Source of the DNA: Pseudomonadota bacterium | GTDB taxonomy: Bacteria > Pseudomonadota > Alphaproteobacteria > Acetobacterales > Acetobacteraceae | Assembly: GCA_021780035.1 (NCBI GenBank) | Contig: JAJXZO010000075.1 | Coordinates: 11,483-75,482, forward strand | DNA: 64,000 nt | Direction: 5' to 3' | In this document: positions 1 to 64,000 of the stretch, piece by piece | Numbering within the stretch: position 1 is the stretch's first letter | Layout of the letters: every line of letters begins with the position of its first letter | Notes under the pieces: generated by a model | What the model was told of the DNA's origin: nothing | Database searches by the model: none | The model's input: the letters and a program-made list of their open reading frames with translations, nothing else | Program-made: the position numbers and the translations under genes

Positions 1-528
1 TCGCGGCGCGACGGCCTGCCGCGGCGGTACCGGAGCAGGCACCGGGTGCGTGGGCGCGCGATGGTCCACGGGCGGAGCGGCCGGCGGCGCCTTCTCCGCC
101 GGAGTGGGAGCCGGCGCGTTGGTGGTGGCCGGAGCCAGCGCGGCCGCCGAGACGGTGACCGTGGGAGGTGGCACCGCCTTCGGCAGGGTGGCGTTCGGCG
201 CCTGCGGTTCCAGCGGCTTCGGCGCCACCGTCGGCGCGCCCACCGGCGGCAGGCGGCTTTCCAGATCGGCCCAAGTGGTGAACTGCCCGGGCGCCGTCGC
301 CTGCAGGTTCGGCAGGTACTGGCTGGAAAGCCCGGCAAGCCGCGACGGATCGTTGAGCAGCGTGTACTCGGCCTGCAGCAGCCCGGCCCGCTCGCGCGCC
401 GCATTGGCAAGTTTCATGGTGCGGGCGATCTCGGCATCGACCACGCGCGTCTGGTGCTTGACGTGGTACATCCAGAAAAACGCACCGACGAGAAGGGCGA
501 AGAAAATGCCAGTGATGGCGCGCGTCAT
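1..528 (-). CDS. ftsL: Cell division protein FtsL-like, with Pro/Ala-rich tail; 3' end runs off the window
   Basis: Not in the ORF track because it has no stop in the window. Read manually from ATG 528: [66 protein letters not shown] segment followed by a coiled coil; ATGA overlap with the rsmH stop; canonical mraZ-rsmH-ftsL order. Confidence 0.85.
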
Positions 529-1472
529 GGTTCGCCGCCGTCGGCAGCGGGCAGACGCTCCATCGCCCTGAGCCTCGCACTGCGCGCCCGCGGATTGGCG
601 GCGACTTCCGCCGCGCCCGGCCGGGCGGCGTGCGGTGTGAGCAGTCGGAAGGCGGCAGCGCGATGCGGGATGGCACTCGCCGGGTCGTGGCGCGACGGTG
701 CCGGCGCGCGGCCCGAAACTTCGGCCATGAAGCGCTTTACCAGCCGGTCCTCGAGCGAGTGGAATGCCACCACAACCAGCCGCCCGCCGGGATTCAGGAG
801 TTTTGCGGCGGCGGCGAGCGCGCGCTCGAGTTCGCCAAGCTCGTCGTTCACGGCAATGCGCAGCGCCTGGAAACTCCGCGTCGCCGGATCGATGGCCGAA
901 GGCTTCCCAGGCACGACCGAGCGGATCACCTCGGCGAGGCGTGAGGTGGTGACGATCGGCGCAACCCCGCGCGCCGCGACGATGGCGCGGGCGATGCGCC
1001 GCGACGCCCTTTCCTCGCCGAAGCGGAACAGGAGGTCGGCAAGCTCGGCTTCGGGCAGGCGGTTCACCAGTTCGGCGGCGCTTGGCCCCGCCCGCTCCAT
1101 GCGCATGTCGAGCGGGCCTTCGAAGCGGAAGGAGAAACCGCGGGCGGCATCGTCGAGCTGGAAGGAGGAGACGCCGAGATCAAGCACCACGCCGTCGAGC
1201 GCGTACACGCCCTCGGCTTCGAGCAGCGCCGCGAGGTCGCCGATACGCCCCGGAAGCAGATGCAGCCGCCCCGGCCAGCGGGCGAGCGCGGTACCGCCGC
1301 GGACCAGCGCCTCCGGGTCGCGGTCGATCGCCCAGACGGTGCAGCGCGCGGCGCCGAGGATGGCCTCGCTCCAACCGCCGCCACCGAAGGTGCCGTCGCA
1401 GTACGAGCCGCCGTCGCGCGGGGCAAGTGCCGCCAGCATTTCCGCGCCCATCACCGGCAGATGCCCGTTCAC
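525..1472 (-). CDS. rsmH: 16S rRNA m4C1402 methyltransferase RsmH (MraW)
   Basis: Motifs [59 protein letters not shown] start at 1472 overlaps the mraZ stop (GTGA). Confidence 0.97.
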
Positions 1473-1924
1473 GCTCCGCCACCGGGAAGCGTCGGGCGGC
1501 GTTCGGCAATCCGCGCCCGCACCGAGGCGACGTGCCGCTCGGCCGCGCCGGGCTCCCAGATTTCGAAGGTGCGGCCAAGCCCGAGAAACGTGACGAGACT
1601 GCCCAGCCCGGCATGCAGCTTGAGGCGCTCCGGAAGCACCACCCGCCCCTCCTTGTCGGCCTCCGCCGGAAAGGCATCCGCGAACAATGCCACCGCCAGA
1701 TCGTCCTGTTCCTCGCTGAACAGATCGAGTCGCTGCAACGGCGCCGACAGTGCCTCGAACGCCGGCAGGGGCCAGGCCTCGATGCATGGGCGCTTGTGCG
1801 ACGGACGCAACACCAAGCGGACGGAACCGTCCGCCGCCTTCAGCAGGGCGCGAAACGGCGCGGGAATGGAGACGCGTCCCTTGCCGTCGAGCTGGTTCTG
1901 GTGGGTGCCCATGAATTGGGACAT
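1469..1924 (-). CDS. mraZ: Division/cell-wall cluster transcriptional repressor MraZ
   Basis: [25 protein letters not shown] and second repeat DKEGRVVLP; located upstream of rsmH. Confidence 0.96.
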
Positions 1925-2015
1925 CCGGCTGCTCACCCTCCTCGCGTCGCCCGGTCCACCGGCGGTTCCGGCCGCCTCGACAGCATCACCCTCGGTGGCG
2001 CGGCGCCGCGGGTGA

Positions 2016-2050
2016 TGGGAAACATTGGGATAGCATGGGCAATGATGGGC
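2016..2050. promoter_or_regulatory. MraZ-binding direct repeats (4 x TGGGN, 10-bp period)
   Basis: TGGGA 2016, TGGGA 2026, TGGGC 2036 and TGGGC 2046 on the + strand, 92-126 bp upstream of the mraZ start. Matches the known MraZ operator architecture. Confidence 0.8.
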
Positions 2051-2217
2051 GTCAAAGCCAATCGTCAGATGAGCGCAAGGAAAATTTCGAAATTTCGCAA
2101 GGCCTGTACAACGGATTAGCGAAACGGCCGCAGTCGCGCCGCAGCCTGCGCATGTTCTTGTTTCATTCTCTTTTGTTCTTTTTATGTTCTGATTTCCGCC
2201 CCGTCCAGGGCAGACGG

Positions 2218-2610
2218 CCAGACGGTCTGTAAGCCGGGTTCTGTCCAGCCTCGCGGCTGGGACGGCCATTCCTCTGGGACCCGCCTCACGGCGGGCCTCA
2301 CGCGACCAACCCGGGCGACGGGGCGGGAATGCCCTCGCGGCATGGCGTTTGCCATCCGCCGGTCGCCCCTATTCGGTCTTGCTCCCGGTGGGGTTTGCCG
2401 TGCCGCCCCCGTTGCCGGGGGCGCGGGGCGCTCTTACCGCTCCGTTTCACCCTTGCCCGCGAGGAGTTGCCTCCCGGCGCGGGCGGTTTGTTTTCTGTGG
2501 CACTTTCCCTGGGGTCGCCCCCGCCGGCGGTTAGCCGGCACCGTATTCCCGTGGAGCCCGGACTTTCCTCCACCGGGGTTGCCCCCGGCAGCGGCCGTCC
2601 GACCGTCTGG
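2218..2610 (-). ncRNA. rnpB: RNase P RNA (bacterial type A)
   Basis: Minus strand contains GAGGAAAGTCCGGGCTCC near the 5' end and ACAGAACCCGGCTTAC near the 3' end. The P1 helix pairs 2601-2610 with 2218-2227. Ends approximate. Confidence 0.97.
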
Positions 2611-2642
2611 CGTCCTGCAGATGGACCGTCGCGAAGCGGCCG

Positions 2643-3377
2643 TCAACCACCGGCGCAGAGCGTCGCCACGGCTTCGATGCGCGCCCGGGTGCCGCGATCG
2701 GCGAGCCCCGTCACCGCCTCGCCCCGCCAGTGGCGCTGGAAGGCGCGGAGCACGGAGCCGAGCGGGGCGTCGAGGCCGCCGGCGGGCGCCACCTCGTAGC
2801 CGATCAGGGCGAGCGCCGCCCGTACCGGCTTGAGCGCCACCTCCCCGTCGTCCGCGTCGCCGGTGGCAGCGCCGTCCACCCCTTCCGGCCACAGGCCGAT
2901 GCCCTGCCGGGCAAGGCCGCGCCAGTCGAACTTCTCGCCCGGGTCCTGCTTGCGGTGAGGCGCGACGTCGGCGTGGCCGACGACATTTCGCGCCGGGATC
3001 GGGTGGCGGGCCAGGATCTCCCGGCAGAGCGCGGCCACCGCCGCCATCTGCGCGGGCGGAAATTCCGGATAGCCGAAGTCGTGGCCGGGATTGACGATCT
3101 CGATGCCAACGGAGCGCAGGTTCACGCTCCGCGCGCCGCGCCAGCAGGAAACGCCGGCGTGGTAGGCCACGCGCTCCTCGCCCACCAGGCACAGCACGCC
3201 ACCCGCCTCGTCCACCACGTAATGCGACGAGACCCTGGCTTCCGTATCGCAAAGCCGTGCCACCGCCGCCTCGCCGCTTTCCATGCCGGTGTAGTGCAGG
3301 ACGAGCGTGTCCACCGCGACACCCGCCGGGCGTTCGGCGAAATTGGGGCTCGGGCGCTCGACGATGGCGAGATTCAC
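2643..3377 (-). CDS. N-acetylmuramoyl-L-alanine amidase (AmpD/AmiD family, Amidase_2 plus PG-binding tail)
   Basis: PSPNF, LVLHYTGM, SSHYVV, AYHAG, GHADVAPHRKQDPGE. GTG start overlaps the djlA stop. Confidence 0.92.
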   Translation of the reverse strand: MNLAIVERPSPNFAERPAGVAVDTLVLHYTGMESGEAAVARLCDTEARVSSHYVVDEAGGVLCLVGEERVAYHAGVSCWRGARSVNLRSVGIEIVNPGHDFGYPEFPPAQMAAVAALCREILARHPIPARNVVGHADVAPHRKQDPGEKFDWRGLARQGIGLWPEGVDGAATGDADDGEVALKPVRAALALIGYEVAPAGGLDAPLGSVLRAFQRHWRGEAVTGLADRGTRARIEAVATLCAGG

Positions 3378-4141
3378 AGCCGCCGCTCGCGCTTGATGCG
3401 GTCCCAGGCGGCGTTCACCCGCGCCAGACGGTCCGACGCGCGGGAGACCTGTTCGGGCGTGGCGCCGCTGCCGGCCATGCCATCCGGGTGCAACTCCCGC
3501 GCAAGCCGCCGCCACGCGGCGCGCACCTCCGTGTCGCCCGCGCCTGGTTCGAGGCCGAGCACCGCGTAGGGGTTCTCCCCCGCATCCTCGCGCGCCCTCT
3601 CGCCGCTCGCCCGCTCCCAGGCGGCCCGGTCGAGCCCGAATGCCGCGTGGACCTGGCGGAGATAGGCCACCTCGCCGTTGGTGAGCGGCCGGTCGGCCCG
3701 GGCGATGGCGAACAGCGCTCGCAGCATGTCTTCGAGCGCGCCGAGGTTGTCGGCGAAGGCGCGGCCAAGCTGGCGGGCGTAGGGCTCGAAGCCGTCGGCG
3801 CTGTCGCGCGACTCGTCGAACAGCCGGCCGATCTGCCGCGCCGCCTGCGGCGGAATCTGGAAGTGCCGCTTGAACGCCTGGATTTCCGCGCGGTTCACCG
3901 GGCCGTCGCACTTGGCAAGCTTGGCCGACAGCACCACCGCGGCAATCACGAATGTCTGCTCGCGCGGGACGAAGCGCGTCGCCATCGACGCGGCGTCCAG
4001 CCGCGGCACGCCGGGAAGGCCGAAGCGGAATTCGCGGAAGTTGCCCGTTTCGGCGGCATGACCCATAGCGGCGCCGGCAACCGCGCCGAACGGCCCGCCC
4101 ATGGCAAACCCCGCCACCGCACCGATGATCTTGCCCCACAC
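3374..4141 (-). CDS. djlA: DnaJ-like co-chaperone DjlA (TM + TerB-like + J domain)
   Basis: WGKIIGAVAGFAMGGPFGA N-terminus, KLAKCDG, NPYAVLG...LHPD J-domain motif. Confidence 0.9.
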   Translation of the reverse strand: MWGKIIGAVAGFAMGGPFGAVAGAAMGHAAETGNFREFRFGLPGVPRLDAASMATRFVPREQTFVIAAVVLSAKLAKCDGPVNRAEIQAFKRHFQIPPQAARQIGRLFDESRDSADGFEPYARQLGRAFADNLGALEDMLRALFAIARADRPLTNGEVAYLRQVHAAFGLDRAAWERASGERAREDAGENPYAVLGLEPGAGDTEVRAAWRRLARELHPDGMAGSGATPEQVSRASDRLARVNAAWDRIKRERRL

Positions 4142-4240
4142 GGGCTGGCCCCTTCTCGCAGAGCCCGCCGGCTGTATCACGCGCCGGTTGCCAAGAGCAA
4201 AACACGGAGGCCGGAGCGGAGGAAACCGGCAGGAAGCGGC

Positions 4241-4414
4241 TCAGGCGGCCGCCGGCTTCTCCCCACACACGCGGAAGGCGAGTTTCAGCAGGCACTCGGC
4301 GGTTCGAGAAAGGCCGGCGCGGTCGGCGTCCTCGGCGAGGGACAGCAGACGGTCGCACAGCATCAGCGGGCTTGACGCCAGTTTCGGCGTTTCGGCGAAA
4401 CGGGGCTGCAACAT
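4241..4414 (-). CDS. Small hypothetical protein (57 aa)
   Basis: MLQPRFAETPKLASSPLMLCDRLLSLAEDADRAGLSRTAECLLKLAFRVCGEKPAAA. GAGGA RBS 8 nt before ATG 4414; fills an otherwise empty gap. Confidence 0.65.
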   Translation of the reverse strand: MLQPRFAETPKLASSPLMLCDRLLSLAEDADRAGLSRTAECLLKLAFRVCGEKPAAA

Positions 4415-4525
4415 CGGAACGGTCCTCGAGTTGGGTTTTTCCAAAACGACGCGGCGTTCAACGCGGGAAGGCGAACCGGAATTTGCGGTTCGCCCCTATT
4501 GCAGCAGCGCTGTCCTGCGGAATGG

Positions 4526-4738
4526 TTAACGCGGCGCGGATGCGTGCAACAAGGCGTGCACCCGGAGGCAGGAGGCGAGCGGCTGGTCCGGGCCGCGCTC
4601 ACGGTCGATCACGCTGACCAGCGCCGACAGCGACTGCCCGCGCTCGGTGGCCTCCGCCTCCAGCGCGCGCCAGAACTCCGCTTCGAGCGCGACGCTGGTG
4701 CGGTGGCCGGAAAGGGAAAAGCTGCGCTTGCTCAACAT
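4526..4738 (-). CDS. Ribbon-helix-helix domain protein (RHH_4 type)
   Basis: KRSFSLSGHRTSVALEAEFWRAL...SLSALVSVID...LASCLRV is the typical alphaproteobacterial RHH_4 pattern. Confidence 0.85.
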   Translation of the reverse strand: MLSKRSFSLSGHRTSVALEAEFWRALEAEATERGQSLSALVSVIDRERGPDQPLASCLRVHALLHASAPR

Positions 4739-4825
4739 CGCCGATTGCACCCGCCCTATCTTCGGACCAGAGCATCCACCCGCGTGGCCGCAATCGACGC
4801 ATATCCGAAATGCCGAAAACGCAAT

Positions 4826-5863
4826 TCAGGTGCCGCCGTCGAGCTGCGCCACGGCCCAGGCGGCCGCCTCGGCCAGCACCGGATCGGCATCCGCCAGATG
4901 CGCCGCCGCCGCGGGCGCGAGGGCGGGATCGCCCGAATTGCCGATGGCGATCATCACGTTGCGGAGGAACCGCGCGAGGCCGAGGCGCCGTACCGGCGTC
5001 GCGACGAAGCGGGCGGCGAACCCCGCCGCGTCCAGCCCGGCGAATTCGGCCAGATCCGCCGCTGCCAGCGCCGGGCGGGCGGCGAGCGCCATCTCTCCGC
5101 TTTCCCTGGCGAAGCGGTTCCACGGGCAGGCGGCGAGGCAGTCGTCGCAGCCGAAGATGCGGTTGCCCATGGCCGGGCGCAGGTCGGCCGGGATCGGCCC
5201 TTGGTGCTCGATGGTGAGGTAGGCGAGGCAGCGGCGCGGCTCCAGCCGGTAGGGCTCGGCCAGCGCGTCCGTCGGGCAGGCGGCACGGCAGCGCTCGCAT
5301 CTGCCGCAGCGGTCAGGGTGCGGCGCGTCGGGCGGCAGGTCGAGAGTGGTGAACACCTCGCCGAGCAACAACCAGTTGCCGTGCCTTTGCGACACCAGAT
5401 TGGTGTGCTTGCCCACCCAGCCGAGCCCGGCTTGTGCCGCGAGCGGCTTTTCCAGCACCGGCGCGGTATCGACGAATACTTTCACCTCACCGCCGAAGCG
5501 CGAGACGATGAACTGCGCCAGGTGCTTGAGCTTTCCCTTCAGCACGTCGTGGTAGTCGCGGGCCTGGGCATAGGCGGCGATCACGCCCCGTCCCGGTTTC
5601 GCCTCCGCTGCCAGCGGCGGCGTGTAGGCAAGCCCGAGGCAGACGACGCTCCGCGCTCCGGTCCACAGCGCTCGCGGTTCGCGGCGCTCCTCGATGCGCC
5701 GGGCGAGCCACTGCATGTCGCCGTGGCGGCCCTCGGCGCAGAAGCGGCGCAGATACGCGTCGTGCTCGGCGGGCAGCGTCGCCGTGGTGATGCCCACCGC
5801 GGCGAAGCCGAGGGCCGTGGCCCTGGCTCGAATCGCCTCAGCCGCGGCCGCGGTAGGGGGCAA
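4826..5863 (-). CDS. queG: Epoxyqueuosine reductase QueG
   Basis: [58 protein letters not shown]. Start uncertain (TTG 5863 chosen). Confidence 0.93.
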
Positions 5864-6302
5864 CCCCCGGCTCCGGAATCCAGACGTCGGCGGGGGGCGC
5901 GGCCGTCTGCCAGAAGACGTCGATCGGCATGCCGCCGCGCGGATACCAGTATCCACCGATGCGCAGCCACTGGGGTTCGAGTTCGGCCACCAGGCGTTTC
6001 GCCACCGCGAGCGTGCAGTCCTCGTGGAAGGCGCCGTGGTTGCGAAAGGCGGCGAGGTAGAGCTTGAGCGACTTGCTCTCGACGATCCACGCGCGCGGTA
6101 CGTAGTCGATCACCAGGTGCGCGAAGTCGGGCTGGCCGGTGATGGGGCAGAGCGACGTGAACTCGGGCACGGCGAAGCGCACCACGTAGGCGGCATCGGG
6201 ATGCGGATTCGTCACCCGCTCCAGCACCGCCTCCGTCGGGCTTGCCGGGATCCCCGCCGGCCGGCCGAGTTGGGTGAGCCCCTGGATCGGATGATCGGTC
6301 AC
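5838..6302 (-). CDS. queF: NADPH-dependent preQ0 reductase QueF (type I)
   Basis: [41 protein letters not shown] start overlaps the tgt stop. Confidence 0.96.
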
Positions 6303-7417
6303 GCCTCGTCTCCCGCGGCCCAGCCGGCACGAATGGCCGCTGCCTCCGCTTCCAGCCGGCCCGCGACGATCGAAGCGCGCAGGCGGCGCATCAGGTGCTG
6401 ATAGTAGTGCAGATTGTGCCAGGTCAGCAGCATCGGCCCCAGCATCTCGCCGCAGCGGAACAGGTGGTGCAGGTAGGCGCGAGTGTGGCAGCTGCACAGG
6501 GGGCAGGCGCAACCCAGATCGAGCGGGCGGGGGTCGGCGGCGAAGCGGGCGTTGCGCAGGTTGAACACCCCGCGCGCGGTGAAGGCGCGGCCGGTGCGCC
6601 CGGCGCGGGTTGGGATGACGCAGTCGAACATATCGACGCCGCGCGCCACCGCGCCGAGCAGGTCGTCCGGCGTGCCCACCCCCATCAGATAGCGGGGGCG
6701 GCCGGTGGGCAGCGCCGGCACCGTGTCGTCCAACACCGCGAACATCAGTTCCTGCCCCTCGCCCACGGCGAGGCCGCCGATGGCGAGCCCGGCGAAGTCG
6801 AGCGGCAGCAGCGCCGCGACGGAAGCGAGCCGCAGTTCCTTGAGCGTTCCGCCCTGGACGATGCCGAATGCGCCGTAGCCCTGCCGCTCGACGAAGGCGT
6901 CGCGCGAGCGCGCCGCCCAGCGCATGGAAAGGTCGAGCGCCCGCCTGACCTCCGCCTCCGGCGAGGGGTACGGGGTGCAGGCGTCGAGCACCATGCTGAT
7001 GGTGGAATCGAGCTGGTGCTGGATAGCCATGGCGCTCTCGGGCGTCAGCCTCTGCGCGCTGCCGTCGTGGTGCGAGCGGAAGGTGACGCCGTCTTCGTCG
7101 ATGCGGCGGAGCGCGGCAAGCGACATCACCTGGAAGCCGCCCGAATCGGTGAGGATCGGGCCGGGCCAGTCCATCATCCGGTGCAGGCCGCCGAGTGCCG
7201 CCACGCGTTCCGCGCCGGGGCGGAGCATCAGGTGGTAGGTGTTGCCGAGGACGATGCCGGCGCCCGTAGCGCGCACCGCCTCCGCCGTCATCGCCTTCAC
7301 CGTGCCGTTGGTGCCGACCGGCATGAAGGTGGGCGTTTCCACCTCGCCGTGCGCGGTGGCGAGCACGCCGGCGCGGGCGGCGCCATCGGCGGCGGTCTGG
7401 CTCCAGCGAAGCGTCAT
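6299..7417 (-). CDS. tgt: tRNA-guanine transglycosylase Tgt
   Basis: [35 protein letters not shown], and Zn site CACPLC...H. Confidence 0.97.
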
Positions 7418-8445
7418 GCGCGCTCCAGCAGCGTGGCATCGCCGTAGGAATAGAAGCGGTAGCCCCTCTCCACCGCGTGCGCGTAGGCGGCCTGCATGCG
7501 CGCCGTGCCGGCGAAGGCGCAGACCAGCATGAACAGGCTCGAACGCGGCAGGTGGAAGTTGGTGAGCAGCAGCGAGGCCGAGCGGAAGCGGTGGCCAGGG
7601 CGGATGAAGAGTTCGGTGTCGCCGGCGAACGGATGCAGCACGCCATCGGCGTCGGTCGCGGTCTCCAGCAGCCGGAGCGAAGTGGTGCCGACGGCGAGGA
7701 CGCGGCCGCCGCTGGCGCGCGCCGCGTTCACCGCTGCCGCCGTCTCCCTGCCGACGATGCCGCGCTCGGAGTGCAGGCGGTGGCGGTCGAGGTCGGCCTC
7801 GCGCAGCGGCAGGAAGGTGCCGGCACCCACATGCAGCGTCACGGTGACGCTCGCCACGCCCCGCTCCTTCAGCGCCGCCACCAGGCCGGGGGTGAAGTGC
7901 AGCCCGGCAGTGGGCGCGGCCACCGCGCCTTCATGCAGGGCGAACAGCGTCTGATAGTCCTGCTCGTCGGCCGGTTCCGGCCCGTGTGGACGGGCGATGT
8001 AGGGCGGCAGGGCGAGCGCGCCCGCGCGCCGCAGCGCCGCGTCGAAAGCCGCGCCCTCGCGGTTGAAGGCGAGCGCCACGCCGCCGTCCGCGTCGCGGCG
8101 CAGCACGCGGGCGCCGAGGCCGCCGGCGAAGGCAATCTCGTCGCCGGCGCGAAGCCGGCGCGCGTTGCGGGCGAGCGCGTGCCACGAGCCGTCGGCGAGC
8201 GGGCGGTCGAGCGTGATGCCGACGCGCGCCTCGCCGCGACGGCCTTCGAGCTGCGCCGGGATCACCCGCGTGTCGTTCGCCACCAGCAGGTCGCCGGGGC
8301 GAAGCAGCGAAGGGAGATCGCGCACCCGATGGTCGCGGAGGCCGCCGCCGCTCACGTGCAGCAGGCGCGCGCTGTCGCGCGGGCGGGCCGGATGCTGGGC
8401 AATGCGCTCGGGGGGCAGCGGAAAGTCGAAGTCGGCGGCCTGCAT
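7414..8445 (-). CDS. queA: SAM:tRNA ribosyltransferase-isomerase QueA
   Basis: [62 protein letters not shown]. Confidence 0.97.
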
Positions 8446-8987
8446 CAGGCTGGCTGTGGGGTGAAGCGACGCACGAGCCGCACCAGGGGAACGCTGATCG
8501 CCACCGCCCATGCCTTGCCCACGATCTGCCCCGGCAGATAGGCGAGGCTGCCGAAGGCGACGGTAAGGAAAACGAGGGAATCGACAACGAGGCCGAGCGA
8601 GGCGGAGGCGACCACCGCGCTCACCAGCCCACGCCGCTGCAAAGGCGTATAGACCGCGAAATCGGCCAGTTCGCTGAGCAAAAAGGCGAGCGCCGAGGCC
8701 ACCACCACGTGCGGATCGGCGAGCAGCGCCGAGAGCAACGTGCCGCCCAGAACCGCGAGCAGGCTCCAGCGCGCGCCGAGGCAGCGCTGCACCACGTCGC
8801 GCAGCACCAGGGCGAATCCCGCGATCGCCACCCCCGAGGGTGCCATCAGCCCCGGCGCCACCGGCACGAGGCACGGCCCGTGCAGGCTGCATACCGTGCC
8901 GACGTGGCCGATCATCCAGTTGGCGAGCGGAATGCTGCCCAGGAAGCCGAGCAGGCAGGCGAAGCCGATGCGGCGGGAACGCTCCAT
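8445..8987 (-). CDS. VUT/YhhQ-family queuosine precursor transporter
   Basis: Hydrophobic multi-TM protein with ANW, APSG...LVLRDVVQR, ASALAFLLSELADFAVYTPL, DSLVFL, GQIVGK. TGATG overlap with queA. Confidence 0.8.
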   Translation of the reverse strand: MERSRRIGFACLLGFLGSIPLANWMIGHVGTVCSLHGPCLVPVAPGLMAPSGVAIAGFALVLRDVVQRCLGARWSLLAVLGGTLLSALLADPHVVVASALAFLLSELADFAVYTPLQRRGLVSAVVASASLGLVVDSLVFLTVAFGSLAYLPGQIVGKAWAVAISVPLVRLVRRFTPQPA

Positions 8988-8988
8988 C

Positions 8989-9390
8989 TCAGCTCCGCAA
9001 ATAGCTGGCGATTTCGATCAGATTGCCGTCGGGGTCGCGGCAATAGACCGACGTCATCGGCCCCAGCGCGCCGAGGCGCTCCACCGGCCCCGCCTCCACT
9101 GTCACCCGGCAGTCGTGCAGGTGCGCGACGACGTCCAGTATCGGCATGGCGCTGACGAAGCAGAGATCGGCGGCGCCGGCGACCGCCTCGCGGCCGGTTG
9201 CCCAGGCGTGGGCATCGGCTGCGAGCGGGCGGAGGTTGATCTTCTGCCCGCCGAACTTGAGTGCGGTGCGGTTGTCGCGGCCGTAGCCCTCCGGCTCCAT
9301 GCCGAGCACACGCTGGTACCACGCGGCGGCGATTTCGATGTCCGCCACGTTCAGCACGACATGATCGATGCGATCGACGGTGAAGCGCAT
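8989..9390 (-). CDS. VOC/glyoxalase-family protein (YaeR-like)
   Basis: IDHVVLNV, FGGQKINL, ADLCF, SVYCRDPDGNLIEI. Confidence 0.88.
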   Translation of the reverse strand: MRFTVDRIDHVVLNVADIEIAAAWYQRVLGMEPEGYGRDNRTALKFGGQKINLRPLAADAHAWATGREAVAGAADLCFVSAMPILDVVAHLHDCRVTVEAGPVERLGALGPMTSVYCRDPDGNLIEIASYLRS

Positions 9391-9394
9391 CGGC

Positions 9395-11041
9395 CTAGAC
9401 GAACTGCTCGTAAAAGTCGTTGCCCTTGTCGTCGATGATGATGAAGGCGGGGAAGTTCTCCACCTCGATGCGCCAGACCGCCTCCATGCCGAGTTCGGGG
9501 AACTCCAGCAGTTCGACCTTGCGGATGCAGTCCTGCGCGAGGCGGGCCGCCGGGCCGCCGACGCTGCCGAGATAGAAGCCGCCGAAGCGCTTGCAAGCGT
9601 CCCGGACCGCGGGCGAGCGGTTGCCCTTCGCCAGCATCACCATCGAGCCGCCGGCCTCCTGGAACGCCGCCACGTAGCTGTCCATGCGCCCCGCCGTGGT
9701 GGGACCGAAGGAGCCGGTCGGCATGCCGGCGGGGGTCTTCGCCGGGCCGGCGTAATACACCGGATGGTCGCGGAAATACTGCGGCAGACCCTGGCCGGCG
9801 TCCAGCCGCTCCTTCAGCTTCGCGTGGGCGATGTCGCGCGCCACCACCATTGTGCCGGTAAGCGCGAGCCGCGTGGACACCTTGTGCCGCGACAGCTGGC
9901 TGCGGATTTCCGCCATCGGCCGGGTAAGGTCGATCGTCACCACGTCGCCGCCAAGGACGTCGCCGGTGACTTCCGGCATGTATTTTCCCGGATCGGTTTC
10001 CAGTGCCTCGAGGAACGCACCCTCGGGGGTGATCTTCGCGCGGGCCTGACGGTCGGCGCTGCAGGAAACGCCGATGCCCACGGGCAGGCTGGCACCGTGC
10101 CTCGGCAGGCGGACGACGCGGACGTCGTGGCAGAAGTATTTGCCGCCGAACTGCGCGCCGATGCCGAACTTGCGCGTGATGTCCAGTACCTTCGCCTCCA
10201 TCTCGAGGTCGCGGAAGGCGGAGCCGATCGGGTTGCCAGCGGTGGGCAGGCCGTCGAGCCAGTGGGTGGAGGCGAGCTTCACGGTCTTCATCGTCGTCTC
10301 GGCGCTGGTGCCGCCGATGACGATGGCGAGATGGTACGGCGGGCAGGCCGAGGTGCCGATCGTGCGCATCTTGGTGGCGAGGTAGTCCTCGAGCTTTCCC
10401 GGCGAGAGGATGGAGCGGTTCTCCTGGTACAGGAAGGTCTTGTTCGCCGATCCGCCACCTTTGGCGACGAACAGAAGTTCGAACTCGGTGGCGTGCGACT
10501 CGCCAGAAGTGGAATAGATGTCGATCTGCGCCGGCAGGTTGTTCGCGGTGTTCACTTCCTCGAACATGGAAAGCGCCGCGTTCTGCGAATAACGCAGGTT
10601 GGTCTCGGTGTAGGTGCGCCACACTCCGCGCGACAGCGCCTCCTCCTCGTCGCCGTCCACCCACACCCGCTGCCCCTTCTTGCCGAAGACGATGGCGGTG
10701 CCGGTGTCCTGGCACATCGGCAGCACGCCCCCGGCCGCGATCACCGCGTTCTTCAGCAGGTCGAAGGCAACGAAGCGGTCGTTGGCGGAGGCCTCGGGGT
10801 CGTCGAGGATGGCGCGCAACTGCGCCAGATGGCCCGGCCGAAGCAGATGGGCGATGTCGCGGAACGCCTGGAAGGCAAGCTCGGTGAGCACGCCGGGCGC
10901 CACATTCAGCACGGTGCGGCCGTCGCATACGGTCGTGCCGACGCCCTCGACGGCAATCCGGCGCCACGGCGTCGGCTGCTCGGCGAGGGGAAACATCGGC
11001 GCGTAGGCGAAAGTGCCGCGCTTCGGGGTGGGTTCACTCAT
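9395..11041 (-). CDS. fumA: Class I fumarate hydratase (Fe-S, FumA/B type)
   Basis: [56 protein letters not shown]. Confidence 0.95.
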
Positions 11042-11048
11042 CGCTTCC

Positions 11049-11630
11049 TCATTCTTCCTTTTGCGGACCGCGCCGGCGGAACGCGTCGAGACTGACCACC
11101 TGCGGCTCGGCCGCCTTCTCCGGCTCGGCGGGCCCGGACGGCGGAGCCTTCGGGGCCACGGATCCGAGCAGTGGCGCCTCGGAAACGGGGATCTCGGGCT
11201 CGCCGTCCGCCGCTCGCTCGTCGGGCGGCACCACGCGGAAGCGCAGCCCGTAGCGCACCGAGGGATCGGCGAAGGCGCTGATCGCGGCGAACGGTACCCG
11301 GAGCATGCTGGGAACGCCGCCGAAGGAGAGGCCGACAGAGAAGCCCTCCTCGTCCGCTCGCAGGTCCCAGAACTGGTGCTGCAGGACGATGGTCATCTCC
11401 TGGGGGTACTGCGCGCGCAGACGCGCCGGCACGGTCACCCCTGGATAATCGGTGCGGAACGTGAGGTAGAAATGGTGTTCTCCCGGCAGCCCGTGTGCGG
11501 CGACATGGCCGAGCGCCCGAACCACCACCCGGAGCAGCGCCGCCTCGGTCCACTGTTCGTAGGGAAGCAGACTCTCGGGCGGCTGGTCGTCGCCCCTCCC
11601 CCCAGGCCCGCCGAACTGCTTCTCCATCAC
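11049..11630 (-). CDS. sspB: ClpXP adaptor SspB (alphaproteobacterial type)
   Basis: [40 protein letters not shown]-terminal VVSLDAFRR; adjacent to tmRNA. Confidence 0.92.
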
Positions 11631-11689
11631 CGCCTCGCGTTGCTCCCCTGTTCCTTTAGCGAATGCGGTGGGCAGTGAAAAGACGCACC

Positions 11690-11995
11690 CCGGCGCAACC
11701 GGCGGTAGTGGGGGGCTTCTGTTGCCCGGTGCCCCCCGGACCGCGCTTATCGCTTATGCGGCGACAGCGAGTGCCTCATTGTCGTTGGCACTTGTCGTAC
11801 GGCCCGATAACGGCGGAACCATGCCGGGCAAAAGGCGGGTCTTTACCACGCGTGTCGAAGCTGTTTCGCCCCCGCGAGCCCCCCGTCCGCGTCGCCGCGA
11901 AACCGGGGTTGGTGGAGGCGCCGGGCACTGCCCCCGGGTCCACTACGCTTATTCCACACGCCGTTTATCGCCATAGCCGGCAAGCCGGCATCCCG
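11690..11995 (-). ncRNA. ssrA: Two-piece (circularly permuted) tmRNA
   Basis: On the minus strand the acceptor piece ends GACCCGGGGGCAGTGCCCGGCGCCTCCACCA (CCA end at 11910). A 36-nt intervening segment follows, then the coding piece starting GGGGGCGAAACAGCTTCGAC (11873). Tag ORF 11789-11754 = ANDNEALAVAA-stop. Outer ends approximate. Confidence 0.93.
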
Positions 11996-12027
11996 AATAT
12001 AGGAGGAACGGGCAGAGCACGGAAGGG

Positions 12028-12927
12028 GTGGAAGCCATGCAGGACGACGAAGGCCAGGATAAAGCCGGCGTGGAGACCGGCACCCTCACCCTGCGCCCCA
12101 CGGTGGCGGCGCTTGAGAGTTGGCTGGTCGAGACACATCCCGTGCTCGACCACGGCTTCGTCCGCGTCATCGACTACATGGGCGACGACGCGGCGGTGGT
12201 GCAAGCGGCCCGCGTCTCCTACGGGCGCGGCACCAAGCCGGGGCGGGCCGACGCGGCGCTGATCCGCTACCTGATGCGCCACCGGCACACCACGCCGTTC
12301 GAGATGTGCGAGATCAAATACCATGTGAAGCTGCCGATCTTCGTCGCCCGGCAATGGATACGCCATCGCACGGCGAGCGTGAACGAAATCTCCGCCCGCT
12401 ACTCCATCCTCGACCGCGAGTTCTACCTGCCCGCGCCCTCGGCCCTTGCCGCGCAGGCCGCCGACAATCGCCAAGGGCGCGACAGGCCGCTCGGCGCCGA
12501 CGACGCGGCGGTGGTGCTGGACCTGCTGCGGGACGACGCGAGCCGCTGCCACGACCACTACGAGGCGCTGCTCGAAAGCGGGCTGGCCCGCGAACTCGCC
12601 CGCATCAACCTGACGCTTTCCACCTACACGCAGTGGTATTGGAAGATCGACCTGCACAATCTGCTGCACTTCCTCTCCCTGCGGCTCGACGCGCACGCGC
12701 AGTATGAAATCCGCGCCTACGCCGAGGTGATGGCGGAAAGCGTGAAAGCATGGGTGCCGGAAACCTATGCCGCCTTCGCCGACTACCTGCTGGGCGGGGC
12801 GGCCTTCTCGGCGCCGATGCTCGCGGCGCTGCGGCGGATGCTGGCCGGCGAGGCGGTGACGGCGGAAACCAGCGGCCTCGGCCGGCGCGAGTGGCAGGAG
12901 ATGATGGCCGCCCTCGGCCGCGACTAG
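12028..12927 (+). CDS. thyX: Flavin-dependent thymidylate synthase ThyX
   Basis: [51 protein letters not shown]. Confidence 0.97.
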
Positions 12928-12995
12928 CCTTCGCCCTTGAGCCAGGCGCCGTCCTGGCCCAGAACCGCAAGCCTGACCACCCGGAGACTGCGCCG

Positions 12996-14396
12996 ATGCG
13001 CTACGTGTCCACCCGCGGGCGGGCGCCCGTCCGCGACTTCGCCGACGTGCTGCTCGCCGGCCTCGCCGAGGACGGCGGCTTGTACGTGCCGGAAACCTGG
13101 CCGGAACTCGGCGCCGCCGAGTGGCGGGCACTGGCAGGGCTGCCCTACGCCGAGCTTTCCGCCCGCATCCTTTCCCTGTTCGCGGGCGAGGCGATCGCGC
13201 TCCCCACCCTAAGGGCGCTCTCCGAGGGCGCCTGCGCCAGCTTCGACCACCCGGCGGTGGTGCCGCTGGTGCAGATCGACCATAACCTTTTCGTCTGCGA
13301 GCTGTTCCACGGCCCGACGCTCGCCTTCAAGGATGTGGCGCTGCAAATGCTCGGGCGGCTGTTCGACCACGTGCTGGAGGCGCGCGGCGCGCGGGTGGGA
13401 ATCGTCGGCGCCACCTCGGGCGACACCGGCTCCGCGGCCATTGCCGCCTGCGCCGGGCGCGAGCGCATCGACATCGTCATCCTGCACCCCAGGGGACGCA
13501 CCAGCGAAGTGCAGCGCCGGCAGATGACCACGGTGCTCGCCCCCAACGTCGGCAACGTCGCCGTCGAGGGCAGCTTCGACGACTGCCAGGACCTTGTGAA
13601 GGCGATGTTCGCCGACCGCCCCTTCCGCGCGGAGATGCGGCTTTCGGCGGTAAACTCCATCAACTGGGCGCGCATCGCCGCGCAGGTGCCCTACTATGTG
13701 GCGAGCGCGCTCGCCCTCGGCGCCCCCGACCGCGAGGTGTGCTTCGCCGTGCCGACCGGCAACTTCGGCAACGTTCTGGCCGCCTGGGTGGCGCGGCGGA
13801 TGGGCCTGCCGGTGCGCGGGCTGCTGGTGGGCAGCAACGCCAACGACATCCTGGCCCGCTTCCTCGCCGCCAACGACATGTCGCAGACGAAGGTCACCCC
13901 CACGCTCTCCCCCAGCATGGATATCCAGGTCAGCTCCAACTTCGAGCGCCTGCTATTCGAGCTTCTGGGCCGCGACGGTGCCGCCACCGCCGCCACGATG
14001 GCGGAATTCCGAGCGAGCGGCCGCATGCCGGTGCCGGATGCCGCCTGGCGGCAGGCGCGCGCGCTGTTCTCCGGCTGGCGCTGCGACGACGCCGCCACCC
14101 TTGCCGAGATCGGCCGCCTGCACGCCGCCGCGGGCTATATCGCCGACCCGCATTCGGCCATCGGCATCGCGGCCGCCCGGGCGCTGGCGCCGAAGGGCAT
14201 CCCCACGGTGGCGATGGCGACGGCGCACCCGGCGAAGTTCCCCGAAGCCATCGCCCGCGCCTGCGGCGTGACGCCCCCGCTGCCGGCGCGGCTCGCCACC
14301 CTATATGAACGCGAGGAGCGCTACGCCACGGCCCCGAACGATCTGGCGGCAGTGGAGGCGCTGGTACGGGCAACGGTAGCGAGGAACGTGGCATGA
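12996..14396 (+). CDS. thrC: Threonine synthase
   Basis: MRYVSTRG, ELFHGPTLAFKD, ATSGDTG, NSINWARI, PTGNFGN, PSMDIQVSSNFER, ATAHPAKF. Confidence 0.97.
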   Translation: MRYVSTRGRAPVRDFADVLLAGLAEDGGLYVPETWPELGAAEWRALAGLPYAELSARILSLFAGEAIALPTLRALSEGACASFDHPAVVPLVQIDHNLFVCELFHGPTLAFKDVALQMLGRLFDHVLEARGARVGIVGATSGDTGSAAIAACAGRERIDIVILHPRGRTSEVQRRQMTTVLAPNVGNVAVEGSFDDCQDLVKAMFADRPFRAEMRLSAVNSINWARIAAQVPYYVASALALGAPDREVCFAVPTGNFGNVLAAWVARRMGLPVRGLLVGSNANDILARFLAANDMSQTKVTPTLSPSMDIQVSSNFERLLFELLGRDGAATAATMAEFRASGRMPVPDAAWRQARALFSGWRCDDAATLAEIGRLHAAAGYIADPHSAIGIAAARALAPKGIPTVAMATAHPAKFPEAIARACGVTPPLPARLATLYEREERYATAPNDLAAVEALVRATVARNVA

Positions 14397-15664
14397 GCGG
14401 CGAGGACGCGGTCGAGGTCACCCGGCTGCCGTCGGGCTTGGTGGTGCTCACCGAGCGGATGGAGCGGGTGGAGACGGTCTCCTTCGGTGCCTATGTCGCC
14501 ACCGGCGCCCGCAACGAGAGCGCCGAGGAGAACGGCATCTCCCACTTCCTCGAGCACATGGCATTCAAGGGCACCGAACGGCGCAGCGCCATCGCCATCG
14601 CCGAGGAGATCGAGGCGGTGGGCGGCCAGATGAACGCCTACACCGCCCGCGAGCAAACGGCCTTCTACGTGAAGGTGCTGAAGGAGGATCTCGCCCTCGG
14701 CAGCGACATCATCGGCGACATCCTCTGCCATTCCTGCTTCGACCCCGCCGAGGTGGAGCGCGAGCGGGGCGTGATCCTGCAGGAGATCGGCCAGGCGAAC
14801 GACACGCCCGACGATATCATCTTCGACCATTTCCAGGAAGCGGCCTACCCCGAGCAGCCGATGGGAAGGCCGGTGCTGGGCACCGAGGAGCGCGTCGGCG
14901 CCGTCAGCCGCGACAACCTGCGCGCCTACATGCACCGCCACTACACCGCCTCCAATACCGTGGTGGCGGCGGCGGGCAACCTCCGCCACCAGGCGGTGGT
15001 GGAACTGGTGGACCGCCACTTCGCCGACCTGGCGCGGACGGAGGCGCCCCGGGCGGTGCCCGCCCGCTACGAAGGACGGGAATTCCGCGAGCAGCGCGAC
15101 CTCGACCAGGTGCACGTGGTGCTGGGCTTTCCCGCCGTCGCCTACGCCGACGACGATTTCTACCCGGTGATGCTGCTCTCCACCCTGCTCGGCGGCGGCA
15201 TGTCGTCGCGCCTGTTCCAGGAGGTGCGGGAGAAGCGAGGGCTGGTCTATTCCATCTACGCCTTCGCCTCCCCCTACGCCGACGGCGGGCTGTTCGCCAT
15301 CTACGCCGGCACCGGCGAGAAGGAGGCGGCTGAGGTGATGCCCGTCACCCTGGGTGAACTGGAGAAGGTGCAGCGGGAGGTGACCGCCGCCGAACTCGCG
15401 CGCGCGCGGGCGCAGGTGAAGGCGGGGCTGCTGATGTCGCTGGAAAGCCCCGGCAACCGCTCCGAGCAGCTTGCCCGCCAGTGGCAGGTGTTCGGCCGGG
15501 TGATCCCTGTCGCCGAGACGGTGGCCCGCATCGAGGCGGTGGGCGTCGCCGACATCGAGGCGGCGGCAAGGAAGCTGTTCCGTGCCGCGCCGACGCTTGC
15601 CTCCCTCGGCCCCGCCGCGCGGGTGCCGCAACTGCCGGCGATCGCCAAGCGGCTCGCCGCCTGA
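14393..15664 (+). CDS. M16 family zinc peptidase (pitrilysin/MPP-like)
   Basis: Inverted zincin motif SHFLEHMAFKGT, NAYTAREQT, GGGMSSRLFQEVRE. Confidence 0.93.
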   Translation: MSGEDAVEVTRLPSGLVVLTERMERVETVSFGAYVATGARNESAEENGISHFLEHMAFKGTERRSAIAIAEEIEAVGGQMNAYTAREQTAFYVKVLKEDLALGSDIIGDILCHSCFDPAEVERERGVILQEIGQANDTPDDIIFDHFQEAAYPEQPMGRPVLGTEERVGAVSRDNLRAYMHRHYTASNTVVAAAGNLRHQAVVELVDRHFADLARTEAPRAVPARYEGREFREQRDLDQVHVVLGFPAVAYADDDFYPVMLLSTLLGGGMSSRLFQEVREKRGLVYSIYAFASPYADGGLFAIYAGTGEKEAAEVMPVTLGELEKVQREVTAAELARARAQVKAGLLMSLESPGNRSEQLARQWQVFGRVIPVAETVARIEAVGVADIEAAARKLFRAAPTLASLGPAARVPQLPAIAKRLAA

Positions 15665-15691
15665 AGCAATACGTCACGCCCGGGAACGCGC

Positions 15692-17023
15692 ATGGACGAC
15701 CTCGCCCTCCTCGATACCCTGCTCGCCGTCGCCCGCGCCGCCGGCGCCGACGCCGCTGACGCGCTGCTCTCCTCCAGCCTCTCGCTCGGTGTGCAATGCC
15801 GGCTCGGACGCGCCGAGCATGTGGAACGCGCCGAAAGCCGCGACCTCGGCTTGCGCGTGTTCGTGGGGCAGCGGCAGGCGCTGGTGTCCACCTCCGCCGT
15901 CGCGGCCGCGCGCTTCCCCGAGCTTGCCGCGCAGGCGGTGGCGATGGCGCGGCTGCTCCCCGAGGACCGCTTCGCCGGTCTCGCCGAGTCCGCCGGCGTG
16001 ATGGCGGACGCGGACGGGCTCGAACTCGACGATGCCGCCGAGCCGGCGACGGAAGCCCTCGCCGCCCGCGCCCTGGCCGCCGAGGAAGCGGCGCGCGCGG
16101 TGGCCGGCATCACCAATTCCGAGGGTGCCGAGGCGAGCTACGGGCGCACCGAGACGGCGCTCGCCGCCTCGAACGGCTTCGCCGGCCGCTTCGCCCGCAC
16201 CCGCCACTCCCTCTCGGTGAGCGTTCTCGCCGGCGAGGGCACCGACATGCAGCGCGACTACGACTTCGCCTCCGCCGTGCGCCTCGCCGACCTGGAAGCG
16301 CCGGAAACGGTCGGCCGGAGCGCGGGTGAGCGGGCAGTGGCGCGGCTGCGCCCCAGGCGGCCGCGCACCATGACGGCGCCGGTGGTGTTCGACCAACGGG
16401 TGGCGGGCGGGCTGATCGGCCACCTGGCAATGGCGGCGAACGGCGCCGCAGTGGCGCGCGGCACCAGCTTCCTCCGCGAGCGACTCGGCGAGAGCGTGTT
16501 CGGCTCCGCCATCACGGTGATGGACGACCCAAGGCGGCGGCGGGGCCTTCGCTCCCGTCCGTTCGACGGCGAGGGGCTGGAAACGGCGCCGCTGGCGCTG
16601 GTGAGGGACGGCATCCTCGCCTCCTGGCTGCTCGACAGCCGCAGCGCCCGCCAGCTCGGGCTGCGCTCCACCGCGCACGCGAGCCGCGGCACCGAGTCGC
16701 CGCCCAGCCCCGCGCCGAGCAACCTCTACCTTCTGCCCGGCACGCCGAGCCCGGCCGAGCTGATGGCCGATATCGGCGAAGGCCTTTACGTCACGGAACT
16801 GATCGGCATGGGGGTGAACCCGGTCACCGGCGACTACAGCCGCGGCGCCTCAGGCTTCATGATCCGCGACGGCTCACTGGCCGAGCCGGTGGCCGAGTGC
16901 ACCGTCGCCGGCAATCTGCTGGCGATGTTCGCCTCGCTTGTGCCGGCATCCGACCTCGTCTTCCGCCGCGGCATCGATGCCCCGACCGTGCGCCTCGACG
17001 GAATGACCGTCGCCGGCACCTGA
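15692..17023 (+). CDS. pmbA: TldD/PmbA family protein (PmbA/TldE)
   Basis: LGLRVFVGQRQA, GITNSEGAEAS, RPFDGEG, GVNPVTGDYSRGASGF, TVAGNL. Confidence 0.88.
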   Translation: MDDLALLDTLLAVARAAGADAADALLSSSLSLGVQCRLGRAEHVERAESRDLGLRVFVGQRQALVSTSAVAAARFPELAAQAVAMARLLPEDRFAGLAESAGVMADADGLELDDAAEPATEALAARALAAEEAARAVAGITNSEGAEASYGRTETALAASNGFAGRFARTRHSLSVSVLAGEGTDMQRDYDFASAVRLADLEAPETVGRSAGERAVARLRPRRPRTMTAPVVFDQRVAGGLIGHLAMAANGAAVARGTSFLRERLGESVFGSAITVMDDPRRRRGLRSRPFDGEGLETAPLALVRDGILASWLLDSRSARQLGLRSTAHASRGTESPPSPAPSNLYLLPGTPSPAELMADIGEGLYVTELIGMGVNPVTGDYSRGASGFMIRDGSLAEPVAECTVAGNLLAMFASLVPASDLVFRRGIDAPTVRLDGMTVAGT

Positions 17024-17070
17024 CGCGGCTTGCCTCCCGGCCGCCGCTTGGGCATGAATGCCGGCAACAA

Positions 17071-18897
17071 ATGAACACCTCCCCTGCCTCGCCCCTGCTG
17101 GCCATCGAGGGTCTGTCGATCGCCTTCGGCCCCCCCGCCGAATCCTCGGTGGTGGTGAGTCGCCTCGATCTCGCCATCGCTCCCGGCGAAACCGTCGCCC
17201 TGGTCGGCGAATCGGGGTCGGGCAAATCGGTCACCGCGCTCGCCGTGACGAGGCTTCTCGACTTCGCCGGCGGTCGGATCACGGAGGGGCGCATCGCCCT
17301 CGCCTGCCGCGACGGCGTGGTCCGTGACCTTGCCCGCGAATCCCAGGCGACGATGCGCAACCTGCGCGGCCCCGAATTCTCCATGGTATTCCAGGAGCCG
17401 ATGTCGAGCCTGAACCCGGTGCTGCGCGTTGGCGAGCAGATCGCCGAGGCGGTCATGCTGCATCAGGGGATGGGCCACGCCGCCGCCCGCGCCGAGACGC
17501 GCCGGCTACTGGAGCGCGTGCGCATCCCCGAGGCCGCCCGCCAGCTCGACCGTTTCCCCTTCCAGCTTTCGGGGGGCATGCGCCAGCGGGTGATGATCGC
17601 CATGGCGCTCTCCTGCCGGCCCCGGCTGCTGATCGCCGACGAGCCCACCACCGCGCTCGATGTCACGGTGCAGGCGCAGGTGCTGCGGCTGATCGAGGCG
17701 CTACAGAAGGAAAGCGGCATGGCGCTGCTGTTCATCACCCACGACATGGGGGTAGTGGCGGAGATCGCCGACCGCGTGGTGGTGATGCGCCAAGGCGAGA
17801 AAGTGGAAGAGGGGCCGGTCACGGACATCTTCGACTCCCCGCGTCACGACTACACGCGCATGCTGCTCGACGCGGTGCCGGTACTGGGCAGTCTGGCGGG
17901 GACGCCGCTGCCGTTGCCCTTCGCTTTGCCGGGCGAATCGCCCGCGCCGCAGGACACACTGCGCCAGGGCCCGCCGGTGCTGCGCCTGGTCGGGCTCTCC
18001 ACCCGCTTCGACGTGCGCCACAACTTCCGCCGCATCGGCCGCATCCACGCCGTGGAGCACGTCGATCTCGCCATCCGTCCGGGCGAAACGCTGGCGCTAG
18101 TAGGCGAATCGGGCTGCGGCAAGTCCACCACGGGCCGCAGCGTCATCCGCCTGGAGCAGTTCGAGGAGGGCGAGATCTGGCTCGGCGACCGCGACGTTAG
18201 CCGGCTCCGCCGCGGCGCGGAGAAGGAACTGCGCCGGCGCGTGCAGTTCGTGTTCCAGGATCCGTTCTCCTCGCTCGACCCACACCTCACCATCGGCTTC
18301 TCGATCGCCGAGCCGATCATGACGCACCGGCTGGCCCACGGTCGCGCCGTGGCGGAGCGAGTGAACACGCTGCTCGGGCAGGTGAACCTGCCGGGAGAGT
18401 TCGCCCACCGCTACCCGCACGAGCTTTCCGGCGGGCAGCGGCAGCGGGTGTGCATCGCCCGCGCGCTCGCCTCCGAACCCGACCTCATCATCGCTGACGA
18501 GGCGGTGGCCGCCCTCGATGTCTCCATCCGCGCGCAGGTGGTGAACCTGCTGATGCGGCTGCAGGCGGAACACGGCATCGCCTACCTGTTCATTTCCCAC
18601 GACATGGCGGTGGTGGAGCGCATCGCCCACCGCGTCGCCGTGATGTATCTTGGCCAGATCGTCGAAATCGGGCCGCGGCAGGCGGTGATCGGCGATCCGC
18701 AGCATCCCTACACGCGCCGGCTGCTGGCGGCAGTGCCGGTGGCCGACCCGCGGCGACGCGGCCATGACCGGGGACTCGACGACAGCGAGGTGCCCTCCCC
18801 CTTGCGCCGCCTCGACGATCCGCCCACCATAGCGCCACTGGTCGAAGTCGGACCGGGCCACTTCGTCGCCCGCCATCATGTCGGCGGGCTGTACTGA
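17071..18897 (+). CDS. gsiA: Dipeptide/glutathione ABC transporter, fused double ATPase (GsiA-like)
   Basis: Two NBDs: GESGSGKS...LSGGMRQR...ADEPTTALD and GESGCGKST...LSGGQRQR...ADEAV. Confidence 0.85.
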   Translation: MNTSPASPLLAIEGLSIAFGPPAESSVVVSRLDLAIAPGETVALVGESGSGKSVTALAVTRLLDFAGGRITEGRIALACRDGVVRDLARESQATMRNLRGPEFSMVFQEPMSSLNPVLRVGEQIAEAVMLHQGMGHAAARAETRRLLERVRIPEAARQLDRFPFQLSGGMRQRVMIAMALSCRPRLLIADEPTTALDVTVQAQVLRLIEALQKESGMALLFITHDMGVVAEIADRVVVMRQGEKVEEGPVTDIFDSPRHDYTRMLLDAVPVLGSLAGTPLPLPFALPGESPAPQDTLRQGPPVLRLVGLSTRFDVRHNFRRIGRIHAVEHVDLAIRPGETLALVGESGCGKSTTGRSVIRLEQFEEGEIWLGDRDVSRLRRGAEKELRRRVQFVFQDPFSSLDPHLTIGFSIAEPIMTHRLAHGRAVAERVNTLLGQVNLPGEFAHRYPHELSGGQRQRVCIARALASEPDLIIADEAVAALDVSIRAQVVNLLMRLQAEHGIAYLFISHDMAVVERIAHRVAVMYLGQIVEIGPRQAVIGDPQHPYTRRLLAAVPVADPRRRGHDRGLDDSEVPSPLRRLDDPPTIAPLVEVGPGHFVARHHVGGLY

Positions 18898-18955
18898 AGC
18901 AGGTACTGCCCGGCGGACCGCTAAACACATGAACCTGCTGAGGAGGGAACCCTCG

Positions 18956-20518
18956 ATGTCCATCAACCCGGAACTGCGGCGGCGCAGCGTGCTCACAGGC
19001 GCCACCGCTCTCGCCGCCGCCCCCGCCGTCATCGGCGCGCGTGCCGAAGCCGCGGCGATGCCGCGCGACCTCACGGTGGCGGTGCCGGACAACCTCGTCA
19101 CGCTGGACCCGGCAGACGCCAACGACACGCTATCGCAAGGCAGCTGCCGGTTGATGCTCGAGGGGCTGTACGGCTTCGACGAGAACATGAAGATCATCCC
19201 GAAGCTCGCCACCGGCTACAAGGCGAACGCGATGGCGACCGAGTTCACCTTCACCCTGCACCAGGGCGTGAAGTTTCACGACGGCACGCCGTTCAACGCC
19301 GAGGCTGTGAAGATCAACCTGGAGCGGATCGCCAACCCCGCGAACCACCTGAAGCGGCAGAGCCTGCTGTCGGTGCTCGACCACGTCGAAGTGGTGAACG
19401 AGCACACCGCCAAGGTGGTGCTGAAGACCCCATTCGGCGCATTCATCCCCACCGTCGCGCATCCCGCGCTGGCGCTGTCGAGCCCGGCGGCGATCAAGAA
19501 ATACGGCAAGGATCTCGGCCGCAACCCGGTCGGCACCGGCCCGTTCATCTTCACCAGCTGGACCCCCGATACGCTCAAGGTGCACGCGAGCCCGCACTAC
19601 TGGGTGAAGGGGCTGCCGCACATGCGCACCGTCACCATCCGCAGCGTGCCGGAGAACGGCTCGCGGCTGGCGATGCTGCAGACAGGCGAGGCGCAGTACA
19701 TTTTCCCGATGCCGCCCGAGCTGGTGGCGACGATCGCGCACAACCCGAAGATCACGCTGGTGAACAGGCAGTCGATCATCATCCATGGCGCCGCCATGAA
19801 CACGATGAAGAAGCCGTTCAACGACGTGCGCGTGCGCCAGGCACTGAATTACGCGGTGGACAAGGAAGCGTTCATCAAGATCGTCTACAACGGCTATGCC
19901 GACCAGATGGACTCGCCCGAGCCGCCGCTGCTCAGCTTCTACAAAAAGCAGGGCGCTTGGCCGTACGACGTGGCCAAGGCGAAGAAGTTGCTGGCCGAGG
20001 CAGGCTATCCGAACGGCTTCGAGACCGAGATGTGGGGCGCCAACAACACGCTGGTGATCCGCGGCATGCAGTTCCTGCAGCAGCAGTTCGCCGCGGTCGG
20101 CGTGAAGCTGAAAGTGAGCCCGCTCGAGGTCGGCCTGCTGATCTCCAAGGTGTACGCCGCGCCGAATCCGCAGGAAGCCACCGTGCAGATGAACTACGGC
20201 GGATGGTCGTCGTCCACCGGCGACGCCGACTGGGGCCTGCGCCCGCTGTTCACCAAGGAGGCCTTCCCGCCGAAGATGTTCAACGTCGCCTATCTCGACG
20301 ATCCGGCGGTGAACAAGGACATTGCCGACGGGCTCCACACCGCGGATCCGAAGGCGCGTGCCGCCGCCTACGCCGATGCGCAGAAGCGGATCTGGCAGGA
20401 CTGCCCGTGGGTGTGGCTCGATATCGACCGCATCGTCGATGCGCGTGCATCCAACCTGCAGGGTGCCTACCGGCTGCCTGACGGCGGGCTGCTGCTGAAC
20501 GACGCGCACTTCGCGTAA
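18956..20518 (+). CDS. gsiB: Glutathione-type ABC substrate-binding protein (GsiB-like), Tat signal
   Basis: TLDPADANDTLSQ, NPANHLKR, AMLQTGEAQ, GWSSSTGDADW match recalled E. coli GsiB motifs. N-terminus ELRRRSVL. Confidence 0.85.
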   Translation: MSINPELRRRSVLTGATALAAAPAVIGARAEAAAMPRDLTVAVPDNLVTLDPADANDTLSQGSCRLMLEGLYGFDENMKIIPKLATGYKANAMATEFTFTLHQGVKFHDGTPFNAEAVKINLERIANPANHLKRQSLLSVLDHVEVVNEHTAKVVLKTPFGAFIPTVAHPALALSSPAAIKKYGKDLGRNPVGTGPFIFTSWTPDTLKVHASPHYWVKGLPHMRTVTIRSVPENGSRLAMLQTGEAQYIFPMPPELVATIAHNPKITLVNRQSIIIHGAAMNTMKKPFNDVRVRQALNYAVDKEAFIKIVYNGYADQMDSPEPPLLSFYKKQGAWPYDVAKAKKLLAEAGYPNGFETEMWGANNTLVIRGMQFLQQQFAAVGVKLKVSPLEVGLLISKVYAAPNPQEATVQMNYGGWSSSTGDADWGLRPLFTKEAFPPKMFNVAYLDDPAVNKDIADGLHTADPKARAAAYADAQKRIWQDCPWVWLDIDRIVDARASNLQGAYRLPDGGLLLNDAHFA

Positions 20519-20527
20519 GCGTTCGTC

Positions 20528-21448
20528 GTGCTTGGCTACTTCTTGCGCAGGCTGGGCGGGACCATCCCGGTGCTGCTGGCGGTGTCGCTGTTCGCGTTCG
20601 GCTTCGTCCGCCTGCTTCCCGGAGATCCCGCCCGGCTGATCGCCGGGCCGGACGCCACGCTGCAGGACGTGCAGGCCGTGCGCGAACGGCTCGGCCTCGA
20701 CCAGCCGCTGTGGCAGCAGTACGTCCGCTATATGGCGAGCACGGTGCGCCTCTCGCTCGGCACCTCGGCGCGCAGCGGACAGCCGGTGCTCACCGAGATC
20801 GGCGAGCGCTTTATGCCCACCTTCAACCTCAGCGTCGTCGCCATGGTGTGGTCGTGCATCGTGGGGGTGGGATTGGGCGTGCTCTCCGGGGTGAAACGCG
20901 GCAACTGGATCGACCAGGGCAGCATGGTGGTGGCCGTCTCGGGCATCTCCTTTCCCTCCTTCTGGCTTGGGTTGCTGCTGATAGACCTTTGCAGCGTCCG
21001 CCTGGGCTGGCTGCCCACGGGCGGCGACCACGACTGGAAGAGCTACGTCATGCCGGCGTTCACGCTCGGGCTGCCGGCAGCGGCGGTGATGGCGCGCTTC
21101 ACCCGCTCGGCCTTCGTCGAGGTGGCGCAGGAAGACTATGTGCGTACCGCGCGCTCGAAGGGACTGCCCGAGCGTGTCGTCATCTGGCGGCACGCCTTCC
21201 GCAACGCGCTGATCCCGGTGCTTACCCTGGCCGGCCTGCAGTTCGGCTTTCTGCTCGGCGGCGCCATCGTCATCGAGACTGTGTTCTCATGGCCAGGTCT
21301 CGGCCGGCTGCTGGTGGAAAGCGTGAGCTACCGCGACTATCCGGTGATCCAGGCGGAAATTCTTCTCTTCTCCACCGAGTTCGTGCTCATCAACCTGTTG
21401 ATCGATCTGCTCTACGCGGTGGTTAACCCGGAGATCCGGCTGCGATGA
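20528..21448 (+). CDS. gsiC: ABC permease (GsiC/DppB-like)
   Basis: LLPGDPARL, GLDQPL, EAA-type loop QEDYVRTARSKGL, IETVFSWPGLG. Confidence 0.85.
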   Translation: MLGYFLRRLGGTIPVLLAVSLFAFGFVRLLPGDPARLIAGPDATLQDVQAVRERLGLDQPLWQQYVRYMASTVRLSLGTSARSGQPVLTEIGERFMPTFNLSVVAMVWSCIVGVGLGVLSGVKRGNWIDQGSMVVAVSGISFPSFWLGLLLIDLCSVRLGWLPTGGDHDWKSYVMPAFTLGLPAAAVMARFTRSAFVEVAQEDYVRTARSKGLPERVVIWRHAFRNALIPVLTLAGLQFGFLLGGAIVIETVFSWPGLGRLLVESVSYRDYPVIQAEILLFSTEFVLINLLIDLLYAVVNPEIRLR

Positions 21449-22320
21449 GCGCCACCACCGCCGGCGGGCGCGCCGGCTCCATCCACTCGCCGCTTGCCGA
21501 GTTCTGGCGCCGCTTCCGCCGCAAGCACATCGCTCTCGTCTCGGGAGCCGTGATCCTGCTGCTGGTGACCGCCTCCGTGGCGGCCCCTTTGATCGCTCCG
21601 TACGGGCCGGCGGTTCCCGACTACAACAACGTTCTCGCCGGGCCTTCGCTCGCGCATCTCTGCGGCACCGACACTTTCGGCCGCGACATCCTCAGCCGCA
21701 TTATATGGGGTGGGCGGATTTCGCTTTCGGTCGGCTTCATCTCCGTGGCCCTGGGCGGCCTCGTCGGCGTCGTCATGGGGCTGGTGAGCGGCTATTTCGG
21801 GGGCCTGATCGACAGCTTCTCCATGCGGCTGTGCGACGTGCTGCTCGCCTTCCCCGGTATCCTGCTCGCCATCGGCGTGGTCGCGGTGCTCGGCCCAGGC
21901 ATCGACAACGTGATTTACGCCGTGGCCGTGTTCAGCGTGCCGGTGTTCGCGCGCCTCGTGCGCGGCAGCACGCTCGCACTGAAGCAGACGCTCTACGTGC
22001 AGGCGGCGCGGAGTATCGGCGTCAGCCGCTTCAAGCTGATGTTCCAGCACATCCTGCCCGGCGCCCTGCCGGCGGTGATCGTCTATTTCTCGCTCCGCAT
22101 CGGCTCATCCATCCTGGTGGCGGCCTCGCTCAGCTTCATCGGCCTCGGCGCGCAGCCGCCGAGCCCGGAGTGGGGGGCGATGCTCGCCGACGGGCGGAGC
22201 TATCTCGGCGTCGCCGACCAGATGACGTTGTTCCCCGGGCTCGCCATCTTCATTACCGCGCTCGCCTTCAATCTGCTCGGCGACGGGCTCCGGGACGCGC
22301 TCGACCAGAAGCTGCGATGA
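21445..22320 (+). CDS. gsiD: ABC permease (GsiD/DppC-like)
   Basis: GTDTFGRDILSR, HILPGAL, SFIGLGAQPPSPEWGAML, LLGDGLRDALD. Confidence 0.85.
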   Translation: MSATTAGGRAGSIHSPLAEFWRRFRRKHIALVSGAVILLLVTASVAAPLIAPYGPAVPDYNNVLAGPSLAHLCGTDTFGRDILSRIIWGGRISLSVGFISVALGGLVGVVMGLVSGYFGGLIDSFSMRLCDVLLAFPGILLAIGVVAVLGPGIDNVIYAVAVFSVPVFARLVRGSTLALKQTLYVQAARSIGVSRFKLMFQHILPGALPAVIVYFSLRIGSSILVAASLSFIGLGAQPPSPEWGAMLADGRSYLGVADQMTLFPGLAIFITALAFNLLGDGLRDALDQKLR

Positions 22321-23351
22321 GGGCCCGCGATCTCGGCCTCGCCTGCGGCAGCCTTCCGCCAGGGCCGCGCAACACCATCGCCGACGTCAAAGGCGTGCGC
22401 GTCGGCCACGCAACGCTCTGCGAAGGGGACGTGCGCACGGGTGTGACTGCCATCGTACCGCAGCCCGGCAACCTGTTCGCGGAAAAGCTGCTGGCGGCCG
22501 CCGAGGTGCTGAACGGCTTCGGCAAAAGTATCGGCCTGATGCAAGTGGCCGAACTCGGGCAGTTGGAAACGCCGATCCTGCTCACCAACACGCTTTCCGT
22601 CGCCCCCTGCGCCGAGGCGCTGATCCGCCAGGCGATCGCCGCCAACCCCGGCATCGGCCGGCGCACCGGCACAGTGAACCCGGTGGTGTGCGAGTGCAAC
22701 GACGGCTACCTTTCCGACATCCAGGCGATGACGGTGACCACGGCCGACGCCGAGCGGGCGCTCGCCGCGGCGGGTGAGGAGTTTTCCCTCGGCGCTGTGG
22801 GTGCCGGCACTGGCATGAGCTGCTTCGGGCTGAAGGGCGGCATCGGCTCCGCCTCCCGCGTGCTCGCGCTGGACAAGGCGGACTACGCGCTCGGCGTATT
22901 GGTGCTGGCGAATTTCGGCCGTGCCGGCGATCTGCGGCTGGCCGACGGCAGGCTGCTCGCCGCCGGCCGCGATGCCGGCACTCCGGAAGCCGGCTCGGTG
23001 ATCGTGGTGGTGGCGACCGACGTGCCGCTCGACCACCGCCAGCTTCGCCGGGTGATCCGCCGCGCCGGGGTGGGCCTCGCGCGGTGCGGCAGTTTCTGGG
23101 GCAACGGCAGCGGTGACGTGTTCCTGGGCTTCACCACCGCGAACCGGATACCGCACGCGCCGAAGCGCGACATCCTGGAGATGCGCATCCTTGCCGAGGG
23201 ACGCATCGACCTGCTGTTCGCCGCCACCGCCGAGGCGACGCAGGAAGCGGTGCTCGACGCACTGGCTGCCGCCGAGTCGTGCGCGGGCTTCGCCGGCCAC
23301 CGTCGCCGGAGCCTGCGCGAACTGCTGAGCGGAAAGGGCAAGACCCCATGA
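22317..23351 (+). CDS. dmpA: DmpA-like P1/S58 aminopeptidase (L-aminopeptidase/D-esterase)
   Basis: VRVGHATL, NGFGKSIG, ECNDGYL, VGAGTGM, GGIGSASR, G|SVIVVVATD autoprocessing site, GSGDVF. Confidence 0.85.
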   Translation: MRARDLGLACGSLPPGPRNTIADVKGVRVGHATLCEGDVRTGVTAIVPQPGNLFAEKLLAAAEVLNGFGKSIGLMQVAELGQLETPILLTNTLSVAPCAEALIRQAIAANPGIGRRTGTVNPVVCECNDGYLSDIQAMTVTTADAERALAAAGEEFSLGAVGAGTGMSCFGLKGGIGSASRVLALDKADYALGVLVLANFGRAGDLRLADGRLLAAGRDAGTPEAGSVIVVVATDVPLDHRQLRRVIRRAGVGLARCGSFWGNGSGDVFLGFTTANRIPHAPKRDILEMRILAEGRIDLLFAATAEATQEAVLDALAAAESCAGFAGHRRRSLRELLSGKGKTP

Positions 23352-24166
23352 AGCTGTTCGTTTCCGCCGACATCGAGGGCGTGGCCGGGGTGGTCTCGCC
23401 GCTACAGGGCCAGGCGGGCAACGTCGAATACGAGCGCGCGCGCCGGCTGATGACCGAGGAGGTGAACGCCGCCATCGACGGCGCCTTCGCCGGCGGCGCC
23501 ACCGAGGTGCTGGTGAACGACAGCCACGGGCCGATGACCAACCTGCTGCCGGACCTGCTCGACACGCGGGCGGAGCTGATCAGCGGCCGCCCGAAGCCGC
23601 AGGGCATGTTCTGCGGCCTGGAACGCGGGCACGGTGGCGTGTTCTGTCTCGGCTACCACGCGGGCGCGGGCGGATTCGGCGTGCTGAGCCACACCACCAA
23701 CAGCTTTGCCTTCGCCAATGTGACGCTGAACGGCATCGCCTGCAACGAGGCCATCCTCTATGGCGCCTACGCCGGCGAACTCGGCGTGCCGGTACTGCTG
23801 CTTTCGGGATGCGACCAGCTCGCCGCCGAGTGCGCGCCGCACTTTCCCGCGGCGGCACGGGTGGTGGTGAAGCGGGCGCTCGGCCAGCGGGCGGCGCGGT
23901 CGGTGCATCCGCAACGGGCGCGCCAGATGCTCCGCGCCGCCGCCGAGGACGCCGTCTCACGAGCGAAAGCCTGCGCGCCCTTCGTCGTTCCCCGTCCCTG
24001 CCGCCTCGTGCTCGATCTCACCTTCGTAGCGCTCGCCGACCTCGCCGCCACCATCCCGGTGGCCGAGCGCACCGGCCCGCGCACGGTCGCATTCACCGCC
24101 GAAGGCGTGGCGGCAGCGCTCGGCTGGGTGAACACGGTCTCGGCCCTTTCCGCTCTGTTGCGCTGA
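23348..24166 (+). CDS. dppA: M55 D-aminopeptidase (DppA-like)
   Basis: SADIEGVAG, VNDSHG, LGYHAG, LSHT. Confidence 0.88.
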   Translation: MKLFVSADIEGVAGVVSPLQGQAGNVEYERARRLMTEEVNAAIDGAFAGGATEVLVNDSHGPMTNLLPDLLDTRAELISGRPKPQGMFCGLERGHGGVFCLGYHAGAGGFGVLSHTTNSFAFANVTLNGIACNEAILYGAYAGELGVPVLLLSGCDQLAAECAPHFPAAARVVVKRALGQRAARSVHPQRARQMLRAAAEDAVSRAKACAPFVVPRPCRLVLDLTFVALADLAATIPVAERTGPRTVAFTAEGVAAALGWVNTVSALSALLR

Positions 24167-24178
24167 AGGATTTTTCGC

Positions 24179-25120
24179 ATGTCGTTCTCTCTCGTCGTCC
24201 ACGGCGGCGCCGGCACCATGAAGCCCGGCACCATGACCCCCGAAATGGAGGCAAGCCACCATCGCGGGCTGCGCGTGGTGCTGCGCGCGGGCTATGCGGT
24301 ACTGGCGGCCGGCGGCTCGGCGCTCGACGCGGTGACGGCGGCGGTGATGGCGCTCGAGGACGATCCGCAGTTCAACGCTGGCCGCGGCGCCGTGTTCACC
24401 TCCGGCGGGCGGCAGGAGATGGACGCCGCGGTGATGGACGGCGCCAGCCACGCCGCCGGCGCGGTGGCCGGCATTATCGGGCCGCGCAACCCGGTGATGG
24501 CGGCGCGCGCGGTGATGGAAAGCTCCGAGCACGTGCTGCTGATGGGCGAGGGAGCGCTCGCCTTCCTGCGCGAGCAGAACCTCGCCTGGGAGGAACCCGG
24601 CTACTTCTTCACCGAGTCGCGCTGGAAGGCGCTGCAGACCGAACTCGACCGGCGGCGCCTGAGCGCCGAGGACACCCGCGACGCCGCCGCGAAGCACGGC
24701 ACGGTGGGAGCGGCGGCGCGCGACGCCAACGGCCACGTGGCCGCCGCCACCTCCACGGGCGGCATGACCGGCAAGGCGCCGGGCCGGGTGGGCGATTGCC
24801 CGGTCTTCGGCGCCGGCACCTGGGCCGACGACGCCACCTGCGCCATCTCCTGCACCGGCCACGGCGAATTCTTCATCCGCTGGGGCGCGGCGCACGAGAT
24901 CTCCGCACGCATGCGCCTCGGCGGCCAGTCGCTCGAGCAGGCGGCCGAAGCGGTGATGGCCGAACTTGGAGAGCGGGGCGGCAACGGCGGGCTGATCGCG
25001 GTCGATGCGGCGGGCAACGTCTCCATGCCGTTCAACTCGGCAGGCATGTACCGAGGCCGCATCGGCCCCGACGGCGTGCCGTGGACCGGAATCTACCGCG
25101 AAGCGTTGCGCGGCGAGTAG
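24179..25120 (+). CDS. iaaA: Isoaspartyl peptidase / L-asparaginase (Ntn hydrolase)
   Basis: VHGGAG, FNAGRG, G|TVGAAARD nucleophile Thr, ATSTGG, GRVGD, TGHGE. Confidence 0.92.
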   Translation: MSFSLVVHGGAGTMKPGTMTPEMEASHHRGLRVVLRAGYAVLAAGGSALDAVTAAVMALEDDPQFNAGRGAVFTSGGRQEMDAAVMDGASHAAGAVAGIIGPRNPVMAARAVMESSEHVLLMGEGALAFLREQNLAWEEPGYFFTESRWKALQTELDRRRLSAEDTRDAAAKHGTVGAAARDANGHVAAATSTGGMTGKAPGRVGDCPVFGAGTWADDATCAISCTGHGEFFIRWGAAHEISARMRLGGQSLEQAAEAVMAELGERGGNGGLIAVDAAGNVSMPFNSAGMYRGRIGPDGVPWTGIYREALRGE

Positions 25121-25221
25121 GCGAGACCTGCCCGCGAGGCGGTTGCAGCGGCTGGACAAGGCCGCTAACCGTCCTCGGGGGTACCGTCAGTGGGACGGAC
25201 CGGAACGGGAGAATTCGAGTC

Positions 25222-26247
25222 ATGGCGTACAGGGTCGCGGTCGTCGGTGCCACCGGGGCAGTCGGGCGCGAAATGCTGAAGACCCTGGCGCAGCGAAAGT
25301 TTCCCGTGACGGAAGTGGCGGCGGTGGCCTCCGGGCGCACCGCCGGCCAGCAGGTGAGCTACGGCGACAAGGTGCTCACCGTGCAGAACCTCGACCACTT
25401 CGACTTCACCGGCTGGGATATCGGGCTGTTCAGCCCCGGCGCCTCCATCTCGGCGGTGCACGCGCCGCGCGCGGCCTCCCAGGGCTGCATCGTCATCGAC
25501 AACACGAGCCAGTTCCGCATGGAACCGGACGTGCCGCTGGTGGTGCCGGAAGTGAACCCCGAAGCTCTCGAACAGGTGAAGCGCGGCATCATCGCCAACC
25601 CGAACTGCTCCACCATCCAGATGGTGGTGGCGCTGAAGCCGCTGCACCGGCACTTCAAGGTGAAGCGCGTGGTGGTGGCCACCTACCAGTCCGTTTCCGG
25701 CGCCGGCAAGGAAGCGATGGACGAGTTGGAGGCGCAGACCAAGGCCACCTACGTGAACGATCTGATCACGCCCGAGCAGTTCACCAAGCGCATCGCCTTC
25801 AACGTCATCCCGCACATCGACCGCTTCATGGACGACGGCTCCACCAAGGAAGAGTGGAAGATGACGGCGGAGACAAAGAAAATCCTCGATCCCGACATCG
25901 CGGTGATCGCCACCTGCGTGCGCGTGCCGGTGTTCATCGGCCACGGCGAGGCGGTTCACATCGAATGCGAGCGGCCCGTCACCGCGGAAGCCGCGCGCGA
26001 GGCGCTGCGCGGCGCGCGCGGTGTGGTGGTGTACGACCGGCGCGAGGACGGCGGCTACATCACGCCGTTCGAGTGCCAGGGCGAAGACGCCACCTACGTC
26101 AGCCGCATCCGCGTCGATCCGACGGTGCCGCACGGGCTCGCCTTCTGGTGCGTCTCCGACAACCTGCGCAAGGGCGCGGCGCTGAACGCGGTGCAGATCG
26201 CCGAGGAAATGATCGCACGCAAACTTCTGCCGGCGCACGCGGGCTGA
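25222..26247 (+). CDS. asd: Aspartate-semialdehyde dehydrogenase
   Basis: VAVVGATGAVG, IANPNCST, TYQSVSGAG, CVRVPV, SDNLRKGAALNAVQIAE. Confidence 0.97.
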   Translation: MAYRVAVVGATGAVGREMLKTLAQRKFPVTEVAAVASGRTAGQQVSYGDKVLTVQNLDHFDFTGWDIGLFSPGASISAVHAPRAASQGCIVIDNTSQFRMEPDVPLVVPEVNPEALEQVKRGIIANPNCSTIQMVVALKPLHRHFKVKRVVVATYQSVSGAGKEAMDELEAQTKATYVNDLITPEQFTKRIAFNVIPHIDRFMDDGSTKEEWKMTAETKKILDPDIAVIATCVRVPVFIGHGEAVHIECERPVTAEAAREALRGARGVVVYDRREDGGYITPFECQGEDATYVSRIRVDPTVPHGLAFWCVSDNLRKGAALNAVQIAEEMIARKLLPAHAG

Positions 26248-26376
26248 AGCGCGATCACGCCACGTTGACCGCACAGCCGGCGGGGAGTATTGCGAAACGG
26301 TAAGGCGGCGGGCCATCGGCTGCGAAAGAAGAGCGTGGCCACGCCGCACTACCGGGGGAAGGAGCGCTGAAGACCG

Positions 26377-26799
26377 ATGACCGATATCCGCGATGCCCAG
26401 AGAATCGGCCGCGCGAGCGACGGACGGCTGATTGAGCGGCCGCTCTCCGGACACCTTTCGGTCTACATCAATTTCGACATGGTGATGTCGGTAGGCCACA
26501 GGGTGACTGGTTGCGCCATCGCCGTCGGCACTATCGTCATGGTGTGGTTCCTAGTGGCGCTGGCGTCCGGCCCGGCGGCCTACGACACGTTCTCTTGGTG
26601 GATGCGCACGCCGATCGGCTACCTCGCGCTGTTCGGCTGGAGCGCGGCGCTCTGGTACCATTACTGCGTCGGCGTCCGCCACCTGATCTGGGACAGCGGG
26701 CGGATGTACGACAAGCACGTGGTGGAACGCTCGAACCTCGTCATTCTCGCCGCCACCGCCGTACTGGTCGTGCTCACCTGGCTCGTGGTGCTGGCCTAG
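26377..26799 (+). CDS. sdhC: Succinate dehydrogenase cytochrome b556 subunit
   Basis: RPLSGHL, HRVTG, H...GVRHLIWD; three TM segments. Confidence 0.92.
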   Translation: MTDIRDAQRIGRASDGRLIERPLSGHLSVYINFDMVMSVGHRVTGCAIAVGTIVMVWFLVALASGPAAYDTFSWWMRTPIGYLALFGWSAALWYHYCVGVRHLIWDSGRMYDKHVVERSNLVILAATAVLVVLTWLVVLA

Positions 26800-26816
26800 G
26801 AACGGGAGAAGCCGCA

Positions 26817-27224
26817 ATGGCCGACGCGAAGAATCTCAAGATCGACATCATGCGCTCGTTCCTGGGCCGCGCCCGCGGTCTGGGTTCGGTGAACGACGGC
26901 TTCAATTTCTGGTGGATGCAGCGGCTGACCTCGATCGCCTTGGTGCCGCTCGCCGTGTGGTTCATCTTCTCGGTGGCGCATCTCGCGGGCGCGCCCTACG
27001 CCGAAGCCCGCGCCTGGGCGAGCGGACCGGTGCACGCCACGCTGTTGCTCGCCCTGATCGCTGTGGTGTTCCAGCACATGCACCTCGGCATCCAGGTGGT
27101 CGCCGAAGACTACGTGCACACGGACTGGATCAGGACGACGCTGGTCCTGGCAGTGAAGGCGGCGAGCCTGCTGCTGGCCCTGGCTGCGGTCATCGCCGTG
27201 CTGAAACTCGCCATCACCGGATGA
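26817..27224 (+). CDS. sdhD: Succinate dehydrogenase membrane anchor
   Basis: [29 protein letters not shown]. Confidence 0.92.
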
Positions 27225-27291
27225 CGCCGCCCGGGCGCTGCACAGGCCCCAGGCGGCAAACCAGATCCAGGCCCTATCGGACGGACCAACG

Positions 27292-29106
27292 ATGAACGCG
27301 ATGAGCAAACCTTCCTTCGGTGCCTACACGGTAGTGGACCACACCTACGATGCGGTGGTGGTCGGGGCCGGCGGCGCCGGGCTGCGCGCCACCCTCGGCC
27401 TCGGCGCGGCCGGCCTCCGTACCGCCTGCGTGACCAAGGTGTTCCCTACCCGCAGCCACACGGTGGCGGCGCAGGGCGGCGTGAGCGCCTCGCTCGCCAA
27501 TCTCGGCGACGACAACTGGCGCTGGCACATGTACGACACCGTGAAGGGGTCGGACTGGCTGGGTGACCAGGACGCCATCGAATACATGTGTCGCCAGGCG
27601 GTGCCGGCGGTCTACGAGCTGGAACACTACGGCGTACCGTTCAGCCGCACCGAGGAAGGCAAGATCTTCCAGCGCCCGTTCGGCGGCCACATGACCGAAT
27701 TCGGCAAGGGCCCGCCCGCCCGCCGCGCCTGCGCCGCCGCCGACCGCACCGGCCACGCCATCCTGCACGCGCTCTACCAGCAGTCGCTTCGGCACAACGT
27801 CGAGTTCTTCGTCGAATACTTCGCGCTCGACCTCATCATGGACGAGGCCGGCGTCTGCCGCGGCGTGATCGCCTGGAACCTCGAGGACGGCGTCATCCAC
27901 CGCTTCCGGGCGCAGATGGTGATTCTCGCCACCGGCGGCTATGGCCGCGCTTTCCTGTCCTGCACCTCGGCGCACACCTGCACGGGCGACGGCACCGCCA
28001 TGGTGCTGCGCGCCGGCCTGCCCTGCCAGGACATGGAGTTCGTGCAGTTCCACCCCACCGGCATCTTCCCCGCCGGCTGCCTCATCACCGAGGGCGCGCG
28101 CGGCGAGGGCGGCTACCTCACCAACTCCGAAGGCGAGCGCTTCATGGAACGCTACGCCCCGAGCGCCAAGGATCTCGCCTCGCGCGATGTGGTGTCGCGC
28201 TCGATGACCATCGAGATCAACGCCGGGCGCGGCTGCGGGCCCGACAAGAACTACATCCTGCTGCACCTCGAGCATCTCGGCGCCGAACTGCTGCACGAGC
28301 GGCTGCCTGGCATCAGCGAGACGGCGCACATCTTCGCCGGCGTCGACGTGACGAAGGAGCCGATCCCCGTGCTGCCGACCGTCCACTACAACATGGGCGG
28401 CGTCCCCACCAACATCCACGGCGAGGTGCTTCGCCCGACAAAGGACGATCCCGACGCGGTGGTGCCGGGGCTGATGGCCGTGGGTGAGGCCGCCTGCGTT
28501 TCCGTGCACGGCGCCAACCGCCTCGGCTGCAATTCGCTGCTCGACATCGTCGTGTTCGGCCGCGCGGCGGCGCTCCGCTGCGCCGAGATCCTGAAGCCGG
28601 ACGCGAAGCAGTCGCCGCTGCCGGCGGGCGCCGGCGAAGCGGCGCTCGACAACTTCGACGCCACCCGCAACGCCAAGGGCGGCACGCCGGTCGCGGCGCT
28701 CCGCCTCGAGATGCAGAGCACCATGCAGGCGCACGCCGCGGTGTTCCGCAACAGCCAGAGCCTGAGCGAGGGTGTGGCGAAGATGGGCGATGTCTGGAAG
28801 AAGCAGGCGGACATCGCGCTTTCCGACCACAGCGTCATCTGGAACTCCGACCTGATGGAGGCGCTGGAGTTGCAGAACCTGATGCAGAACGCCATGACCA
28901 CCATCGTCGGCGCCGAGGCCCGTCACGAAAGCCGGGGCGCGCAGGCGCACGACGACTACCCGGAGCGCGACGACGCGAACTGGATGAAGCACACGCTGGC
29001 CTGGTGCGGCGGGGACGGCCAGGTACGTCTGGAGTACCGGCCGGTGAAGATGCGGACCCTGACCGACGAGGTGTCGGTCATCCCACCGCAGAAGCGCGTG
29101 TACTGA
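27292..29106 (+). CDS. sdhA: Succinate dehydrogenase flavoprotein
   Basis: [18 protein letters not shown] (FAD-His), [28 protein letters not shown]. Confidence 0.98.
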
Positions 29107-29124
29107 GCGGAAGGACGGCGCCAG

Positions 29125-29925
29125 ATGGTCGAAGCCAAGCGGTTCTTTGCGGATCTTCCTCCCCGCAGCCGGCCGAAGCCCGGCAAGGTCTGGAAGGCGC
29201 CCGCCGGTGCGATGCGGGTACGGAATTTCGAGATCTACCGCTGGGACCCCGACGCCGGCGGCAACCCGCGCGTCGACACCTACGAGATCGACCTCGACCA
29301 GTGCGGGCCGATGGTTCTGGATGCGCTGATCAAGATCAAGAACGAGATCGACCCGACGCTGACCTTCCGCCGCTCCTGCCGCGAGGGCGTGTGCGGCAGT
29401 TGCGCCATGAACATCGACGGCGTCAACGCGCTGGCCTGCCTGAAGGCTATCAAGGACATCAAGCGGCCGACGGTGAAGGTGAACCCGCTGCCGCACCTGC
29501 CGGTGATCAAGGACCTGATCCCCGACCTGTCCCTCGCCTACGCGCAACTCCGCAGCGTCGAGCCGTGGCTGAAGGCCGACACCCCGCCGCCGCCCGACGG
29601 CGAGCGCCTGCAGAGCCGCGCCGAGCGCGCCAAGCTCGACGGGCTGTGGGAGTGCATCCTCTGCTTCTGCTGCTCCACCTCCTGCCCCAGCTACTGGTGG
29701 AACGGCGACCGCTACCTCGGCCCGGCGTCGCTGCTCGCCGCGTGGCGCTGGATCTCCGATAGCCGCGACGAGGCGACCGGAGAGCGGCTCGACGCGCTCA
29801 AGGATCCGTTCAAGCTCTACCGCTGCCACACCATCTTCAACTGCACCCAGGCCTGCCCGAAGAACCTGAATCCGGCGCAGGCGATCGGCGAGATGAAGCT
29901 CGCCGTGCTGGCACGCGAAGGCTGA
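29125..29925 (+). CDS. sdhB: Succinate dehydrogenase iron-sulfur subunit
   Basis: [36 protein letters not shown]. Confidence 0.98.
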
Positions 29926-29981
29926 ACATCGCCACACCCGGCCCCGGTGCCTGGGCGGAGTGTCTGCTCGCCGATGCGGGG

Positions 29982-30569
29982 TTGCTGCGCTGCTTTTGGT
30001 CCAACGCGGCCGAGGTCATTCCCGGGCAGCTGTATCGCGCCAACCATCCCACGCCGGGCGGGCTCGCGCGCCTCGTCCGGCGTTGGGGCATTCGCTCCGT
30101 CGTCAATCTGCGCGGGGAAAAGCCGTGCGGATCCACCACCCTTTCGGTGGCGGCCGCGGAACGCCTTGGCCTCGAGCACCGTTTCCTCCCCTTCGAGAGC
30201 CGTGGCGCGCCACATGCCGAGCGCATCCTCCGCTTCCACGCCCTCTACCGCGACCTGCCGCCGCCGCTGCTGGTCCACTGCAAGTCGGGCGCCGACCGGG
30301 CGGGACTCGCCTCCGGGCTCGCGCTGCTGTTCGAGGGCGGGACTGCAGCGATGGCGGCGCGGCAGCTTTCCTGGCGCTTCGGCCATGTCCGCCAGGGCCC
30401 GGCCGGCGTGCTGGACGCGTTCTTCGCCCTCTATGCCGAGGAAGCGGAAGGCCGTACCGGCTTTCTCGACTGGGTGGCGCGCGTTTATAATGAGCGCGCA
30501 CTGCGGCAGCGATTCACCGCCGGCCAGCTCGGCGCCTTCCTCAACGAGTGGCTGCTGCACCGGGAATAG
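29982..30569 (+). CDS. Cys-based protein tyrosine/dual-specificity phosphatase family protein
   Basis: LYRANHP, VVNLRG, intact CX5R loop HCKSGADR. True start is probably further upstream (see findings). Confidence 0.85.
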   Translation: MLRCFWSNAAEVIPGQLYRANHPTPGGLARLVRRWGIRSVVNLRGEKPCGSTTLSVAAAERLGLEHRFLPFESRGAPHAERILRFHALYRDLPPPLLVHCKSGADRAGLASGLALLFEGGTAAMAARQLSWRFGHVRQGPAGVLDAFFALYAEEAEGRTGFLDWVARVYNERALRQRFTAGQLGAFLNEWLLHRE

Positions 30570-30630
30570 CGGCGGCGCCGCGATGCCAAGCCGCGTTCGC
30601 AGCGCCCGCAGGTTTTGCTAGAGTGGGTCC

Positions 30631-31143
30631 ATGACGCTGCCGTTGTCGTTACCGGACTGGCTGCCGTGGTGGGTGCCGCTTGCGGTGTTGGCGCCGCTGC
30701 TGCTCTACCTGCTGGTGTTCCTGCTGATGCCCTTCAGCGTGTTCGGACTGAAGAGCCGGCTCGACATCCTTGAAGCCCAGCTCGACGCGATCCACCAAGA
30801 ACTGCGCGCCCTCGCGGCCCGGCAGCCACCGGGGCGGCGCGAGGAGGTTGACTGGCCGGAGCCCGCGCCACCGGTGCCGCGGCGCCCGGAACGCCCCGCC
30901 GAGGATCGGCCTTTACGCCCGCCCGTGCCACCGCGGCCCTTCCAGGTGCCGCGCCGCAGCCCGCTCGACGCGCCGCCGCCGGGCGCCGTTGAGCCGGAAC
31001 CTCCGCCGCCGCGCGCGCCGGTCGAACCGGAATTGCCCGCCGCGCCCGAAGTGGCCCCCGCCAGCGCCACCCCATACCGGCGGCCGCTGTTGCGCCCCAC
31101 CCGGACCGAGCGGAGCGAACCGCGACTCGACTGGCCACGCTAA
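30631..31143 (+). CDS. Hypothetical membrane-anchored protein with Pro-rich tail
   Basis: LPDWLPWWVPL, TM segment, PFSVFGLKSRLD coiled coil, Pro/Arg-rich region, C-terminal RSEPRLDWPR. Confidence 0.75.
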   Translation: MTLPLSLPDWLPWWVPLAVLAPLLLYLLVFLLMPFSVFGLKSRLDILEAQLDAIHQELRALAARQPPGRREEVDWPEPAPPVPRRPERPAEDRPLRPPVPPRPFQVPRRSPLDAPPPGAVEPEPPPPRAPVEPELPAAPEVAPASATPYRRPLLRPTRTERSEPRLDWPR

Positions 31144-31199
31144 GCGGCGGCTGCTAGCCTGCGGCGGGTGGCCCGAAGGCCAACCCAGGGAGAAATCCG

Positions 31200-32036
31200 A
31201 TGCGCGTGAGCGTCGTGCAGATGAATTCCGGCTCGGTGAAGGCCGACAACATCGCCCAGGCGCGCAGCCTGATCGAGGCGGCGCTCGGCGATCACCCCGA
31301 TCTCCTCAGCCTGCCGGAGATGTGGACGTGCCTCGGCGGCGACCGCGAGACCAAGTTCCGGGAAGCGGAAGTCCTGCCACCTGCCGGCAGCGGCGAACGC
31401 GGCGGCGAGGCCTACGAGTTCCTGCGCGAAATGGCGAAAGGCGCCCGGATCACCATGCACGGCGGCTCCCTCGCCGAACGCGCCGGAGACAAGCTGTTCA
31501 ACACCACCGTGGTGTTCAACCCCGAGGGGGTGGAGATCGCTCGCTACCGGAAGATCCACCTGTTCGACATCGTCACGCCCGACGGACTCGGCTACCGCGA
31601 GAGCGCCACCTTCAACTCCGGGCGTGAGATCGTCACCTACCAGGCGGGCGGGCTCACCGTGGGCTGCGCCATCTGCTACGACGTGCGCTTCGCTGAACTG
31701 TTCCTAGCGCTGCGCCGCGTCGGCGCCGAGTTGATCATGCTGCCGGCGGCGTTCACCCTGCAGACCGGCAAGGACCACTGGGAGGTGCTGCTGCGCGCCC
31801 GCGCCATTGAGATGCAGTGCTGGTTCGCGGCCTCCGCCGCCTGGGGGCGCCATCTCGACGGCGCCAGCAAGGAGCCGCGCTACACCTACGGCCACTCGCT
31901 GATCGCCGACCCCTGGGGCCATATCGTCGCCAACGTCTCGGACGGCATCGGCTGGACCAGCACCCGCATCGACTCCGACCTGACTGCGCGGGTGCGGCGC
32001 GACATGCCGGTCCTCGACCATCGGCGGCTCGTCTGA
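31200..32036 (+). CDS. Carbon-nitrogen hydrolase (Nit1/deaminated glutathione amidase-like)
   Basis: E-K-C triad in [19 protein letters not shown]; also [15 protein letters not shown]. Confidence 0.9.
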
Positions 32037-32043
32037 GCGGCGG

Positions 32044-32847
32044 GTGGGCCACAGCGCGCTGCGGGCTGGAACCGCCACCGTGCTAGCCACCCGCATCGCC
32101 TTCGTCGCCTCGCCGGTGCCGCTGGCGGGGGAAAGCCGCGCGCGGCTGGTAGCCCGCTACGGCGACTGCCCGGTCGAACAGGCGGAATTCATCGTCTCGC
32201 TCGGTGGCGACGGCTTCATGCTGGAGACCCTGCACCGCCTGCTCGGCAGCGGCGTGCCCGTGTATGGCATGAATTGCGGTTCGGTCGGCTTCCTGATGAA
32301 CCCGTTCAGCGAGGAGGACCTGCCAGGAAGGCTCGCACGCGCGCAGCTCGCCGTGCTGCGGCCGCTCAGGATGCGCGCGGTAACGGAATCGGCCACCGTG
32401 GTGGAGGCGCTGGCGCTGAACGACGTGTCGCTGCTGCGGCAGTTGCGGCAGACGGCGAAAATCCGCATCAGCGTCGATGGCCGCGTGCGACTGCCCGAGT
32501 TGATGTGCGACGGCGTGCTGGTGAGCACCCCGGCCGGTTCCACCGCCTACAACCTGTCGGCGCATGGGCCGATCGTGCCGCTTTCCGCCAACCTGCTGCC
32601 CTTGACGCCGATCAGCGCTTTCCGGCCGCGCCGCTGGCGGGGAGCGCTGCTGCCGAGCGCCGCCGAGGTGCTGTTCGAGATCCTGGAAGGAGACAAGCGC
32701 CCGGTGGCGGCGGTGGCCGACTACACCGAAGTGCGCGACGTGGTCTCGGTGGCGGTGAAGGAGGACCACACGGTGGCCGCCCGCGTGCTGTTCGACCCCG
32801 ACCAGGCGCTGTCCGAACGCATCATCGCCGAGCAGTTCACCGCCTGA
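32044..32847 (+). CDS. nadK: NAD kinase
   Basis: [35 protein letters not shown]. Start approximate. Confidence 0.93.
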
Positions 32848-32973
32848 ACGGCGCCGAGTCGGCAGGTCTCGTTCCTGTTGCCGCTATCGCCGCCGTGGGG
32901 TGCCTGCGCACCCGCTGGCGCCGTTGTAAACGCGGAAGCGAAAGGACAGAACCTGCCCGGCCCGCTTCGGAAC

Positions 32974-33753
32974 TCAGGCGGCGTCGAACGCGTCCGTGAA
33001 TGAGAACGGCGGCGAAGTGAGCGGCCGCGCCAGGGCGTGTTGCGCGCCCGCCAGCGGCTCAACGATTGCCGGCACGCCGGCGCCCGGCTCCCGCACCATG
33101 TAACCGCGGCCCCAGACGGTGCCGATCAACTCCGGTGTGCCCGCCTGCGCGAGCTTCTTGCGCAACTTGCAGATGAAGACGTCGATGATCTTCATCTCGG
33201 GTTCATCCATGCCGCCATAGAGATGGTTGAGGAACGCCTCCTTGGTAAGCACCATCCCCTTGCGCAGCACCATCAACTCCAGGATCGCGTATTCCTTGCC
33301 GGTGAGATGCACGGGCTCACCGTTCACGGTGACTTCTCGGCTGTCGAGATTGAGTTGCAGCGGCCCGACATGCAGCGACGGCTGGCTGAAACCCTTGCTC
33401 CGCCGCACGACCGCCGGGATCCGGGCGAGCAGTTCCGCCTTGTCGAAAGGCTTGGTGATGAAATCGTCGGCGCCGAGCGTAAGACCGCGCACTTTCGCCT
33501 GCGGCCGGGTAAGGCCGGAAAGGATCAGCACCGGCACATTGAGGCGCCCCGCGCGCATGCGGCGGACGACGTCGTATCCCTCGATGTCTGGCAGCATGAG
33601 GTCGAGAAGCACGATGTCGTAGTCGTAGTGGTGCACCAGTTCGAGCGCCTCCTCGCCGGTATCGGTGTGATCCACCACAGCCCCGCCGCTGCGCAACATA
33701 AGCGCGACGCCACGGGCGGCAGCGAGATCGTCTTCTACGAGCAGGACGCGCAT
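32974..33753 (-). CDS. ctrA: Cell-cycle/flagellar response regulator CtrA
   Basis: LLDLMLPD (phospho-Asp), [48 protein letters not shown]. Confidence 0.93.
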
Positions 33754-33909
33754 CGGTTTACCCTTTCTGCTATCTTTGGTTGCAAAGATACCACCATAAC
33801 GCGAGCCACACTACCAATTTTTCACCTTATTGGTGTATTTTGCGAGAAACGATACGGGATAAATGGCGAACTGCGATCGTATTTCGCGCAATAGTGGTAA
33901 TTTCGTAAT

Positions 33910-35301
33910 ATGGTGCGTTTTATGATACGTTCCTCGTTGCCAGCCCGCGCCGCCACTGCGCTGGCCGCGGTACAGTCTATTCCCCCCGCGCGCTTGCAGG
34001 GGAGAATCAGCGGCGTGTCCGGCCTTACCGTCGAGGTCAGCGGCCTCGCCCGCCACCTTGCCATCGGCGACCGCATCATTCTTGCCGGCAGACTCGGCCA
34101 CGAAATCGCCGCCGAGGTGGTCGGCTTCCACGGCGATACCGCCCGCACCATGACCTTCGGCCCTCCGGAGGGACTAGGCCCCGGTGGACTCGCACACGCA
34201 CCCCTGCCTATCGCCGGCGCGCCACGCGGTCCGGCTCTCGCCGTCGCTGATTCCTGGGTCGGGCGCATCGTCGATCCCTTCGGCCGGCCGCTCGATGGTC
34301 GCGGTCACCTCGCCTCCGGACCATCGCCGCGGCCCGTACACGCCCCGCCGCCACCCGCTACCCGCCGCGCCCGGCTGGGATCGCGGCTCGACCTCGGCGT
34401 ACGCGTGCTCAACCTGTTCACCACCTGCAGGCGCGGCCAGCGACTTGGGCTGTTCGCCGGATCCGGTGTCGGCAAGTCGAGCCTGCTCGCCATGCTCGCT
34501 CGCCACACCGCCTGCGACGTCGCCGTGCTGGCACTGGTCGGTGAGCGTGGCCGCGAGGTGCGCGAGTTCGTCGAGGACGATCTCGGCCCCGAAGGGCTCG
34601 CGCGCGCGGTGGTAGTAGCCGCCACCTCGGACATGCCGCCGCTCGCCCGCCGCGAGGCCGCCTACGGCGCCATGACCATCGCCGAGCATTTCCGCGACCA
34701 GGGCAAGGCGGTGCTGCTGCTGATGGACAGCGTCACCCGCTTCTGCCTGGCGCTGCGCGAGATCGGCCTCGCTGCCGGTGAGCCACCGGCCACCCGTGGC
34801 TTCCCGCCCAGCGTGTTTGCCGAGTTGCCGCGGTTGCTGGAACGTGCCGGCCCCGGACCCGAGAACCTCGGCAAACCGGCCGGATCCATTACCGCTCTGT
34901 TCACTGTGTTGGTCGAGGGCGACGACCACCACGAGCCGGTGGCCGACGCGGTGCGCGGCCTACTCGATGGCCACGTGCTGCTCGACCGCCGCATCGCCGA
35001 GGGCGGGCGCTATCCAGCGGTTAACGTGCTGCACTCGCTCTCCCGCGCGGTTCCGGGCTGCAACAGCGACGAAGAGAACGCGCTGGCCCGCCGCGCCCGC
35101 GCCGTACTCGCGCTCCACGCCGACATGGCCGACATGGTGCGCCTCGGCGCCTACCGCGCTGGCTCCGACCCGGCGGTCGATGAAGCGATCACCGTCGTGC
35201 CGCGCCTCGACGCGATGCTCGCCCAGCGCCGCGATGAACGCATCAGCCTCGGCGACAGCTTCGCGGCGCTCGCCGCTGCACTCGACGGATCATCTCCGTG
35301 A
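33910..35301 (+). CDS. fliI: Flagellar export ATPase FliI
   Basis: GLFAGSGVGKS, LVGERGREVREF, LLMDSVTRF, GEPP...GFPPSVF, DGHVLLDR. Confidence 0.94.
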   Translation: MVRFMIRSSLPARAATALAAVQSIPPARLQGRISGVSGLTVEVSGLARHLAIGDRIILAGRLGHEIAAEVVGFHGDTARTMTFGPPEGLGPGGLAHAPLPIAGAPRGPALAVADSWVGRIVDPFGRPLDGRGHLASGPSPRPVHAPPPPATRRARLGSRLDLGVRVLNLFTTCRRGQRLGLFAGSGVGKSSLLAMLARHTACDVAVLALVGERGREVREFVEDDLGPEGLARAVVVAATSDMPPLARREAAYGAMTIAEHFRDQGKAVLLLMDSVTRFCLALREIGLAAGEPPATRGFPPSVFAELPRLLERAGPGPENLGKPAGSITALFTVLVEGDDHHEPVADAVRGLLDGHVLLDRRIAEGGRYPAVNVLHSLSRAVPGCNSDEENALARRARAVLALHADMADMVRLGAYRAGSDPAVDEAITVVPRLDAMLAQRRDERISLGDSFAALAAALDGSSP

Positions 35302-35726
35302 CTACCGGCTCGCTGCGCACGCTTCGCCGCCTCCGCCACCATGCGTGCGAGGACGCGCGCCTGGCGCTGGTAGCCTGCATCGCCATGGAGGACACCGCGC
35401 AGGCGGCGCTCAAGGCCGCCGAACGAGCCATCCGGCGCGAACAGGAGGAGGCGAGCCGCATCGACGCGTCCGACGGCGCCGTGGAAGCCTTCGCCCGCTG
35501 GCTGCCGCGCGGACGCCAGGCGGTGAGCGACGCCACGGGCGCGCTCGAACGGGCGGAAGCGGCCACCGCGCAGGCGCGCGCCGTGCTGGCCGCCGCGCGC
35601 GCCAGCCTGAAGGCCGCCGAAACGCTCGCCACCGAGCGAGAGCGGCAAAGCCAAGCGGAAGCCGCCCGGCGCGAACAGGCGGCTCTCGACGAAGCCGCGG
35701 GCCGGCGGCGGGAAACCTTCGACTGA
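35298..35726 (+). CDS. fliJ: FliJ-like flagellar export chaperone
   Basis: Ala/Glu/Arg-rich coiled coil with EQAALDE C-terminus; GTGA overlap with fliI. Assignment rests largely on synteny. Confidence 0.65.
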   Translation: MTTGSLRTLRRLRHHACEDARLALVACIAMEDTAQAALKAAERAIRREQEEASRIDASDGAVEAFARWLPRGRQAVSDATGALERAEAATAQARAVLAAARASLKAAETLATERERQSQAEAARREQAALDEAAGRRRETFD

Positions 35727-35774
35727 TCCGCCGGAAGGCTTGCTGATGCGGCGGCTTGCGGGCATCACTGCTTC

Positions 35775-37466
35775 ATGCCGACCTATCATGACAGTTTCAG
35801 CGCCGACCTGCTCTCCCGCATCCCACTCAGCGCCCGGAACGTGCTCGATGTCGGCTGCCACACCGGCGCGCTTGGCGCCGAATACAAGCGGCGCAACCCC
35901 GGCTGCCGTTACTTTGGCATCGAGATGAATCCCGCCGCCGCGGCCGTCGCCGCCACGCGGCTCGACGATGTCGCCACCGCCGACGTGGAGACCGATCCGC
36001 TGCCGTTCGGCCCCGGTCCGTTCGACTGCATCATCTACGGCGACGTGCTCGAGCATCTGCGCGATCCCTGGGGTCTGCTGCAGCGCCACTCCGGCGCCCT
36101 CGGCAGGAACGGCATCGCGCTCGCCTGCCTGCCGAACGCGGAACACTGGAGCTTCGCCGAGCGCCTGCTGCGCGGCACCTTCGCCTACGAGCAGGAAGGA
36201 CTGTTCGACCGCACGCATCTGCGCTGGTTCGGTTTCGACAGCACCTGGCGGGCGCTCGCCGCCGCCGGGCTGCAGCCGCTCGACGTCGCGCCGCGCATTT
36301 TCGATGCCGAGGCGGGGAACGGCTTTGTGCGGGCGATGGCGCCGGCTCTGGAAAACCTTGGCATCGACCGCGCGGCGTACACCAGCCGGGCCCTGCCACT
36401 GCAATACGTGTGGCGCGCTGCTGCCGCCGCGTCGGAGCCGCTCTACATCCGCTCCACCATGCTCGAGCACGTCGGCGGAGTCAGCCACGTCCGCGTGGTG
36501 CAGCCGCTGCGGGGGCTCGCCACCGAACCCGGTGTGATCACCGACGTGGCGAACGACGACAGTTTCGACCCACCGCCCGCCTTCGCCGATGCCGCGCGCA
36601 TTTTCGTCTTCCATCGCCCCGTGCTTTTCGGCGAGGCCGGCCTCGCCCGCCTGCGCGCGCTGATCGCGCGCGGCTGGCTGGTGGTGTGCGAGTTCGACGA
36701 CCACCCCGCCTTCCTGCCGGCAATGCAGCAGGACGAGATGCACAGCTTCCGCGCGGTGCACGCCGTGCAGACGTCCACGGAACCGCTCGCCGCGGTGCTG
36801 CGGAAGGCGAACCCCGAGGTCGCGGTGTTCCCGAACGCCATCGAACGGCTGCCCGAGGTACGCAACTTCAAGGACCCCGGCCACCTCACGCTGTTGTGCG
36901 CCGCTCTCAACCGCGAGGACGAATGGCCGCCGCTGCTCGACGCCTTGAACGCCGTCGCCGCGCTGGCCGGCGAACGTCTGCAGTTCCGCATTGTGGCCGA
37001 TTCGGGGCTGTTCGAGGCGCTGCGGACGCCGCACAAGCGCTTCGTACCGCTGTGCGACTACGAAACCTACCAGGGCCTGCTGTCGGAGAGCGAGATCTCG
37101 CTGATGCCGCTCGCCGACAACGCCTTCAATCGCTGCAAGTCCGACCTCAAGTTCATCGAGGCGGCGGCGCACCGGGTGGCCACCGTCGCCAGCCCCGTGG
37201 TCTACGGGCAGAGCATCGAGGATGGCCGCACCGGCCTGCTGTTCCGCGACGGCCTCGACCTGCAGCGACGGCTGTTGCACCTGCTGGCGAATCCCGAACA
37301 CGCCCGCGCCATCGCCGACGCGGCGCGCGCCTCGGTGCGAAGCCGGCGCATGCTGGCGCAACAGACATCCGCGCGGCTCGCCTGGTACCGCTCGCTCTGG
37401 GCGCGCCGCGACGAACTGCGGCGGGAACTGCTCGCGCGCACCCCCGAACTCGCCGCCGCTCCCTGA
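35775..37466 (+). CDS. Class I SAM methyltransferase - glycosyltransferase (GT-B/GT4-like) fusion
   Basis: VLDVGCHTGALG and GDVLEHLRDPW in the N-terminal half; CEFDDH and CKSDLKFIEAAA...VASP in the C-terminal half. Confidence 0.78.
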   Translation: MPTYHDSFSADLLSRIPLSARNVLDVGCHTGALGAEYKRRNPGCRYFGIEMNPAAAAVAATRLDDVATADVETDPLPFGPGPFDCIIYGDVLEHLRDPWGLLQRHSGALGRNGIALACLPNAEHWSFAERLLRGTFAYEQEGLFDRTHLRWFGFDSTWRALAAAGLQPLDVAPRIFDAEAGNGFVRAMAPALENLGIDRAAYTSRALPLQYVWRAAAAASEPLYIRSTMLEHVGGVSHVRVVQPLRGLATEPGVITDVANDDSFDPPPAFADAARIFVFHRPVLFGEAGLARLRALIARGWLVVCEFDDHPAFLPAMQQDEMHSFRAVHAVQTSTEPLAAVLRKANPEVAVFPNAIERLPEVRNFKDPGHLTLLCAALNREDEWPPLLDALNAVAALAGERLQFRIVADSGLFEALRTPHKRFVPLCDYETYQGLLSESEISLMPLADNAFNRCKSDLKFIEAAAHRVATVASPVVYGQSIEDGRTGLLFRDGLDLQRRLLHLLANPEHARAIADAARASVRSRRMLAQQTSARLAWYRSLWARRDELRRELLARTPELAAAP

Positions 37467-37498
37467 GGGAACGGACGGCGCGTCCGGAGGCGGACCCT

Positions 37499-39793
<2,295 letters not shown>

Positions 39794-40032
39794 GGCTCGT
39801 TCCTCCGCCGAATGTTTCGTCCTGCTCGGGGCAATTATCGCGCCGATAACCGCCGAACGAAAGCATCGGGCACCACCTTTGCCCGTTTCAAGCCGCGCGT
39901 CATGCGTCTGGCCGCCATGCAGTCGGCTCGCGCAGATAGCTGGACAATCGGCGGCGGTGCCGCCGCACCGGCGGGCGAAGACGGCAATCCGCGTGGGTGG
40001 CACGCCCGGAAGCTATGCTATGCTCGCCCCCC

Positions 40033-41727
40033 ATGACACAGGACCCCGGCTTGACCGAGACAGTGAGCCTGCGCGAGAGCCGCCCGCCGCCCGAATGGCT
40101 GGCGGGGCGGAGCATCGTGCTGGTCGGACTGATGGGTGCCGGCAAGACCTCGATCGGCCGGCGGCTCGCTGCCCATCTCAGCCTGCCGTTCCGCGACGCC
40201 GACGTCGAGATCGAGCTGGCCGCCGGCTGCACCATCAGCGAGCTGTTCCAGCGCTACGGCGAGCGCGAGTTCCGCGAGGGCGAACGGCGGGTGATCCGCC
40301 GCCTGCTGTCCGCCGACCCGATAGTGCTGGCCTTCGGCGGCGGCGCCTTTATGGACGCCGATACCCGCGCTACCGTGCGGCGCGAGGCGGTGAGCATCTG
40401 GCTGCGCTGCGGCCTGCCGGTGCTGCTGCGCCGGGTCGCCGGGCGCATGCACCGGCCGCTGCTCGCCAACCAGAACCACCAGGAGGTGCTGCAGCGGCTG
40501 ATGGCGGCCCGCCATCCGGTGTACGCCGAGGCCGACATCGTGGTGGACGTCACCGACGACACCCAGGAAGTCACCACCGGGCACGTTCTCGATGCACTCT
40601 ATGCCTTCCGCCCGCCCAGGCGCTTGTCGCTCGCCCTCACCAGTTCCGGCTACGAGGTGGTGGCGGGGGAGAACCTGCTCGCCTCCGCCGGCGCCCTGCT
40701 CGCCCCGGTGCTGGCGCAAAAGCGCGCCGTGGTGATCACCGATACCACCGTCGCCGCCCTGCACCTACCCACTCTGCTGCGCGGCCTGGAAGCCACCGCC
40801 GTCGAAACCCGCTGCATCACCGTTCCCGCCGGCGAGGCGGCGAAAACTCTCGCCTGCTACGGCGAGGTGGTGGAACAGCTGCTCGACAGCGGCGTGGAGC
40901 GGCGTACCACGGTAATCGCCCTCGGCGGCAGCGCGGTGGGCGATCTCGCGGGCTTCGTCGCCGCTACCACGCTGCGCGGCCTGCCCTTCGTGCAGGTGCC
41001 CACCACCCTGTTGTCGCAGGTCGATTCCTCGATCGGCGGCAAGGTCGGCATCGACACGCGGCACGGCAAGAACCTGCTCGGCGCCTTCCACCAGCCGCGC
41101 ATGGTGCTGGCCGATACCGCGACCCTCGCCACCCTGCCGCGCCGCCAGCTTGCCGCCGGCTATGTGGAACTGGTGAAGGCGGCGCTGATCGGCGATGCGG
41201 TGTTCTTCGAATGGTGCGAGGCGAACGGCGCCGCCGTGCTCGCCGGTAACCACGCGACGCAGGCGGAGGGCATCCTGCGCGCCTCGGCCTTCAAGGCGCA
41301 GGCGGTAACCGGCGACGAGCGCGAGGAAAAGACGGAGAACGGCCGCGCGCTGCTCAACCTCGGCCACACTTTCGGCTACGCGCTAGAGACGGAACTCGGC
41401 AACAACACCATCCTGCACGGCGAGGCGGTGGGACTCGGCATCGGCCTTGCCTTCCGCCTCTCGGCGCGGCTCGGCCTCTGTGCCGAGGCCGACGGCGAGC
41501 GGGTGATCGGACACCTCGCTTCACTCGGCGTGCCGATGGAGCTTGCGGCGTTCGGCCGTCCCCTCTCGGCGGCGCGGCTGCTCGAACACATGCACCACGA
41601 CAAGAAGATCCGCGACCGCAGGCTCACCTTCGTGCTGCTGCGGGGAATCGGCAACGCGTTCACGCACGGCGAGGTACCGGAAGAGGCCGTCGCCGCCGTG
41701 CTGCGGGAAGCCGGCTGCGAGCCGTAG
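40033..41727 (+). CDS. aroKB: Fused shikimate kinase / 3-dehydroquinate synthase (AroB half has atypical active-site residues)
   Basis: AroK: GLMGAGKT, DAD, FR, GGGA. AroB: PTTLLSQVDSSIGGK, GKNLLGAF, NLGHTFGY, LHGEAV. Confidence 0.92.
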   Translation: MTQDPGLTETVSLRESRPPPEWLAGRSIVLVGLMGAGKTSIGRRLAAHLSLPFRDADVEIELAAGCTISELFQRYGEREFREGERRVIRRLLSADPIVLAFGGGAFMDADTRATVRREAVSIWLRCGLPVLLRRVAGRMHRPLLANQNHQEVLQRLMAARHPVYAEADIVVDVTDDTQEVTTGHVLDALYAFRPPRRLSLALTSSGYEVVAGENLLASAGALLAPVLAQKRAVVITDTTVAALHLPTLLRGLEATAVETRCITVPAGEAAKTLACYGEVVEQLLDSGVERRTTVIALGGSAVGDLAGFVAATTLRGLPFVQVPTTLLSQVDSSIGGKVGIDTRHGKNLLGAFHQPRMVLADTATLATLPRRQLAAGYVELVKAALIGDAVFFEWCEANGAAVLAGNHATQAEGILRASAFKAQAVTGDEREEKTENGRALLNLGHTFGYALETELGNNTILHGEAVGLGIGLAFRLSARLGLCAEADGERVIGHLASLGVPMELAAFGRPLSAARLLEHMHHDKKIRDRRLTFVLLRGIGNAFTHGEVPEEAVAAVLREAGCEP

Positions 41728-41740
41728 CCCCGCCGCCGCC

Positions 41741-43606
41741 TCAGAGCAGTTCGGTCAGATCGACGCTGCGCGACTGCGCGGTGAGGCGGACATGCGTGTT
41801 GGCGGCGCCGTAGCCCGCGTAGCCGTCGCGCTGCACGATCTCGAAGAAGAACCGCTTGTCGAAGGCGGCTGTGTACATCTGCAGGAACACGTTGCCGTCC
41901 ACGTCCTCGTCGTAGAGGATGTCGCGCGCCGCGAGCCGCTCCACCAGCGCGGCGTCGAGGCCGAAGCGGGCGGCGATGTCGTCGTAGTAGTTGCGTGGGA
42001 TCTGCAGGATTTCCGCCCCGGCCGCCGCCAGCGAGTCGGCGATGGCGAAAATGTCGTCGGTGGCGAGCGCCAGGTGCTGGATGCCGCCGCCGAGCGCGTT
42101 CTCCAGGAAATGCGCCGCCTGCGTGCGGCTGGCGTCGGTGCCGTTCAGGGTCATGCGGAAGGCGCCGTCGGGGCTTTCCACCACCTGGCTCTGCACCACG
42201 CCGGAAGGATCGAAGATGTCCTGGCGCGCGGTCTTCGTCAGGCCGAACAGCGTCGTCCAGTAGAGAAGCCAGGACTGAAACTCCTCGTGGGCGATGGTGG
42301 CGGCGAGATGGTCGAAGCGACGCAGCCCGAAACCTTCGGTCGCCCCGCCCATGCGCTCGAACTCGTGGTCCCAGAGCGCCTCCACCTCGTTCTTGGCGAT
42401 CAGATAGACAAGGCTGCCGCCGACGCCGCGCACCGCCGGCAGCCGCAGGTTGCCGGGACCGGCCTCCTCCTCGAAGTCGTCGATGCCGAGCGCCCGCGCC
42501 CGCGCCCGCGCCCGGCCGACGTTGTCGACCAGAAGGCCTATGGCGCAGACCGAGGCGCCGTAGTTCAGGTAGTAGCTCTGCGCAAAGCTGTTCGGCTGGC
42601 TGTTGACGACGATGTTGATGTCGCCCTGCCGCCAGCGGTTCACCGCCTTGTTGCGGTGCCTGCCGGCAAGCTGGAAGCCGAGGCTGCCCAGCATCGATTC
42701 GATCTGCGCCGCCTCCTCGGGTGAGGCGGCGATCTCGACGAACTCCACCCCGTGCGCGGCGGCGAACGACGGCAGCCGCGGCTGGCGGCCGAGCGCGCGC
42801 TCCGCCGCATCGCAGGTGGCGCTGAGCGCCCGCACGCCGTCCCTGGCGACGATGCCCGCCGATCCGGCGCGAAAGCGGTCGTTGAAGATCTCAAGCGACA
42901 GGGGCCCCTGGTAGCCGATGCGCATCAGCGCCGCCACGTAGTCGGTGACGGGCAGGTCCCCCTGCCCCGGCATGTTGCTGTAGTGGCGGCTCCACTGCCT
43001 GAGGTTCATCTCGAGCATCGGTGCGTCGGCAAGCTGCACCAGGAAGATGCGCGCCGGGTCGATGGTGAGGATGCTGTCGGTCGGCACGCTCCGGGCGATG
43101 GAGTGAAAACTGTTGAGCGCGAGCCCCACCGCGGGATGCCCGGCGGCAGTGACGATCGCCCAGGCGTCGCGGTGGTCGCTGACGTGCGCGCCCCAGGACA
43201 GCGCCTGGTAGGCGATGCGAAGCCCCCGCGCCGCCGCGCGCTCGCCGAGTTCGCGCAAGTCGTCTGCGATGCGGGCGTGATCGCCGTTCGCCTCGGCGAC
43301 GGAGCTGGATGAGACGAGCAGCAGATCGGTGCCGAGCCGCGCCATCAGGTCGAACTTGCGGAGCGCGCGGTCGAAGGCGCGCTGGCGCCGCGCTCCGGCC
43401 AGCCCCTCGAAATCGGCAAACGGCTGATAGGCGATGCAGCGAAGGTTGAGATCGGCAAGCATCCCCCGCGCGTCTTCCGGGGAGCCGTCAAAGGCGACGA
43501 GATCGCTCTCGCAGATCTCCACGCCGTCGAAGCCGGCCTTGGCGACGACCGGCAGCTTGTCGCCGAGCGCGCCGCTGATCGATACGGTAGCGATAGAAGT
43601 GAGCAT
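41741..43606 (-). CDS. QuiC1-like fusion (xylose-isomerase-like TIM barrel + HPPD-like domain); dehydratase site appears degenerate
   Basis: SIATVS, GFDGVEI, VQLADAP, SLEIFND; C-terminal FDHL, IQHLAL, FFFEIVQR. Q134 and N165 sit at the recalled E134/D165 metal-ligand positions. Confidence 0.88.
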   Translation of the reverse strand: MLTSIATVSISGALGDKLPVVAKAGFDGVEICESDLVAFDGSPEDARGMLADLNLRCIAYQPFADFEGLAGARRQRAFDRALRKFDLMARLGTDLLLVSSSSVAEANGDHARIADDLRELGERAAARGLRIAYQALSWGAHVSDHRDAWAIVTAAGHPAVGLALNSFHSIARSVPTDSILTIDPARIFLVQLADAPMLEMNLRQWSRHYSNMPGQGDLPVTDYVAALMRIGYQGPLSLEIFNDRFRAGSAGIVARDGVRALSATCDAAERALGRQPRLPSFAAAHGVEFVEIAASPEEAAQIESMLGSLGFQLAGRHRNKAVNRWRQGDINIVVNSQPNSFAQSYYLNYGASVCAIGLLVDNVGRARARARALGIDDFEEEAGPGNLRLPAVRGVGGSLVYLIAKNEVEALWDHEFERMGGATEGFGLRRFDHLAATIAHEEFQSWLLYWTTLFGLTKTARQDIFDPSGVVQSQVVESPDGAFRMTLNGTDASRTQAAHFLENALGGGIQHLALATDDIFAIADSLAAAGAEILQIPRNYYDDIAARFGLDAALVERLAARDILYDEDVDGNVFLQMYTAAFDKRFFFEIVQRDGYAGYGAANTHVRLTAQSRSVDLTELL

Positions 43607-43723
43607 CGGCCTGCCGTCCTCGCCTCTGGCTGCGCGCCGCCGCGAAACCGCGCCTTCCCGCGCAGCCAACGCAGTCTAGGCGCCCGCCACCGCCGTCGCA
43701 ACCGGCAGGGCCACAGGCGCCGC

Positions 43724-44428
43724 CTACTCGGAGAGGGTCTTGTCCTGGACCGTGCGGGCCACGCACTCGGAGACGTGCTGCGTGAGAATGGCCTTCGCCG
43801 CCGGGGCGTCGTGGCGGAGCGCGCAGTCGAACAGCATGCGGTGCTCCCCGGCGGTGATCTCACCGCGGAAGGACACCGCGATCATCAGGTAGCGCAGGTA
43901 GCGGTCGTAGACCGAGGCGCAGGTTTCCAGCAGCGCCCGCGACCCGCAGGCGGAGATGAGGGCCTTGTGGAACTCCCAGTCGTATTTCTTCCAATCCTCG
44001 ACGCTGGCCTTGTCTCCGCCCAGCATCATCCCCTCGACCAGGGCGAGCTTGTGATGGGCGGCGGCGACGCGGCCCTCCCAGTCGATGTCGCCGGCGGCGA
44101 AGGATTCCTCCATCGCCGGGCACTCAACCAGAAGCCGCAGCGCGGCGAGTTCCTTGAGGTCGGCCACCGAGACCGGCGCCACCCGGAACCCCCGCTGCTC
44201 CTCGGCGATGACGAGTCCCTCGGACGACAGCCGGCTCAGGATCTCGCGCAAGGTGCTGACCGACGGACCGTAGGCCGTGCGCAGACGATCGAGGCGCAAC
44301 CTCTCTCCCGGTACGAAACGCCCGAAGATGATATCGGAGCGGATCTGCCGATAGACGCTTTCTCCGACCGTAGTTGGCTCAGCTAGACTGGTGGACAAAG
44401 TCCGTCTCCGTTCCTTGGCGTTCGCCAT
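43724..44428 (-). CDS. GntR/FCD-family transcriptional regulator
   Basis: VYRQIRSDII, PGERL, STLREILSRL, GFRVAPVS, FHKALISACGS. Start uncertain. Confidence 0.9.
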   Translation of the reverse strand: MANAKERRRTLSTSLAEPTTVGESVYRQIRSDIIFGRFVPGERLRLDRLRTAYGPSVSTLREILSRLSSEGLVIAEEQRGFRVAPVSVADLKELAALRLLVECPAMEESFAAGDIDWEGRVAAAHHKLALVEGMMLGGDKASVEDWKKYDWEFHKALISACGSRALLETCASVYDRYLRYLMIAVSFRGEITAGEHRMLFDCALRHDAPAAKAILTQHVSECVARTVQDKTLSE

Positions 44429-44557
44429 CCGGCGGAACGTTTCGTGCACCCGCCCGATGGATTTGTCCACCATCCCGGGCGGCGGCACCTGGTGCTCGCT
44501 GCCCGCCGCATGCGCGGGAACCATCTCGTCGTCGCTCCGGAGAATATCCGAGCACAA

Positions 44558-44580
44558 CGGAAATCTCAAATGATTTTCCG
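44558..44580. promoter_or_regulatory. Candidate GntR operator (AAATC-N6-GATTT inverted repeat)
   Basis: CGGAAATCTCAAATGATTTTCCG lies in the divergent gntR/ydiB intergenic region; a near-copy occurs at 58323-58339. Confidence 0.45.
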
Positions 44581-44761
44581 CTCGGGCGACATCTTCGCCT
44601 TGTTCGGATGAGCCGAGGCGCGTATCAGACCCTTCGCGATGCCGCCGCCCTCGCGCATGGCCGCGGCCAGCCGTTTCCGGAAGGGGCGCGCGCGGGCGCG
44701 CCGCCACCCGCCCGGAAAGCCTGAGCGCCCCGTTCCTGGATGTTTCGTGGAGTAGCGGCCA

Positions 44762-45643
44762 ATGTCCCAAGAGATTCCGCAGATCGTCACCGGGCACACC
44801 GAGCTTCTGGGGCTGATCGCCTATCCGATCCGCCACTCGAGCTCGCCCAGGATGCACAACCTCGCCCTCGCGAGGCTCGGCCTCGACTACGTCTACCTCG
44901 CCTTCGAGGTCGATGACCGGGAGCTGAAGGGCGCCATCGACGGCATGAAGGCGCTGAAGGCGCTGGGATGGAACGTCTCCATGCCGAACAAGGTGGAAGT
45001 GGTGAAGCATCTCGACAAAATCTCCCCCGCCGTCGAGCTCTGCGGCGCCTGCAACACCGTGGTCAATGACGCCGGCGTGCTCACCGGGCACAACACCGAT
45101 GGCCTCGGCTACATCCTGGCGCTGCGCCAGGTGGGCATGGATATAGCGGGCCGGCGGCTCGTACTGATCGGCGCCGGCGGCGCCGCCGTCGCCATCACCA
45201 CGCAAGCGGCGCTCGACGGGGCGGCGGCGATCGACATCTTCAACCAGCGCGACGCGTTCTTTCCGCAGGCCGAGGCCCTCGCCGGCCGCATCTCCGCCCG
45301 TACCGGCTGCCCGATCGCCGTGCACGACCTTGCCGATACGGGGAACTTCCGCGCCGTCGTCGCCCGCGCCGATATCCTCGGCAACGCATCGAAGATCGGC
45401 TTCAAAGGGGAACTCGAGAGCCTTTCGCCGCTGCCCGATTCCTCGGTGCTGCGGGCGGACCTGTTCGTCAGCGACGTGGTGTACGCGCCGCTGAAAACCA
45501 GGCTGCTCCGCGAGGCCGAGGCAGCCGGCTGCCGCACCATGGGCGGCATCCCGATGATGTTGCACCAAGGGGCGGCGGCGTTCAAAATGTGGACCGGCAA
45601 GGACATGCCGCTCGACTACGTCGAAGAGCACCTGTTTTCGTAG
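44762..45643 (+). CDS. ydiB: Quinate/shikimate dehydrogenase (YdiB type)
   Basis: GLIAYPIRHSSSP, NVSMPNK, NTV, NTDG, GAGGAA, IFNQRDAFF, WTGKDMPLDYV closely track recalled E. coli YdiB. Confidence 0.88.
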   Translation: MSQEIPQIVTGHTELLGLIAYPIRHSSSPRMHNLALARLGLDYVYLAFEVDDRELKGAIDGMKALKALGWNVSMPNKVEVVKHLDKISPAVELCGACNTVVNDAGVLTGHNTDGLGYILALRQVGMDIAGRRLVLIGAGGAAVAITTQAALDGAAAIDIFNQRDAFFPQAEALAGRISARTGCPIAVHDLADTGNFRAVVARADILGNASKIGFKGELESLSPLPDSSVLRADLFVSDVVYAPLKTRLLREAEAAGCRTMGGIPMMLHQGAAAFKMWTGKDMPLDYVEEHLFS

Positions 45644-45690
45644 GGGCCCCGCCGCGGGAGCGCGGCCGGGCATTGGCAAGGGGTCGCGCG

Positions 45691-46458
45691 ATGCGAACGG
45701 TTGGCGTGAAGAACGTCGTTCTCGGTGAGGGCAGGCCGAAGATCCTGGTGCCCATCGCCGCCACCACCTCGGCCGACGCCATCGCCGCGGCAGCTCGGCT
45801 CGGCGCCGAGGCCGGCCTCGACATCATCGAGTTCCGCGTCGACTACCTCGACATCGCCTTCGATACGCCGCGCCTGGCCCGCCTCACCCGCACGGTGGCC
45901 GAGGTCGCTCCCGGCAAGCCGCTCCTTGTCACCTTCCGCACCAAGGCGGAAGGCGGGGCGGCGGCGCTCTCCGATGCCGCCTATGCCGAGTTCTATGGCG
46001 CCGTGCTGCGCGAGCGCTCCGCCGACCTCATTGACGTCGAACTGATGCGCGACGAGCGGGTGGTGCGCGGTCTCGTCGCCGCGGCGCATACGGCGGGAGT
46101 GCCAGTGGTGATGTCGAACCACGACTTCGCCGGCACCGCGCCGACGGAAGAACTGGTGGGACGGCTGCGGCGGATGCAGGAACTGGACGCCGACGTCCTC
46201 AAGATTGCCACCATGCCGCAGGACGCGGGCGACGTGCTGAAGCTGCTCTCCGCCACCTGGATCATGCACAGCCAGTACGCCGAGCGGCCGCTGATCACCA
46301 TGGCGATGGCGGGCAAGGGCGTGCTCTCCCGCCTCGCCGGAGAGCTAGTCGGTTCCGCAGCCACCTTCGGCATGGTGGGAACGCCCTCCGCGCCCGGGCA
46401 GATGGCGCTGCCCGATCTGAAGGCGACGCTGGAACTGATCAGCCGTTCGATGAAGTAG
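45691..46458 (+). CDS. aroD: Type I 3-dehydroquinate dehydratase
   Basis: GEGRPKILVP, EFRVD, TFRTKAEGG, SNHDF, KIATMP (Schiff-base Lys), MAGKGVLSRLAGE, SAPGQ. Confidence 0.94.
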   Translation: MRTVGVKNVVLGEGRPKILVPIAATTSADAIAAAARLGAEAGLDIIEFRVDYLDIAFDTPRLARLTRTVAEVAPGKPLLVTFRTKAEGGAAALSDAAYAEFYGAVLRERSADLIDVELMRDERVVRGLVAAAHTAGVPVVMSNHDFAGTAPTEELVGRLRRMQELDADVLKIATMPQDAGDVLKLLSATWIMHSQYAERPLITMAMAGKGVLSRLAGELVGSAATFGMVGTPSAPGQMALPDLKATLELISRSMK

Positions 46459-47374
46459 TGACGCAGGCGTTCGCGCCAGCACCCAGATGCGCGAGCCGGC
46501 CGGGCAGGCGGCGCCCGATCCGCTTTTCCAGCACGAGCGCGAGGTCGGCGAGCTTCCGCCAATCGATGCCGGTGGCCACGCCCATTTCCTCCAGCGCATA
46601 GGCCGCGTCCTCGGCCGCGACGTTGCCTGCTGCCCCCGGGATGAACGGGCAGCCGCCCAGGCCGCCGAGCGCCACATCGAAGATGGTGATGCCCGCTTGC
46701 AGCCCGGCCACCATATTGGCAACGCCCAGCCCCCGCGTGTCGTGCAAATGCAGCGACAGCTTCACCCGCTCCGACACCTCCGCGCGCACGCGGCGGGCGA
46801 GCGCGTCGATCGACTTCGGGTTGCCGAGCCCGGCCGAATCCGCGAGATTGATCTCGTGCGCGCCGAGACGGTCATAGAGCCGGGCGATATCGCACACCAC
46901 GTCGGGGGAGATCGCGCCCTCGTAGGCGCAGCCGAATGCCGACTGGATGCCGCCGCGGGTGACGATGCCCGCGTTCACCGAACCCGAAATCATGTCGCGG
47001 ATCTGCACCATGCTTTCCGCGAGCGTCCGGTTGGTGTTCTTCCGGCTGTGCATCTCGCTCGCCGAGATCGACACGCTGAGGTGCGGAACCTTGCAGGCGA
47101 TGGCGCGCTGGAGCCCCTTCTCGTTCAGCACCAGCGCCGTGTAGGTCACATCGGACCGGCGCTCGAGGCGGCGGAACACCTCGTCGGTATTCGCCATCTG
47201 CGGCACCCACTTCGGATGCACGAACGAACCCACCTGGATGCGGCGCACGCCAGCCGCTTCCATGCCCTTGATGAAACCGATGATCTCCTCGACCGAAAGC
47301 TGCGTCTTTTCGCTTTGCAGCCCGTCGCGCAGGCATTCGTCCTCGATCACGACATTCGGCGGCAACTCGTACAT
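46439..47374 (-). CDS. HMG-CoA lyase family (DRE-TIM metallolyase)
   Basis: LRDGLQSE, SFVHPKWVPQMA, HLHDTRG, GGLGGCPF, GNVAAED. Confidence 0.9.
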   Translation of the reverse strand: MYELPPNVVIEDECLRDGLQSEKTQLSVEEIIGFIKGMEAAGVRRIQVGSFVHPKWVPQMANTDEVFRRLERRSDVTYTALVLNEKGLQRAIACKVPHLSVSISASEMHSRKNTNRTLAESMVQIRDMISGSVNAGIVTRGGIQSAFGCAYEGAISPDVVCDIARLYDRLGAHEINLADSAGLGNPKSIDALARRVRAEVSERVKLSLHLHDTRGLGVANMVAGLQAGITIFDVALGGLGGCPFIPGAAGNVAAEDAAYALEEMGVATGIDWRKLADLALVLEKRIGRRLPGRLAHLGAGANACVTTSSNG

Positions 47375-47414
47375 CGCTGTTCTTCCCATTCTCTCGAAAC
47401 TTCGGCGCACTTCC

Positions 47415-48491
47415 TCAGGAAAGCGAGACGACGCGCCCCGTGGTCGCGGCTTCCCTCACCGCGAGCGTCACCGCCAGCGTCCGGGTGCCATCGCGCGCGT
47501 CGATCAGCGGCTTCGCCTCGCCGCGGACCACGTCGCAGAAGTGGTGCATCTCGTTGGTGAGCGGATCGCTGTTGATTCGAAGCGTCCAGGCGTCCTGCTC
47601 CGCCACGACGGCGCGCTCGGCGTGCAGCGGCGCCCACCATGCCTCCGCCCCACCGTGGCGCCAGAATTCGCCCCGCGGAACGGAAAGCGCTCCTTCCATC
47701 CCGGTAACGAAATAGCAGCTTTCGCCGCTTTTCGGATAGGCCCGATTCTCACCCGAGGTCAGCTCCCAGCTCCAGGGACCGGCCGTCGCGTCCGATAGCG
47801 CGATCGTGCCGACCGCGCCGTTCGCGAAGCGGAGCACGATGCCCACCGTGTCTTCCACCGGGAAGCCGCGCGCGGCCGAAGAGGCCATCGCCTGCACGCT
47901 CTCGATCTCACCGCAGAGGTTGCGCAGGTCGTCGATAACGTGGATCAGGTTGATCAGCACTGGGCCGCCACCCGGCTTGCGCCGCCATTCCCCGACGCCT
48001 TCGAAATAGTCCTGCGGCTTCAGAAACCAGGAGAATGCGTGGACGGCGGTGATCCTGCCGAGACGGCCCGCCTCAATAACAGCTTTCGCCTGTCGCATCA
48101 CCGTACCATGGCGATGGTGGTGCCCGACCAGCACCGCAACGCCCGCCTTCTCCGCAGCGTCGGCGAAGGCACACCCTTCCTCGACCGTGTCGCAGACCGG
48201 CTTTTCCATCAGCATCGGCAGCCCACGTCTCAACAGTTCCATTCCCGACTGGAAATGGAATTGGTTGGGAAGCGCCACGACCACACCGTCCGCCGCAACG
48301 CGGTCTAGCATCGCCGACAGGTCGGGCGCCCACGCGACACCGAGAATGTCCGCCTGTTCCCGTATCTTCGGCACCGGATCGACGATGCCGACCAGATCGG
48401 CGCCGGGCTCGTCGAGAACGCGCCTGATGTGCGCCTGTCCGATCAGTCCGGCCCCGGCGACGACCAGACGCGTCTTTCCCTTGTCGCTCAT
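47415..48491 (-). CDS. Gfo/Idh/MocA oxidoreductase
   Basis: VAGAGLIG, MEKP, VGHHHRH, GGGPVLINLIHVIDD. Confidence 0.9.
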   Translation of the reverse strand: MSDKGKTRLVVAGAGLIGQAHIRRVLDEPGADLVGIVDPVPKIREQADILGVAWAPDLSAMLDRVAADGVVVALPNQFHFQSGMELLRRGLPMLMEKPVCDTVEEGCAFADAAEKAGVAVLVGHHHRHGTVMRQAKAVIEAGRLGRITAVHAFSWFLKPQDYFEGVGEWRRKPGGGPVLINLIHVIDDLRNLCGEIESVQAMASSAARGFPVEDTVGIVLRFANGAVGTIALSDATAGPWSWELTSGENRAYPKSGESCYFVTGMEGALSVPRGEFWRHGGAEAWWAPLHAERAVVAEQDAWTLRINSDPLTNEMHHFCDVVRGEAKPLIDARDGTRTLAVTLAVREAATTGRVVSLS

Positions 48492-48520
48492 TGCCCACTC
48501 CCGTTTCCCGCCCGCGCGCC

Positions 48521-50410
48521 CTAGAGCATGATGGTGGAAATCACCGGGAACGCGGCGATGATCGCCAGTGCGATCACCAGCATGGCGAGAAGCGGCCAGA
48601 TATTGCGCATCGTCTGCTCGGGCGACACTCGGCCGATGGCGCAGGCGCCATAGAAGCCGAGCCCGAACGGTGGCGCGAACAGGCCGATGCCCATCGCCAG
48701 GATGTCCACGATGGCGTAGTGCACGTCGTTGATATGCAGGGCGCGGGCCACCGGGAAAAGCAGCGGCGCCAGCAGCACGATCACGGGCATGCCTTCGAGC
48801 ACGCTCCCCAGAACCACGAACACGACGATCGACAGCGCCATGAAGGGCAGGACACCGCCGGCGTGCGTTATCATCTCGGTCAGCGCGTGCGAGAAACCGG
48901 ACTGGGTCAACGCCCAGGCCATCGCCGTGGCGCAACCGACGATGAGCAGGACCACCCCCGAAAGCGAGGCGGTATCGGCGAGAATCGGGTACATCCGGTC
49001 CCACTGCACCTGCTTCCAGGTGATTAAGCCGATGAGCAGGGCGTAGATGATGCCGATGGTGGACACTTCCGTTGCTGTGGTGATGCCGCCCAGCACGAAC
49101 GTGCGGATGAGGAACGGCAGCGCCAGGCCCGGGAGGGCAAGGATGAACGTGTATCCGATTGTCCGCCATGAGGCGCGGGGGGTGACCGTTCCGCTTCTGC
49201 GCGCCTTCCAGCCGACGTAGATTACCAGCGACAGCGCCGCCACCAGCGCCGGCAGGATGCCGCCGGCAAACAACCCGGCGATGGACACGCCGGCCACCGC
49301 GCCGATGGCGATGAGCACGATGCTCGGCGGAATGGTCTCCGACATGGCGCAGGCGGCCGCCAGAAGCGCCACCATCTTTCCGGGGTCGTTGCCGCGCTTC
49401 CTCATCTCGGGCACCAGAATTGGCGCGACGGCCGCCATATCGGCGATCTTCGAGCCCGAAATGCCGGAGATCAGGAAGATCGCGCCCAGCAACACGTATT
49501 CCAGGCCGCCGCGGACGTGGCCCAGCAGCGCGACGAGGAAGTTGACCATGTTGCGGGCCATTCCCGTCACCTCGATCAGCACGCCGAGGTAGATGAACAG
49601 CGGCACCGCCAGCAGCAGCATGTTGGAAACACCGATGTCGATGCGGTTGAGCATGATCGACAGCGGCGCATGTGTGGAAAAACTGAGGTAGGCCATCGTC
49701 GCGATGCCGAAGGAAAAGGCGATCGGCGTTCCGGAGAAAATGGCGACGAAGACGACCGGCCCGAAGAAGATGGCGAGGCTCGCCGGACCCATGCTCGCCC
49801 ACGTGCTTTGGAACATCCACAGCGGCGCGGCGATAGCGGCGACGGCAATGATCGCGCCGATCAGGTGGGCCGGACGAACCAGCCGCAGCCGGACGACAGC
49901 CATCACCAGCATCAGCCCGAACGAGATCGGCAGCGCGCTCGACCGCCACGAGTCCGGAATCTCGAACTGCGGGGTGAGCATGATGTACTGCTGAATCGTG
50001 TAAATTACGGATTGGTAGGCTATCCCCGCGAGGAATACCACGGAGACCACCTGCGCAAACGCGTTGACCCAGGGCTTCCAGGCTTCCGGCAGCATCTGCA
50101 GCGCAGTCGTCATCCGCATGTGCTCGCTGCGCTGGTAGCCCAGCACGGCGCCGAGCATCGTCAGCCAGATGAACAGGATGATCGCTGTCTCGTCGGTCCA
50201 GAGCGATGGCGAATCGAGCACGTAACGGGTCGTGACACCCCAGAACAGGATGATCACCTCGGCCACCACCAGTATCGCGCCAAGCGCCTCCATCGTCACG
50301 CCGATGTAACGCTCGATTGCGGTCTGGCGCTGGATCTGATGCGCCACCCCGGCGACAGCTTCCGGGGGAATTTCCCCCGGAAGCACGACATCATTGGACT
50401 CGGCAGTCAT
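48521..50410 (-). CDS. TRAP transporter fused DctQ-DctM membrane subunit
   Basis: DETAIILFIWLTMLG...EHMR (DctQ) followed by GISGSKIAD, TIPPSI, TATEVS, PPFGLG (DctM); TGATG overlap with dctP. Confidence 0.9.
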   Translation of the reverse strand: MTAESNDVVLPGEIPPEAVAGVAHQIQRQTAIERYIGVTMEALGAILVVAEVIILFWGVTTRYVLDSPSLWTDETAIILFIWLTMLGAVLGYQRSEHMRMTTALQMLPEAWKPWVNAFAQVVSVVFLAGIAYQSVIYTIQQYIMLTPQFEIPDSWRSSALPISFGLMLVMAVVRLRLVRPAHLIGAIIAVAAIAAPLWMFQSTWASMGPASLAIFFGPVVFVAIFSGTPIAFSFGIATMAYLSFSTHAPLSIMLNRIDIGVSNMLLLAVPLFIYLGVLIEVTGMARNMVNFLVALLGHVRGGLEYVLLGAIFLISGISGSKIADMAAVAPILVPEMRKRGNDPGKMVALLAAACAMSETIPPSIVLIAIGAVAGVSIAGLFAGGILPALVAALSLVIYVGWKARRSGTVTPRASWRTIGYTFILALPGLALPFLIRTFVLGGITTATEVSTIGIIYALLIGLITWKQVQWDRMYPILADTASLSGVVLLIVGCATAMAWALTQSGFSHALTEMITHAGGVLPFMALSIVVFVVLGSVLEGMPVIVLLAPLLFPVARALHINDVHYAIVDILAMGIGLFAPPFGLGFYGACAIGRVSPEQTMRNIWPLLAMLVIALAIIAAFPVISTIML

Positions 50411-51426
50411 CAAGAAAGGGTTCCTACGACCTGCTCGAGCGCACTCCACACCTTATCGCCATACTTCTTGTGCCAATCCTTATAATAAGTCGTGGTTTTC
50501 AGTTTGTCGCGGAAGGACGCCAAGTCCGGCACCGTCACCGCCATTCCCTGGGACTTGAGAAGGTCGGTCGTGTGCTGGTTATCTGCGAGAATGGCGGCCC
50601 GCTCTTCCTTCGCCGCCGCCTCGAAGTTGCGCGCCATGATTTCCTTAATGTCATTCGGCAACTTGGTCCACAACGCCTTATTGGCGATGATCCACCAGTT
50701 GTCCCACATGTGGTTGGTGAGAGCGAGATGCTTCTGCACCTCGTACAGCTTGAAGGTCTCGATCTGCTGCACTGGCCCCTCGGAGCCTTCGGCAACCCCG
50801 GTTTGCAGCGACGTGTAGAGCTCGCTGATATCGACGCTCATCGGCGCCGCTCCCAGGTTCGCCCACAGCGAAGTCCACACCTGCCCGATCGGCAGCCGGA
50901 GCTTCAGATTCTTCACGTCCTTCACGTCCTTCACGACGCGGCGCGTAGTCGTGAGCTGCCTGAAGCCCTGCTCGAAACAAATCGGCTGACAGTAGAAACC
51001 ACCCTTGTCCAGGGCGTCGCGGACGATCGCGCCGAGCGCGCCGTCCATTGCCTTCCACGCCTGCTGGGGATCCTTGAACGCGAAGCCGACCGCGTTGATG
51101 CCGGCCACCGGAACCACATTGGAAAGCGAGCTGCCGCTTTCCATCTGGAAGTCCAGCGCCCCGCTATGAACCTGCATGATCATGTCGAGGTCGCCGCCCA
51201 ATTGCCCCGACGGGTAGGTCTGCAGGTGGATGCGCCCCTTCGATTCCTTGGCCATATTGGCTGCCGTCTTGTCGAGCACCTGAACGGCGATATGGTCCTT
51301 CGGCTGCACCATGCCGATCTTGAAGTTGTACTGGGCGGCCTGCGCCGAGCGACCCGGAATGATAAGTGCCGGCGTCGCCAATGCGGCGACAGTCCCGACT
51401 GTAAACCTACGACGTGTAACGTGCAT
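50410..51426 (-). CDS. TRAP solute-binding protein DctP family, Tat-type signal
   Basis: YPSGQLGGD, GFRQLT, LKLRLP, ELYTSLQTGV, EVQKHLALTNH; N-terminus VTRRRF. Confidence 0.9.
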   Translation of the reverse strand: MHVTRRRFTVGTVAALATPALIIPGRSAQAAQYNFKIGMVQPKDHIAVQVLDKTAANMAKESKGRIHLQTYPSGQLGGDLDMIMQVHSGALDFQMESGSSLSNVVPVAGINAVGFAFKDPQQAWKAMDGALGAIVRDALDKGGFYCQPICFEQGFRQLTTTRRVVKDVKDVKNLKLRLPIGQVWTSLWANLGAAPMSVDISELYTSLQTGVAEGSEGPVQQIETFKLYEVQKHLALTNHMWDNWWIIANKALWTKLPNDIKEIMARNFEAAAKEERAAILADNQHTTDLLKSQGMAVTVPDLASFRDKLKTTTYYKDWHKKYGDKVWSALEQVVGTLS

Positions 51427-51674
51427 GACGTTCTCCCCTGAGTTGGCGATCATTCTCCCTCCCTCATCTCCGGGAGGGCGCTTCCAGCAAAACCGATCTA
51501 TCTCCGCCCAATGCGGATATCTCTGCCTCCATACCGCCACGACCGCATGGCTAGCAGCATAGCTGACAACTGAAAAATACCTTTCCTAATGCTTCCAGTC
51601 AACGGCCGCGGCAGCAAATGATAGCGTTATGACGCGCTTTCGCGCCACCATTGCCGCCCTTCCAATGCGGTTGA

Positions 51675-52418
51675 TCATACGAAAATCCCCCCGTTTACAT
51701 CGAGAACTTCGCCGGTGACCCATCCTGACTCGTCGCTGGCGAGGAACACGGCGGCGTAGGCGATGTCGTCCATCGTCCCCAGGCGGGGTACGCAGGCGTT
51801 GCTCAACAAAACCTTCAGTTTCTCCGGCTCGAGCTGGCTGGTCATCTGTCCGCGCAAAGGACCGGGCGCGATGCTGTTGACCGTAATATTGAAGGTGCCG
51901 AGTTCACGAGCCAGGGTCTGCGTGAGTCCGATCACGCCGGCCTTGGAGGCAGCGTAATCCACTCCGACACCTGGCCGCCCGGTGCGTCCGCCGAGTGACG
52001 AAATATTGATGATATGCCCGGCGCTCCGCGCCTTCATGCCGGGAACGACGGCTTTGCACGCGACGAACGTGCCGGTCAGGTTGATGCCGATCACCTTCTC
52101 CCAGGCGGCGACCGGCAGCTGGTCAATCGGCATGTGGTCGAGGACGCCGGCGCAATTCACAAGGACATCAATGCCGCCGAACAGCTTTTCGGTTTCCGCA
52201 ACAGCCCGTTCCACCGCTTCGAGGTCGCGTACGTCGCCGGTCAGCGCCGTCAGACGCCGCCGCTCGCCGCCCAGGACGTTGGAGACTTTTTGCAGCAGAG
52301 CGGAGTTGACGTCGAAGAGGGCAACCGCCGCACCGTGTTCCAGGAAGCGCCCGGCGATCGCGGCGGCGATCTCGCCGCCGCCGCCGGTCACGAATGCGAC
52401 TTTCCGCTCCAGCCTCAT
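51675..52418 (-). CDS. Short-chain dehydrogenase/reductase
   Basis: VTGGGGEIA, LVNCAG, NISS, YAASK, VNSIAPG, VTGEVLDVNGG. Confidence 0.9.
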   Translation of the reverse strand: MRLERKVAFVTGGGGEIAAAIAGRFLEHGAAVALFDVNSALLQKVSNVLGGERRRLTALTGDVRDLEAVERAVAETEKLFGGIDVLVNCAGVLDHMPIDQLPVAAWEKVIGINLTGTFVACKAVVPGMKARSAGHIINISSLGGRTGRPGVGVDYAASKAGVIGLTQTLARELGTFNITVNSIAPGPLRGQMTSQLEPEKLKVLLSNACVPRLGTMDDIAYAAVFLASDESGWVTGEVLDVNGGIFV

Positions 52419-52521
52419 GGCCTTTACCTCCGTGCAAGATTCGACGATCAGATCGTCCGGAATCTCTCACCCGTCACGCCCGGCGGTGCAAGACCCCGCC
52501 CTGCGTATCGCTCCCTCACGT

Positions 52522-53838
52522 CTATTCGCGGCGCATCTTGATCGCGGCAGCCACTACCACCGACAGCAGTCCGCCGAGCGCCATGAACGCCGCCACCGGC
52601 TGCCACGTGTGGTTCATGTCGAACAGCAGCGTGCCGATGAAGGGCGTGAATCCGCCGAAGATCACGCTCGCCACCTGATAGCCGATGTTGGCACCGCTGT
52701 AGCGGTATTCGGTGCCGAAGAAACCGGTGAACAGCGGCTGCTGCACCGAGTTCACCATATCGTGCGCGATGTTCGCGAGCAGCACCGAGAGGATGACGAT
52801 CCACACCACCGAGCGCGCTTCCATTGCCATGAAGAACGGCCACGTCGCCAGCACGCCGATGATGGCGCCAGTCAGGTACACCCGCTTGTAGCCCACCCTG
52901 TCGGCGAGCCACGCGAAGAACGGCAGTGTGACGCAGCTCACCGCGCCGACCACGAAGCCGACGTTGAGGAACAGCGAGCGCGACATGTGCAGCACGGACA
53001 CCGAATAGTAGAGAGAGAAGGTGGTGACCATGTACATCGCCAGCAGCTCGATGGCGCGCATGGAGATGATGATGAAGAACGCGCCGGGGTGCCGCGTGAG
53101 CGCGACGATGACCGGCGCCTTGATGTGCCGCTCGCCGTGCGCACCCACCTTGGCCACGAACTCTGGCGTCTCTTCCAGGCCGAGCCGGATCCAGAGCGCG
53201 ATGCCGACGAGAACGATGCTGAACAGGAACGGCACGCGCCAGCCCCACGACAGGAAGGCGGCGTTGCTCATCGTCGCGCTCAGCGTCGACATGATGCCGG
53301 TGACGATAATCAGCGCCACGCCGTAGCCCACCTGCACGCCGCTGCTGAAAAAGGCCTTCTTGCCGGAAGGCGCGCTTTCCACGGCCATCAGAGCGGCGCC
53401 GCCCCATTCGCCGCCAACCGCGACCCCCTGCAGGATGCGCAGGAGAACCAGCAGCAGCGGCGCATACCAGCCGATGGATGCGTAGGTCGGCAACAGGCCG
53501 ATGCAGGCCGATGAAACGCCCATCAGGCCGACGGTGATGACCAGCATGGCGCGGCGGCCAACGATATCACCATAGTGGCCGAAGATGATCCCGCCCAGAG
53601 GCCGGAACAGGAAGCCCACGCCGAGAGTGGCGAATGCCGCCAGCGTCCCCAGCGTGGGGTCGTGGCTCGGAAAGAACAGGCCGTTGAACACGACGGCCGC
53701 CATGAAGCCGTAGAGAAGGAAATCGTACCAGTCGACAATGGCACCGACGAAGCTGCCGAGCGCCGCCTTGCGCGAGCGTGCCGAGGCGATTTCCGTCGCA
53801 CCTACCGCTCCCTTCACGATCGCCGCCGTCTCGGACAT
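52522..53838 (-). CDS. shiA: Shikimate transporter ShiA (MFS, MHS family)
   Basis: DWYDFLLYG, FRPLGG, VGGEWGGAAL, KKAFFSSGVQVGYG, EYRYSGA match recalled E. coli ShiA. Confidence 0.85.
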   Translation of the reverse strand: MSETAAIVKGAVGATEIASARSRKAALGSFVGAIVDWYDFLLYGFMAAVVFNGLFFPSHDPTLGTLAAFATLGVGFLFRPLGGIIFGHYGDIVGRRAMLVITVGLMGVSSACIGLLPTYASIGWYAPLLLVLLRILQGVAVGGEWGGAALMAVESAPSGKKAFFSSGVQVGYGVALIIVTGIMSTLSATMSNAAFLSWGWRVPFLFSIVLVGIALWIRLGLEETPEFVAKVGAHGERHIKAPVIVALTRHPGAFFIIISMRAIELLAMYMVTTFSLYYSVSVLHMSRSLFLNVGFVVGAVSCVTLPFFAWLADRVGYKRVYLTGAIIGVLATWPFFMAMEARSVVWIVILSVLLANIAHDMVNSVQQPLFTGFFGTEYRYSGANIGYQVASVIFGGFTPFIGTLLFDMNHTWQPVAAFMALGGLLSVVVAAAIKMRRE

Positions 53839-53914
53839 TTCTTTCTCCCCGTCACTTTGTTCGTTCGTCTCGTCGTGTGGGCCGGCCGATTGCCGGCCGG
53901 CCCGTCCGTCCCTC

Positions 53915-55678
53915 TCAGTCGGTCGCCACGTGGGCAGCCTTTTTTTCTCCCGGCGAGTAGATGTCGAGAATATTCCAGTGCCCCGCCGTTGGTGTCGGGT
54001 TGTTGCGCATGGCGACGTCGATCACGCACGGTCTGCCCGAGGCGATCGCCTTCTCCAGCGCCGGCTTGAAGTCCTCGGCCTTGCGGACGCGCACGCCTTC
54101 CACGCCGTAGGCGCGGGCGATCGCCGCGTAGTCGGGCATGTACTCGTCGCCGGCGTTCGGGAAGGTGGCGCCGTACGTCATCCCGTAGTGGGCCATCTGC
54201 AGCCCGGCGATGGTGCCGAAGGCGTTGTTGTTCATCACCACCCACACCACGGGCACGTTCTCGTCCACCGCGGTGGCGAGCACCGAAGGGTTCTGCCCAA
54301 AGCCGCCGTCGCCCACCAGCGACACCACCACCCGGTCCGGGCAGGCGATCTTGGCACCGAGGGCGGAAGGCGGGCCGAAGCCCATGGTGGCGAGCCCGCA
54401 CGGCGTGAGGAAACTGCCTGGTGTGTAGATGGGAAATTGCTGGCCGACACCGTTCTTGTTCCAGCCGACATCGGTGGTGAGAATGGCGTCGCGCGGCAGC
54501 ACCGCCCGCGTCTCCGCGAGGATGCGCTCCGGCATCATCGGGAAGGAATCGCTTTCCGCCATCGCCTTGTTGCTCGCGCGGAACTCGGCGCGCACCGCGG
54601 CGATCTCGGCTTCCAGCGCCTCGTTCCGGCGCGGCTTGGGATAGATCTCGCGGGCGACGCGGTTCAGCGTCTTCAGCGCCTGCTTCAGGTCCGCCACCGC
54701 GCCGATCTCGGTCGGATAGTTGCGGCCAATCTCGCTCGGGTCAATGTCGATGTGGGCAAGCTTCGTCGGCGGGAAGGCGAAGGTGTATTCCGGCTCCCAG
54801 GAGCTGCTGTCGGCCTCCTTGAAGCGCGTACCGAGCGCCAGCACCCAGTCGGAGGTTCGGGTTTTCTCGTTGATGAACCTGGTGCCCCAGAAGCCGGTCA
54901 TGCCGAGCAGCAGCGGATGGTCGTCGGGCAGCGCGCCCTTGCCCATCAGGCTGTGCGACACGGGGATGCCCATGTGATCAACGAAGGCTTTGAGTTCCTC
55001 CGCCGCCTTCGCCAGTACGATGCCGCCGCCGACGTGGATCACAGGGCGCTTCGCCTCGCCCAGGGCGCGGACGATGGCCACCGCCGCGTCGTGATCGAGA
55101 TCAGGCTTCGCCAAGCTCTTGGTGTTGTGCTGCAGGCGGTCGAACAGCGCCGTGTCCACCTCGCGGGAGAAGATGTCCATCGGCACGTCCACCAGCACCG
55201 GGCCGGGCTGCCCGCTCTCCGCAAGCTGGAAGGCCTTTTCCAGAATCTCGGGAAACAGTTCGGGACGTTCCACCCGCCACGCGCGCTTGACGAACGGGCG
55301 GTAGATCTCGAACTGATCGCCGTCGGTATGCAGATTCACTTCCTGGTGCGGGTGCTTGCCGTAGTAGTGGCTGGGGATGTCGCCTGCGATCACCACCATC
55401 GGGATGCAATCGAGAGCCGCGTTGGCAACGCCCGTCGCCGCGTTGGTCAGCCCCGGCCCGAGATGGGTGAGCAGCACGGATGCCTTGCCGGTCACGCGCG
55501 CATAGCCGTCGGCCGCGTGGGCGGCGATCTGCTCGTGCCGGACGGATACGAAATGAACCTTGCTGTTCGCCATCGCCGACAGTGCTGCGATAACGGTATG
55601 GCCTGTAAGTCCGAAGACGTGCCTGACGCCGCGCCGTTCGAGATAGCGGACCAGTTGGTGAGAGACGAGATCGCGCAT
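53915..55678 (-). CDS. Thiamine-diphosphate-dependent enzyme (acetolactate synthase/IolD/CDH superfamily), substrate unknown
   Basis: RHEQ (catalytic Glu), GPGLTN, GPVLVDVPMD, GTRF, and ThDP motif GDGG...VVMNN. Confidence 0.9.
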   Translation of the reverse strand: MRDLVSHQLVRYLERRGVRHVFGLTGHTVIAALSAMANSKVHFVSVRHEQIAAHAADGYARVTGKASVLLTHLGPGLTNAATGVANAALDCIPMVVIAGDIPSHYYGKHPHQEVNLHTDGDQFEIYRPFVKRAWRVERPELFPEILEKAFQLAESGQPGPVLVDVPMDIFSREVDTALFDRLQHNTKSLAKPDLDHDAAVAIVRALGEAKRPVIHVGGGIVLAKAAEELKAFVDHMGIPVSHSLMGKGALPDDHPLLLGMTGFWGTRFINEKTRTSDWVLALGTRFKEADSSSWEPEYTFAFPPTKLAHIDIDPSEIGRNYPTEIGAVADLKQALKTLNRVAREIYPKPRRNEALEAEIAAVRAEFRASNKAMAESDSFPMMPERILAETRAVLPRDAILTTDVGWNKNGVGQQFPIYTPGSFLTPCGLATMGFGPPSALGAKIACPDRVVVSLVGDGGFGQNPSVLATAVDENVPVVWVVMNNNAFGTIAGLQMAHYGMTYGATFPNAGDEYMPDYAAIARAYGVEGVRVRKAEDFKPALEKAIASGRPCVIDVAMRNNPTPTAGHWNILDIYSPGEKKAAHVATD

Positions 55679-55707
55679 GGTTGCTTTCCTGTTTTCCGTT
55701 TCCTCGC

Positions 55708-57117
55708 CTACTCGATGATCTCGCTCTGGTAGAACTCGCCGAACAATTCGCCATCGGAAGGACGGTCATCAGGGATCGGCCGAGCTACCCAGGTGACGTT
55801 CATGTAGTGCTTGAGCGAGACGTTCTCGTTGGTGATGTTGCCGCCCCAGATGCCGCAACCAAGGCTCGACGTCATCGGCATGCCGTTGTTGAAGGCGCCG
55901 GCGTTCGCCTTCGACTGGGGCTGGCGCACCATCATGCGGCTGACCGGAGCGACCAGCGCCAGGCGGTGGATGTGGTCATCGTTGAACGAGTAGATGCCGC
56001 AGGAATGGCCCTTGCCGCCGACCTCGTAGATGCCGCGCACCATCTCGAGCGCCTGGTCGAAATCCCTGTACTTGTAGATGGCGAGCAGCGTCGTCAGCTT
56101 TTCGCTGGAGAAGCGGTGTGCGAGACCGATGTCCTGCTGCTTGACGATGAGGAACTTGCGGTCGTCGGGGATGGAGAAGCCCGCCACTTTCGCCACCACC
56201 TGCGGCGCACGCGCTACCGTCTCGATAGTGCGGTGACCCTCGGCGTCCCACATCGCCGCTTCCAGCTTCGCCTTCTCCGCATCGGAGGCGAGATAACCGC
56301 CCTCGGCCTGCAACTGCGCGAGGAACGCGTCGTAGATTGATTCGTGGACGATGAGGTTGCCGTCGGCCGAGCAGCCGGAACCGAAGTCCGACGTCTTGCT
56401 GGTGCGCGTGTTGCGCGCCGCTTCCTCGATGTTCGCGGTCTCGTCGATCACCATCGTCGAGTTGCCCGCCCCCACGCCGTAGGCCGGCTTTCCGGAGCTG
56501 TAGGCGGCCCGCACCATCGGCTGGCCGCCGGTGGCCATGGTGAGGTCGCAGATCGACATCAGCTCCTGCGTGAGCGGAATACTCGGCTTCTCGATGACCT
56601 GGAACAGGTCCGCGGGCGCGCCCTGCCGCCTCAGCGCCTCGCGCATGACGCGCACCACCTCGCCCGTGGTCTTCTTCGCGCGGGGATGCGGCGAGAAGAT
56701 CACCGAATCCTTGCACTTGAGCGCGTAGATGCCCGTTACCGGCGGCGTCTGTTCGGGGTTGGTGGTGGGGATCAGCGAGGCGATCACGCCGGCGGGCTTC
56801 GCGTATTTGGTAATTCCCTTCTGGGGAATCTCTTCGATCACGCCCATGCTCTTCTGGCGCAGCGCGTCGCGCAGCACGCCGATGATCTTGAACCTCTTGC
56901 TCACGCGGCCGACGCGGTCGCCAAGCTCCGTCTCGTCCACCGCCATGTTGGCGATGCGGGTCATGTGCTTCTCGTTCGCCGTCGCCCAGGCCAGCGCCTG
57001 GCACAGCCGGTCGATCTTCGCCTGGTCGTAGTCCGCGATCTCCGCCATGGCGGCGCGGGCGTTGGCCACCAGGGTCCGCACGTAGGCTCGCTGTTCGTCG
57101 GTCAAGGGAGATGCCAT
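55708..57117 (-). CDS. CoA-acylating aldehyde dehydrogenase (EutE/AdhE-N/SauS family)
   Basis: PAGVIASLIPTTNP, FSPHPRA, ATGGQPMVRAAYSSGKPAYGVGAGN, SGCSADG, SSEKL, SSLGCGIWGGNIT. Confidence 0.9.
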   Translation of the reverse strand: MASPLTDEQRAYVRTLVANARAAMAEIADYDQAKIDRLCQALAWATANEKHMTRIANMAVDETELGDRVGRVSKRFKIIGVLRDALRQKSMGVIEEIPQKGITKYAKPAGVIASLIPTTNPEQTPPVTGIYALKCKDSVIFSPHPRAKKTTGEVVRVMREALRRQGAPADLFQVIEKPSIPLTQELMSICDLTMATGGQPMVRAAYSSGKPAYGVGAGNSTMVIDETANIEEAARNTRTSKTSDFGSGCSADGNLIVHESIYDAFLAQLQAEGGYLASDAEKAKLEAAMWDAEGHRTIETVARAPQVVAKVAGFSIPDDRKFLIVKQQDIGLAHRFSSEKLTTLLAIYKYRDFDQALEMVRGIYEVGGKGHSCGIYSFNDDHIHRLALVAPVSRMMVRQPQSKANAGAFNNGMPMTSSLGCGIWGGNITNENVSLKHYMNVTWVARPIPDDRPSDGELFGEFYQSEIIE

Positions 57118-57187
57118 AGGAACCGCCTCGTTTCGTTGACTGTCTACAGGTTACGGAGCGCGGACAGCCGGGCCCCGCCGCCGCGGG

Positions 57188-58027
57188 TCAGGCCCGCAGC
57201 AACGCATCCTCCGCCCGCGGGTGGCGCCCGAAATAGCGCTTCGCCGCCTGCACGCAGCGCCGCGCGTGCTCCTCGTAGCCGAACTCTGCCACCCTCTCGT
57301 CGTTGGGCAGCTCGATCGAATAGGGAATGCGCGGCATGCGGTTGAGATAGGCGGCAAGGTCGATGCCTCCCTCCCCTGGATACAGCCGCGCGCTGCGGGC
57401 GATGGCGATCATGTCCTCGGTCGTTTCCGGAACTTCCGCCGGCGCGTCGCACAGATGCGCGAAGTGGAACCACTCGCGCGGGATGGCGTCGAGTTCCTCG
57501 GGGCGCACGCGCGAGTAAGCCAGGTAGAGCGTATCCACCATGATGCCGCAGTTCTCCCGCGCCGCCTCGCGCAGGACGGAAACGGCGGCGCCGAGGCCGG
57601 TGACGCCGGAGAAGCTCGGAAACTCGAAATCCACCGTCAACCCCAGCGGTTTCGCCAGATCGCACAGCGCCGCGTAGGTATCGACGACGAAGGCGCGGTC
57701 GTTGGTCCAGGCGCTGCTGATGATGCGCCGCGCGCCCAGTTCGGCGGCCACCTCGAAGGCCGGCAGATAGGTTCGCGCATCGAGGCCGTCGACGATCCGC
57801 GCGAGTTCCACGTCGTGTATGCCGATCCCGGTCTCGTCCAGGGCGCGCTTCAGGTCGCGCTTCAGCGCCTTGTCCTCGGCGACCGCGTAGCGCGGCTCGC
57901 CGGCAGAGCCGATGGGAATGAAGCGGGGGCTGATGAAATCGTAGCCGGCGCGCCGGGCCTTGCGCGCCATCTCCGCCGGCGGCACGCCAAGCACGGTCAG
58001 GTGAGCGAGGGAGTACTGCTGGGCCAT
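57188..58027 (-). CDS. Xylose-isomerase-like TIM-barrel protein (sugar phosphate isomerase/epimerase family)
   Basis: SLAHLTVL, DFEF, VDTLY, HLCDA, RLYPGEG, SIELP. Confidence 0.85.
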   Translation of the reverse strand: MAQQYSLAHLTVLGVPPAEMARKARRAGYDFISPRFIPIGSAGEPRYAVAEDKALKRDLKRALDETGIGIHDVELARIVDGLDARTYLPAFEVAAELGARRIISSAWTNDRAFVVDTYAALCDLAKPLGLTVDFEFPSFSGVTGLGAAVSVLREAARENCGIMVDTLYLAYSRVRPEELDAIPREWFHFAHLCDAPAEVPETTEDMIAIARSARLYPGEGGIDLAAYLNRMPRIPYSIELPNDERVAEFGYEEHARRCVQAAKRYFGRHPRAEDALLRA

Positions 58028-58322
58028 TTCCCGCGTTCCTTCCATCAACCGCGGCGAAAGTCCGGCTTCCGCCGCCGCATCTCGTTTTCCGGCGCCCCCG
58101 TCGCGCGCCGCAGCCGTGACGGCGGGGAATGCCATGGCGCGCGACCACCCGGCGTCAGGCGCCAGCCAGCCTTCCCCGGAGTCTCCGGTCGTGCGCACGC
58201 AGGCGTTTCCACACCGTCATCGTTTGCAGCCCCCTGTCGGCCAAGGGCCTTGAGTTCACGTCCGGCGCATCCGTACCTTACTCTCGATCCTCAAAGCAAG
58301 CACAATATGTCGGCCATGTGCG

Positions 58323-58339
58323 AAAATATCTGAGATTTT
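58323..58339. promoter_or_regulatory. Candidate operator, near-copy of the 44558-44580 motif
   Basis: AAAATATCTGAGATTTT; its reverse complement AAAATCTCAGATATTTT aligns with GAAATCTCAAATGATTTT at 44560. Confidence 0.4.
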
Positions 58340-58411
58340 GCGTCTCGACCGGCATTCAATCGGCCGTCCATCGCTCTCGCACCCCTCCGGGGAGTCGGCT
58401 AAAGGTAGCCG

Positions 58412-61060
58412 ATGCCCGCATCCGCCCGTCCGGCCGCGCCCCCCGCGCCCTTATCCGCCAAAGGGGCCACCCCCGCCATGGCGCAGTGGTTCGCCGCCAA
58501 GGAGGCGTTTCCCGATGCGCTGGTGTTCTTTCGCATGGGCGATTTCTACGAGCTGTTCTTCGCCGACGCGGAGGCGGCCGCCACCGTGCTCGACATCGCC
58601 CTCACCCATCGCGGCGAGCACGCGGGCGAACCGATCCCTATGTGCGGCGTGCCGGTACACGCCGCCGAAGCCTACCTCGCCAGGCTGATCCGCCGCGGCT
58701 TTCGCGTCGCCGTGGCCGAACAGCTCGACGACCCGAAGACGCACACCGCCAAGACTCCGCTCCGGCGCAAGGTAGTGCGCCTCGTCACTCCGGGCACGCT
58801 GACCGAGGAAACCCTGCTGGAGGCGGGCAGGCCCAACCTCCTGCTCTCTCTGGCTGAGTCCGGCGCAACGCTCGGCGCGGCGTGGCTCGACGTGTCCACA
58901 GGCCGCTTCGAGACCCAGGTCGTCGACAAGGTCGCCCTTCCCTCCCTGCTCGGCCGGCTGGAACCGGCGGAGATCCTCGCGCCCGCCGGCATGGTGGGGG
59001 AACCGTGGGCGGCGCATCAGAGCCGCCCACCCGCCGCGTCGGCACCCGAGGCGGCGCGGCTGGCGCTCGGCCGCGCCTTCGACGCCGCCAGCCTCGACGT
59101 CTTCGGCAACTTCACCGACGCCGAGGCGGTGGCGGCGGCAACCGCACTCGACTACGTGCGCCGCACGGCCGCCGGCCAATTGCCGCGCCTCGCCCCGCCG
59201 CTGCCGCTCGGTTCCGGCGGCCGGCTGGAACTCGACGCCGCCACGCGCACGAGCCTCGAGATCCTGCGCGCCCGCGACGGCACCGCCACCCACACGCTAC
59301 TCGCCGCCGTCGGATGCACGCTGACTGCGCCCGGCGCTCGCCTGCTCGCCGACGATCTCACCGCGCCGCTCGCCGAAACAACGGCCATCGCCCGCCGCCA
59401 GAACGACTGGTCGTGGCTGCTCGCCAACGACGGCGCTGCGGAACAACTGCGGGCGGCGCTCCGGCATTGCCCGGACATGGCCCGCGCCCTGGGCCGGCTT
59501 TCGCTGGGCCGCGGCGGCCCGCGCGACCTCGGCGCGCTGCGCGACGGTCTCGCCACCGCCGAGGCCACCCAGGCTGCGCTCGCGGGGCCGCTGCCTACGG
59601 GCCTCGCCGGCCACCGCGCCCTGCTCGCGCCCGCCCCGTCGCTGTTGGCGCGGCTCCGGGCGGCGTTGCCAGAGCTTGTGCCGCTCCGGCTCGAAGACGG
59701 TGCCATCGCCCAGGGCTTCGATGCCACGCTCGATTCGCTCCGCGAGCTTGCCACCGACAGCCGCCGGGCGATCGCCGCCACACAGGCGGAATACGCCCGC
59801 CGCTACAACGTGCCGAACCTAAAGATCCGCCATCACGCGCAGCTCGGCTACGTCATCGAGGTGCCGGCAACGGCGGCCGAGGCGCTGCGCGCCGAGCCTT
59901 CGCTCACGCTCCGGCAGGGGATGGCGAACGGCGCGCGCTTCACCTCCGCCGAACTTTCCGAACTCGACCGGCGCATCGTCGAGGCCGCGGATCGCGCCAT
60001 GCAGCGTGAGCGCGCGTTGTTCGCCGAACTGGTGGCGTCGGTCCTCGCCGCCGCCGAGGCGCTCGCCGCCGCCGCCGAGGCGCTCGCCCGGATCGATGTG
60101 GCGCTTTCCGCGGCCACCCTCGCCGGCAATGGCGCATGGTGCCGGCCCGAAGTGGCCGAAGGTCTCGATTTCGTAATCGAGGCAGGACGCCACCCGGTGG
60201 TGGAGGCGGCGCTGCCCCCCGGCGAAGCCTTCGTGCCGAACCACGCCGACCTTTCCCCCGGCAAGCGGCTGATGCTGCTCACCGGCCCCAACATGGCCGG
60301 CAAATCCACCTACCTGCGGCAGAACGCGCTGCTGGTGCTGCTGGCGCAGGCGGGACAGCCGGTGCCGGCGGAGCGCATGCGTCTCGGCCTCGTGGACCGG
60401 CTGTTCTCGCGCGTCGGCGCCGCCGACGACCTCGCGCGCGGGCGCAGCACCTTCATGATGGAAATGATGGAGACGGCCGCCATCCTGCACCAGGCGGGAC
60501 CGCAAAGCCTGGTGGTGCTGGACGAGATCGGCCGCGGCACCGCCACGCTCGACGGGCTGGCGATCGCCTGGGCGGCGCTGGAGGCGCTGCACAACGTCGT
60601 CCGCTGCCGGGTGATGTTCGCCACCCATTTCCATGAACTCGCCGGGCTCACCGCCGAGCTGCCGCGGCTGTCGCCGCACACCATGCGCGTGAAAGAGTGG
60701 AAGGGCGGCGTGGTGTTCCTGCACGAGGTGGCGCCGGGGGCGGCGAACCGCAGCTGGGGCGTGCACGTGGCGGCGCTGGCGGGCGTGCCCGCCCCGGTGG
60801 TGCGCCGCGCCGCAGCGCTTCTCGCGGCGCTCGAGGAGCGGGCCGGCAACCTGACCGCCGCCGCCGCCCTGCCGCTGTTCGCCGCCGCCGCTCCGCCGCC
60901 CGCCGCCGAGGCGCCGTCCGAACCGCTGCTGGAGGCACTGGCAGCGCTCGACCCCGACCGGCTCACCCCGCGCGAGGCGCTGGAGGCGCTCTATCACCTC
61001 CGCACGATGCTGCCATCGCCGCTGCCCGTTGTCGCGGCCGGCAACAAGCCGCTAACATGA
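58412..61060 (+). CDS. mutS: DNA mismatch repair protein MutS
   Basis: TPAMAQW, FFRMGDFYELF, PMCGVP, TGPNMAGKSTYLRQ, STFMMEM, DEIGRG, ATHFHEL. Confidence 0.98.
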   Translation: MPASARPAAPPAPLSAKGATPAMAQWFAAKEAFPDALVFFRMGDFYELFFADAEAAATVLDIALTHRGEHAGEPIPMCGVPVHAAEAYLARLIRRGFRVAVAEQLDDPKTHTAKTPLRRKVVRLVTPGTLTEETLLEAGRPNLLLSLAESGATLGAAWLDVSTGRFETQVVDKVALPSLLGRLEPAEILAPAGMVGEPWAAHQSRPPAASAPEAARLALGRAFDAASLDVFGNFTDAEAVAAATALDYVRRTAAGQLPRLAPPLPLGSGGRLELDAATRTSLEILRARDGTATHTLLAAVGCTLTAPGARLLADDLTAPLAETTAIARRQNDWSWLLANDGAAEQLRAALRHCPDMARALGRLSLGRGGPRDLGALRDGLATAEATQAALAGPLPTGLAGHRALLAPAPSLLARLRAALPELVPLRLEDGAIAQGFDATLDSLRELATDSRRAIAATQAEYARRYNVPNLKIRHHAQLGYVIEVPATAAEALRAEPSLTLRQGMANGARFTSAELSELDRRIVEAADRAMQRERALFAELVASVLAAAEALAAAAEALARIDVALSAATLAGNGAWCRPEVAEGLDFVIEAGRHPVVEAALPPGEAFVPNHADLSPGKRLMLLTGPNMAGKSTYLRQNALLVLLAQAGQPVPAERMRLGLVDRLFSRVGAADDLARGRSTFMMEMMETAAILHQAGPQSLVVLDEIGRGTATLDGLAIAWAALEALHNVVRCRVMFATHFHELAGLTAELPRLSPHTMRVKEWKGGVVFLHEVAPGAANRSWGVHVAALAGVPAPVVRRAAALLAALEERAGNLTAAAALPLFAAAAPPPAAEAPSEPLLEALAALDPDRLTPREALEALYHLRTMLPSPLPVVAAGNKPLT

Positions 61061-63897
61061 CCCGAATGTCCGGCTCCCCCTCTGGCTTTCCGTCCGATCC
61101 GGCCGCCGCCACCCAGCAGCTGCGGGAGCGGCTCGCTTCCCTCGCCGCCGAGAACGGGGCAACGCTGCCGCGCGATGCCGCCCTCGGCGCCTTCCGTCGC
61201 CACCTCGGTCGCTTCCAGGCGCATATGCGGGAAAGTTTCGAGGCCGGCGAGATGAGCGGCATGGTGGCCGCCCGCCGCCTCGCGGCGCTGAACGACGGGC
61301 TGATCGCCGCGCTGTTCGCCTATGCGCAGTCGCTGCGACCGCACGCCGAGGAAACCGGCGGCGAGGCGGAGCGGATGGCGCTCGCCGCCACCGGCGGCTA
61401 CGGGCGCGGCGAGCTGGCCCCCTTCAGCGACATCGACCTTCTGTTCCTCACCGCCAACGAGCCGAGCCCGAGCTCGCTTCGGACGGTCGAGTTCATGCTC
61501 TATTTTCTCTGGGATCTCGGGCTGAAGATCGGCCACGCCACCCGCTCGGTGGCGGAATGCCTGAGCGAGGCGGGCGGCGATCTCACCATCCTCACCTCGC
61601 TCCTCGATGCCCGGCTGATCACCGGCGATCCCGAGCTGTACTCCCTGTTCCAGAAACGCTTCCGCGAGGCCTGCGACGAGGCCGGCGCCGCCGCCTTCAT
61701 CGCGGCGAAACAGGAGGAACGCACCGAGCGCCACCACCGCTTCGGCGAATCGCCGTTCCTGGTCGAGCCCAACATCAAGGAAGGCCGCGGCGGGCTGCGC
61801 GACCTACAAACGCTGCACTGGCTGTCCCGCTACGCGTTCGGCACCACCGAGATCAGCGAGCTCACGAACCCCGACGGACCCGCGGGACCGCTGCTGGTCG
61901 AGACGGAGGCGCGGCTCGCCCGCCGCTCGCTGGACTTCCTGTGGACCGTCCGCTTCCACCTCCACTACATCTCCGACCGTGCCGAGGAACGCCTCACCTT
62001 CGATCTGCAGCCGGTGGTGGGCGCGCGCATGGGCTACACTCCGCACGGTCGCCAGGACGGGGTGGAGCGCTTCATGCGCCACTATTTTCTTACCGCGCGC
62101 GAGGTGGCCCGCCTCACCACGGTGCTGGAGCCGGCGCTGGTGCGTGCCGCGCTCGGCCCGCCGGCCCGGCCGATCCAGACCGACGCGCAGCTGTTCGAAG
62201 CCGGCTTCATCCTGGCCGACAACAAGCTGATGAGCGCCAAGGGCCACGAGTTCTACGTGGAACCGCTGCAGATGCTGCGCATCCTGCAGGTCTCGCGCGA
62301 CCGCGCCCTCGCCCTGCACCCGCTCGCCATGCGCGCGCTGATCCGCCACGAGCGCCGCGCCGTGGAATTGCGCGACAATCCGGCGGCGGCGGCGATATTC
62401 CTCGAGCTGCTGAGCGGCCGCGACCAGAGCGGCGAGCCTGACGGCGCCGTGTGGCTCAAGGTGCTGAACGAGACCGGCATCCTCGGCCGGCTGCTGCCCG
62501 ACTGGGCGCGCATCGTCGGGCAGATGCAGTTCGACACCTACCACGTGTTTACCGTCGACGAGCACACGATCGAGGCGATCCGCGTGCTTAACACGCTGGA
62601 GATGGGCGACCTTTCGGAAATCGCCCCCGTCGCCTCGGACCTCGTGACCAACCTGCAGTCGCGCCGCGCTCTCTATGTGGCGCTGCTGCTGCACGATGTT
62701 GCCAAAGGCCGCGGCGGCGATCATTCCGAACTCGGCGCCGAATTGGCGCAGAGCGTCGGGCCGCAACTCGGCCTTTCCGCCGAGGAGACTGAGACCGTCT
62801 CCTGGCTGGTGCTGCACCACCTGTTGCTGAGCCAGACCGCCTTCCGCCGCGACATCGACGACCCGAAGACCATCCTCGACATCGCCGAGGTGATCCAGTC
62901 GCCGGAGCGTCTGCGGTTGCTGCTCGTGCTCACCGTGGCCGACATGCGGGCTGTCTCGCCCAAGGTGTGGAACGGCTGGAAGGCCACGCTGCTGCGCGAA
63001 TTGTACGCGCGGGTGGCCGAGGTATTGGCGGGCGGACTGTCCACCGCCGAGCGCGACGTGCGCGTCGACCGTGCCAAGCAGGCAGCGGCGCTGCTGCTGG
63101 ACGACTGGCCGAAAGAAGCGCGCGAACAGTTCCTGGCGCTTGGCTACGGCGCCTATTGGCTCGGGTTCGACCCCGAGACACACGCCCGCCACGCCCGCAT
63201 GATCCGCGACGCCGACGCGAAGAACATGCCGCTCACCGTGCAGATGCAGCCTTTGCCGCTGCGCGCGGTGACCGAAGTAACTGTCTATGCCGCCGACCAC
63301 GCCGGGCTGTTCAGCCAGATCGCTGGCGCGCTGGCGGTGGCCGGCGCCTCTATCGTCGATGCGCGCATCCACACACTCACCAACGGTATGGCGCTCGACA
63401 CCTTCTGGGTGCAGGACGCCGCCGGTGGCACCTTCGATTCGCCGCAAAGGCTCTCGCGGCTCTACGGGCTGATTGAGCAGGCGCTAGTAGGCCGGCTCAA
63501 GCTTTCCGCGGAAATCAGAAAGATCTCCAAGGCGTTACTGGGGCGGCGGATGCGCGCCATCCATGTGCCGCCCCGGGTGTTGGTGGATAACCACGCATCG
63601 AACACTCACACGGTGCTGGAAGTGAACGGGCGCGACCGACCAGGGCTACTGTACGATATCACCGCCGCCATCAGTGAGCAGGGACTGCAGATCGCGTCTG
63701 CTCACGTCAGCACGTACGGCGTGCGCGCAGTGGATGTGTTCTACGTGAAGGACGTGTTCGGCCTGAAGGTCGAGAACGAACGCAAGCTGCAGCAGTTGCG
63801 TGAGGCACTGCTGGAGGCGCTGGCAAGCCCCGAGGATGCGCCGCCCCCGCCCCCACCGCCGCTCACCCAGCGCCGCCGCGCCCTCGGCATCGGCTGA
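61057..63897 (+). CDS. glnD: [Protein-PII] uridylyltransferase GlnD
   Basis: GGYGRGELAPFSDIDL, EPNIKEGRGGLRDL, HVFTVDEH, LLHDVAKG, two ACT domains. The track's longer N-terminus overlaps mutS and is discounted. Confidence 0.97.
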   Translation: MTRMSGSPSGFPSDPAAATQQLRERLASLAAENGATLPRDAALGAFRRHLGRFQAHMRESFEAGEMSGMVAARRLAALNDGLIAALFAYAQSLRPHAEETGGEAERMALAATGGYGRGELAPFSDIDLLFLTANEPSPSSLRTVEFMLYFLWDLGLKIGHATRSVAECLSEAGGDLTILTSLLDARLITGDPELYSLFQKRFREACDEAGAAAFIAAKQEERTERHHRFGESPFLVEPNIKEGRGGLRDLQTLHWLSRYAFGTTEISELTNPDGPAGPLLVETEARLARRSLDFLWTVRFHLHYISDRAEERLTFDLQPVVGARMGYTPHGRQDGVERFMRHYFLTAREVARLTTVLEPALVRAALGPPARPIQTDAQLFEAGFILADNKLMSAKGHEFYVEPLQMLRILQVSRDRALALHPLAMRALIRHERRAVELRDNPAAAAIFLELLSGRDQSGEPDGAVWLKVLNETGILGRLLPDWARIVGQMQFDTYHVFTVDEHTIEAIRVLNTLEMGDLSEIAPVASDLVTNLQSRRALYVALLLHDVAKGRGGDHSELGAELAQSVGPQLGLSAEETETVSWLVLHHLLLSQTAFRRDIDDPKTILDIAEVIQSPERLRLLLVLTVADMRAVSPKVWNGWKATLLRELYARVAEVLAGGLSTAERDVRVDRAKQAAALLLDDWPKEAREQFLALGYGAYWLGFDPETHARHARMIRDADAKNMPLTVQMQPLPLRAVTEVTVYAADHAGLFSQIAGALAVAGASIVDARIHTLTNGMALDTFWVQDAAGGTFDSPQRLSRLYGLIEQALVGRLKLSAEIRKISKALLGRRMRAIHVPPRVLVDNHASNTHTVLEVNGRDRPGLLYDITAAISEQGLQIASAHVSTYGVRAVDVFYVKDVFGLKVENERKLQQLREALLEALASPEDAPPPPPPPLTQRRRALGIG

Positions 63898-63906
63898 CGC
63901 GGCCAC

Positions 63907-63999
63907 TCAACATGTCGAGGCGTTGAGCGTCGCCATGAAGGCGGCAAGCAGCTTCGCCATCGTCGGCTTCTTGTAGGGATACATCTCCGCCGAATCGAG
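63907..63999 (-). CDS. C-terminal end of an unidentified CDS entering from the right edge
   Basis: Open frame LDSAEMYPYKKPTMAKLLAAFMATLNASTC-stop with high-GC codon usage, convergent with glnD. Confidence 0.45.
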   Translation of the reverse strand, partial: LDSAEMYPYKKPTMAKLLAAFMATLNASTC

Positions 64000-64000
64000 C

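What the first reader, a model, noticed from the sequence alone, without database searches (positions are those of the whole stretch)
40033..46458. Possible quinate/shikimate salvage bypass into aromatic amino-acid synthesis
Inference from combined observations. De novo entry (AroB) looks impaired and the catabolic exit (QuiC1) looks disabled. Uptake (ShiA, TRAP), YdiB, AroD and AroK look intact, and these suffice for quinate to DHQ to DHS to shikimate to shikimate-3-P. The organism might depend on plant-derived quinate or shikimate for chorismate synthesis.
Basis: inference. Interest (0 to 1): 0.6.

Follow-up and report, generated by a model that had tools for sequence, protein, structure and literature searches.

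The report
Island aroK-aroB copy; no quinate dependence
The damaged-looking dehydroquinate synthase and dehydroshikimate dehydratase are real, but they lie on an inserted 18-kb shikimate/quinate gene island, and an intact synthase elsewhere in the genome means the bacterium does not need plant quinate to make aromatic amino acids.

Summary
The stretch is the left end of an 18.4-kb island (about 40033-58198) inserted between maeB and mutS in an uncultured Acetobacteraceae genome.

- **aroK-aroB.** The island carries a second copy of the family's fused gene. Its kinase domain is intact and is the only shikimate kinase found. Its DHQ-synthase domain is altered in the NAD turn (G312S), beside the catalytic Lys (T350V) and at the proton-relay His (H461Y).
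- **QuiC1-like protein.** Four of ten dehydratase active-site residues are replaced (R64A, E134Q, D165N, R210S).
- **Intact genes.** YdiB, type I AroD, ShiA and the GntR regulator look intact.
- **De novo pathway.** The native aroKB locus (contig C216) has lost its kinase domain but keeps a canonical AroB. DAHP synthase II, AroQ, AroE, AroA and AroC are present.

Sister genomes show the mirror patterns, so this is reciprocal domain loss after island-borne duplication. Facultative salvage of imported shikimate remains possible but untested. The island's other genes point to catabolism.

The parts
40033..41727 (+). Island-borne fused aroK-aroB (564 aa). The kinase domain is at about 40102-40608 and the DHQ-synthase domain at about 40615-41718.
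   Evidence: Pfam and NCBIfam hits. Same sequence as database protein P0121. ATG start and TAG stop.
40930..41379 (+). Altered catalytic and cofactor positions of the AroB domain: G312S (40930-40932), V313A, T350V (41044-41046), N353D and H461Y (41377-41379).
   Evidence: The role of the His275 equivalent is described in PMC7144000.
41741..43606 (-). QuiC1-like two-domain protein (621 aa). The dehydratase site carries R64A, E134Q, D165N and R210S. The His/His/Glu triad of the HPPD-like domain is kept.
43724..44428 (-). GntR/FCD-family regulator (234 aa).
44561..44578 (+). Operator-like quasi-palindrome in the gntR/ydiB divergent region. Its only other copy in the window is at 58322-58338.
   Evidence: Two matches against 0.00 expected from shuffles. 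A degenerate version is conserved in G004 and G009.
44762..45643 (+). YdiB-type NAD quinate/shikimate dehydrogenase (293 aa).
45691..46458 (+). Type I 3-dehydroquinate dehydratase AroD. An alternative GTG start lies at 45589.
46439..58198 (-). The rest of the island, a co-oriented run of nine genes: TIM barrel 57188-58198, acylating ALDH 55708-57117, ThDP enzyme 53915-55678, ShiA 52522-53838, SDR 51675-52418, DctP 50410-51540, DctQM 48521-50449, Gfo/Idh/MocA 47415-48506 and HMGL-like 46439-47410.
   Evidence: Synteny with G004 and G009 is shown.
58322..58338 (-). Second copy of the operator-like motif, upstream of the nine-gene run.
40033..58198 (.). Extent of the inserted block between maeB (37499-40003, -) and mutS (58412-61060, +).
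   Evidence: maeB and mutS are adjacent in G006 and G010. The same block has different flanks in G004 and G009. Homology between copies starts at the aroKB start codon.

Best explanation
**Setting.** The stretch is the left end of an 18.4-kb genomic island for shikimate/quinate uptake and conversion. The island was inserted between maeB and mutS of an uncultured, bog-type Acetobacteraceae bacterium.

**Origin of the odd AroB.** The island brought in a second copy of the family-typical fused aroK-aroB gene. With two copies present, each lost a different half.
- The native copy (contig C216) lost its kinase domain by deletion and keeps a canonical DHQ synthase.
- The island copy keeps the only shikimate kinase found. 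Its DHQ-synthase domain has accumulated changes at the NAD turn, beside the catalytic Lys and at the proton-relay His. That it is therefore inactive or strongly impaired is inferred, not assayed.

**De novo synthesis.** It is split over the two loci and is complete, so the organism should be prototrophic.

**QuiC1-like protein.** It belongs to a small clade whose dehydratase site is drifting. All eight members have D165N and R210S/G, and five of them have further, differing hits. The C-terminal HPPD-like domain stays conserved. The protein most likely no longer makes protocatechuate, which fits a genus in which no intradiol dioxygenase was found.

**What the island does.** YdiB and AroD can still convert imported quinate and shikimate to dehydroshikimate. 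Some shikimate can reach chorismate through the island kinase. The co-regulated nine-gene run suggests that the main flow is catabolic, by a route not yet described.
For: **Island.**
- maeB and mutS are 150-350 bp apart in G010 and G006, against 18.4 kb here.
- The same block, aroKB through the TIM-barrel gene, occurs in G004:C155 and G009:C86 with unrelated flanks. In G009 the flank is a large serine recombinase.

**Fusion is the norm.** In 23 of 24 other sampled genomes of the family the query found aroK and aroB, in most as one fused gene.

**Reciprocal loss.**
- C216 is syntenic with the native aroKB locus of G001, G002, G008 and G009, but about 0.6 kb of kinase-coding sequence is missing.
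- In G004 the native locus is kinase only and the island copy is canonical.
- In G009 the native copy is complete and the island copy is variant, GGM and Tyr.

**C216 belongs to this genome.**
- It carries the bin's only accA-like and xerD-like genes.
- Its GC content and tetranucleotide profile are typical of the bin.

**Domain decay.**
- Nine island-clade AroKB proteins have G312 changed to S, N, R or M. Eight have T350V. Six have H461Y or H461N.
- They show 1-9 departures at 130 invariant AroB columns, against a mean of 0.27 in canonical sequences. The kinase domain shows 0-1 departures at 49 columns.
- The AroB branch of the window copy is 0.33, against 0.08-0.10 for canonical sisters.
- The AroB/SK identity ratio is 0.90-0.94 for the S/Y forms, against about 1.02.

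**QuiC1-like protein.**

**De novo genes.**

**No evident protocatechuate exit.**
- No Dioxygenase_C hit above cut-off in any of 11 genomes of the genus.
- The single LigB-family hit is YgiD-like.
Against: - No activity was measured. G312S and H461Y could leave residual DHQ-synthase activity, and D165N could still bind metal.
- The genome is a 90%-complete bin of 253 contigs. A second kinase or a dioxygenase could therefore lie in the missing part, and linkage of C216 to the window contig is inferred from composition and single-copy genes only.
- In the AroB tree, C216 groups with G008 rather than with the island-clade sisters, so its history is not fully resolved.
- The AroB domain is still 74% identical to canonical sequences. 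It remains under constraint, which pure decay does not explain.
- A D165N QuiC1-like protein also accompanies the TIM-barrel/ALDH/ThDP trio in an unrelated family. This hints at an altered function rather than a lost one.
Confidence: 0.75

Rival explanations
1. De novo entry is broken and the catabolic exit is closed, so the organism depends, at least conditionally, on imported quinate or shikimate for chorismate.
For: - The island AroB domain and the QuiC1-like site are altered.
- ShiA, YdiB, AroD and the kinase are intact.
- No protocatechuate dioxygenase was found.
Against: - A canonical AroB sits at the native locus.
- DAHP synthase II, AroQ, AroE, AroA and AroC are all present.
- Sister genomes always keep one canonical AroB.
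Confidence: 0.04
2. The altered AroB and QuiC1-like domains are not dead but have been recruited to new reactions in an undescribed, non-aromatic route for dehydroquinate or dehydroshikimate breakdown. They would act together with the TIM-barrel, acylating ALDH, ThDP and HMGL-like enzymes. One example would be an NAD-independent ring opening of dehydroquinate by the AroB-like domain.
For: - Both domains stay full length and fairly conserved.
- The Zn ligands and most substrate-binding motifs of AroB are kept.
- The C-domain of the QuiC1-like clade has six shared, fixed replacements.
- The TIM-barrel/ALDH/ThDP trio is conserved in two other alphaproteobacterial families, once beside a D165N QuiC1-like gene.
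- A homologue of the TIM barrel is fused to QuiC1-like proteins in Actinoplanes.
Against: - The residues at the changed sites differ between close relatives: G312 becomes S, N, R or M; H461 becomes Y or N; R64 becomes A or H; S206 becomes Y, C or N; one protein has H168Y. This is what drift looks like, not a new fixed active site.
- The island copy in G004 is fully canonical, so the island works without a changed AroB.
Confidence: 0.15
3. A binning artefact. Contig C216 comes from a different, related organism, so the genome holding the window has no canonical AroB.
For: - The bin has 2.5% estimated contamination and 253 contigs.
- The C216 AroB groups with G008 in the tree.
Against: - C216 holds the bin's only accA-like and xerD-like genes.
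- Its GC is 0.700 against a bin mean of 0.701, and its tetranucleotide correlation of 0.992 lies within the bin's range.
- A native locus lacking the kinase only makes sense beside an island-borne kinase.
- G009 independently shows a variant island copy together with a canonical native copy.
Confidence: 0.05

Closest known systems
Quinate/shikimate catabolic clusters with two-domain dehydroshikimate dehydratase (P. putida QuiC1, PDB 5HMQ; C. glutamicum qsuABCD)
   Same: - A quinate/shikimate dehydrogenase, a dehydroquinase, a QuiC1-type two-domain protein, a transporter and a local regulator are clustered.
- The QuiC1-like protein aligns with 5HMQ over its full length.
   Different: - Four of the ten active-site residues are replaced.
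- No protocatechuate dioxygenase was found in the genus.
- The cluster also carries aroK-aroB and a ThDP/acylating-ALDH/TIM-barrel set.
E. coli ShiA transporter with the ydiB-aroD pair
   Same: - ShiA passes the equivalog cut-off.
- An NAD-type YdiB is followed directly by a type I AroD.
- Uptake feeding the kinase step is the known way in which E. coli aro mutants use shikimate (own knowledge).
   Different: - Here the pair lies on an island in an alphaproteobacterium that also has AroQ and AroE for biosynthesis.
- AroD is therefore not the biosynthetic dehydroquinase.
Bifunctional AroK-AroB fusions (NCBIfam NF010627, NF010556) and the eukaryotic AROM polypeptide
   Same: A single polypeptide with a shikimate kinase domain followed by a DHQ synthase domain.
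   Different: - The Acetobacteraceae fusion scores far below those models' cut-offs (266.7 against 565; 202.9 against 560).
- In the island clade the synthase half carries active-site substitutions.
Duplication-degeneration-complementation (subfunctionalisation) and pseudoenzyme domains
   Same: Two copies of a bifunctional gene each keep a different function. A catalytic domain survives as a folded but probably inactive module.
   Different: - The duplicate arrived on a mobile island rather than by tandem duplication.
- Three related genomes show three different outcomes.

Membership tests
3-dehydroquinate synthase AroB (TIGR01357) | Whole-domain match above the curated equivalog cut-off. | tested here: met
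   326.9 bits against 305 for the window copy, and 355.8 for the C216 copy.
3-dehydroquinate synthase AroB (TIGR01357) | Glycine-rich NAD turn, GGGxxGD. | tested here: not met
   The window has GGSAVGD. All 109 canonical close homologues have GGG.
3-dehydroquinate synthase AroB (TIGR01357) | Proton-relay His, the second His of HxxGH (His275 of the A. nidulans enzyme). | tested here: not met
   The window has HTFGY at 41377-41379. The residue's role is described in PMC7144000. The mapping to His275 is by motif spacing only.
3-dehydroquinate synthase AroB (TIGR01357) | Zn ligands (Glu of ExxK, first His of HxxGH, His of LHGE) and the catalytic Lys of GGK. | tested here: met
   ELVK, GHTF, LHGEA and GGKV are present in the alignments to solved DHQ synthases.
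3-dehydroquinate synthase AroB (TIGR01357) | Catalysis of DAHP to DHQ. | not testable with these tools
   Needs an enzyme assay or complementation.
Shikimate kinase (PF01202; NF010552) | Match above cut-off with the Walker A, DxD and GGG motifs. | tested here: met
   228.3 bits against 186. GLMGAGKT, DAD and FGGG are present. No departures at 49 invariant columns.
QuiC1-type 3-dehydroshikimate dehydratase (NF042435; PDB 5HMQ) | Two-domain architecture: a TIM barrel followed by an HPPD-like domain. | tested here: met
   The NCBIfam score is 594.9, below the 1200 cut-off.
QuiC1-type 3-dehydroshikimate dehydratase (NF042435; PDB 5HMQ) | The ten active-site residues R64, L97, E134, L136, D165, H168, Q191, S206, R210 and E239. 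| tested here: not met
   Six of ten are kept. R64A, E134Q, D165N and R210S are changed.
YdiB-type quinate/shikimate dehydrogenase | Full-length match with the catalytic Lys (SMPNK) and Asp (NTDG). | tested here: met
   E = 2e-87 to E. coli YdiB (1NPD), with both motifs present. The NCBIfam scores lie below the equivalog cut-offs: 388.5 against 431, and 315.9 against 349.
Type I 3-dehydroquinate dehydratase AroD (TIGR01093) | Match above cut-off with the Schiff-base Lys and the catalytic His. | tested here: met
   213.9 bits against 139.3. The SNHDF and LKIA motifs align with the Salmonella enzyme.
Shikimate transporter ShiA (NF007414) | Match above the equivalog cut-off. | tested here: met
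   647.7 bits against 538.

The most novel reading that the evidence does not exclude
The island encodes an undescribed, non-aromatic route for breaking down shikimate and quinate. YdiB and AroD would feed dehydroquinate or dehydroshikimate to the conserved TIM-barrel, acylating-ALDH, ThDP-enzyme and HMGL-like set. The altered QuiC1-like protein, and perhaps the NAD-blind AroB domain, would have been recruited to new steps rather than simply decaying.
Probability: 0.15. Interest if true: 0.8.

Novelty: new variant of a known kind. Interest (0 to 1): 0.35.

Why it matters
- **Annotation.** Pipelines would call the window gene a working bifunctional AroK/AroB and the QuiC1-like gene a dehydroshikimate dehydratase. 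Both calls are probably wrong for the affected domains. A reader seeing only this window would wrongly infer auxotrophy.
- **Evolution.** The three related genomes give a clean natural example of reciprocal domain loss after a mobile island duplicated a fused two-enzyme gene. As a result an essential step, shikimate kinase, is now encoded only on an acquired island.
- **Metabolism.** The case does not open a new metabolic principle by itself. The neighbouring nine-gene run may do so.

Tried and rejected
The gene contexts of the metagenomic variant proteins P0002-P0008 and P0122-P0138 therefore could not be read.
- Two family scans failed on wrong coordinates and were repeated.
- **Operator motif.** The exact motif was not found in the G004 and G009 loci; only a degenerate version aligns. 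No copy lies upstream of aroKB, so co-regulation of aroKB with the island is not shown.
- **Upstream of aroKB.** The upstream DNA is not conserved between the three island copies or with the native locus. The idea that the island carried the native promoter was dropped.
- **TIM-barrel protein at 57188-58198.** The search of solved structures gave only weak hits to Lmo2234, IolI and QuiC1. Its alignment to QuiC1 keeps the metal ligands and the R210 equivalent, but has Tyr in place of His168. It was not accepted as a substitute dehydratase.
- **LigB-family hit.** It is a YgiD-like dioxygenase, not LigAB.
- **dN/dS.** It was not attempted, because at about 76% protein identity and 90% GC3 the synonymous sites are expected to be saturated. 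Invariant-column counts and domain identity ratios were used instead.
- **Sulfonate link for the ALDH/ThDP pair.** A TauE-family gene lies near the trio in G710, but no such gene is in this island. The idea was left open.
Full report
**What is in the stretch.** The window has about 70% G+C, so genes were called from third-position GC and family matches.

| Coordinates | Strand | Gene |
|---|---|---|
| 37499-40003 | - | maeB |
| 40033-41727 | + | fused aroK-aroB |
| 41741-43606 | - | QuiC1-like two-domain protein |
| 43724-44428 | - | GntR/FCD regulator |
| 44762-45643 | + | YdiB-type dehydrogenase |
| 45691-46458 | + | type I dehydroquinase AroD |

A co-oriented run of nine genes follows on the minus strand, down to 46439. 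It holds a TIM barrel, an acylating ALDH, a ThDP enzyme, ShiA, an SDR, DctP, DctQM, a Gfo/Idh/MocA oxidoreductase and an HMGL-like protein. mutS follows at 58412.

- The AroB half still passes the aroB equivalog cut-off. It reads GGSAVGD where relatives read GGGVVGD, GGKVG where they read GGKTG, and HTFGY where they read HTFGH.
- In an alignment of the 120 closest database proteins, 130 AroB-domain columns are invariant in 109 canonical sequences. The window protein departs at nine of them, against a mean of 0.27 for canonical sequences. Its kinase domain departs at none of 49.
- The second His of HxxGH corresponds by motif spacing to His275 of the A. nidulans enzyme. That residue takes the proton from the C5 hydroxyl while hydride passes to NAD (PMC7144000). 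The changes therefore cluster on the redox step.
- The QuiC1-like protein aligns with P. putida QuiC1 over its whole length. Of the ten active-site residues listed for QuiC1 and QsuB (PMC7442255), it has R64A, E134Q, D165N and R210S.
- YdiB, AroD, ShiA and the kinase keep their catalytic motifs.

**The dependence inference fails.** The genome is a 90%-complete bin of 253 contigs.

| Step | Place | Evidence |
|---|---|---|
| AroB, standalone, canonical (GGG, HTFGH) | C216 | 355.8 bits against 305; |
| Class II DAHP synthase | C130 | 699.6 against 614.7; |
| AroQ | C90 | |
| AroE | C52 | 336.2 against 295; |
| AroA | C170 | |
| AroC, cut by a contig end | C129 | |
| Shikimate kinase | window fusion only | |

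**Why the window copy is odd: an island and a reciprocal loss.**
- In 23 of 24 other sampled genomes of the family, identified as Acetobacteraceae by record titles, the query found aroK and aroB, in most as one fused gene.
- In genus members G006 and G010, maeB and mutS are neighbours. In this genome 18.4 kb lies between them.
- The same block, starting exactly at the aroKB start codon, occurs in G004 and G009 with unrelated flanks. In G009 the flank is a large serine recombinase.
- Contig C216 is syntenic with the native aroKB locus of other genus members, next to xerD-like and accA-like genes. The kinase-coding part is deleted and a TTG-initiated AroB is left.
- C216 carries the bin's only accA-like and xerD-like genes and has typical composition, so it belongs to this genome.

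| Genome | Native locus | Island copy |
|---|---|---|
| This genome (G000) | AroB only | kinase + altered AroB |
| G004 | kinase only | fully canonical |
| G009 | complete fusion | kinase + altered AroB (GGM, Tyr) |

In each genome at least one good copy of each domain remains.

**Decay rather than a new active site.**
- Among the island-clade proteins, G312 is S, N, R or M. H461 is H, Y or N. T350V is nearly shared. The number of hits at invariant columns rises stepwise from 1 to 9.
- The AroB branch of the window copy is about four times longer than those of its canonical sisters. Its AroB/kinase identity ratio is 0.94, against about 1.02.
- In the eight-member QuiC1-like clade, all have D165N and R210S/G. 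Five carry further, differing changes (R64A/H, E134Q, H168Y, S206Y/C/N). The ten residues are essentially invariant in 45 other homologues, with only one L97M and one H168Q.
- The dehydratase domain has lost its usual extra conservation relative to the C-terminal domain: the ratio is about 1.0 against 1.2. The C-terminal domain keeps its His/His/Glu triad and six clade-wide fixed replacements.
- No intradiol dioxygenase was found above cut-off in any of 11 genus genomes, and the one LigB-family hit is YgiD-like. A dehydratase making protocatechuate would therefore have no evident outlet.

**What the region probably does.** YdiB and AroD can turn imported quinate and shikimate into dehydroshikimate. 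The island kinase lets some shikimate enter the chorismate branch, so facultative salvage is plausible but unproven. An operator-like motif occurs only before ydiB and before the nine-gene run, not before aroKB. This ties ydiB-aroD to that run and argues for catabolism as the main purpose.

**Leads for a novel route.**
- The TIM-barrel/ALDH/ThDP trio is conserved in two other alphaproteobacterial families, once beside a D165N QuiC1-like gene.
- A homologue of the TIM barrel is fused to QuiC1-like proteins in Actinoplanes.

These leads keep a novel, non-aromatic route alive as the most interesting reading, but nothing here tests it.

**Limits.**
- No activity was measured.
- The bin is incomplete.
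- The placement of the C216 AroB with G008 in the tree is unexplained.

Noticed in passing
window 53915-58198; L124 (G710:C28) 9812-13917; L125 (G669:C1) 9780-14240: The trio of TIM barrel, CoA-acylating ALDH and ThDP enzyme is conserved as a block in two other alphaproteobacterial families, at 48-74% identity. In G710 it lies beside a QuiC1-like gene with D165N and a TauE-family permease. In G669 it lies beside GntR, Gfo/Idh/MocA and TRAP genes, with no shikimate genes.
   Followed up: partly
L114-L116 (Actinoplanes genomes), about 9900-12630: A QuiC1-like protein and a homologue of the window's TIM-barrel protein (45% identity) are read as one open frame of 901-917 aa. The protein atlas lists a 140-member actinobacterial cluster with this architecture.
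   Followed up: partly
G000 contig C216 755-1006 (-): A fragment resembling the C-terminal 70-85 residues of AroB (47-51% identity, with one in-frame TGA) lies just downstream of the standalone aroB. It may be a relic of an older rearrangement at the native locus.
   Followed up: no
window 41741-43606 compared with the wider database: The QuiC1-like clade is closer to Sphingomonas- and Sphingobium-type QuiC1 (53-58% identity) than to the QuiC1 of its own family (about 45%). This suggests that this part of the island was acquired from outside the Acetobacteraceae.
   Followed up: partly
window 39997-40033 and maeB start: The longest maeB ORF would start only 29 nt from the aroKB start codon. 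The malic-enzyme domain begins at residue 98, so the true maeB start is probably about 70-80 codons further in.
   Followed up: no
P0208: One more distant AroK-AroB protein (70% identity) has the proton-relay His replaced by Gln while GGG is intact. Its context is unknown.
   Followed up: no

What the first reader, a model, noticed from the sequence alone, without database searches (positions are those of the whole stretch)
41741..43606. QuiC1 homolog is a probable natural pseudo-dehydratase (E134Q, D165N, R210S, R64A) with an intact HPPD-type metal triad
Seen: counting from ATG 43606, residue 134 is Q (CAG 43207-43205), 165 is N (AAC 43114-43112), 191 is Q and 239 is E. YQPFADF, HYSNMPGQG and LLVSSSS replace the usual FQPFRDF, HFRCFPGQG and LVCSN. 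Known (from memory): P. putida QuiC1 binds its catalytic metal via E134/D165/Q191/E239, the same numbering. The C-terminal His/His/Glu motifs (FDHL, IQHL, FEIV) are retained. Inference: it cannot make protocatechuate, yet the 621-aa frame is intact. It may act through the C-terminal Fe(II) domain, or as a ligand sensor with the co-transcribed GntR.
Basis: partly seen in the sequence, partly recalled or inferred. Interest (0 to 1): 0.78.

Follow-up and report, generated by a model that had tools for sequence, protein, structure and literature searches.

The report
QuiC1 homolog with a dismantled dehydratase site
An intact, selectively maintained copy of the two-domain enzyme that normally turns 3-dehydroshikimate into protocatechuate has lost most of that enzyme's metal- and substrate-binding residues. 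It belongs to a small bacterial clade whose quinate/shikimate genes sit beside what looks like a non-aromatic breakdown route rather than protocatechuate genes.

Summary
The 621-aa ORF (43606..41741, minus strand) aligns without gaps to P. putida QuiC1 (5HMQ) across the dehydratase domain. It carries A64, Q134, N165 and S210 where 111-112 of 112 canonical homologs have R, E, D and R. Three independent metagenome runs reproduce the sequence.

It is not a decaying gene:
- All ten clade members are exactly 621 aa with no indels.
- dN/dS is 0.11-0.24 in both domains, the same as the neighbouring genes.
- A promoter-like element upstream is conserved.

New findings:
- D165N and R210S define a monophyletic clade from Acetobacteraceae metagenome-assembled genomes (200/200 bootstraps). 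E134Q, R64A and C99S occur only in the window lineage.
- Sites that are invariant in canonical dehydratases have become variable in the N-domain only (28/111 vs 6/82 in the C-domain, p=0.001).
- A canonical homolog in the same family sits inside a pcaHG/pcaIJF cluster. This clade instead sits beside a module of TIM barrel, ThDP enzyme, acylating aldehyde dehydrogenase and HMG-CoA-lyase-like protein. Strict anaerobes carry the same module with no QuiC1 at all.

Best reading: the canonical dehydratase function is lost or crippled, and the protein is kept for another role. The C-terminal His/His/Glu site is intact, but that is true of the whole family. No activity has been measured.

The parts
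41741..43606 (-). QuiC1-family two-domain gene, 621 codons plus stop; ATG at 43606
   Evidence: AF2 model pLDDT 88.9; Foldseek TM 0.91-0.93 to 5HMQ
42782..43606 (-). N-terminal xylose-isomerase-like TIM barrel (residues 1-275), the former DSD domain. Carries A64, S99, Q134, N165 and S210; keeps L136, H168, Q191, S206 and E239
43205..43207 (-). Codon 134, CAG (Q) instead of GAG/GAA (E). Metal ligand; private to this lineage
43112..43114 (-). Codon 165, AAC (N) instead of D. Metal ligand; N in all 10 clade members (AAC or AAT)
43415..43417 (-). Codon 64, GCC (A) instead of R. Active-site Arg; private to this lineage (H in two sisters)
42977..42979 (-). Codon 210, AGC (S) instead of R. Active-site Arg; S or G in all clade members
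41744..42754 (-). C-terminal HPPD-like VOC domain (residues 285-621) with H433 (42310-42308), H511 (42076-42074) and E589 (41842-41840)
43673..43701 (-). Promoter-like TTGCGA-N17-TAGACT about 67 nt upstream of the ATG, alignable in all eight clade loci; AGGA ribosome-binding site at 43620-43617
   Evidence: 8 of 12 consensus matches, below the scan tool's threshold
43724..44524 (-). GntR/FCD regulator directly upstream on the same strand; promoter-like site at 44569-44541
44762..45643 (+). Quinate/shikimate dehydrogenase (YdiB/AroE-like), divergent from GntR
45691..46458 (+). Type I 3-dehydroquinate dehydratase
46439..47374 (-). HMG-CoA-lyase-like protein, last gene of the 58027..46439 minus-strand operon
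47415..53838 (-). Gfo/Idh/MocA oxidoreductase (47415-48491), TRAP DctQM (48521-50410), DctP (50410-51453), SDR (51675-52418), ShiA shikimate transporter (52522-53838)
53915..55678 (-). Acetolactate-synthase-like ThDP enzyme (587 aa)
55708..57117 (-). CoA-acylating aldehyde dehydrogenase (SauS/EutE-like)
57188..58027 (-). Second xylose-isomerase-like TIM barrel ('TIM2', 279 aa) with a full E-D-H-E metal tetrad by alignment to IolI and Lmo2234
40033..41727 (+). AroK-AroB fusion (shikimate kinase + 3-dehydroquinate synthase), convergent; syntenic in all clade loci

Best explanation
The gene encodes a full-length, folded QuiC1-type protein (TIM barrel plus HPPD-like domain) that is kept by purifying selection. 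Its N-terminal domain no longer has the canonical divalent-metal 3-dehydroshikimate dehydratase site: two of the three acidic metal ligands (E134Q, D165N) and both active-site arginines (R64A, R210S) are gone.

It is the most degenerate member of a monophyletic clade of sequences from Acetobacteraceae metagenome-assembled genomes (peat and mine drainage) that began with D165N + R210S. In that clade the quinate/shikimate genes (transporter, quinate/shikimate dehydrogenase, type I dehydroquinase, GntR regulator) are linked to a module of TIM2, ThDP enzyme, acylating aldehyde dehydrogenase and HMG-CoA-lyase-like protein, not to protocatechuate genes. That module can in principle take 3-dehydroquinate to acetyl-CoA plus 2-oxoglutarate without an aromatic intermediate.

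In such a cell an active dehydratase would irreversibly drain dehydroshikimate to protocatechuate. Loss of that chemistry would therefore be tolerated or favoured, and the protein persists for a role that does not need it. The most likely such role is whatever the family-wide conserved C-terminal 2-His-1-Glu domain does, possibly together with binding of a hydroaromatic ligand in the now uncharged N-terminal pocket.

Shown: the substitutions, clade structure, selection, shift in constraint, and the contrast in gene context. Inferred: loss of activity, the pathway chemistry, and the present role.
For: - Residues and their published roles.
- Sequence reproduced in three independent runs.
- Clade monophyly 200/200 bootstraps, window lineage sister to the rest.
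- All members are 621 aa with no indels.
- NG86 omega is 0.11-0.24 (N-domain) and 0.12-0.23 (C-domain), against 0.07-0.28 for eight neighbouring genes.
- N165, E239, Q191, H511 and E589 are kept across synonymous codon changes.
- Sites at least 95% conserved in 112 canonical homologs are polymorphic within the clade at 28/111 N-domain vs 6/82 C-domain positions (p=0.0011; sisters only p=0.0003). Overall polymorphism is equal (42% vs 43%).
- Within the clade other active-site residues also vary (S206 to C/N/Y, H168Y, R64H, E30G).
- Charges are lost in pairs (D165N with R210S in the clade; E134Q with R64A in the window).
- A canonical homolog in another Acetobacteraceae metagenome-assembled genome lies between pcaHG-pcaCD and pcaF-pcaIJ-pcaR. 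No pca or lig gene lies near any clade member or in the 64-kb window.
- The TIM2/ThDP/aldehyde-DH/HMGL/dehydroquinase/shikimate-DH module occurs without QuiC1 in Ca. Formimonas warabiya and Lucifera butyrica and in many metagenome loci.
- The C-terminal triad is kept in other QuiC1-family lineages with degenerate N-sites (P0237, P0268).
- Confident QuiC1-like fold.
- Conserved upstream promoter-like element.
Against: - No activity, metal-binding or expression data exist. Metatranscriptomes of the same study hold nothing from this gene.
- Asn and Gln can coordinate Mg/Mn/Co through their carbonyl oxygens. Q191 is already a neutral ligand in QuiC1, so residual or altered catalysis is possible, especially in the sisters, which keep E134, Q191, E239, H168 and mostly R64.
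- The window N-domain is not significantly accelerated relative to its sisters (14-22 vs 9-14 unique changes, not significant).
- Enrichment of changes at the active site over other conserved sites is modest (p=0.045).
- No function is known for the C-terminal domain in any family member (PMC7442255).
- Only 64 kb of this genome was seen, so pca genes or a second dehydratase may lie elsewhere.
- Window-versus-sister dS is about 1, near saturation, so those omega values are rough.
Confidence: 0.5

Rival explanations
1. Neofunctionalised enzyme. The N-terminal barrel still catalyses a reaction on a different hydroaromatic substrate. One candidate is the same enolisation and beta-elimination applied to 3-dehydroquinate instead of 3-dehydroshikimate, giving a 3,4-dione for ThDP-dependent ring opening; another is an isomerisation. 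D165N/R210S (and here E134Q/R64A) would retune the pocket rather than kill it.
For: - N165 and S210 are fixed across the clade with synonymous variation, and G132A is also fixed.
- Q191, D194, H208, E239, W138 and H141 are all retained.
- N-domain omega is as low as C-domain omega.
- Paired charge losses look compensated rather than random.
- QuiC1-like and TIM2-like domains are fused in one 898-aa Actinoplanes ORF. A QuiC1-like gene with H168N lies next to TIM2 in L069. Both suggest consecutive steps in one pathway.
Against: - The module works without any QuiC1-like gene in strict anaerobes and in most of 35 loci (QuiC1-like present in 1-2).
- Several pocket residues are variable inside the clade (S206, H168, R64, E30), which is unexpected for a newly optimised site.
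- With only E239 left as an acidic ligand, metal-assisted enolisation is hard to picture in the window protein.
Confidence: 0.22
2. Still a weak 3-dehydroshikimate dehydratase. It makes small amounts of protocatechuate as an inducer, iron-chelating compound or exported metabolite rather than as a catabolic flux, as proposed for Listeria QuiC2.
For: - It sits in a quinate/shikimate cluster that supplies dehydroshikimate.
- Neutral Asn and Gln can still ligate metals.
- Listeria makes protocatechuate without being able to degrade it (bioRxiv 10.1101/2025.04.08.647683).
Against: - E134, D165 and E239 equivalents are conserved in all three structurally different DSD types (PMC9324987) and in 142 of 150 family representatives.
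- Both active-site arginines are missing here.
Confidence: 0.13
3. Ligand sensor or regulatory partner. The uncharged pocket binds a hydroaromatic without turnover and modulates the adjacent GntR/FCD regulator or another enzyme.
For: - GntR followed by this gene is conserved in every clade locus.
- Isosteric E-to-Q and D-to-N changes preserve pocket shape.
Against: - The gene has its own conserved promoter-like element.
- FCD-type GntR regulators bind effectors themselves.
- A GntR/FCD gene accompanies the module in Lucifera without any QuiC1.
- No precedent was found in the literature searched.
Confidence: 0.1
4. Gene on its way to becoming a pseudogene. Function was lost recently and the frame is intact only by chance.
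For: - The window lineage has the most deviations at canonical-conserved sites (17/111 N-domain, 9/82 C-domain).
- No close relative exists with which to test recent selection.
Against: - Its branch is long (0.16 substitutions per site; dS about 1 to the sisters), yet there is no indel, no stop codon, and omega is about 0.16.
- The C-domain is not accelerated.
- The promoter-like element and ribosome-binding site are conserved.
- The identical sequence appears in several samples.
Confidence: 0.05

Closest known systems
Pseudomonas putida QuiC1 (PDB 5HMQ), two-domain 3-dehydroshikimate dehydratase
   Same: Same two-domain architecture and length. 44% identity, TM 0.91-0.93. No gaps in the N-domain alignment. 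L97, L136, H168, Q191, S206 and E239 and the C-terminal H/H/E triad are retained.
   Different: R64A, E134Q, D165N and R210S at published active-site positions, plus C99S. It is not linked to protocatechuate genes.
Corynebacterium glutamicum QsuB (qsuABCD quinate/shikimate operon)
   Same: A two-domain DSD homolog embedded with a transporter, a dehydroquinase and a quinate/shikimate dehydrogenase. The C-terminal domain has no known catalytic role (PMC7442255).
   Different: QsuB keeps all ten active-site residues and is an active Co2+/Mg2+ enzyme. The window protein keeps six.
Canonical alphaproteobacterial QuiC1 homologs (e.g. L021 from an Acetobacteraceae metagenome-assembled genome; Sphingomonas)
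   Same: 50-58% identity and the same length class. NCBIfam QuiC scores are equally sub-threshold (582-696 bits vs 595-608 for the clade).
   Different: The canonical ones have E134/D165/R64/R210, and L021 lies inside a pcaHG-pcaCD-pcaF-pcaIJ-pcaR cluster.
Pseudoenzymes (catalytically dead paralogs kept by selection)
   Same: Catalytic residues are lost while the fold, the length and purifying selection are retained.
   Different: Loss of activity has not been measured. A fused second domain with an intact metal site may carry the selected function.
myo-Inositol pathway IolG/IolE/IolD and cyclohexane-1,2-dione hydrolase (an analogy for the neighbouring module, not for the gene itself)
   Same: The same logic: cyclitol dehydrogenase, then a TIM-barrel dehydratase giving a 1,2-dione, then ThDP-dependent ring opening, then an aldehyde dehydrogenase (gene content; the comparison is from established knowledge of the iol pathway).
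   Different: TIM2 and the ThDP enzyme are not IolE or IolD orthologs. No NCBIfam IolE hit was found. The best PDB matches of the ThDP enzyme are BbmA and acetolactate synthases, with CDH further down.
Listeria Lmo2234 (PDB 2G0W), from the qui2 locus that also encodes the QuiC2 dehydratase
   Same: Best PDB sequence match of TIM2, the second TIM barrel in the cluster. Lmo2233 is the LysR-type regulator upstream of the qui2 operon.
   Different: The match is only 31 bits over about 150 residues. That Lmo2234 is QuiC2 itself is my inference and was not verified.

Membership tests
QuiC1/QsuB-type two-domain 3-dehydroshikimate dehydratase (EC 4.2.1.118) | N-terminal xylose-isomerase-like TIM barrel fused to a C-terminal HPPD-like domain, about 620-640 aa | tested here: met
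   Pfam PF01261 + PF14696/PF00903; 5HMQ E=3e-159; Foldseek TM 0.91-0.93
QuiC1/QsuB-type two-domain 3-dehydroshikimate dehydratase (EC 4.2.1.118) | Acidic metal ligands E134, D165 and E239 (plus Q191) | tested here: not met
   Q134, N165, Q191, E239. E134 and D165 are 112/112 in canonical homologs and 142/150 in family representatives. Their ligand role is stated in PMC9324987.
QuiC1/QsuB-type two-domain 3-dehydroshikimate dehydratase (EC 4.2.1.118) | Remaining published active-site residues R64, L97, L136, H168, S206 and R210 | tested here: not met
   A64 and S210; L97, L136, H168 and S206 are kept
QuiC1/QsuB-type two-domain 3-dehydroshikimate dehydratase (EC 4.2.1.118) | NCBIfam equivalog NF042435 score at or above the 1200-bit cut-off | tested here: inconclusive
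   595 bits. However, canonical alphaproteobacterial homologs, including the pca-embedded one, also score only 582-783 bits, so the cut-off does not discriminate here.
QuiC1/QsuB-type two-domain 3-dehydroshikimate dehydratase (EC 4.2.1.118) | Genomic link to protocatechuate catabolism or use | tested here: not met
   No pca or lig genes in the 64-kb window or in any clade locus. The canonical L021 lies inside a pca cluster. The rest of the genome was not seen.
QuiC1/QsuB-type two-domain 3-dehydroshikimate dehydratase (EC 4.2.1.118) | Conversion of 3-dehydroshikimate to protocatechuate | not testable with these tools
   Needs an enzyme assay
4-hydroxyphenylpyruvate dioxygenase (HPPD) | 2-His-1-Glu Fe(II) triad and the GIQH / FFExxQR motifs | tested here: met
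   H433, H511 and E589 align to the 1CJX ligands
4-hydroxyphenylpyruvate dioxygenase (HPPD) | TIGR01263 equivalog score at or above 277 bits; HPPD activity | tested here: not met
   198.7 bits. Activity is not testable here. No C-terminal-domain activity was found for QsuB (PMC7442255).
Pseudoenzyme (dead-enzyme homolog under selection) | Loss of residues essential for the ancestral catalysis | tested here: met
   4 of 10 active-site residues are replaced, including 2 of 3 acidic metal ligands
Pseudoenzyme (dead-enzyme homolog under selection) | Maintained by purifying selection | tested here: met
   Omega 0.11-0.24, no indels in 10 sequences, similar to the neighbouring genes. This was measured for the clade; there is no close relative for the window branch alone.
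Pseudoenzyme (dead-enzyme homolog under selection) | Demonstrated absence of the ancestral activity | not testable with these tools
   Needs an assay of the wild type and of the Q134E/N165D/A64R/S210R revertants

The most novel reading that the evidence does not exclude
The D165N/R210S clade marks a metabolic rewiring. In these acidophilic and peat-dwelling Acetobacteraceae, quinate and shikimate are not aromatised to protocatechuate. They are degraded by an oxygen-independent route that I could not find described.

Proposed route:
1. Quinate is oxidised to 3-dehydroquinate (quinate/shikimate dehydrogenase).
2. Shikimate enters through dehydroshikimate and the reverse reaction of type I dehydroquinase.
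3. TIM2 dehydrates 3-dehydroquinate to 1-hydroxy-3,4-dioxocyclohexane-1-carboxylate.
4. The ThDP enzyme opens the ring to 'homocitrate semialdehyde'.
5. The acylating aldehyde dehydrogenase gives 3-carboxy-3-hydroxyadipyl-CoA.
6. The HMG-CoA-lyase-like enzyme splits it into acetyl-CoA plus 2-oxoglutarate.

The route balances in carbon and redox, and the six genes are shared with strict anaerobes. On this reading the former dehydratase was disarmed by selection because it would short-circuit the route, and it was repurposed through its C-terminal metal domain or as a dehydroquinate-directed enzyme or ligand binder.
Probability: 0.3. Interest if true: 0.85.

Novelty: new variant of a known kind. 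Interest (0 to 1): 0.6.

Why it matters
QuiC1/QsuB-type proteins are annotated, and used in metabolic engineering, as protocatechuate-forming dehydratases. This clade shows that the architecture can persist under selection after the dehydratase site is dismantled, so automatic annotation of 'quinate to protocatechuate' capacity in peat and mine-drainage Acetobacteraceae would be wrong.

It also provides a natural experiment on the unexplained C-terminal HPPD-like domain. That domain keeps its ancestral constraint pattern and metal triad here and in other lineages with degenerate N-sites, which argues that it has a function of its own.

Finally, the contrast in gene context (pca genes versus the ThDP / aldehyde-DH / HMG-CoA-lyase-like module) points to a possible non-aromatic, oxygen-independent route for two of the most abundant plant hydroaromatics. 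That would matter for carbon turnover in anoxic peat.

Tried and rejected
- **Primary paper not available.** Peek et al. 2017 (QuiC1 structure) is not held. Residue roles were taken from PMC7442255 and PMC9324987 instead.
- **Expression.** RNA runs of the same study hold no words of the gene, and nothing could be laid on it. That leaves no evidence either way on expression.
- **Relative-rate test, window versus sisters.** The N-domain shows an excess of changes, but it is not significant. I therefore dropped the idea that the window N-domain evolves neutrally.
- **NCBIfam QuiC cut-off.** Rejected as a membership criterion because canonical homologs fail it too.
- **Literature.** Searches for a non-aromatic or ThDP-dependent quinate/shikimate pathway, for 'homocitryl-CoA', for IolD/IolE with quinate, and for any newer report on the function of the C-terminal domain found nothing relevant. 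The 'BbmA' search returned only unrelated 'bbmap' matches.
- **ThDP enzyme.** Sequence alone does not place it with cyclohexane-1,2-dione hydrolase. CDH scores 176 bits against 293 for BbmA and acetolactate synthases.
- **Bootstrap.** The Biopython version timed out and was replaced by a numpy neighbour-joining run.
- **Not possible with the capped scans.** I could not search the rest of the source genome for pcaHG/ligAB or a second dehydratase.
- **Not possible with the tools.** Model coordinates are not exposed, so I could not measure the D165-R210 and E134-R64 distances.
- **Sequencing or assembly error.** Rejected.
- **The longer TTG start at 43669.** Rejected because all homologs begin at MxTSIATVS.
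Full report

The minus-strand ORF from ATG 43606 to the stop at 41741 translates to 621 residues without interruption. Its best solved relative is P. putida QuiC1 (5HMQ, E=3e-159). Pfam finds the xylose-isomerase-like TIM barrel (residues 20-255) followed by the HPPD N-terminal and VOC domains.

At the ten positions that PMC7442255 lists as the QuiC1 active site (R64, L97, E134, L136, D165, H168, Q191, S206, R210, E239), the window protein has A, L, Q, L, N, H, Q, S, S, E. PMC9324987 states that the E/D/E equivalents (AsbF E142/D172/E253) are the metal ligands and are conserved in all three structurally distinct dehydratase types.

Among 112 canonical homologs, each of the ten positions is 98-100% conserved. 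Among 150 representatives of 50%-identity clusters, E134 and D165 are each present in 142. Four changes in ten has probability 2.6e-6 at the canonical deviation rate. Even against this protein's own other conserved N-domain positions the active site is hit more often (4/10 vs 13/101, p=0.045).

The exact protein is encoded on contigs from several assemblies. Logan contigs of three mine-drainage DNA runs cover codons 64, 134, 165 and 210 with no differences.

**2. It belongs to a clade, and the four changes have two different ages.**

A protein search returns seven relatives at 73-76% identity, then a drop to 58% or less. Two more relatives come from Acetobacteraceae metagenome-assembled genomes in GTDB. 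All ten have N165 and S210 (G in one). Only the window protein has Q134, A64 and S99; two sisters have H64.

The clade is monophyletic in 200/200 neighbour-joining bootstraps, with the window lineage sister to the rest. So D165N and R210S are ancestral to the clade, and E134Q, R64A and C99S are private to this branch. Each step removes one negative and one positive charge from the pocket.

Other lineages of the wider family have independently degenerated at the same positions. P0268, for example, has Q134/N165/Y168/Q210/A239 and a shikimate dehydrogenase gene next door.

**3. It is not decaying.**

- All ten clade members are exactly 621 residues and align without a single gap.
- Nei-Gojobori omega is 0.11-0.24 for the N-domain and 0.12-0.23 for the C-domain.
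- The neighbouring genes give similar values: shikimate dehydrogenase 0.14-0.17, dehydroquinase 0.13-0.17, GntR 0.11-0.14, AroK-AroB 0.26-0.28, ThDP enzyme 0.08-0.09, aldehyde dehydrogenase 0.07-0.08.
- Window-versus-sister dS is about 1, so those ratios are rough. Sister-versus-sister pairs (dS 0.3-0.7) are more reliable.
- N165, Q191, E239, H511 and E589 persist through synonymous codon changes.
- The AlphaFold model is confident (pLDDT 88.9, pTM 0.87) and superposes on 5HMQ at TM 0.91-0.93.
- A relative-rate test shows no significant acceleration of the window N-domain.
- The 120 nt upstream of the ATG align across all eight loci at 77% column identity. They keep a TTGC(A/G)-N17-CTA(A/G)(A/G)CT promoter-like pair and a ribosome-binding site, in a region where adjacent synonymous sites have diverged by 0.3 to 1.

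**4. The ancestral constraint on the dehydratase domain has nevertheless been released.**

I took the positions that are at least 95% conserved in the 112 canonical homologs and asked how many are polymorphic within the ten-member clade. The answer is 28 of 111 in the N-domain against 6 of 82 in the C-domain (Fisher p=0.0011). Without the window protein it is 24/111 vs 3/82 (p=0.0003). Overall polymorphism is identical in the two domains (42% vs 43%).

The released positions include further active-site or near-invariant residues:
- S206 becomes C, N or Y.
- H168 becomes Y in one sequence.
- R64 becomes H or A.
- E30 becomes G in most sisters.
- F32C and R244W also occur.

This is the signature of a domain that must still fold but no longer performs its ancestral chemistry, beside a C-terminal domain that continues as before. 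One caveat: the sisters keep E134, Q191, E239, H168 (8 of 9) and R64 (7 of 9), some with synonymous variation. A remodelled but working metal site in the sisters cannot be excluded. The window protein is the extreme case.

**5. Gene context explains why.**

Around the gene lie:
- a GntR/FCD regulator (43724-44524, minus strand);
- a divergent quinate/shikimate dehydrogenase and a type I dehydroquinase (44762-46458, plus strand);
- a nine-gene minus-strand operon (58027-46439) encoding a second TIM-barrel protein (TIM2), a CoA-acylating aldehyde dehydrogenase, an acetolactate-synthase-like ThDP enzyme, a ShiA shikimate transporter (above the NCBIfam cut-off), an SDR, a TRAP transporter, a Gfo/Idh/MocA oxidoreductase and an HMG-CoA-lyase-like protein.

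The same neighbours flank every clade member whose contig is long enough. No pca or lig gene occurs there or anywhere in the 64-kb window. By contrast, a canonical homolog (E134/D165/R64/R210) from another Acetobacteraceae metagenome-assembled genome lies between pcaHG-pcaCD and pcaF-pcaIJ-pcaR.

TIM2 has homologs of about 60% identity in strict anaerobes. In Ca. Formimonas warabiya and Lucifera butyrica it forms a compact module with shikimate dehydrogenase (or a Zn-ADH), type I dehydroquinase, the ThDP enzyme (71-74% identical to the window's), the aldehyde dehydrogenase (65-67%) and the HMGL-like protein, with no QuiC1-like gene. In 35 loci of at least 10 kb recovered through TIM2, the ThDP enzyme and the aldehyde dehydrogenase co-occur in 24 each. 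A QuiC1-like gene occurs in one or two, and those carry H168N or E134K.

**6. Proposed mechanism (inference).**

The six shared enzymes can carry out a balanced, oxygen-free route:
1. Quinate to 3-dehydroquinate. Shikimate enters through dehydroshikimate and the reversible dehydroquinase.
2. IolE-type dehydration by TIM2, which has the full E-D-H-E metal tetrad, to a 3,4-dione.
3. IolD/CDH-type ThDP-dependent ring opening.
4. CoA-acylating oxidation of the resulting aldehyde to 3-carboxy-3-hydroxyadipyl-CoA.
5. Retro-Claisen cleavage by the HMG-CoA-lyase-like enzyme to acetyl-CoA plus 2-oxoglutarate (seven carbons in, two plus five out).

I found no description of such a route in the held literature.

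In a cell using this route, an active dehydroshikimate dehydratase would irreversibly divert the shared intermediate to protocatechuate. That makes loss of the activity tolerable or even advantageous.

The whole protein, including the C-terminal domain with its unchanged constraint pattern and H433/H511/E589 triad, stays under selection here. The C-terminal triad (H433/H511/E589) is likewise kept in other lineages with degenerate N-sites. Together these argue for a role independent of canonical dehydratase catalysis. I commit to that reading at about 0.5: a DSD-dead or severely crippled protein retained for a C-terminal-domain or ligand-binding role.

The rivals are a retuned enzyme acting on another hydroaromatic (0.22), residual protocatechuate formation as a signal (0.13), a sensor partner of GntR (0.1) and recent pseudogenisation (0.05).

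**7. Comparison with what is known, and verdict.**

By architecture and descent the protein is a member of the QuiC1/QsuB family. Two defining catalytic features were tested and are not met: the acidic metal ligands and the active-site arginines. It should therefore not be filed as a 3-dehydroshikimate dehydratase. The NCBIfam equivalog cut-off is not informative, because pca-linked canonical homologs fail it too.

The substitutions, their meaning and the 'not decay' prediction hold. However:
- The clade-level signal belongs to D165N/R210S only.
- The intact C-terminal triad is family-wide.
- Co-transcription with GntR is doubtful.
- Loss of activity remains unmeasured.

I rate it a new variant of a known kind, of moderate to good interest. 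The neighbouring pathway is the more novel lead.

Noticed in passing
window 46439-58027 (-) plus 44762-46458 (+); also L030, L031, L034, L041, L075, L112: A conserved module: TIM-barrel protein (TIM2), ALS-like ThDP enzyme, CoA-acylating aldehyde dehydrogenase, HMG-CoA-lyase-like protein, type I dehydroquinase and shikimate dehydrogenase. It is shared between Acetobacteraceae and strictly anaerobic Firmicutes, with the ThDP enzyme 70-74% and the aldehyde DH 65-68% identical. It fits a balanced, O2-independent route from quinate/shikimate to acetyl-CoA plus 2-oxoglutarate, which I could not find described.
   Followed up: partly
L027 9929-12625 (also L028, L029; Actinoplanes chromosomes): A QuiC1-like protein (35% identity; A64, S99, E134, D165, R210; C-terminal triad H/H/A) and a TIM2-like barrel (45% identity) are fused in one 898-aa ORF. 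This Rosetta-stone link suggests the two act together. R64A + C99S is the same pair of changes as in the window lineage.
   Followed up: partly
P0268 (L032 594-2486), P0237, P0157, P0227, P0261, P0269: Other QuiC1-family lineages have independently lost dehydratase-site residues (for example P0268: D64, Q134, N165, Y168, Q210, A239). The full-length ones keep the C-terminal triad in full (P0237, P0268) or in part (P0269: H/Q/E). P0268 is directly followed by a shikimate dehydrogenase gene.
   Followed up: partly
window 43673-43701 (-): A promoter-like TTGCGA-N17-TAGACT between the GntR stop and the QuiC1-like ATG, conserved in position and sequence in all eight clade loci. It suggests the gene has its own promoter rather than simply being read through from GntR.
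   Followed up: partly
window 55708-57117 (-): The acylating aldehyde dehydrogenase is far more conserved than its neighbours (91-93% amino-acid identity to clade orthologs vs 71-85% for the other cluster genes; omega about 0.07-0.08).
   Followed up: no
window 40033-41727 (+): An AroK-AroB fusion (shikimate kinase + dehydroquinate synthase, 564 aa) lies convergent to the QuiC1-like gene and is syntenic in every clade locus. Its omega (0.26-0.28) is the highest in the neighbourhood.
   Followed up: no
window 43427-43595: In run X1 a second, lower-depth contig (8.3 vs 23.5) differs at 7 positions within codons 4-60 of the gene. This indicates a co-occurring strain variant. None of the key codons is affected.
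   Followed up: no
L069 5-1468 and 3222-4037: A metagenome contig carries a QuiC1-like gene (53% identity; E134/D165/R210 kept but H168N) about 1.7 kb from a TIM2 homolog. This is another case of a QuiC1-like protein with an altered site next to the module.
   Followed up: no
window 35775-37466 (+) and 33910-35726 (+): A methyltransferase-glycosyltransferase fusion (563 aa) lies next to flagellar export genes (FliI ATPase, FliJ). It is unrelated to the finding.
   Followed up: no

Follow-up and report, generated by a model that had tools for sequence, protein, structure and literature searches.

A conserved gene core beside quinate and shikimate genes suggests a catabolic route that bypasses the aromatic ring

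Gene content of the locus

The window analysed here, 64,000 nucleotides in all, comes from a mine-drainage MAG. Using GC3-based gene calling, start-codon inspection and Pfam/NCBIfam scans, we identified nine same-direction genes on the minus strand at 46439–58027, beside ydiB-aroD. The calls agree with the public record GCA_027353105.1 (contig DAIEHZ010000043.1) and bear out the co-oriented run described in an earlier note on this DNA. That note had put the gaps mostly at 100 nt or less, and six of the eight are: in gene order they measure 70, 29, 76, 103, 221, 0, 29 and 40 nt. The 221-nt gap separates the SDR gene from dctP and holds a sigma70-like match.

The first gene (57188–58027) encodes a xylose-isomerase-like TIM barrel of 279 aa (AP_endonuc_2, Pfam PF01261, 40.9 bits). 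Its family profile matches IolI (1I60), Lmo2234 and the N-terminal domain of QuiC1, and a Foldseek search with its AlphaFold model (pLDDT 95) returned 2G0W, 1I60 and 5HMQ as best hits (TM 0.75–0.79). The metal tetrad E135, D165, H191 and E239 does not vary in 30 homologues; position 168 is Tyr in the window and His in most relatives, IolI and QuiC1. The second gene (55708–57117) encodes a CoA-acylating aldehyde dehydrogenase (ALDH) of the EutE/AdhE-N/SauS type (469 aa, by profile and PDB matches), with acetylating acetaldehyde dehydrogenase 5J78 and acylating succinate-semialdehyde dehydrogenase 8CEI as top PDB matches. It scores 474 bits on the NCBIfam SauS model, under the cutoff of 600, and its catalytic Cys motif SDFGSGCSADGN is unchanged in 66 orthologues.

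The third gene (53915–55678) encodes a ThDP-dependent enzyme of 587 aa with three TPP domains, in an AHAS-like clade. It falls under the family cutoffs for AHAS (430 vs 538 bits), Gcl (323 vs 791) and Xsc (319 vs 620); its best PDB matches are BbmA and AHAS (~290 bits), with CDH at 176 bits. Its catalytic Glu (RHEQ) and GDG...NN motif are invariant. The earlier note had cited IolD and CDH as precedents; the protein is an orthologue of neither. The ninth gene (46439–47374) encodes an HMG-CoA-lyase-like (HMGL-like) DRE-TIM lyase of 311 aa (NCBIfam PRK05692, 301.5 bits, cutoff 246; PDB 1YDO, 224 bits) that retains the motifs RDG, HxH and GGCP...GN. The ALDH, HMGL-like and ThDP proteins thus all keep their catalytic residues.

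Between the ThDP and lyase genes lie genes for transport and accessory functions. A 438-aa MFS protein (52522–53838) is a ShiA-type shikimate/H+ symporter, scoring 647.7 bits on the equivalog model NF007414 for the shikimate transporter (cutoff 538). It is followed by a short-chain dehydrogenase/reductase (SDR) of 247 aa (51675–52418; Pfam adh_short_C2, 201 bits), an accessory protein of unknown function. A TRAP solute-binding protein DctP (50410–51453, 347 aa; Pfam DctP, 207 bits) has an unknown ligand, and its top PDB match, 4OAN (282 bits), is an uncharacterised structural-genomics protein. The start of the gene for fused membrane subunits DctQ-DctM (48521–50410, 629 aa; Pfam DctQ and DctM) overlaps the dctP stop. 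The eighth gene (47415–48491) encodes a Gfo/Idh/MocA oxidoreductase of 358 aa (Pfam GFO_IDH_MocA domains), far short of the IolG model (121 bits, cutoff 355); we regard it as accessory and possibly an alternative cyclitol dehydrogenase.

On the plus strand, converging on the HMGL-like gene, are a YdiB/AroE-family quinate/shikimate dehydrogenase (44762–45643, 293 aa; Pfam Shikimate_dh_N and SDH_C) and a type I 3-dehydroquinate dehydratase, AroD (45691–46458; TIGR01093, 214.5 bits, cutoff 139.3). AroD interconverts dehydroquinate and dehydroshikimate. The YdiB-like protein scores 316 bits on the NCBIfam quinate/shikimate dehydrogenase model (cutoff 349) and 388 on the shikimate dehydrogenase model (cutoff 431). 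Divergent from this pair, on the minus strand, is a candidate regulator of the locus from the GntR/FCD family (43724–44524; Pfam GntR and FCD; 266 aa in the public record); GntR/FCD regulators also flank the cluster in loci L081 and L083 and in Acidimicrobiia. The 10-mer AATATCYGAG has only two exact copies in the window, both on the plus strand. One, AATATCCGAG (44543–44552), lies upstream of gntR, where it overlaps a sigma70-like match, and is a candidate operator, found post hoc; the other, AATATCTGAG (58325–58334), lies between the TIM-barrel gene and mutS, 298 nt upstream of the TIM-barrel start, and the same 10-mer as AATATCTGAG occurs just upstream of an HMGL-first operon in L001.

Farther out, a 642-aa QuiC1-like protein joins a TIM and an HPPD-like domain (41741–43669, minus strand). 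The earlier note had called it degenerate, which is partly right. Its ORF is in fact intact and matches P. putida QuiC1 over the full length (PDB 5HMQ, 535 bits), yet its NCBIfam QuiC score (595) is under the cutoff of 1200, and two of the fold's four metal-ligand positions are substituted (E134Q, D165N). In related loci, the majority of QuiC-like genes retain E and D there. Among the GC3-supported ORFs of the window we found no protocatechuate dioxygenase domain (Dioxygenase_C, LigB), as the note had stated; this absence and the two substitutions count in favour of a bypass.

Conservation of the core across bacterial phyla

We fetched ThDP-enzyme orthologues (66–81% identical) from 80 species-level genomes and counted neighbours within 10 kb. 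Members of the ThDP family from Alpha-, Beta-, Gamma- and Deltaproteobacteria, Actinomycetota, Planctomycetota, Bacillota and Eremiobacterota share 66–90% identity. ALDH genes accompany the fetched orthologues in 68 loci and TIM-barrel genes in 62, and the three form a conserved core. A dehydroquinase, shikimate-dehydrogenase-family (SDH) or QuiC gene lies within 10 kb in 65 of the 80 (type I or II dehydroquinase in 42, SDH in 33, QuiC in 30), and 51 of the 57 loci of at least 15 kb have at least one shikimate-type gene. At least 65 bacterial species, representing six phyla or more, thus have the core beside quinate/shikimate genes. The earlier note had proposed this neighbourhood check of the ThDP and ALDH proteins, with homologous clusters lacking shikimate-related genes as a refutation; the check came out positive.

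Two unrelated families of acyl-CoA lyase genes divide these loci. An HMGL-like gene is present in 19 of 80 and a short citrate-synthase-family 'citryl-CoA lyase' gene in 47 (437–453 bits on NF004864, cutoff 261), the latter directly upstream of the ThDP gene and nearly always abutting it. Only one locus has both, making the two almost mutually exclusive; 15 loci, seven of them on short contigs, have neither within 10 kb. This displacement favours a citryl- or homocitryl-CoA-like intermediate. It also gives independent support to the last step suggested in the earlier note, splitting of a citryl/HMG-CoA-like thioester to acetyl-CoA and a 2-oxoacid, although the chemistry is inferred. Gene comparison thus shows the trio travelling, in many phyla, with predicted quinate/shikimate dehydrogenases, dehydroquinases and one of these two lyases.

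The remaining genes of the window are less constant. ShiA-like genes are rare (3/80), with an unchanged position in close relatives L085 and L090; L090 also has a DctP orthologue (68%) and the matching order TIM-ALDH-ThDP-MFS-DctP. In L089 and L091 an SDR accompanies the orthologous TRAP genes. Gfo/Idh/MocA relatives occur in 11–21 of the 80 loci and also lie within operons of Geopsychrobacteraceae and Fodinisporobacter. Of the run that had been read as one pathway, the TIM/ALDH/ThDP core therefore stands, and shiA, the SDR, the TRAP transporter and the Gfo/Idh/MocA gene are only accessory. Because TRAP, SDR and Gfo/Idh/MocA genes do recur with the module, the DctP ligand is unknown and its nearest PDB relative uncharacterised, the trio and lyase might instead degrade another hydroaromatic or cyclitol carboxylate, for instance the compound bound by the TRAP system, or an ester or other derivative of quinate, with the shikimate-type genes only feeding in or sharing intermediates. 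SDH-family paralogues have varied substrates. We think this improbable: the window operon includes a ShiA equivalog, and the minimal operons of Ca. Formimonas warabiya (SDH-HMGL-ALDH-AroD-ThDP-TIM), Shumkonia (ALDH-ThDP-HMGL-TIM-AroQ-SDH) and Azoarcus consist only of SDH, dehydroquinase, TIM barrel, ThDP enzyme, ALDH or CoA-transferase, and lyase. A family III CoA-transferase replaces the ALDH in seven loci and in Azoarcus sp. KH32C.

Ca. Formimonas warabiya is a strict anaerobe, as is Lucifera butyrica, whose compact cluster comprises HMGL, a four-subunit Kor/Oor-like oxidoreductase, MFS, AroD, Zn-ADH, ThDP, TIM and ALDH genes, the Kor-like 2-oxoacid:ferredoxin oxidoreductase adjoining HMGL. 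The oxygen independence that the earlier note inferred is thereby supported. Strict anaerobes cannot use dioxygenases, which weighs against catabolism through protocatechuate alone, with QuiC encoded here and dioxygenases elsewhere in the genome, the ThDP enzyme and ALDH an unrelated AHAS/Xsc-SauS-type module, the HMGL an ordinary leucine-pathway enzyme and the adjacency due to chance. The intact QuiC1-like ORF is compatible with that account; SauS is the best NCBIfam model for the ALDH, Xsc is among the ThDP matches, and the MAG is incomplete, so that pca genes could lie elsewhere. Yet AHAS, Xsc and SauS scores are all below cutoff, an ilvN-like small subunit, pta and a sulfite-exporter partner are missing (just 4 of the 80 loci contain a TauE-like gene), the window QuiC1-like protein carries its two substitutions, and shikimate-gene synteny in 65 loci across phyla cannot be chance. 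We consider this account very improbable.

Proposed catabolic route

We judge it probable, though far from certain, that the locus encodes a catabolic route for the plant acids quinate and shikimate that bypasses the aromatic ring; the gene association is observed, the chemistry inferred, and no enzyme has been assayed. The route is most likely oxygen-independent and previously undescribed; our literature searches found no description of such a pathway. Gene neighbourhoods support the non-aromatic breakdown proposed earlier, while the substrates and the cleaved bond remain inference.

Following this logic, ShiA and the TRAP system would import the substrates, and YdiB would oxidize quinate to 3-dehydroquinate (DHQ). 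Shikimate would reach DHQ through dehydroshikimate, with AroD working in the hydration direction; no enoyl-CoA hydratase is conserved across the compared loci, and the dehydroquinase therefore plausibly provides the hydration. The TIM barrel, proposed to be a 3-dehydroquinate 4,5-dehydratase acting by IolE/QuiC-like beta-elimination (or alternatively an IolI-like isomerase), would strip the 5-OH of DHQ to give 1-hydroxy-3,4-dioxocyclohexane-1-carboxylate. The ThDP enzyme, our candidate for carbocycle C–C cleavage, would hydrolyse C3–C4, as IolD and cyclohexane-1,2-dione hydrolase do on their substrates, to 2-hydroxy-2-(2-oxoethyl)glutarate. This ring-opened aldehyde would be converted by the acylating ALDH to an acyl-CoA, homocitryl-CoA, from which the HMGL-like protein, a proposed homocitryl-CoA (3-carboxy-3-hydroxyacyl-CoA) lyase, would release acetyl-CoA and 2-oxoglutarate. 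The tertiary C1(OH)(COOH) centre that an HMG-CoA/citryl-CoA-type lyase needs is, we infer, kept only in the DHQ skeleton. The SDR and Gfo/Idh/MocA enzyme may be accessory feeders of unknown specificity.

The same module might act on the same substrates by other chemistry: the ThDP enzyme could be an acyloin lyase cutting C3–C4 of DHQ or an isomer directly, as transketolase or benzaldehyde lyase would, with the TIM barrel an IolI-like isomerase or an open-chain enzyme, or cleavage polarity could be reversed. Products would then be acetyl-CoA and a different 2-oxoacid, for example 2-oxoglutarate semialdehyde or 4-hydroxy-2-oxoglutarate. The ThDP enzyme does sit in the AHAS/carboligase-lyase clade, IolI is the best profile match of the TIM barrel, variants with only a CoA-transferase suit a product that already carries a carboxylate at its C3 end, and the Gfo/Idh/MocA enzyme inside several operons could form a dione by oxidation, not dehydration. 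However, these products are less economical, the Kor-like enzyme beside HMGL in Lucifera best suits 2-oxoglutarate, and the IolE/IolD precedent assigns a role to each core enzyme. We hold such chemistry to be possible but rather unlikely.

Several observations nonetheless count against the dehydration–hydrolysis route that we prefer. No biochemical, genetic or expression data stand behind its chemistry, and the TIM barrel is no closer to the dehydratase QuiC1 than to the isomerase IolI, while its Tyr at position 168 sets it apart from both. QuiC-type genes in 30 loci mean that the aromatic branch often coexists. The CoA-transferase-for-ALDH variants and the 15 loci without a nearby lyase are further difficulties, the former unexplained by the model, and the proposed 3,4-dione could spontaneously aromatise to protocatechuate.

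Comparison with known systems

The closest sequence and fold relatives of the TIM barrel, IolI and the dehydratase domain of QuiC1, both act on carbocyclic ketones. The ThDP enzyme is nearest to AHAS, glyoxylate carboligase and BbmA, not to IolD or CDH. Against our preferred route, ring hydrolysis is not predicted from homology.

Gene content of the window

The G+C content of the window is about 70%, so raw ORF lists were crowded with spurious frames; genes were defined with a GC3 filter, start-codon inspection and Pfam/NCBIfam scans. The nine-gene co-oriented run claimed in the earlier note is real, and reads along the minus strand from 58027 to 46439. In order, it encodes a xylose-isomerase-like TIM barrel (G1, 57188–58027), a EutE/SauS-type CoA-acylating aldehyde dehydrogenase (ALDH; G2, 55708–57117), a ThDP enzyme (G3, 53915–55678), a ShiA equivalog (G4, 52522–53838; NF007414, 647.7 bits against a cutoff of 538), an SDR (G5, 51675–52418), DctP (G6, 50410–51453), a fused DctQM (G7, 48521–50410), a Gfo/Idh/MocA oxidoreductase (G8, 47415–48491) and an HMG-CoA-lyase-like (HMGL-like) protein (G9, 46439–47374; PRK05692, 301.5 bits against a cutoff of 246). 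Successive gaps are 70, 29, 76, 103, 221, 0, 29 and 40 nt.

Convergent on G9 lie genes for a YdiB/AroE-family dehydrogenase (44762–45643) and a type I dehydroquinase (45691–46458; TIGR01093, 214.5 against a cutoff of 139.3). To the left of this pair are a divergent GntR/FCD regulator gene and then a QuiC1-like two-domain gene (41741–43669). As previously proposed, there is no protocatechuate dioxygenase in the window, such a domain being absent from every supported ORF. The gene calls are identical to those of public record GCA_027353105.1, a mine-drainage MAG. A sequencing-run search found the window sequence only in mine-drainage metagenome DNA runs; because all matching runs are DNA, there is no expression evidence for the cluster.

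A plus-strand gene for an AroK-AroB fusion (shikimate kinase plus dehydroquinate synthase; 39997–41727) adjoins the catabolic cluster. The fusion has this position in a Desulfofustis locus too, and AroB-like genes come after the TIM gene in Acidimicrobiia loci; the examples outside the window are at L022:19430–21253 and L027:13899–15080. The arrangement could be coincidental, or could allow imported shikimate to be salvaged for biosynthesis.

The shiA-SDR-TRAP region (48000–54000) has a G+C content of 0.60–0.65 compared with about 0.70 elsewhere, and the 221-nt gap before dctP holds a promoter-like site on the minus strand (51602–51574). The transporter and SDR genes may therefore have been inserted later as a block that brought a separate promoter. 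By far the nearest solved relative of DctP is 4OAN, a structural-genomics TRAP binding protein (282 bits, versus at most 148 for sialic-acid binders), whose ligand density was reportedly modelled as a small 2-hydroxy-2-methyl-3-oxo acid.

A search for shared operators found exactly two copies of the AT-rich 10-mer AATATCYGAG in the 64 kb, where 0.02 were expected. One (44543–44552) lies in the gntR/ydiB intergenic region and overlaps a sigma70-like -10 element, the other (58325–58334) is upstream of G1, and in a Rhodospirillales MAG the motif again precedes the operon (L001:7446–7455). As a candidate GntR operator it is only suggestive, having been picked post hoc.

A conserved trio associated with shikimate-type genes

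Relatives of G3 that are 73–90% identical occur in many metagenomes and genomes, including that of the Firmicute Lucifera butyrica. Scanning one genome per species gave 154 relatives, of which we analysed the best 80 (66–81% identical), counting genes within 10 kb of the ThDP gene and applying the GC3 filter against overlapping spurious ORFs when clustering locus ORFs in high-GC DNA. Hosts include Alpha-, Beta-, Gamma- and Deltaproteobacteria, Actinomycetota, Planctomycetota and Eremiobacterota. An ALDH was present in 68 of the 80 loci, a G1-like TIM barrel in 62, a type I or II dehydroquinase in 42, a shikimate-dehydrogenase family member (SDH) in 33, a two-domain QuiC in 26–30, a TRAP permease in 24, a family III CoA-transferase in 17, Gfo/Idh/MocA in 11 and a ShiA-like gene in 3. 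The core of the cluster is the TIM barrel, ThDP enzyme and ALDH; ShiA, SDR, TRAP and Gfo/Idh/MocA belong to its accessory part, but closer relatives do keep the TRAP system in the same place. Identity between phyla is high for all three core proteins (ThDP 71–74%, ALDH 65–67%, TIM 58–62%), which indicates that the trio is a tightly constrained unit.

Co-occurrence with shikimate genes had been suggested as a check on the ThDP and ALDH neighbourhood, and it was borne out: at least one shikimate-type gene was found in 65/80 loci, and in 51 of the 57 loci of at least 15 kb. There are only a few such genes per genome, so the association cannot be chance.

Gene order varies around the core. The strict anaerobe Ca. 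Formimonas warabiya has MFS ... SDH-HMGL-ALDH-AroD-ThDP-TIM, and Shumkonia mesophila has ALDH-ThDP-HMGL-TIM-AroQ-SDH. In Lucifera butyrica, also a strict anaerobe, AroQ is followed at some distance by HMGL, a four-subunit 2-oxoacid:ferredoxin oxidoreductase, MFS, AroD, Zn-ADH, ThDP, TIM and ALDH; the best models for the oxidoreductase alpha and beta subunits are of the Kor/Oor type (2-oxoglutarate). A plasmid of Azoarcus sp. KH32C carries IclR, then an HPPD-like protein, a QuiC-N-like TIM barrel, CoA-transferase, citryl-CoA lyase, ThDP, SDH and AroD, with generic annotations throughout. Microbacteriaceae have a PQQ-dehydrogenase, then ALDH-CCL-ThDP-TIM-QuiC (CCL, citryl-CoA lyase). The PQQ enzyme, a beta-propeller protein of about 970 aa, is encoded divergently from the ALDH-CCL-ThDP operon (L058:4458–7463 and L063:4644–7553, both minus strand) and has a signal-peptide-like N-terminus; like QuiA, it may oxidize quinate outside the cytoplasm.

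Two unrelated lyase families in the same slot

Only 19 of the 80 loci have an HMGL-like gene together with the ThDP gene. At 47 loci, the ThDP gene is bordered at its 5' end by a gene for a protein of about 280 aa, which matches the C-terminal half of citrate synthase and scores above the cutoffs of NCBIfam models for 'citryl-CoA lyase' (437 and 453 bits against 261; 241 against 212). The two types occur together at one locus only, and 15 loci, 7 of them short contigs, have neither within 10 kb. Both the HMGL-type and the citryl-CoA-lyase families split 3-hydroxy-3-substituted acyl-CoAs into acetyl-CoA and a carbonyl compound. That two unrelated families of known chemistry occupy the same slot is our strongest argument for a pathway through a citryl/HMG-CoA-like thioester, the intermediate postulated in the earlier note and now supported by lyase displacement (19 versus 47 loci). 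Cluster-associated HMGL-like proteins are only 40–50% identical between phyla, and since identity within the trio is higher, the sequences suggest that the lyase was probably recruited more than once.

G9 itself keeps the catalytic motifs RDG, LHLHDTRG and GGCP...GN and meets the sequence criteria of the HMGL subfamily. It is unlikely to be a housekeeping HMG-CoA lyase of the leucine pathway: no liu or MCCase genes lie near it, its conserved context being ThDP, ALDH, TIM and shikimate genes, and this placement beside ThDP, ALDH and TIM recurs in Alpha-, Gamma- and Deltaproteobacteria and in Bacillota.

The ThDP enzyme and aldehyde dehydrogenase

Among NCBIfam models, those for AHAS gave G3 its highest scores, yet no cutoff was reached: TIGR00118 scored 430 versus 538 and the remaining AHAS equivalogs fell far short of theirs, with lower scores for glyoxylate carboligase (323 versus 791) and Xsc (319 versus 620). 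An ordinary AHAS was ruled out by the sub-cutoff score and the lack of an adjacent small subunit: there is no ilvN or ilvH beside G3, whose neighbours are the ALDH and ShiA. IolD was not among the best 25 of 53 NCBIfam matches, and orthology to it was ruled out on these matches. In the PDB, the closest relatives were BbmA and plant AHAS (about 290 bits), with cyclohexane-1,2-dione hydrolase (CDH; 2PGN) at 176. The protein has three TPP domains, and both RHEQ, which holds the catalytic Glu, and GDGGFGQNP...MNN are invariant in the 80 orthologues. Ring hydrolysis of an alicyclic 1,2-dione by G3 is inferred, and there are no assay data.

For G2, the best NCBIfam model was SauS (474 against a cutoff of 600), and PDB matches were to acylating acetaldehyde and succinate-semialdehyde dehydrogenases (5J78, 300 bits; 8CEI, 293 bits). 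Its catalytic Cys, within GSGCSADGN, is invariant, and it meets the criteria for a EutE/AdhE-N-type acylating ALDH. A sulfoacetaldehyde (Xsc/SauS) module was ruled out by the sub-cutoff scores and the lack of sulfonate context; TauE-like genes were found in only 4/80 related loci, compared with shikimate genes in 65/80.

The TIM barrel and the QuiC1-like protein

An AlphaFold model of G1 built from a 30-sequence alignment (pLDDT 95) had TM scores of 0.75–0.79 to 2G0W, 1I60 and 5HMQ. Profile and fold comparisons ranked Lmo2234, IolI (inosose isomerase) and the QuiC1 dehydratase domain first, with IolE lower, and identity to characterized members was only 15–24%. E135, D165, H191 and E239, which form a Glu-Asp-His-Glu metal site, are invariant together with several arginines. 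IolI, IolE and the QuiC1 dehydratase domain act on carbocyclic alpha-hydroxyketones; the activity and substrate of G1 are inferred only, and it could be an isomerase instead of a dehydratase. Residue 168 is Tyr (VDTLYLAY) in the G1 of the window and its closest relatives; IolI, QuiC1 and the majority of the family have His there (DxxH), so the catalytic apparatus may have changed in this subclade.

The earlier note had called the QuiC1 of the window degenerate, which is only partly right. The ORF is intact and matches P. putida QuiC1 (PDB 5HMQ) end to end over residues 3–626 (535 bits), with the full two-domain architecture of TIM and HPPD-like domains in Pfam, which rules out a pseudogene. 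Its score on NF042435 was 595 against a cutoff of 1200, and it has YQAL for YEAL (E134) and LNSFH for LDSFH (D165). From the fold consensus, and from what was reportedly described for QuiC1, we take these to be two of the four metal-ligand positions. Their equivalents in the G1 family are the invariant E135 and D165, and the majority of QuiC-like genes in related loci retain the E and D. As far as sequence can tell, the dehydratase site of the window protein is suspect.

HPPD-like/VOC domains recur with the pathway genes. One is fused to a G1-like TIM barrel in P0256 (672 aa); P0255 (920 aa) and Microbacterium loci encode triple-domain proteins combining QuiC with G1; and free-standing copies lie beside the operon in Shumkonia and Azoarcus (L083:1786–2904 and L088:7964–8788). 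This domain, enigmatic in QuiC1, may have a role in a non-aromatic route.

A proposed route to acetyl-CoA and 2-oxoglutarate

Whereas the gene association, lyase displacement and presence in anaerobes are observed, the reaction chemistry of all five steps is inferred. Quinate would be oxidized by YdiB to 3-dehydroquinate (DHQ), and shikimate would reach DHQ through dehydroshikimate, with AroD/AroQ acting as a hydratase. G1 would then remove the 5-OH of DHQ in the manner of IolE or QuiC to give a 3,4-dione, which G3 would hydrolyse at C3–C4 by analogy with IolD and CDH, yielding 2-hydroxy-2-(2-oxoethyl)glutarate. G2 would convert this to homocitryl-CoA, and G9, or the citryl-CoA-lyase homologue in other loci, would yield acetyl-CoA and 2-oxoglutarate. 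The carbon balance is C7 to C2 plus C5. We infer that the tertiary C1(OH)(COOH) required by such lyases is kept only in the DHQ skeleton. No enoyl-CoA hydratase is conserved in the ThDP loci, and the Kor-like enzyme of Lucifera fits 2-oxoglutarate as a product.

The alternative that the same genes carry out a different cleavage chemistry, or act with a different polarity, is sustained. In seven loci (L011, L012, L015, L016, L024, L030 and L037), a family III CoA-transferase takes the place of the ALDH directly upstream of the citryl-CoA-lyase-like gene, and Azoarcus likewise has a CoA-transferase for the ALDH (L088:9902–11104); nine other loci have both. The CoA-transferase variant requires an acid, not an aldehyde, and is unexplained by the proposed mechanism; a free-acid intermediate is possible. 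Also in favour of different chemistry, the sequence of G3 is neither IolD- nor CDH-like, isomerase activity cannot be set aside for G1, QuiC genes stand alongside the module in 26–30 loci, the 10-kb neighbourhood contains no lyase at some loci, and spontaneous aromatization of the dione is conceivable.

With the thioester route through DHQ as our preferred reading, we regard it as a serious possibility, though still short of probable, that bacteria of at least six phyla, strict anaerobes among them, share an undescribed O2-independent route from quinate and shikimate to acetyl-CoA and 2-oxoglutarate by ThDP-dependent carbocycle opening and homocitryl-CoA, bypassing protocatechuate entirely. 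If so, the AHAS-like ThDP enzymes would include a ring-cleaving branch not recognized before, HMGL-like and citryl-CoA-lyase-like enzymes would gain a new substrate, and the HPPD-like domain would possibly have a role. The hypothesis is directly testable, since culturable carriers were identified (Azoarcus sp. KH32C, Microbacterium spp., Shumkonia mesophila, Lucifera butyrica and Fodinisporobacter ferrooxydans).

Significance and relation to known systems

In soil, litter and the gut, quinate and shikimate rank with the most abundant alicyclic acids of plant origin, and textbook bacterial and fungal catabolism proceeds through protocatechuate and oxygen-dependent ring cleavage. To our knowledge, their mineralization by strict anaerobes is poorly understood, and we know of no enzymology for the fermenting bacteria that Brune and Schink (1992) reportedly found to degrade both compounds. 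A full-text literature search, with subscription-only papers outside its scope, found no description of such a pathway, and all homologues bear generic names. A compact O2-independent route to acetyl-CoA and 2-oxoglutarate would close the gap for anaerobes, assign a function to several large families with merely generic names ('thiamine pyrophosphate-binding protein', 'sugar phosphate isomerase/epimerase' and 'citryl-CoA lyase'), and bring a new C–C cleaving activity into the ThDP toolbox; for engineering, it would give a short path from shikimate-pathway intermediates to central metabolism.

The logic is that of myo-inositol catabolism (IolG/IolE/IolD/IolA), in which a cyclitol is dehydrogenated to a ketone, a xylose-isomerase-like TIM barrel dehydrates the ketone to a 1,2-dione, a ThDP enzyme opens the ring hydrolytically to an aldehyde-acid, and a CoA-acylating ALDH follows. 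In fold, G1 most resembles IolI and the QuiC domain; IolE structures are matched too. Unlike the myo-inositol route, the cluster lacks the isomerase, kinase and aldolase IolB, IolC and IolJ, its G3 is not an IolD orthologue and its G2 is of EutE/SauS rather than IolA type; it ends in a thioester lyase, HMGL-like or citryl-CoA-lyase-like, and its substrate bears a carboxylate and a tertiary alcohol. CDH, from Azoarcus sp. 22Lin, converts an alicyclic 1,2-dione to an oxo-acid by a ring opening that needs no oxygen. It belongs to the same ThDP superfamily as G3 but is distant (176 bits, versus about 290 for AHAS), and stands alone, whereas G3 has the TIM barrel and the acylating ALDH as its partners in a conserved trio.

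In the classical qui/qsu pathway, the dehydroshikimate dehydratase QuiC/QsuB leads to protocatechuate and on to beta-ketoadipate or meta-cleavage, which needs O2-dependent ring dioxygenases. The cluster shares with it a YdiB-like dehydrogenase, AroD/AroQ and a ShiA-type transporter, and often a QuiC-type gene in the locus. Its conserved partners, by contrast, are the ThDP enzyme, ALDH, TIM barrel and lyase, found also in strict anaerobes, and the window has no dioxygenase and a QuiC1-like protein altered at two metal ligands. The lyases compared were HMG-CoA lyase and (R)-citramalyl-CoA lyase, both of the DRE-TIM family, and citryl-CoA lyase, a short homologue of citrate synthase; G9 passes the HMGL model and the alternative gene the CCL models. 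We know of no description of homocitryl-CoA as a substrate for either family. Their context here is quinate/shikimate catabolism, which differs from leucine catabolism, the reductive TCA cycle and the 3-hydroxypropionate bi-cycle; the related known kinds are ThDP-dependent alicyclic ring-opening pathways and hydroaromatic catabolic clusters.
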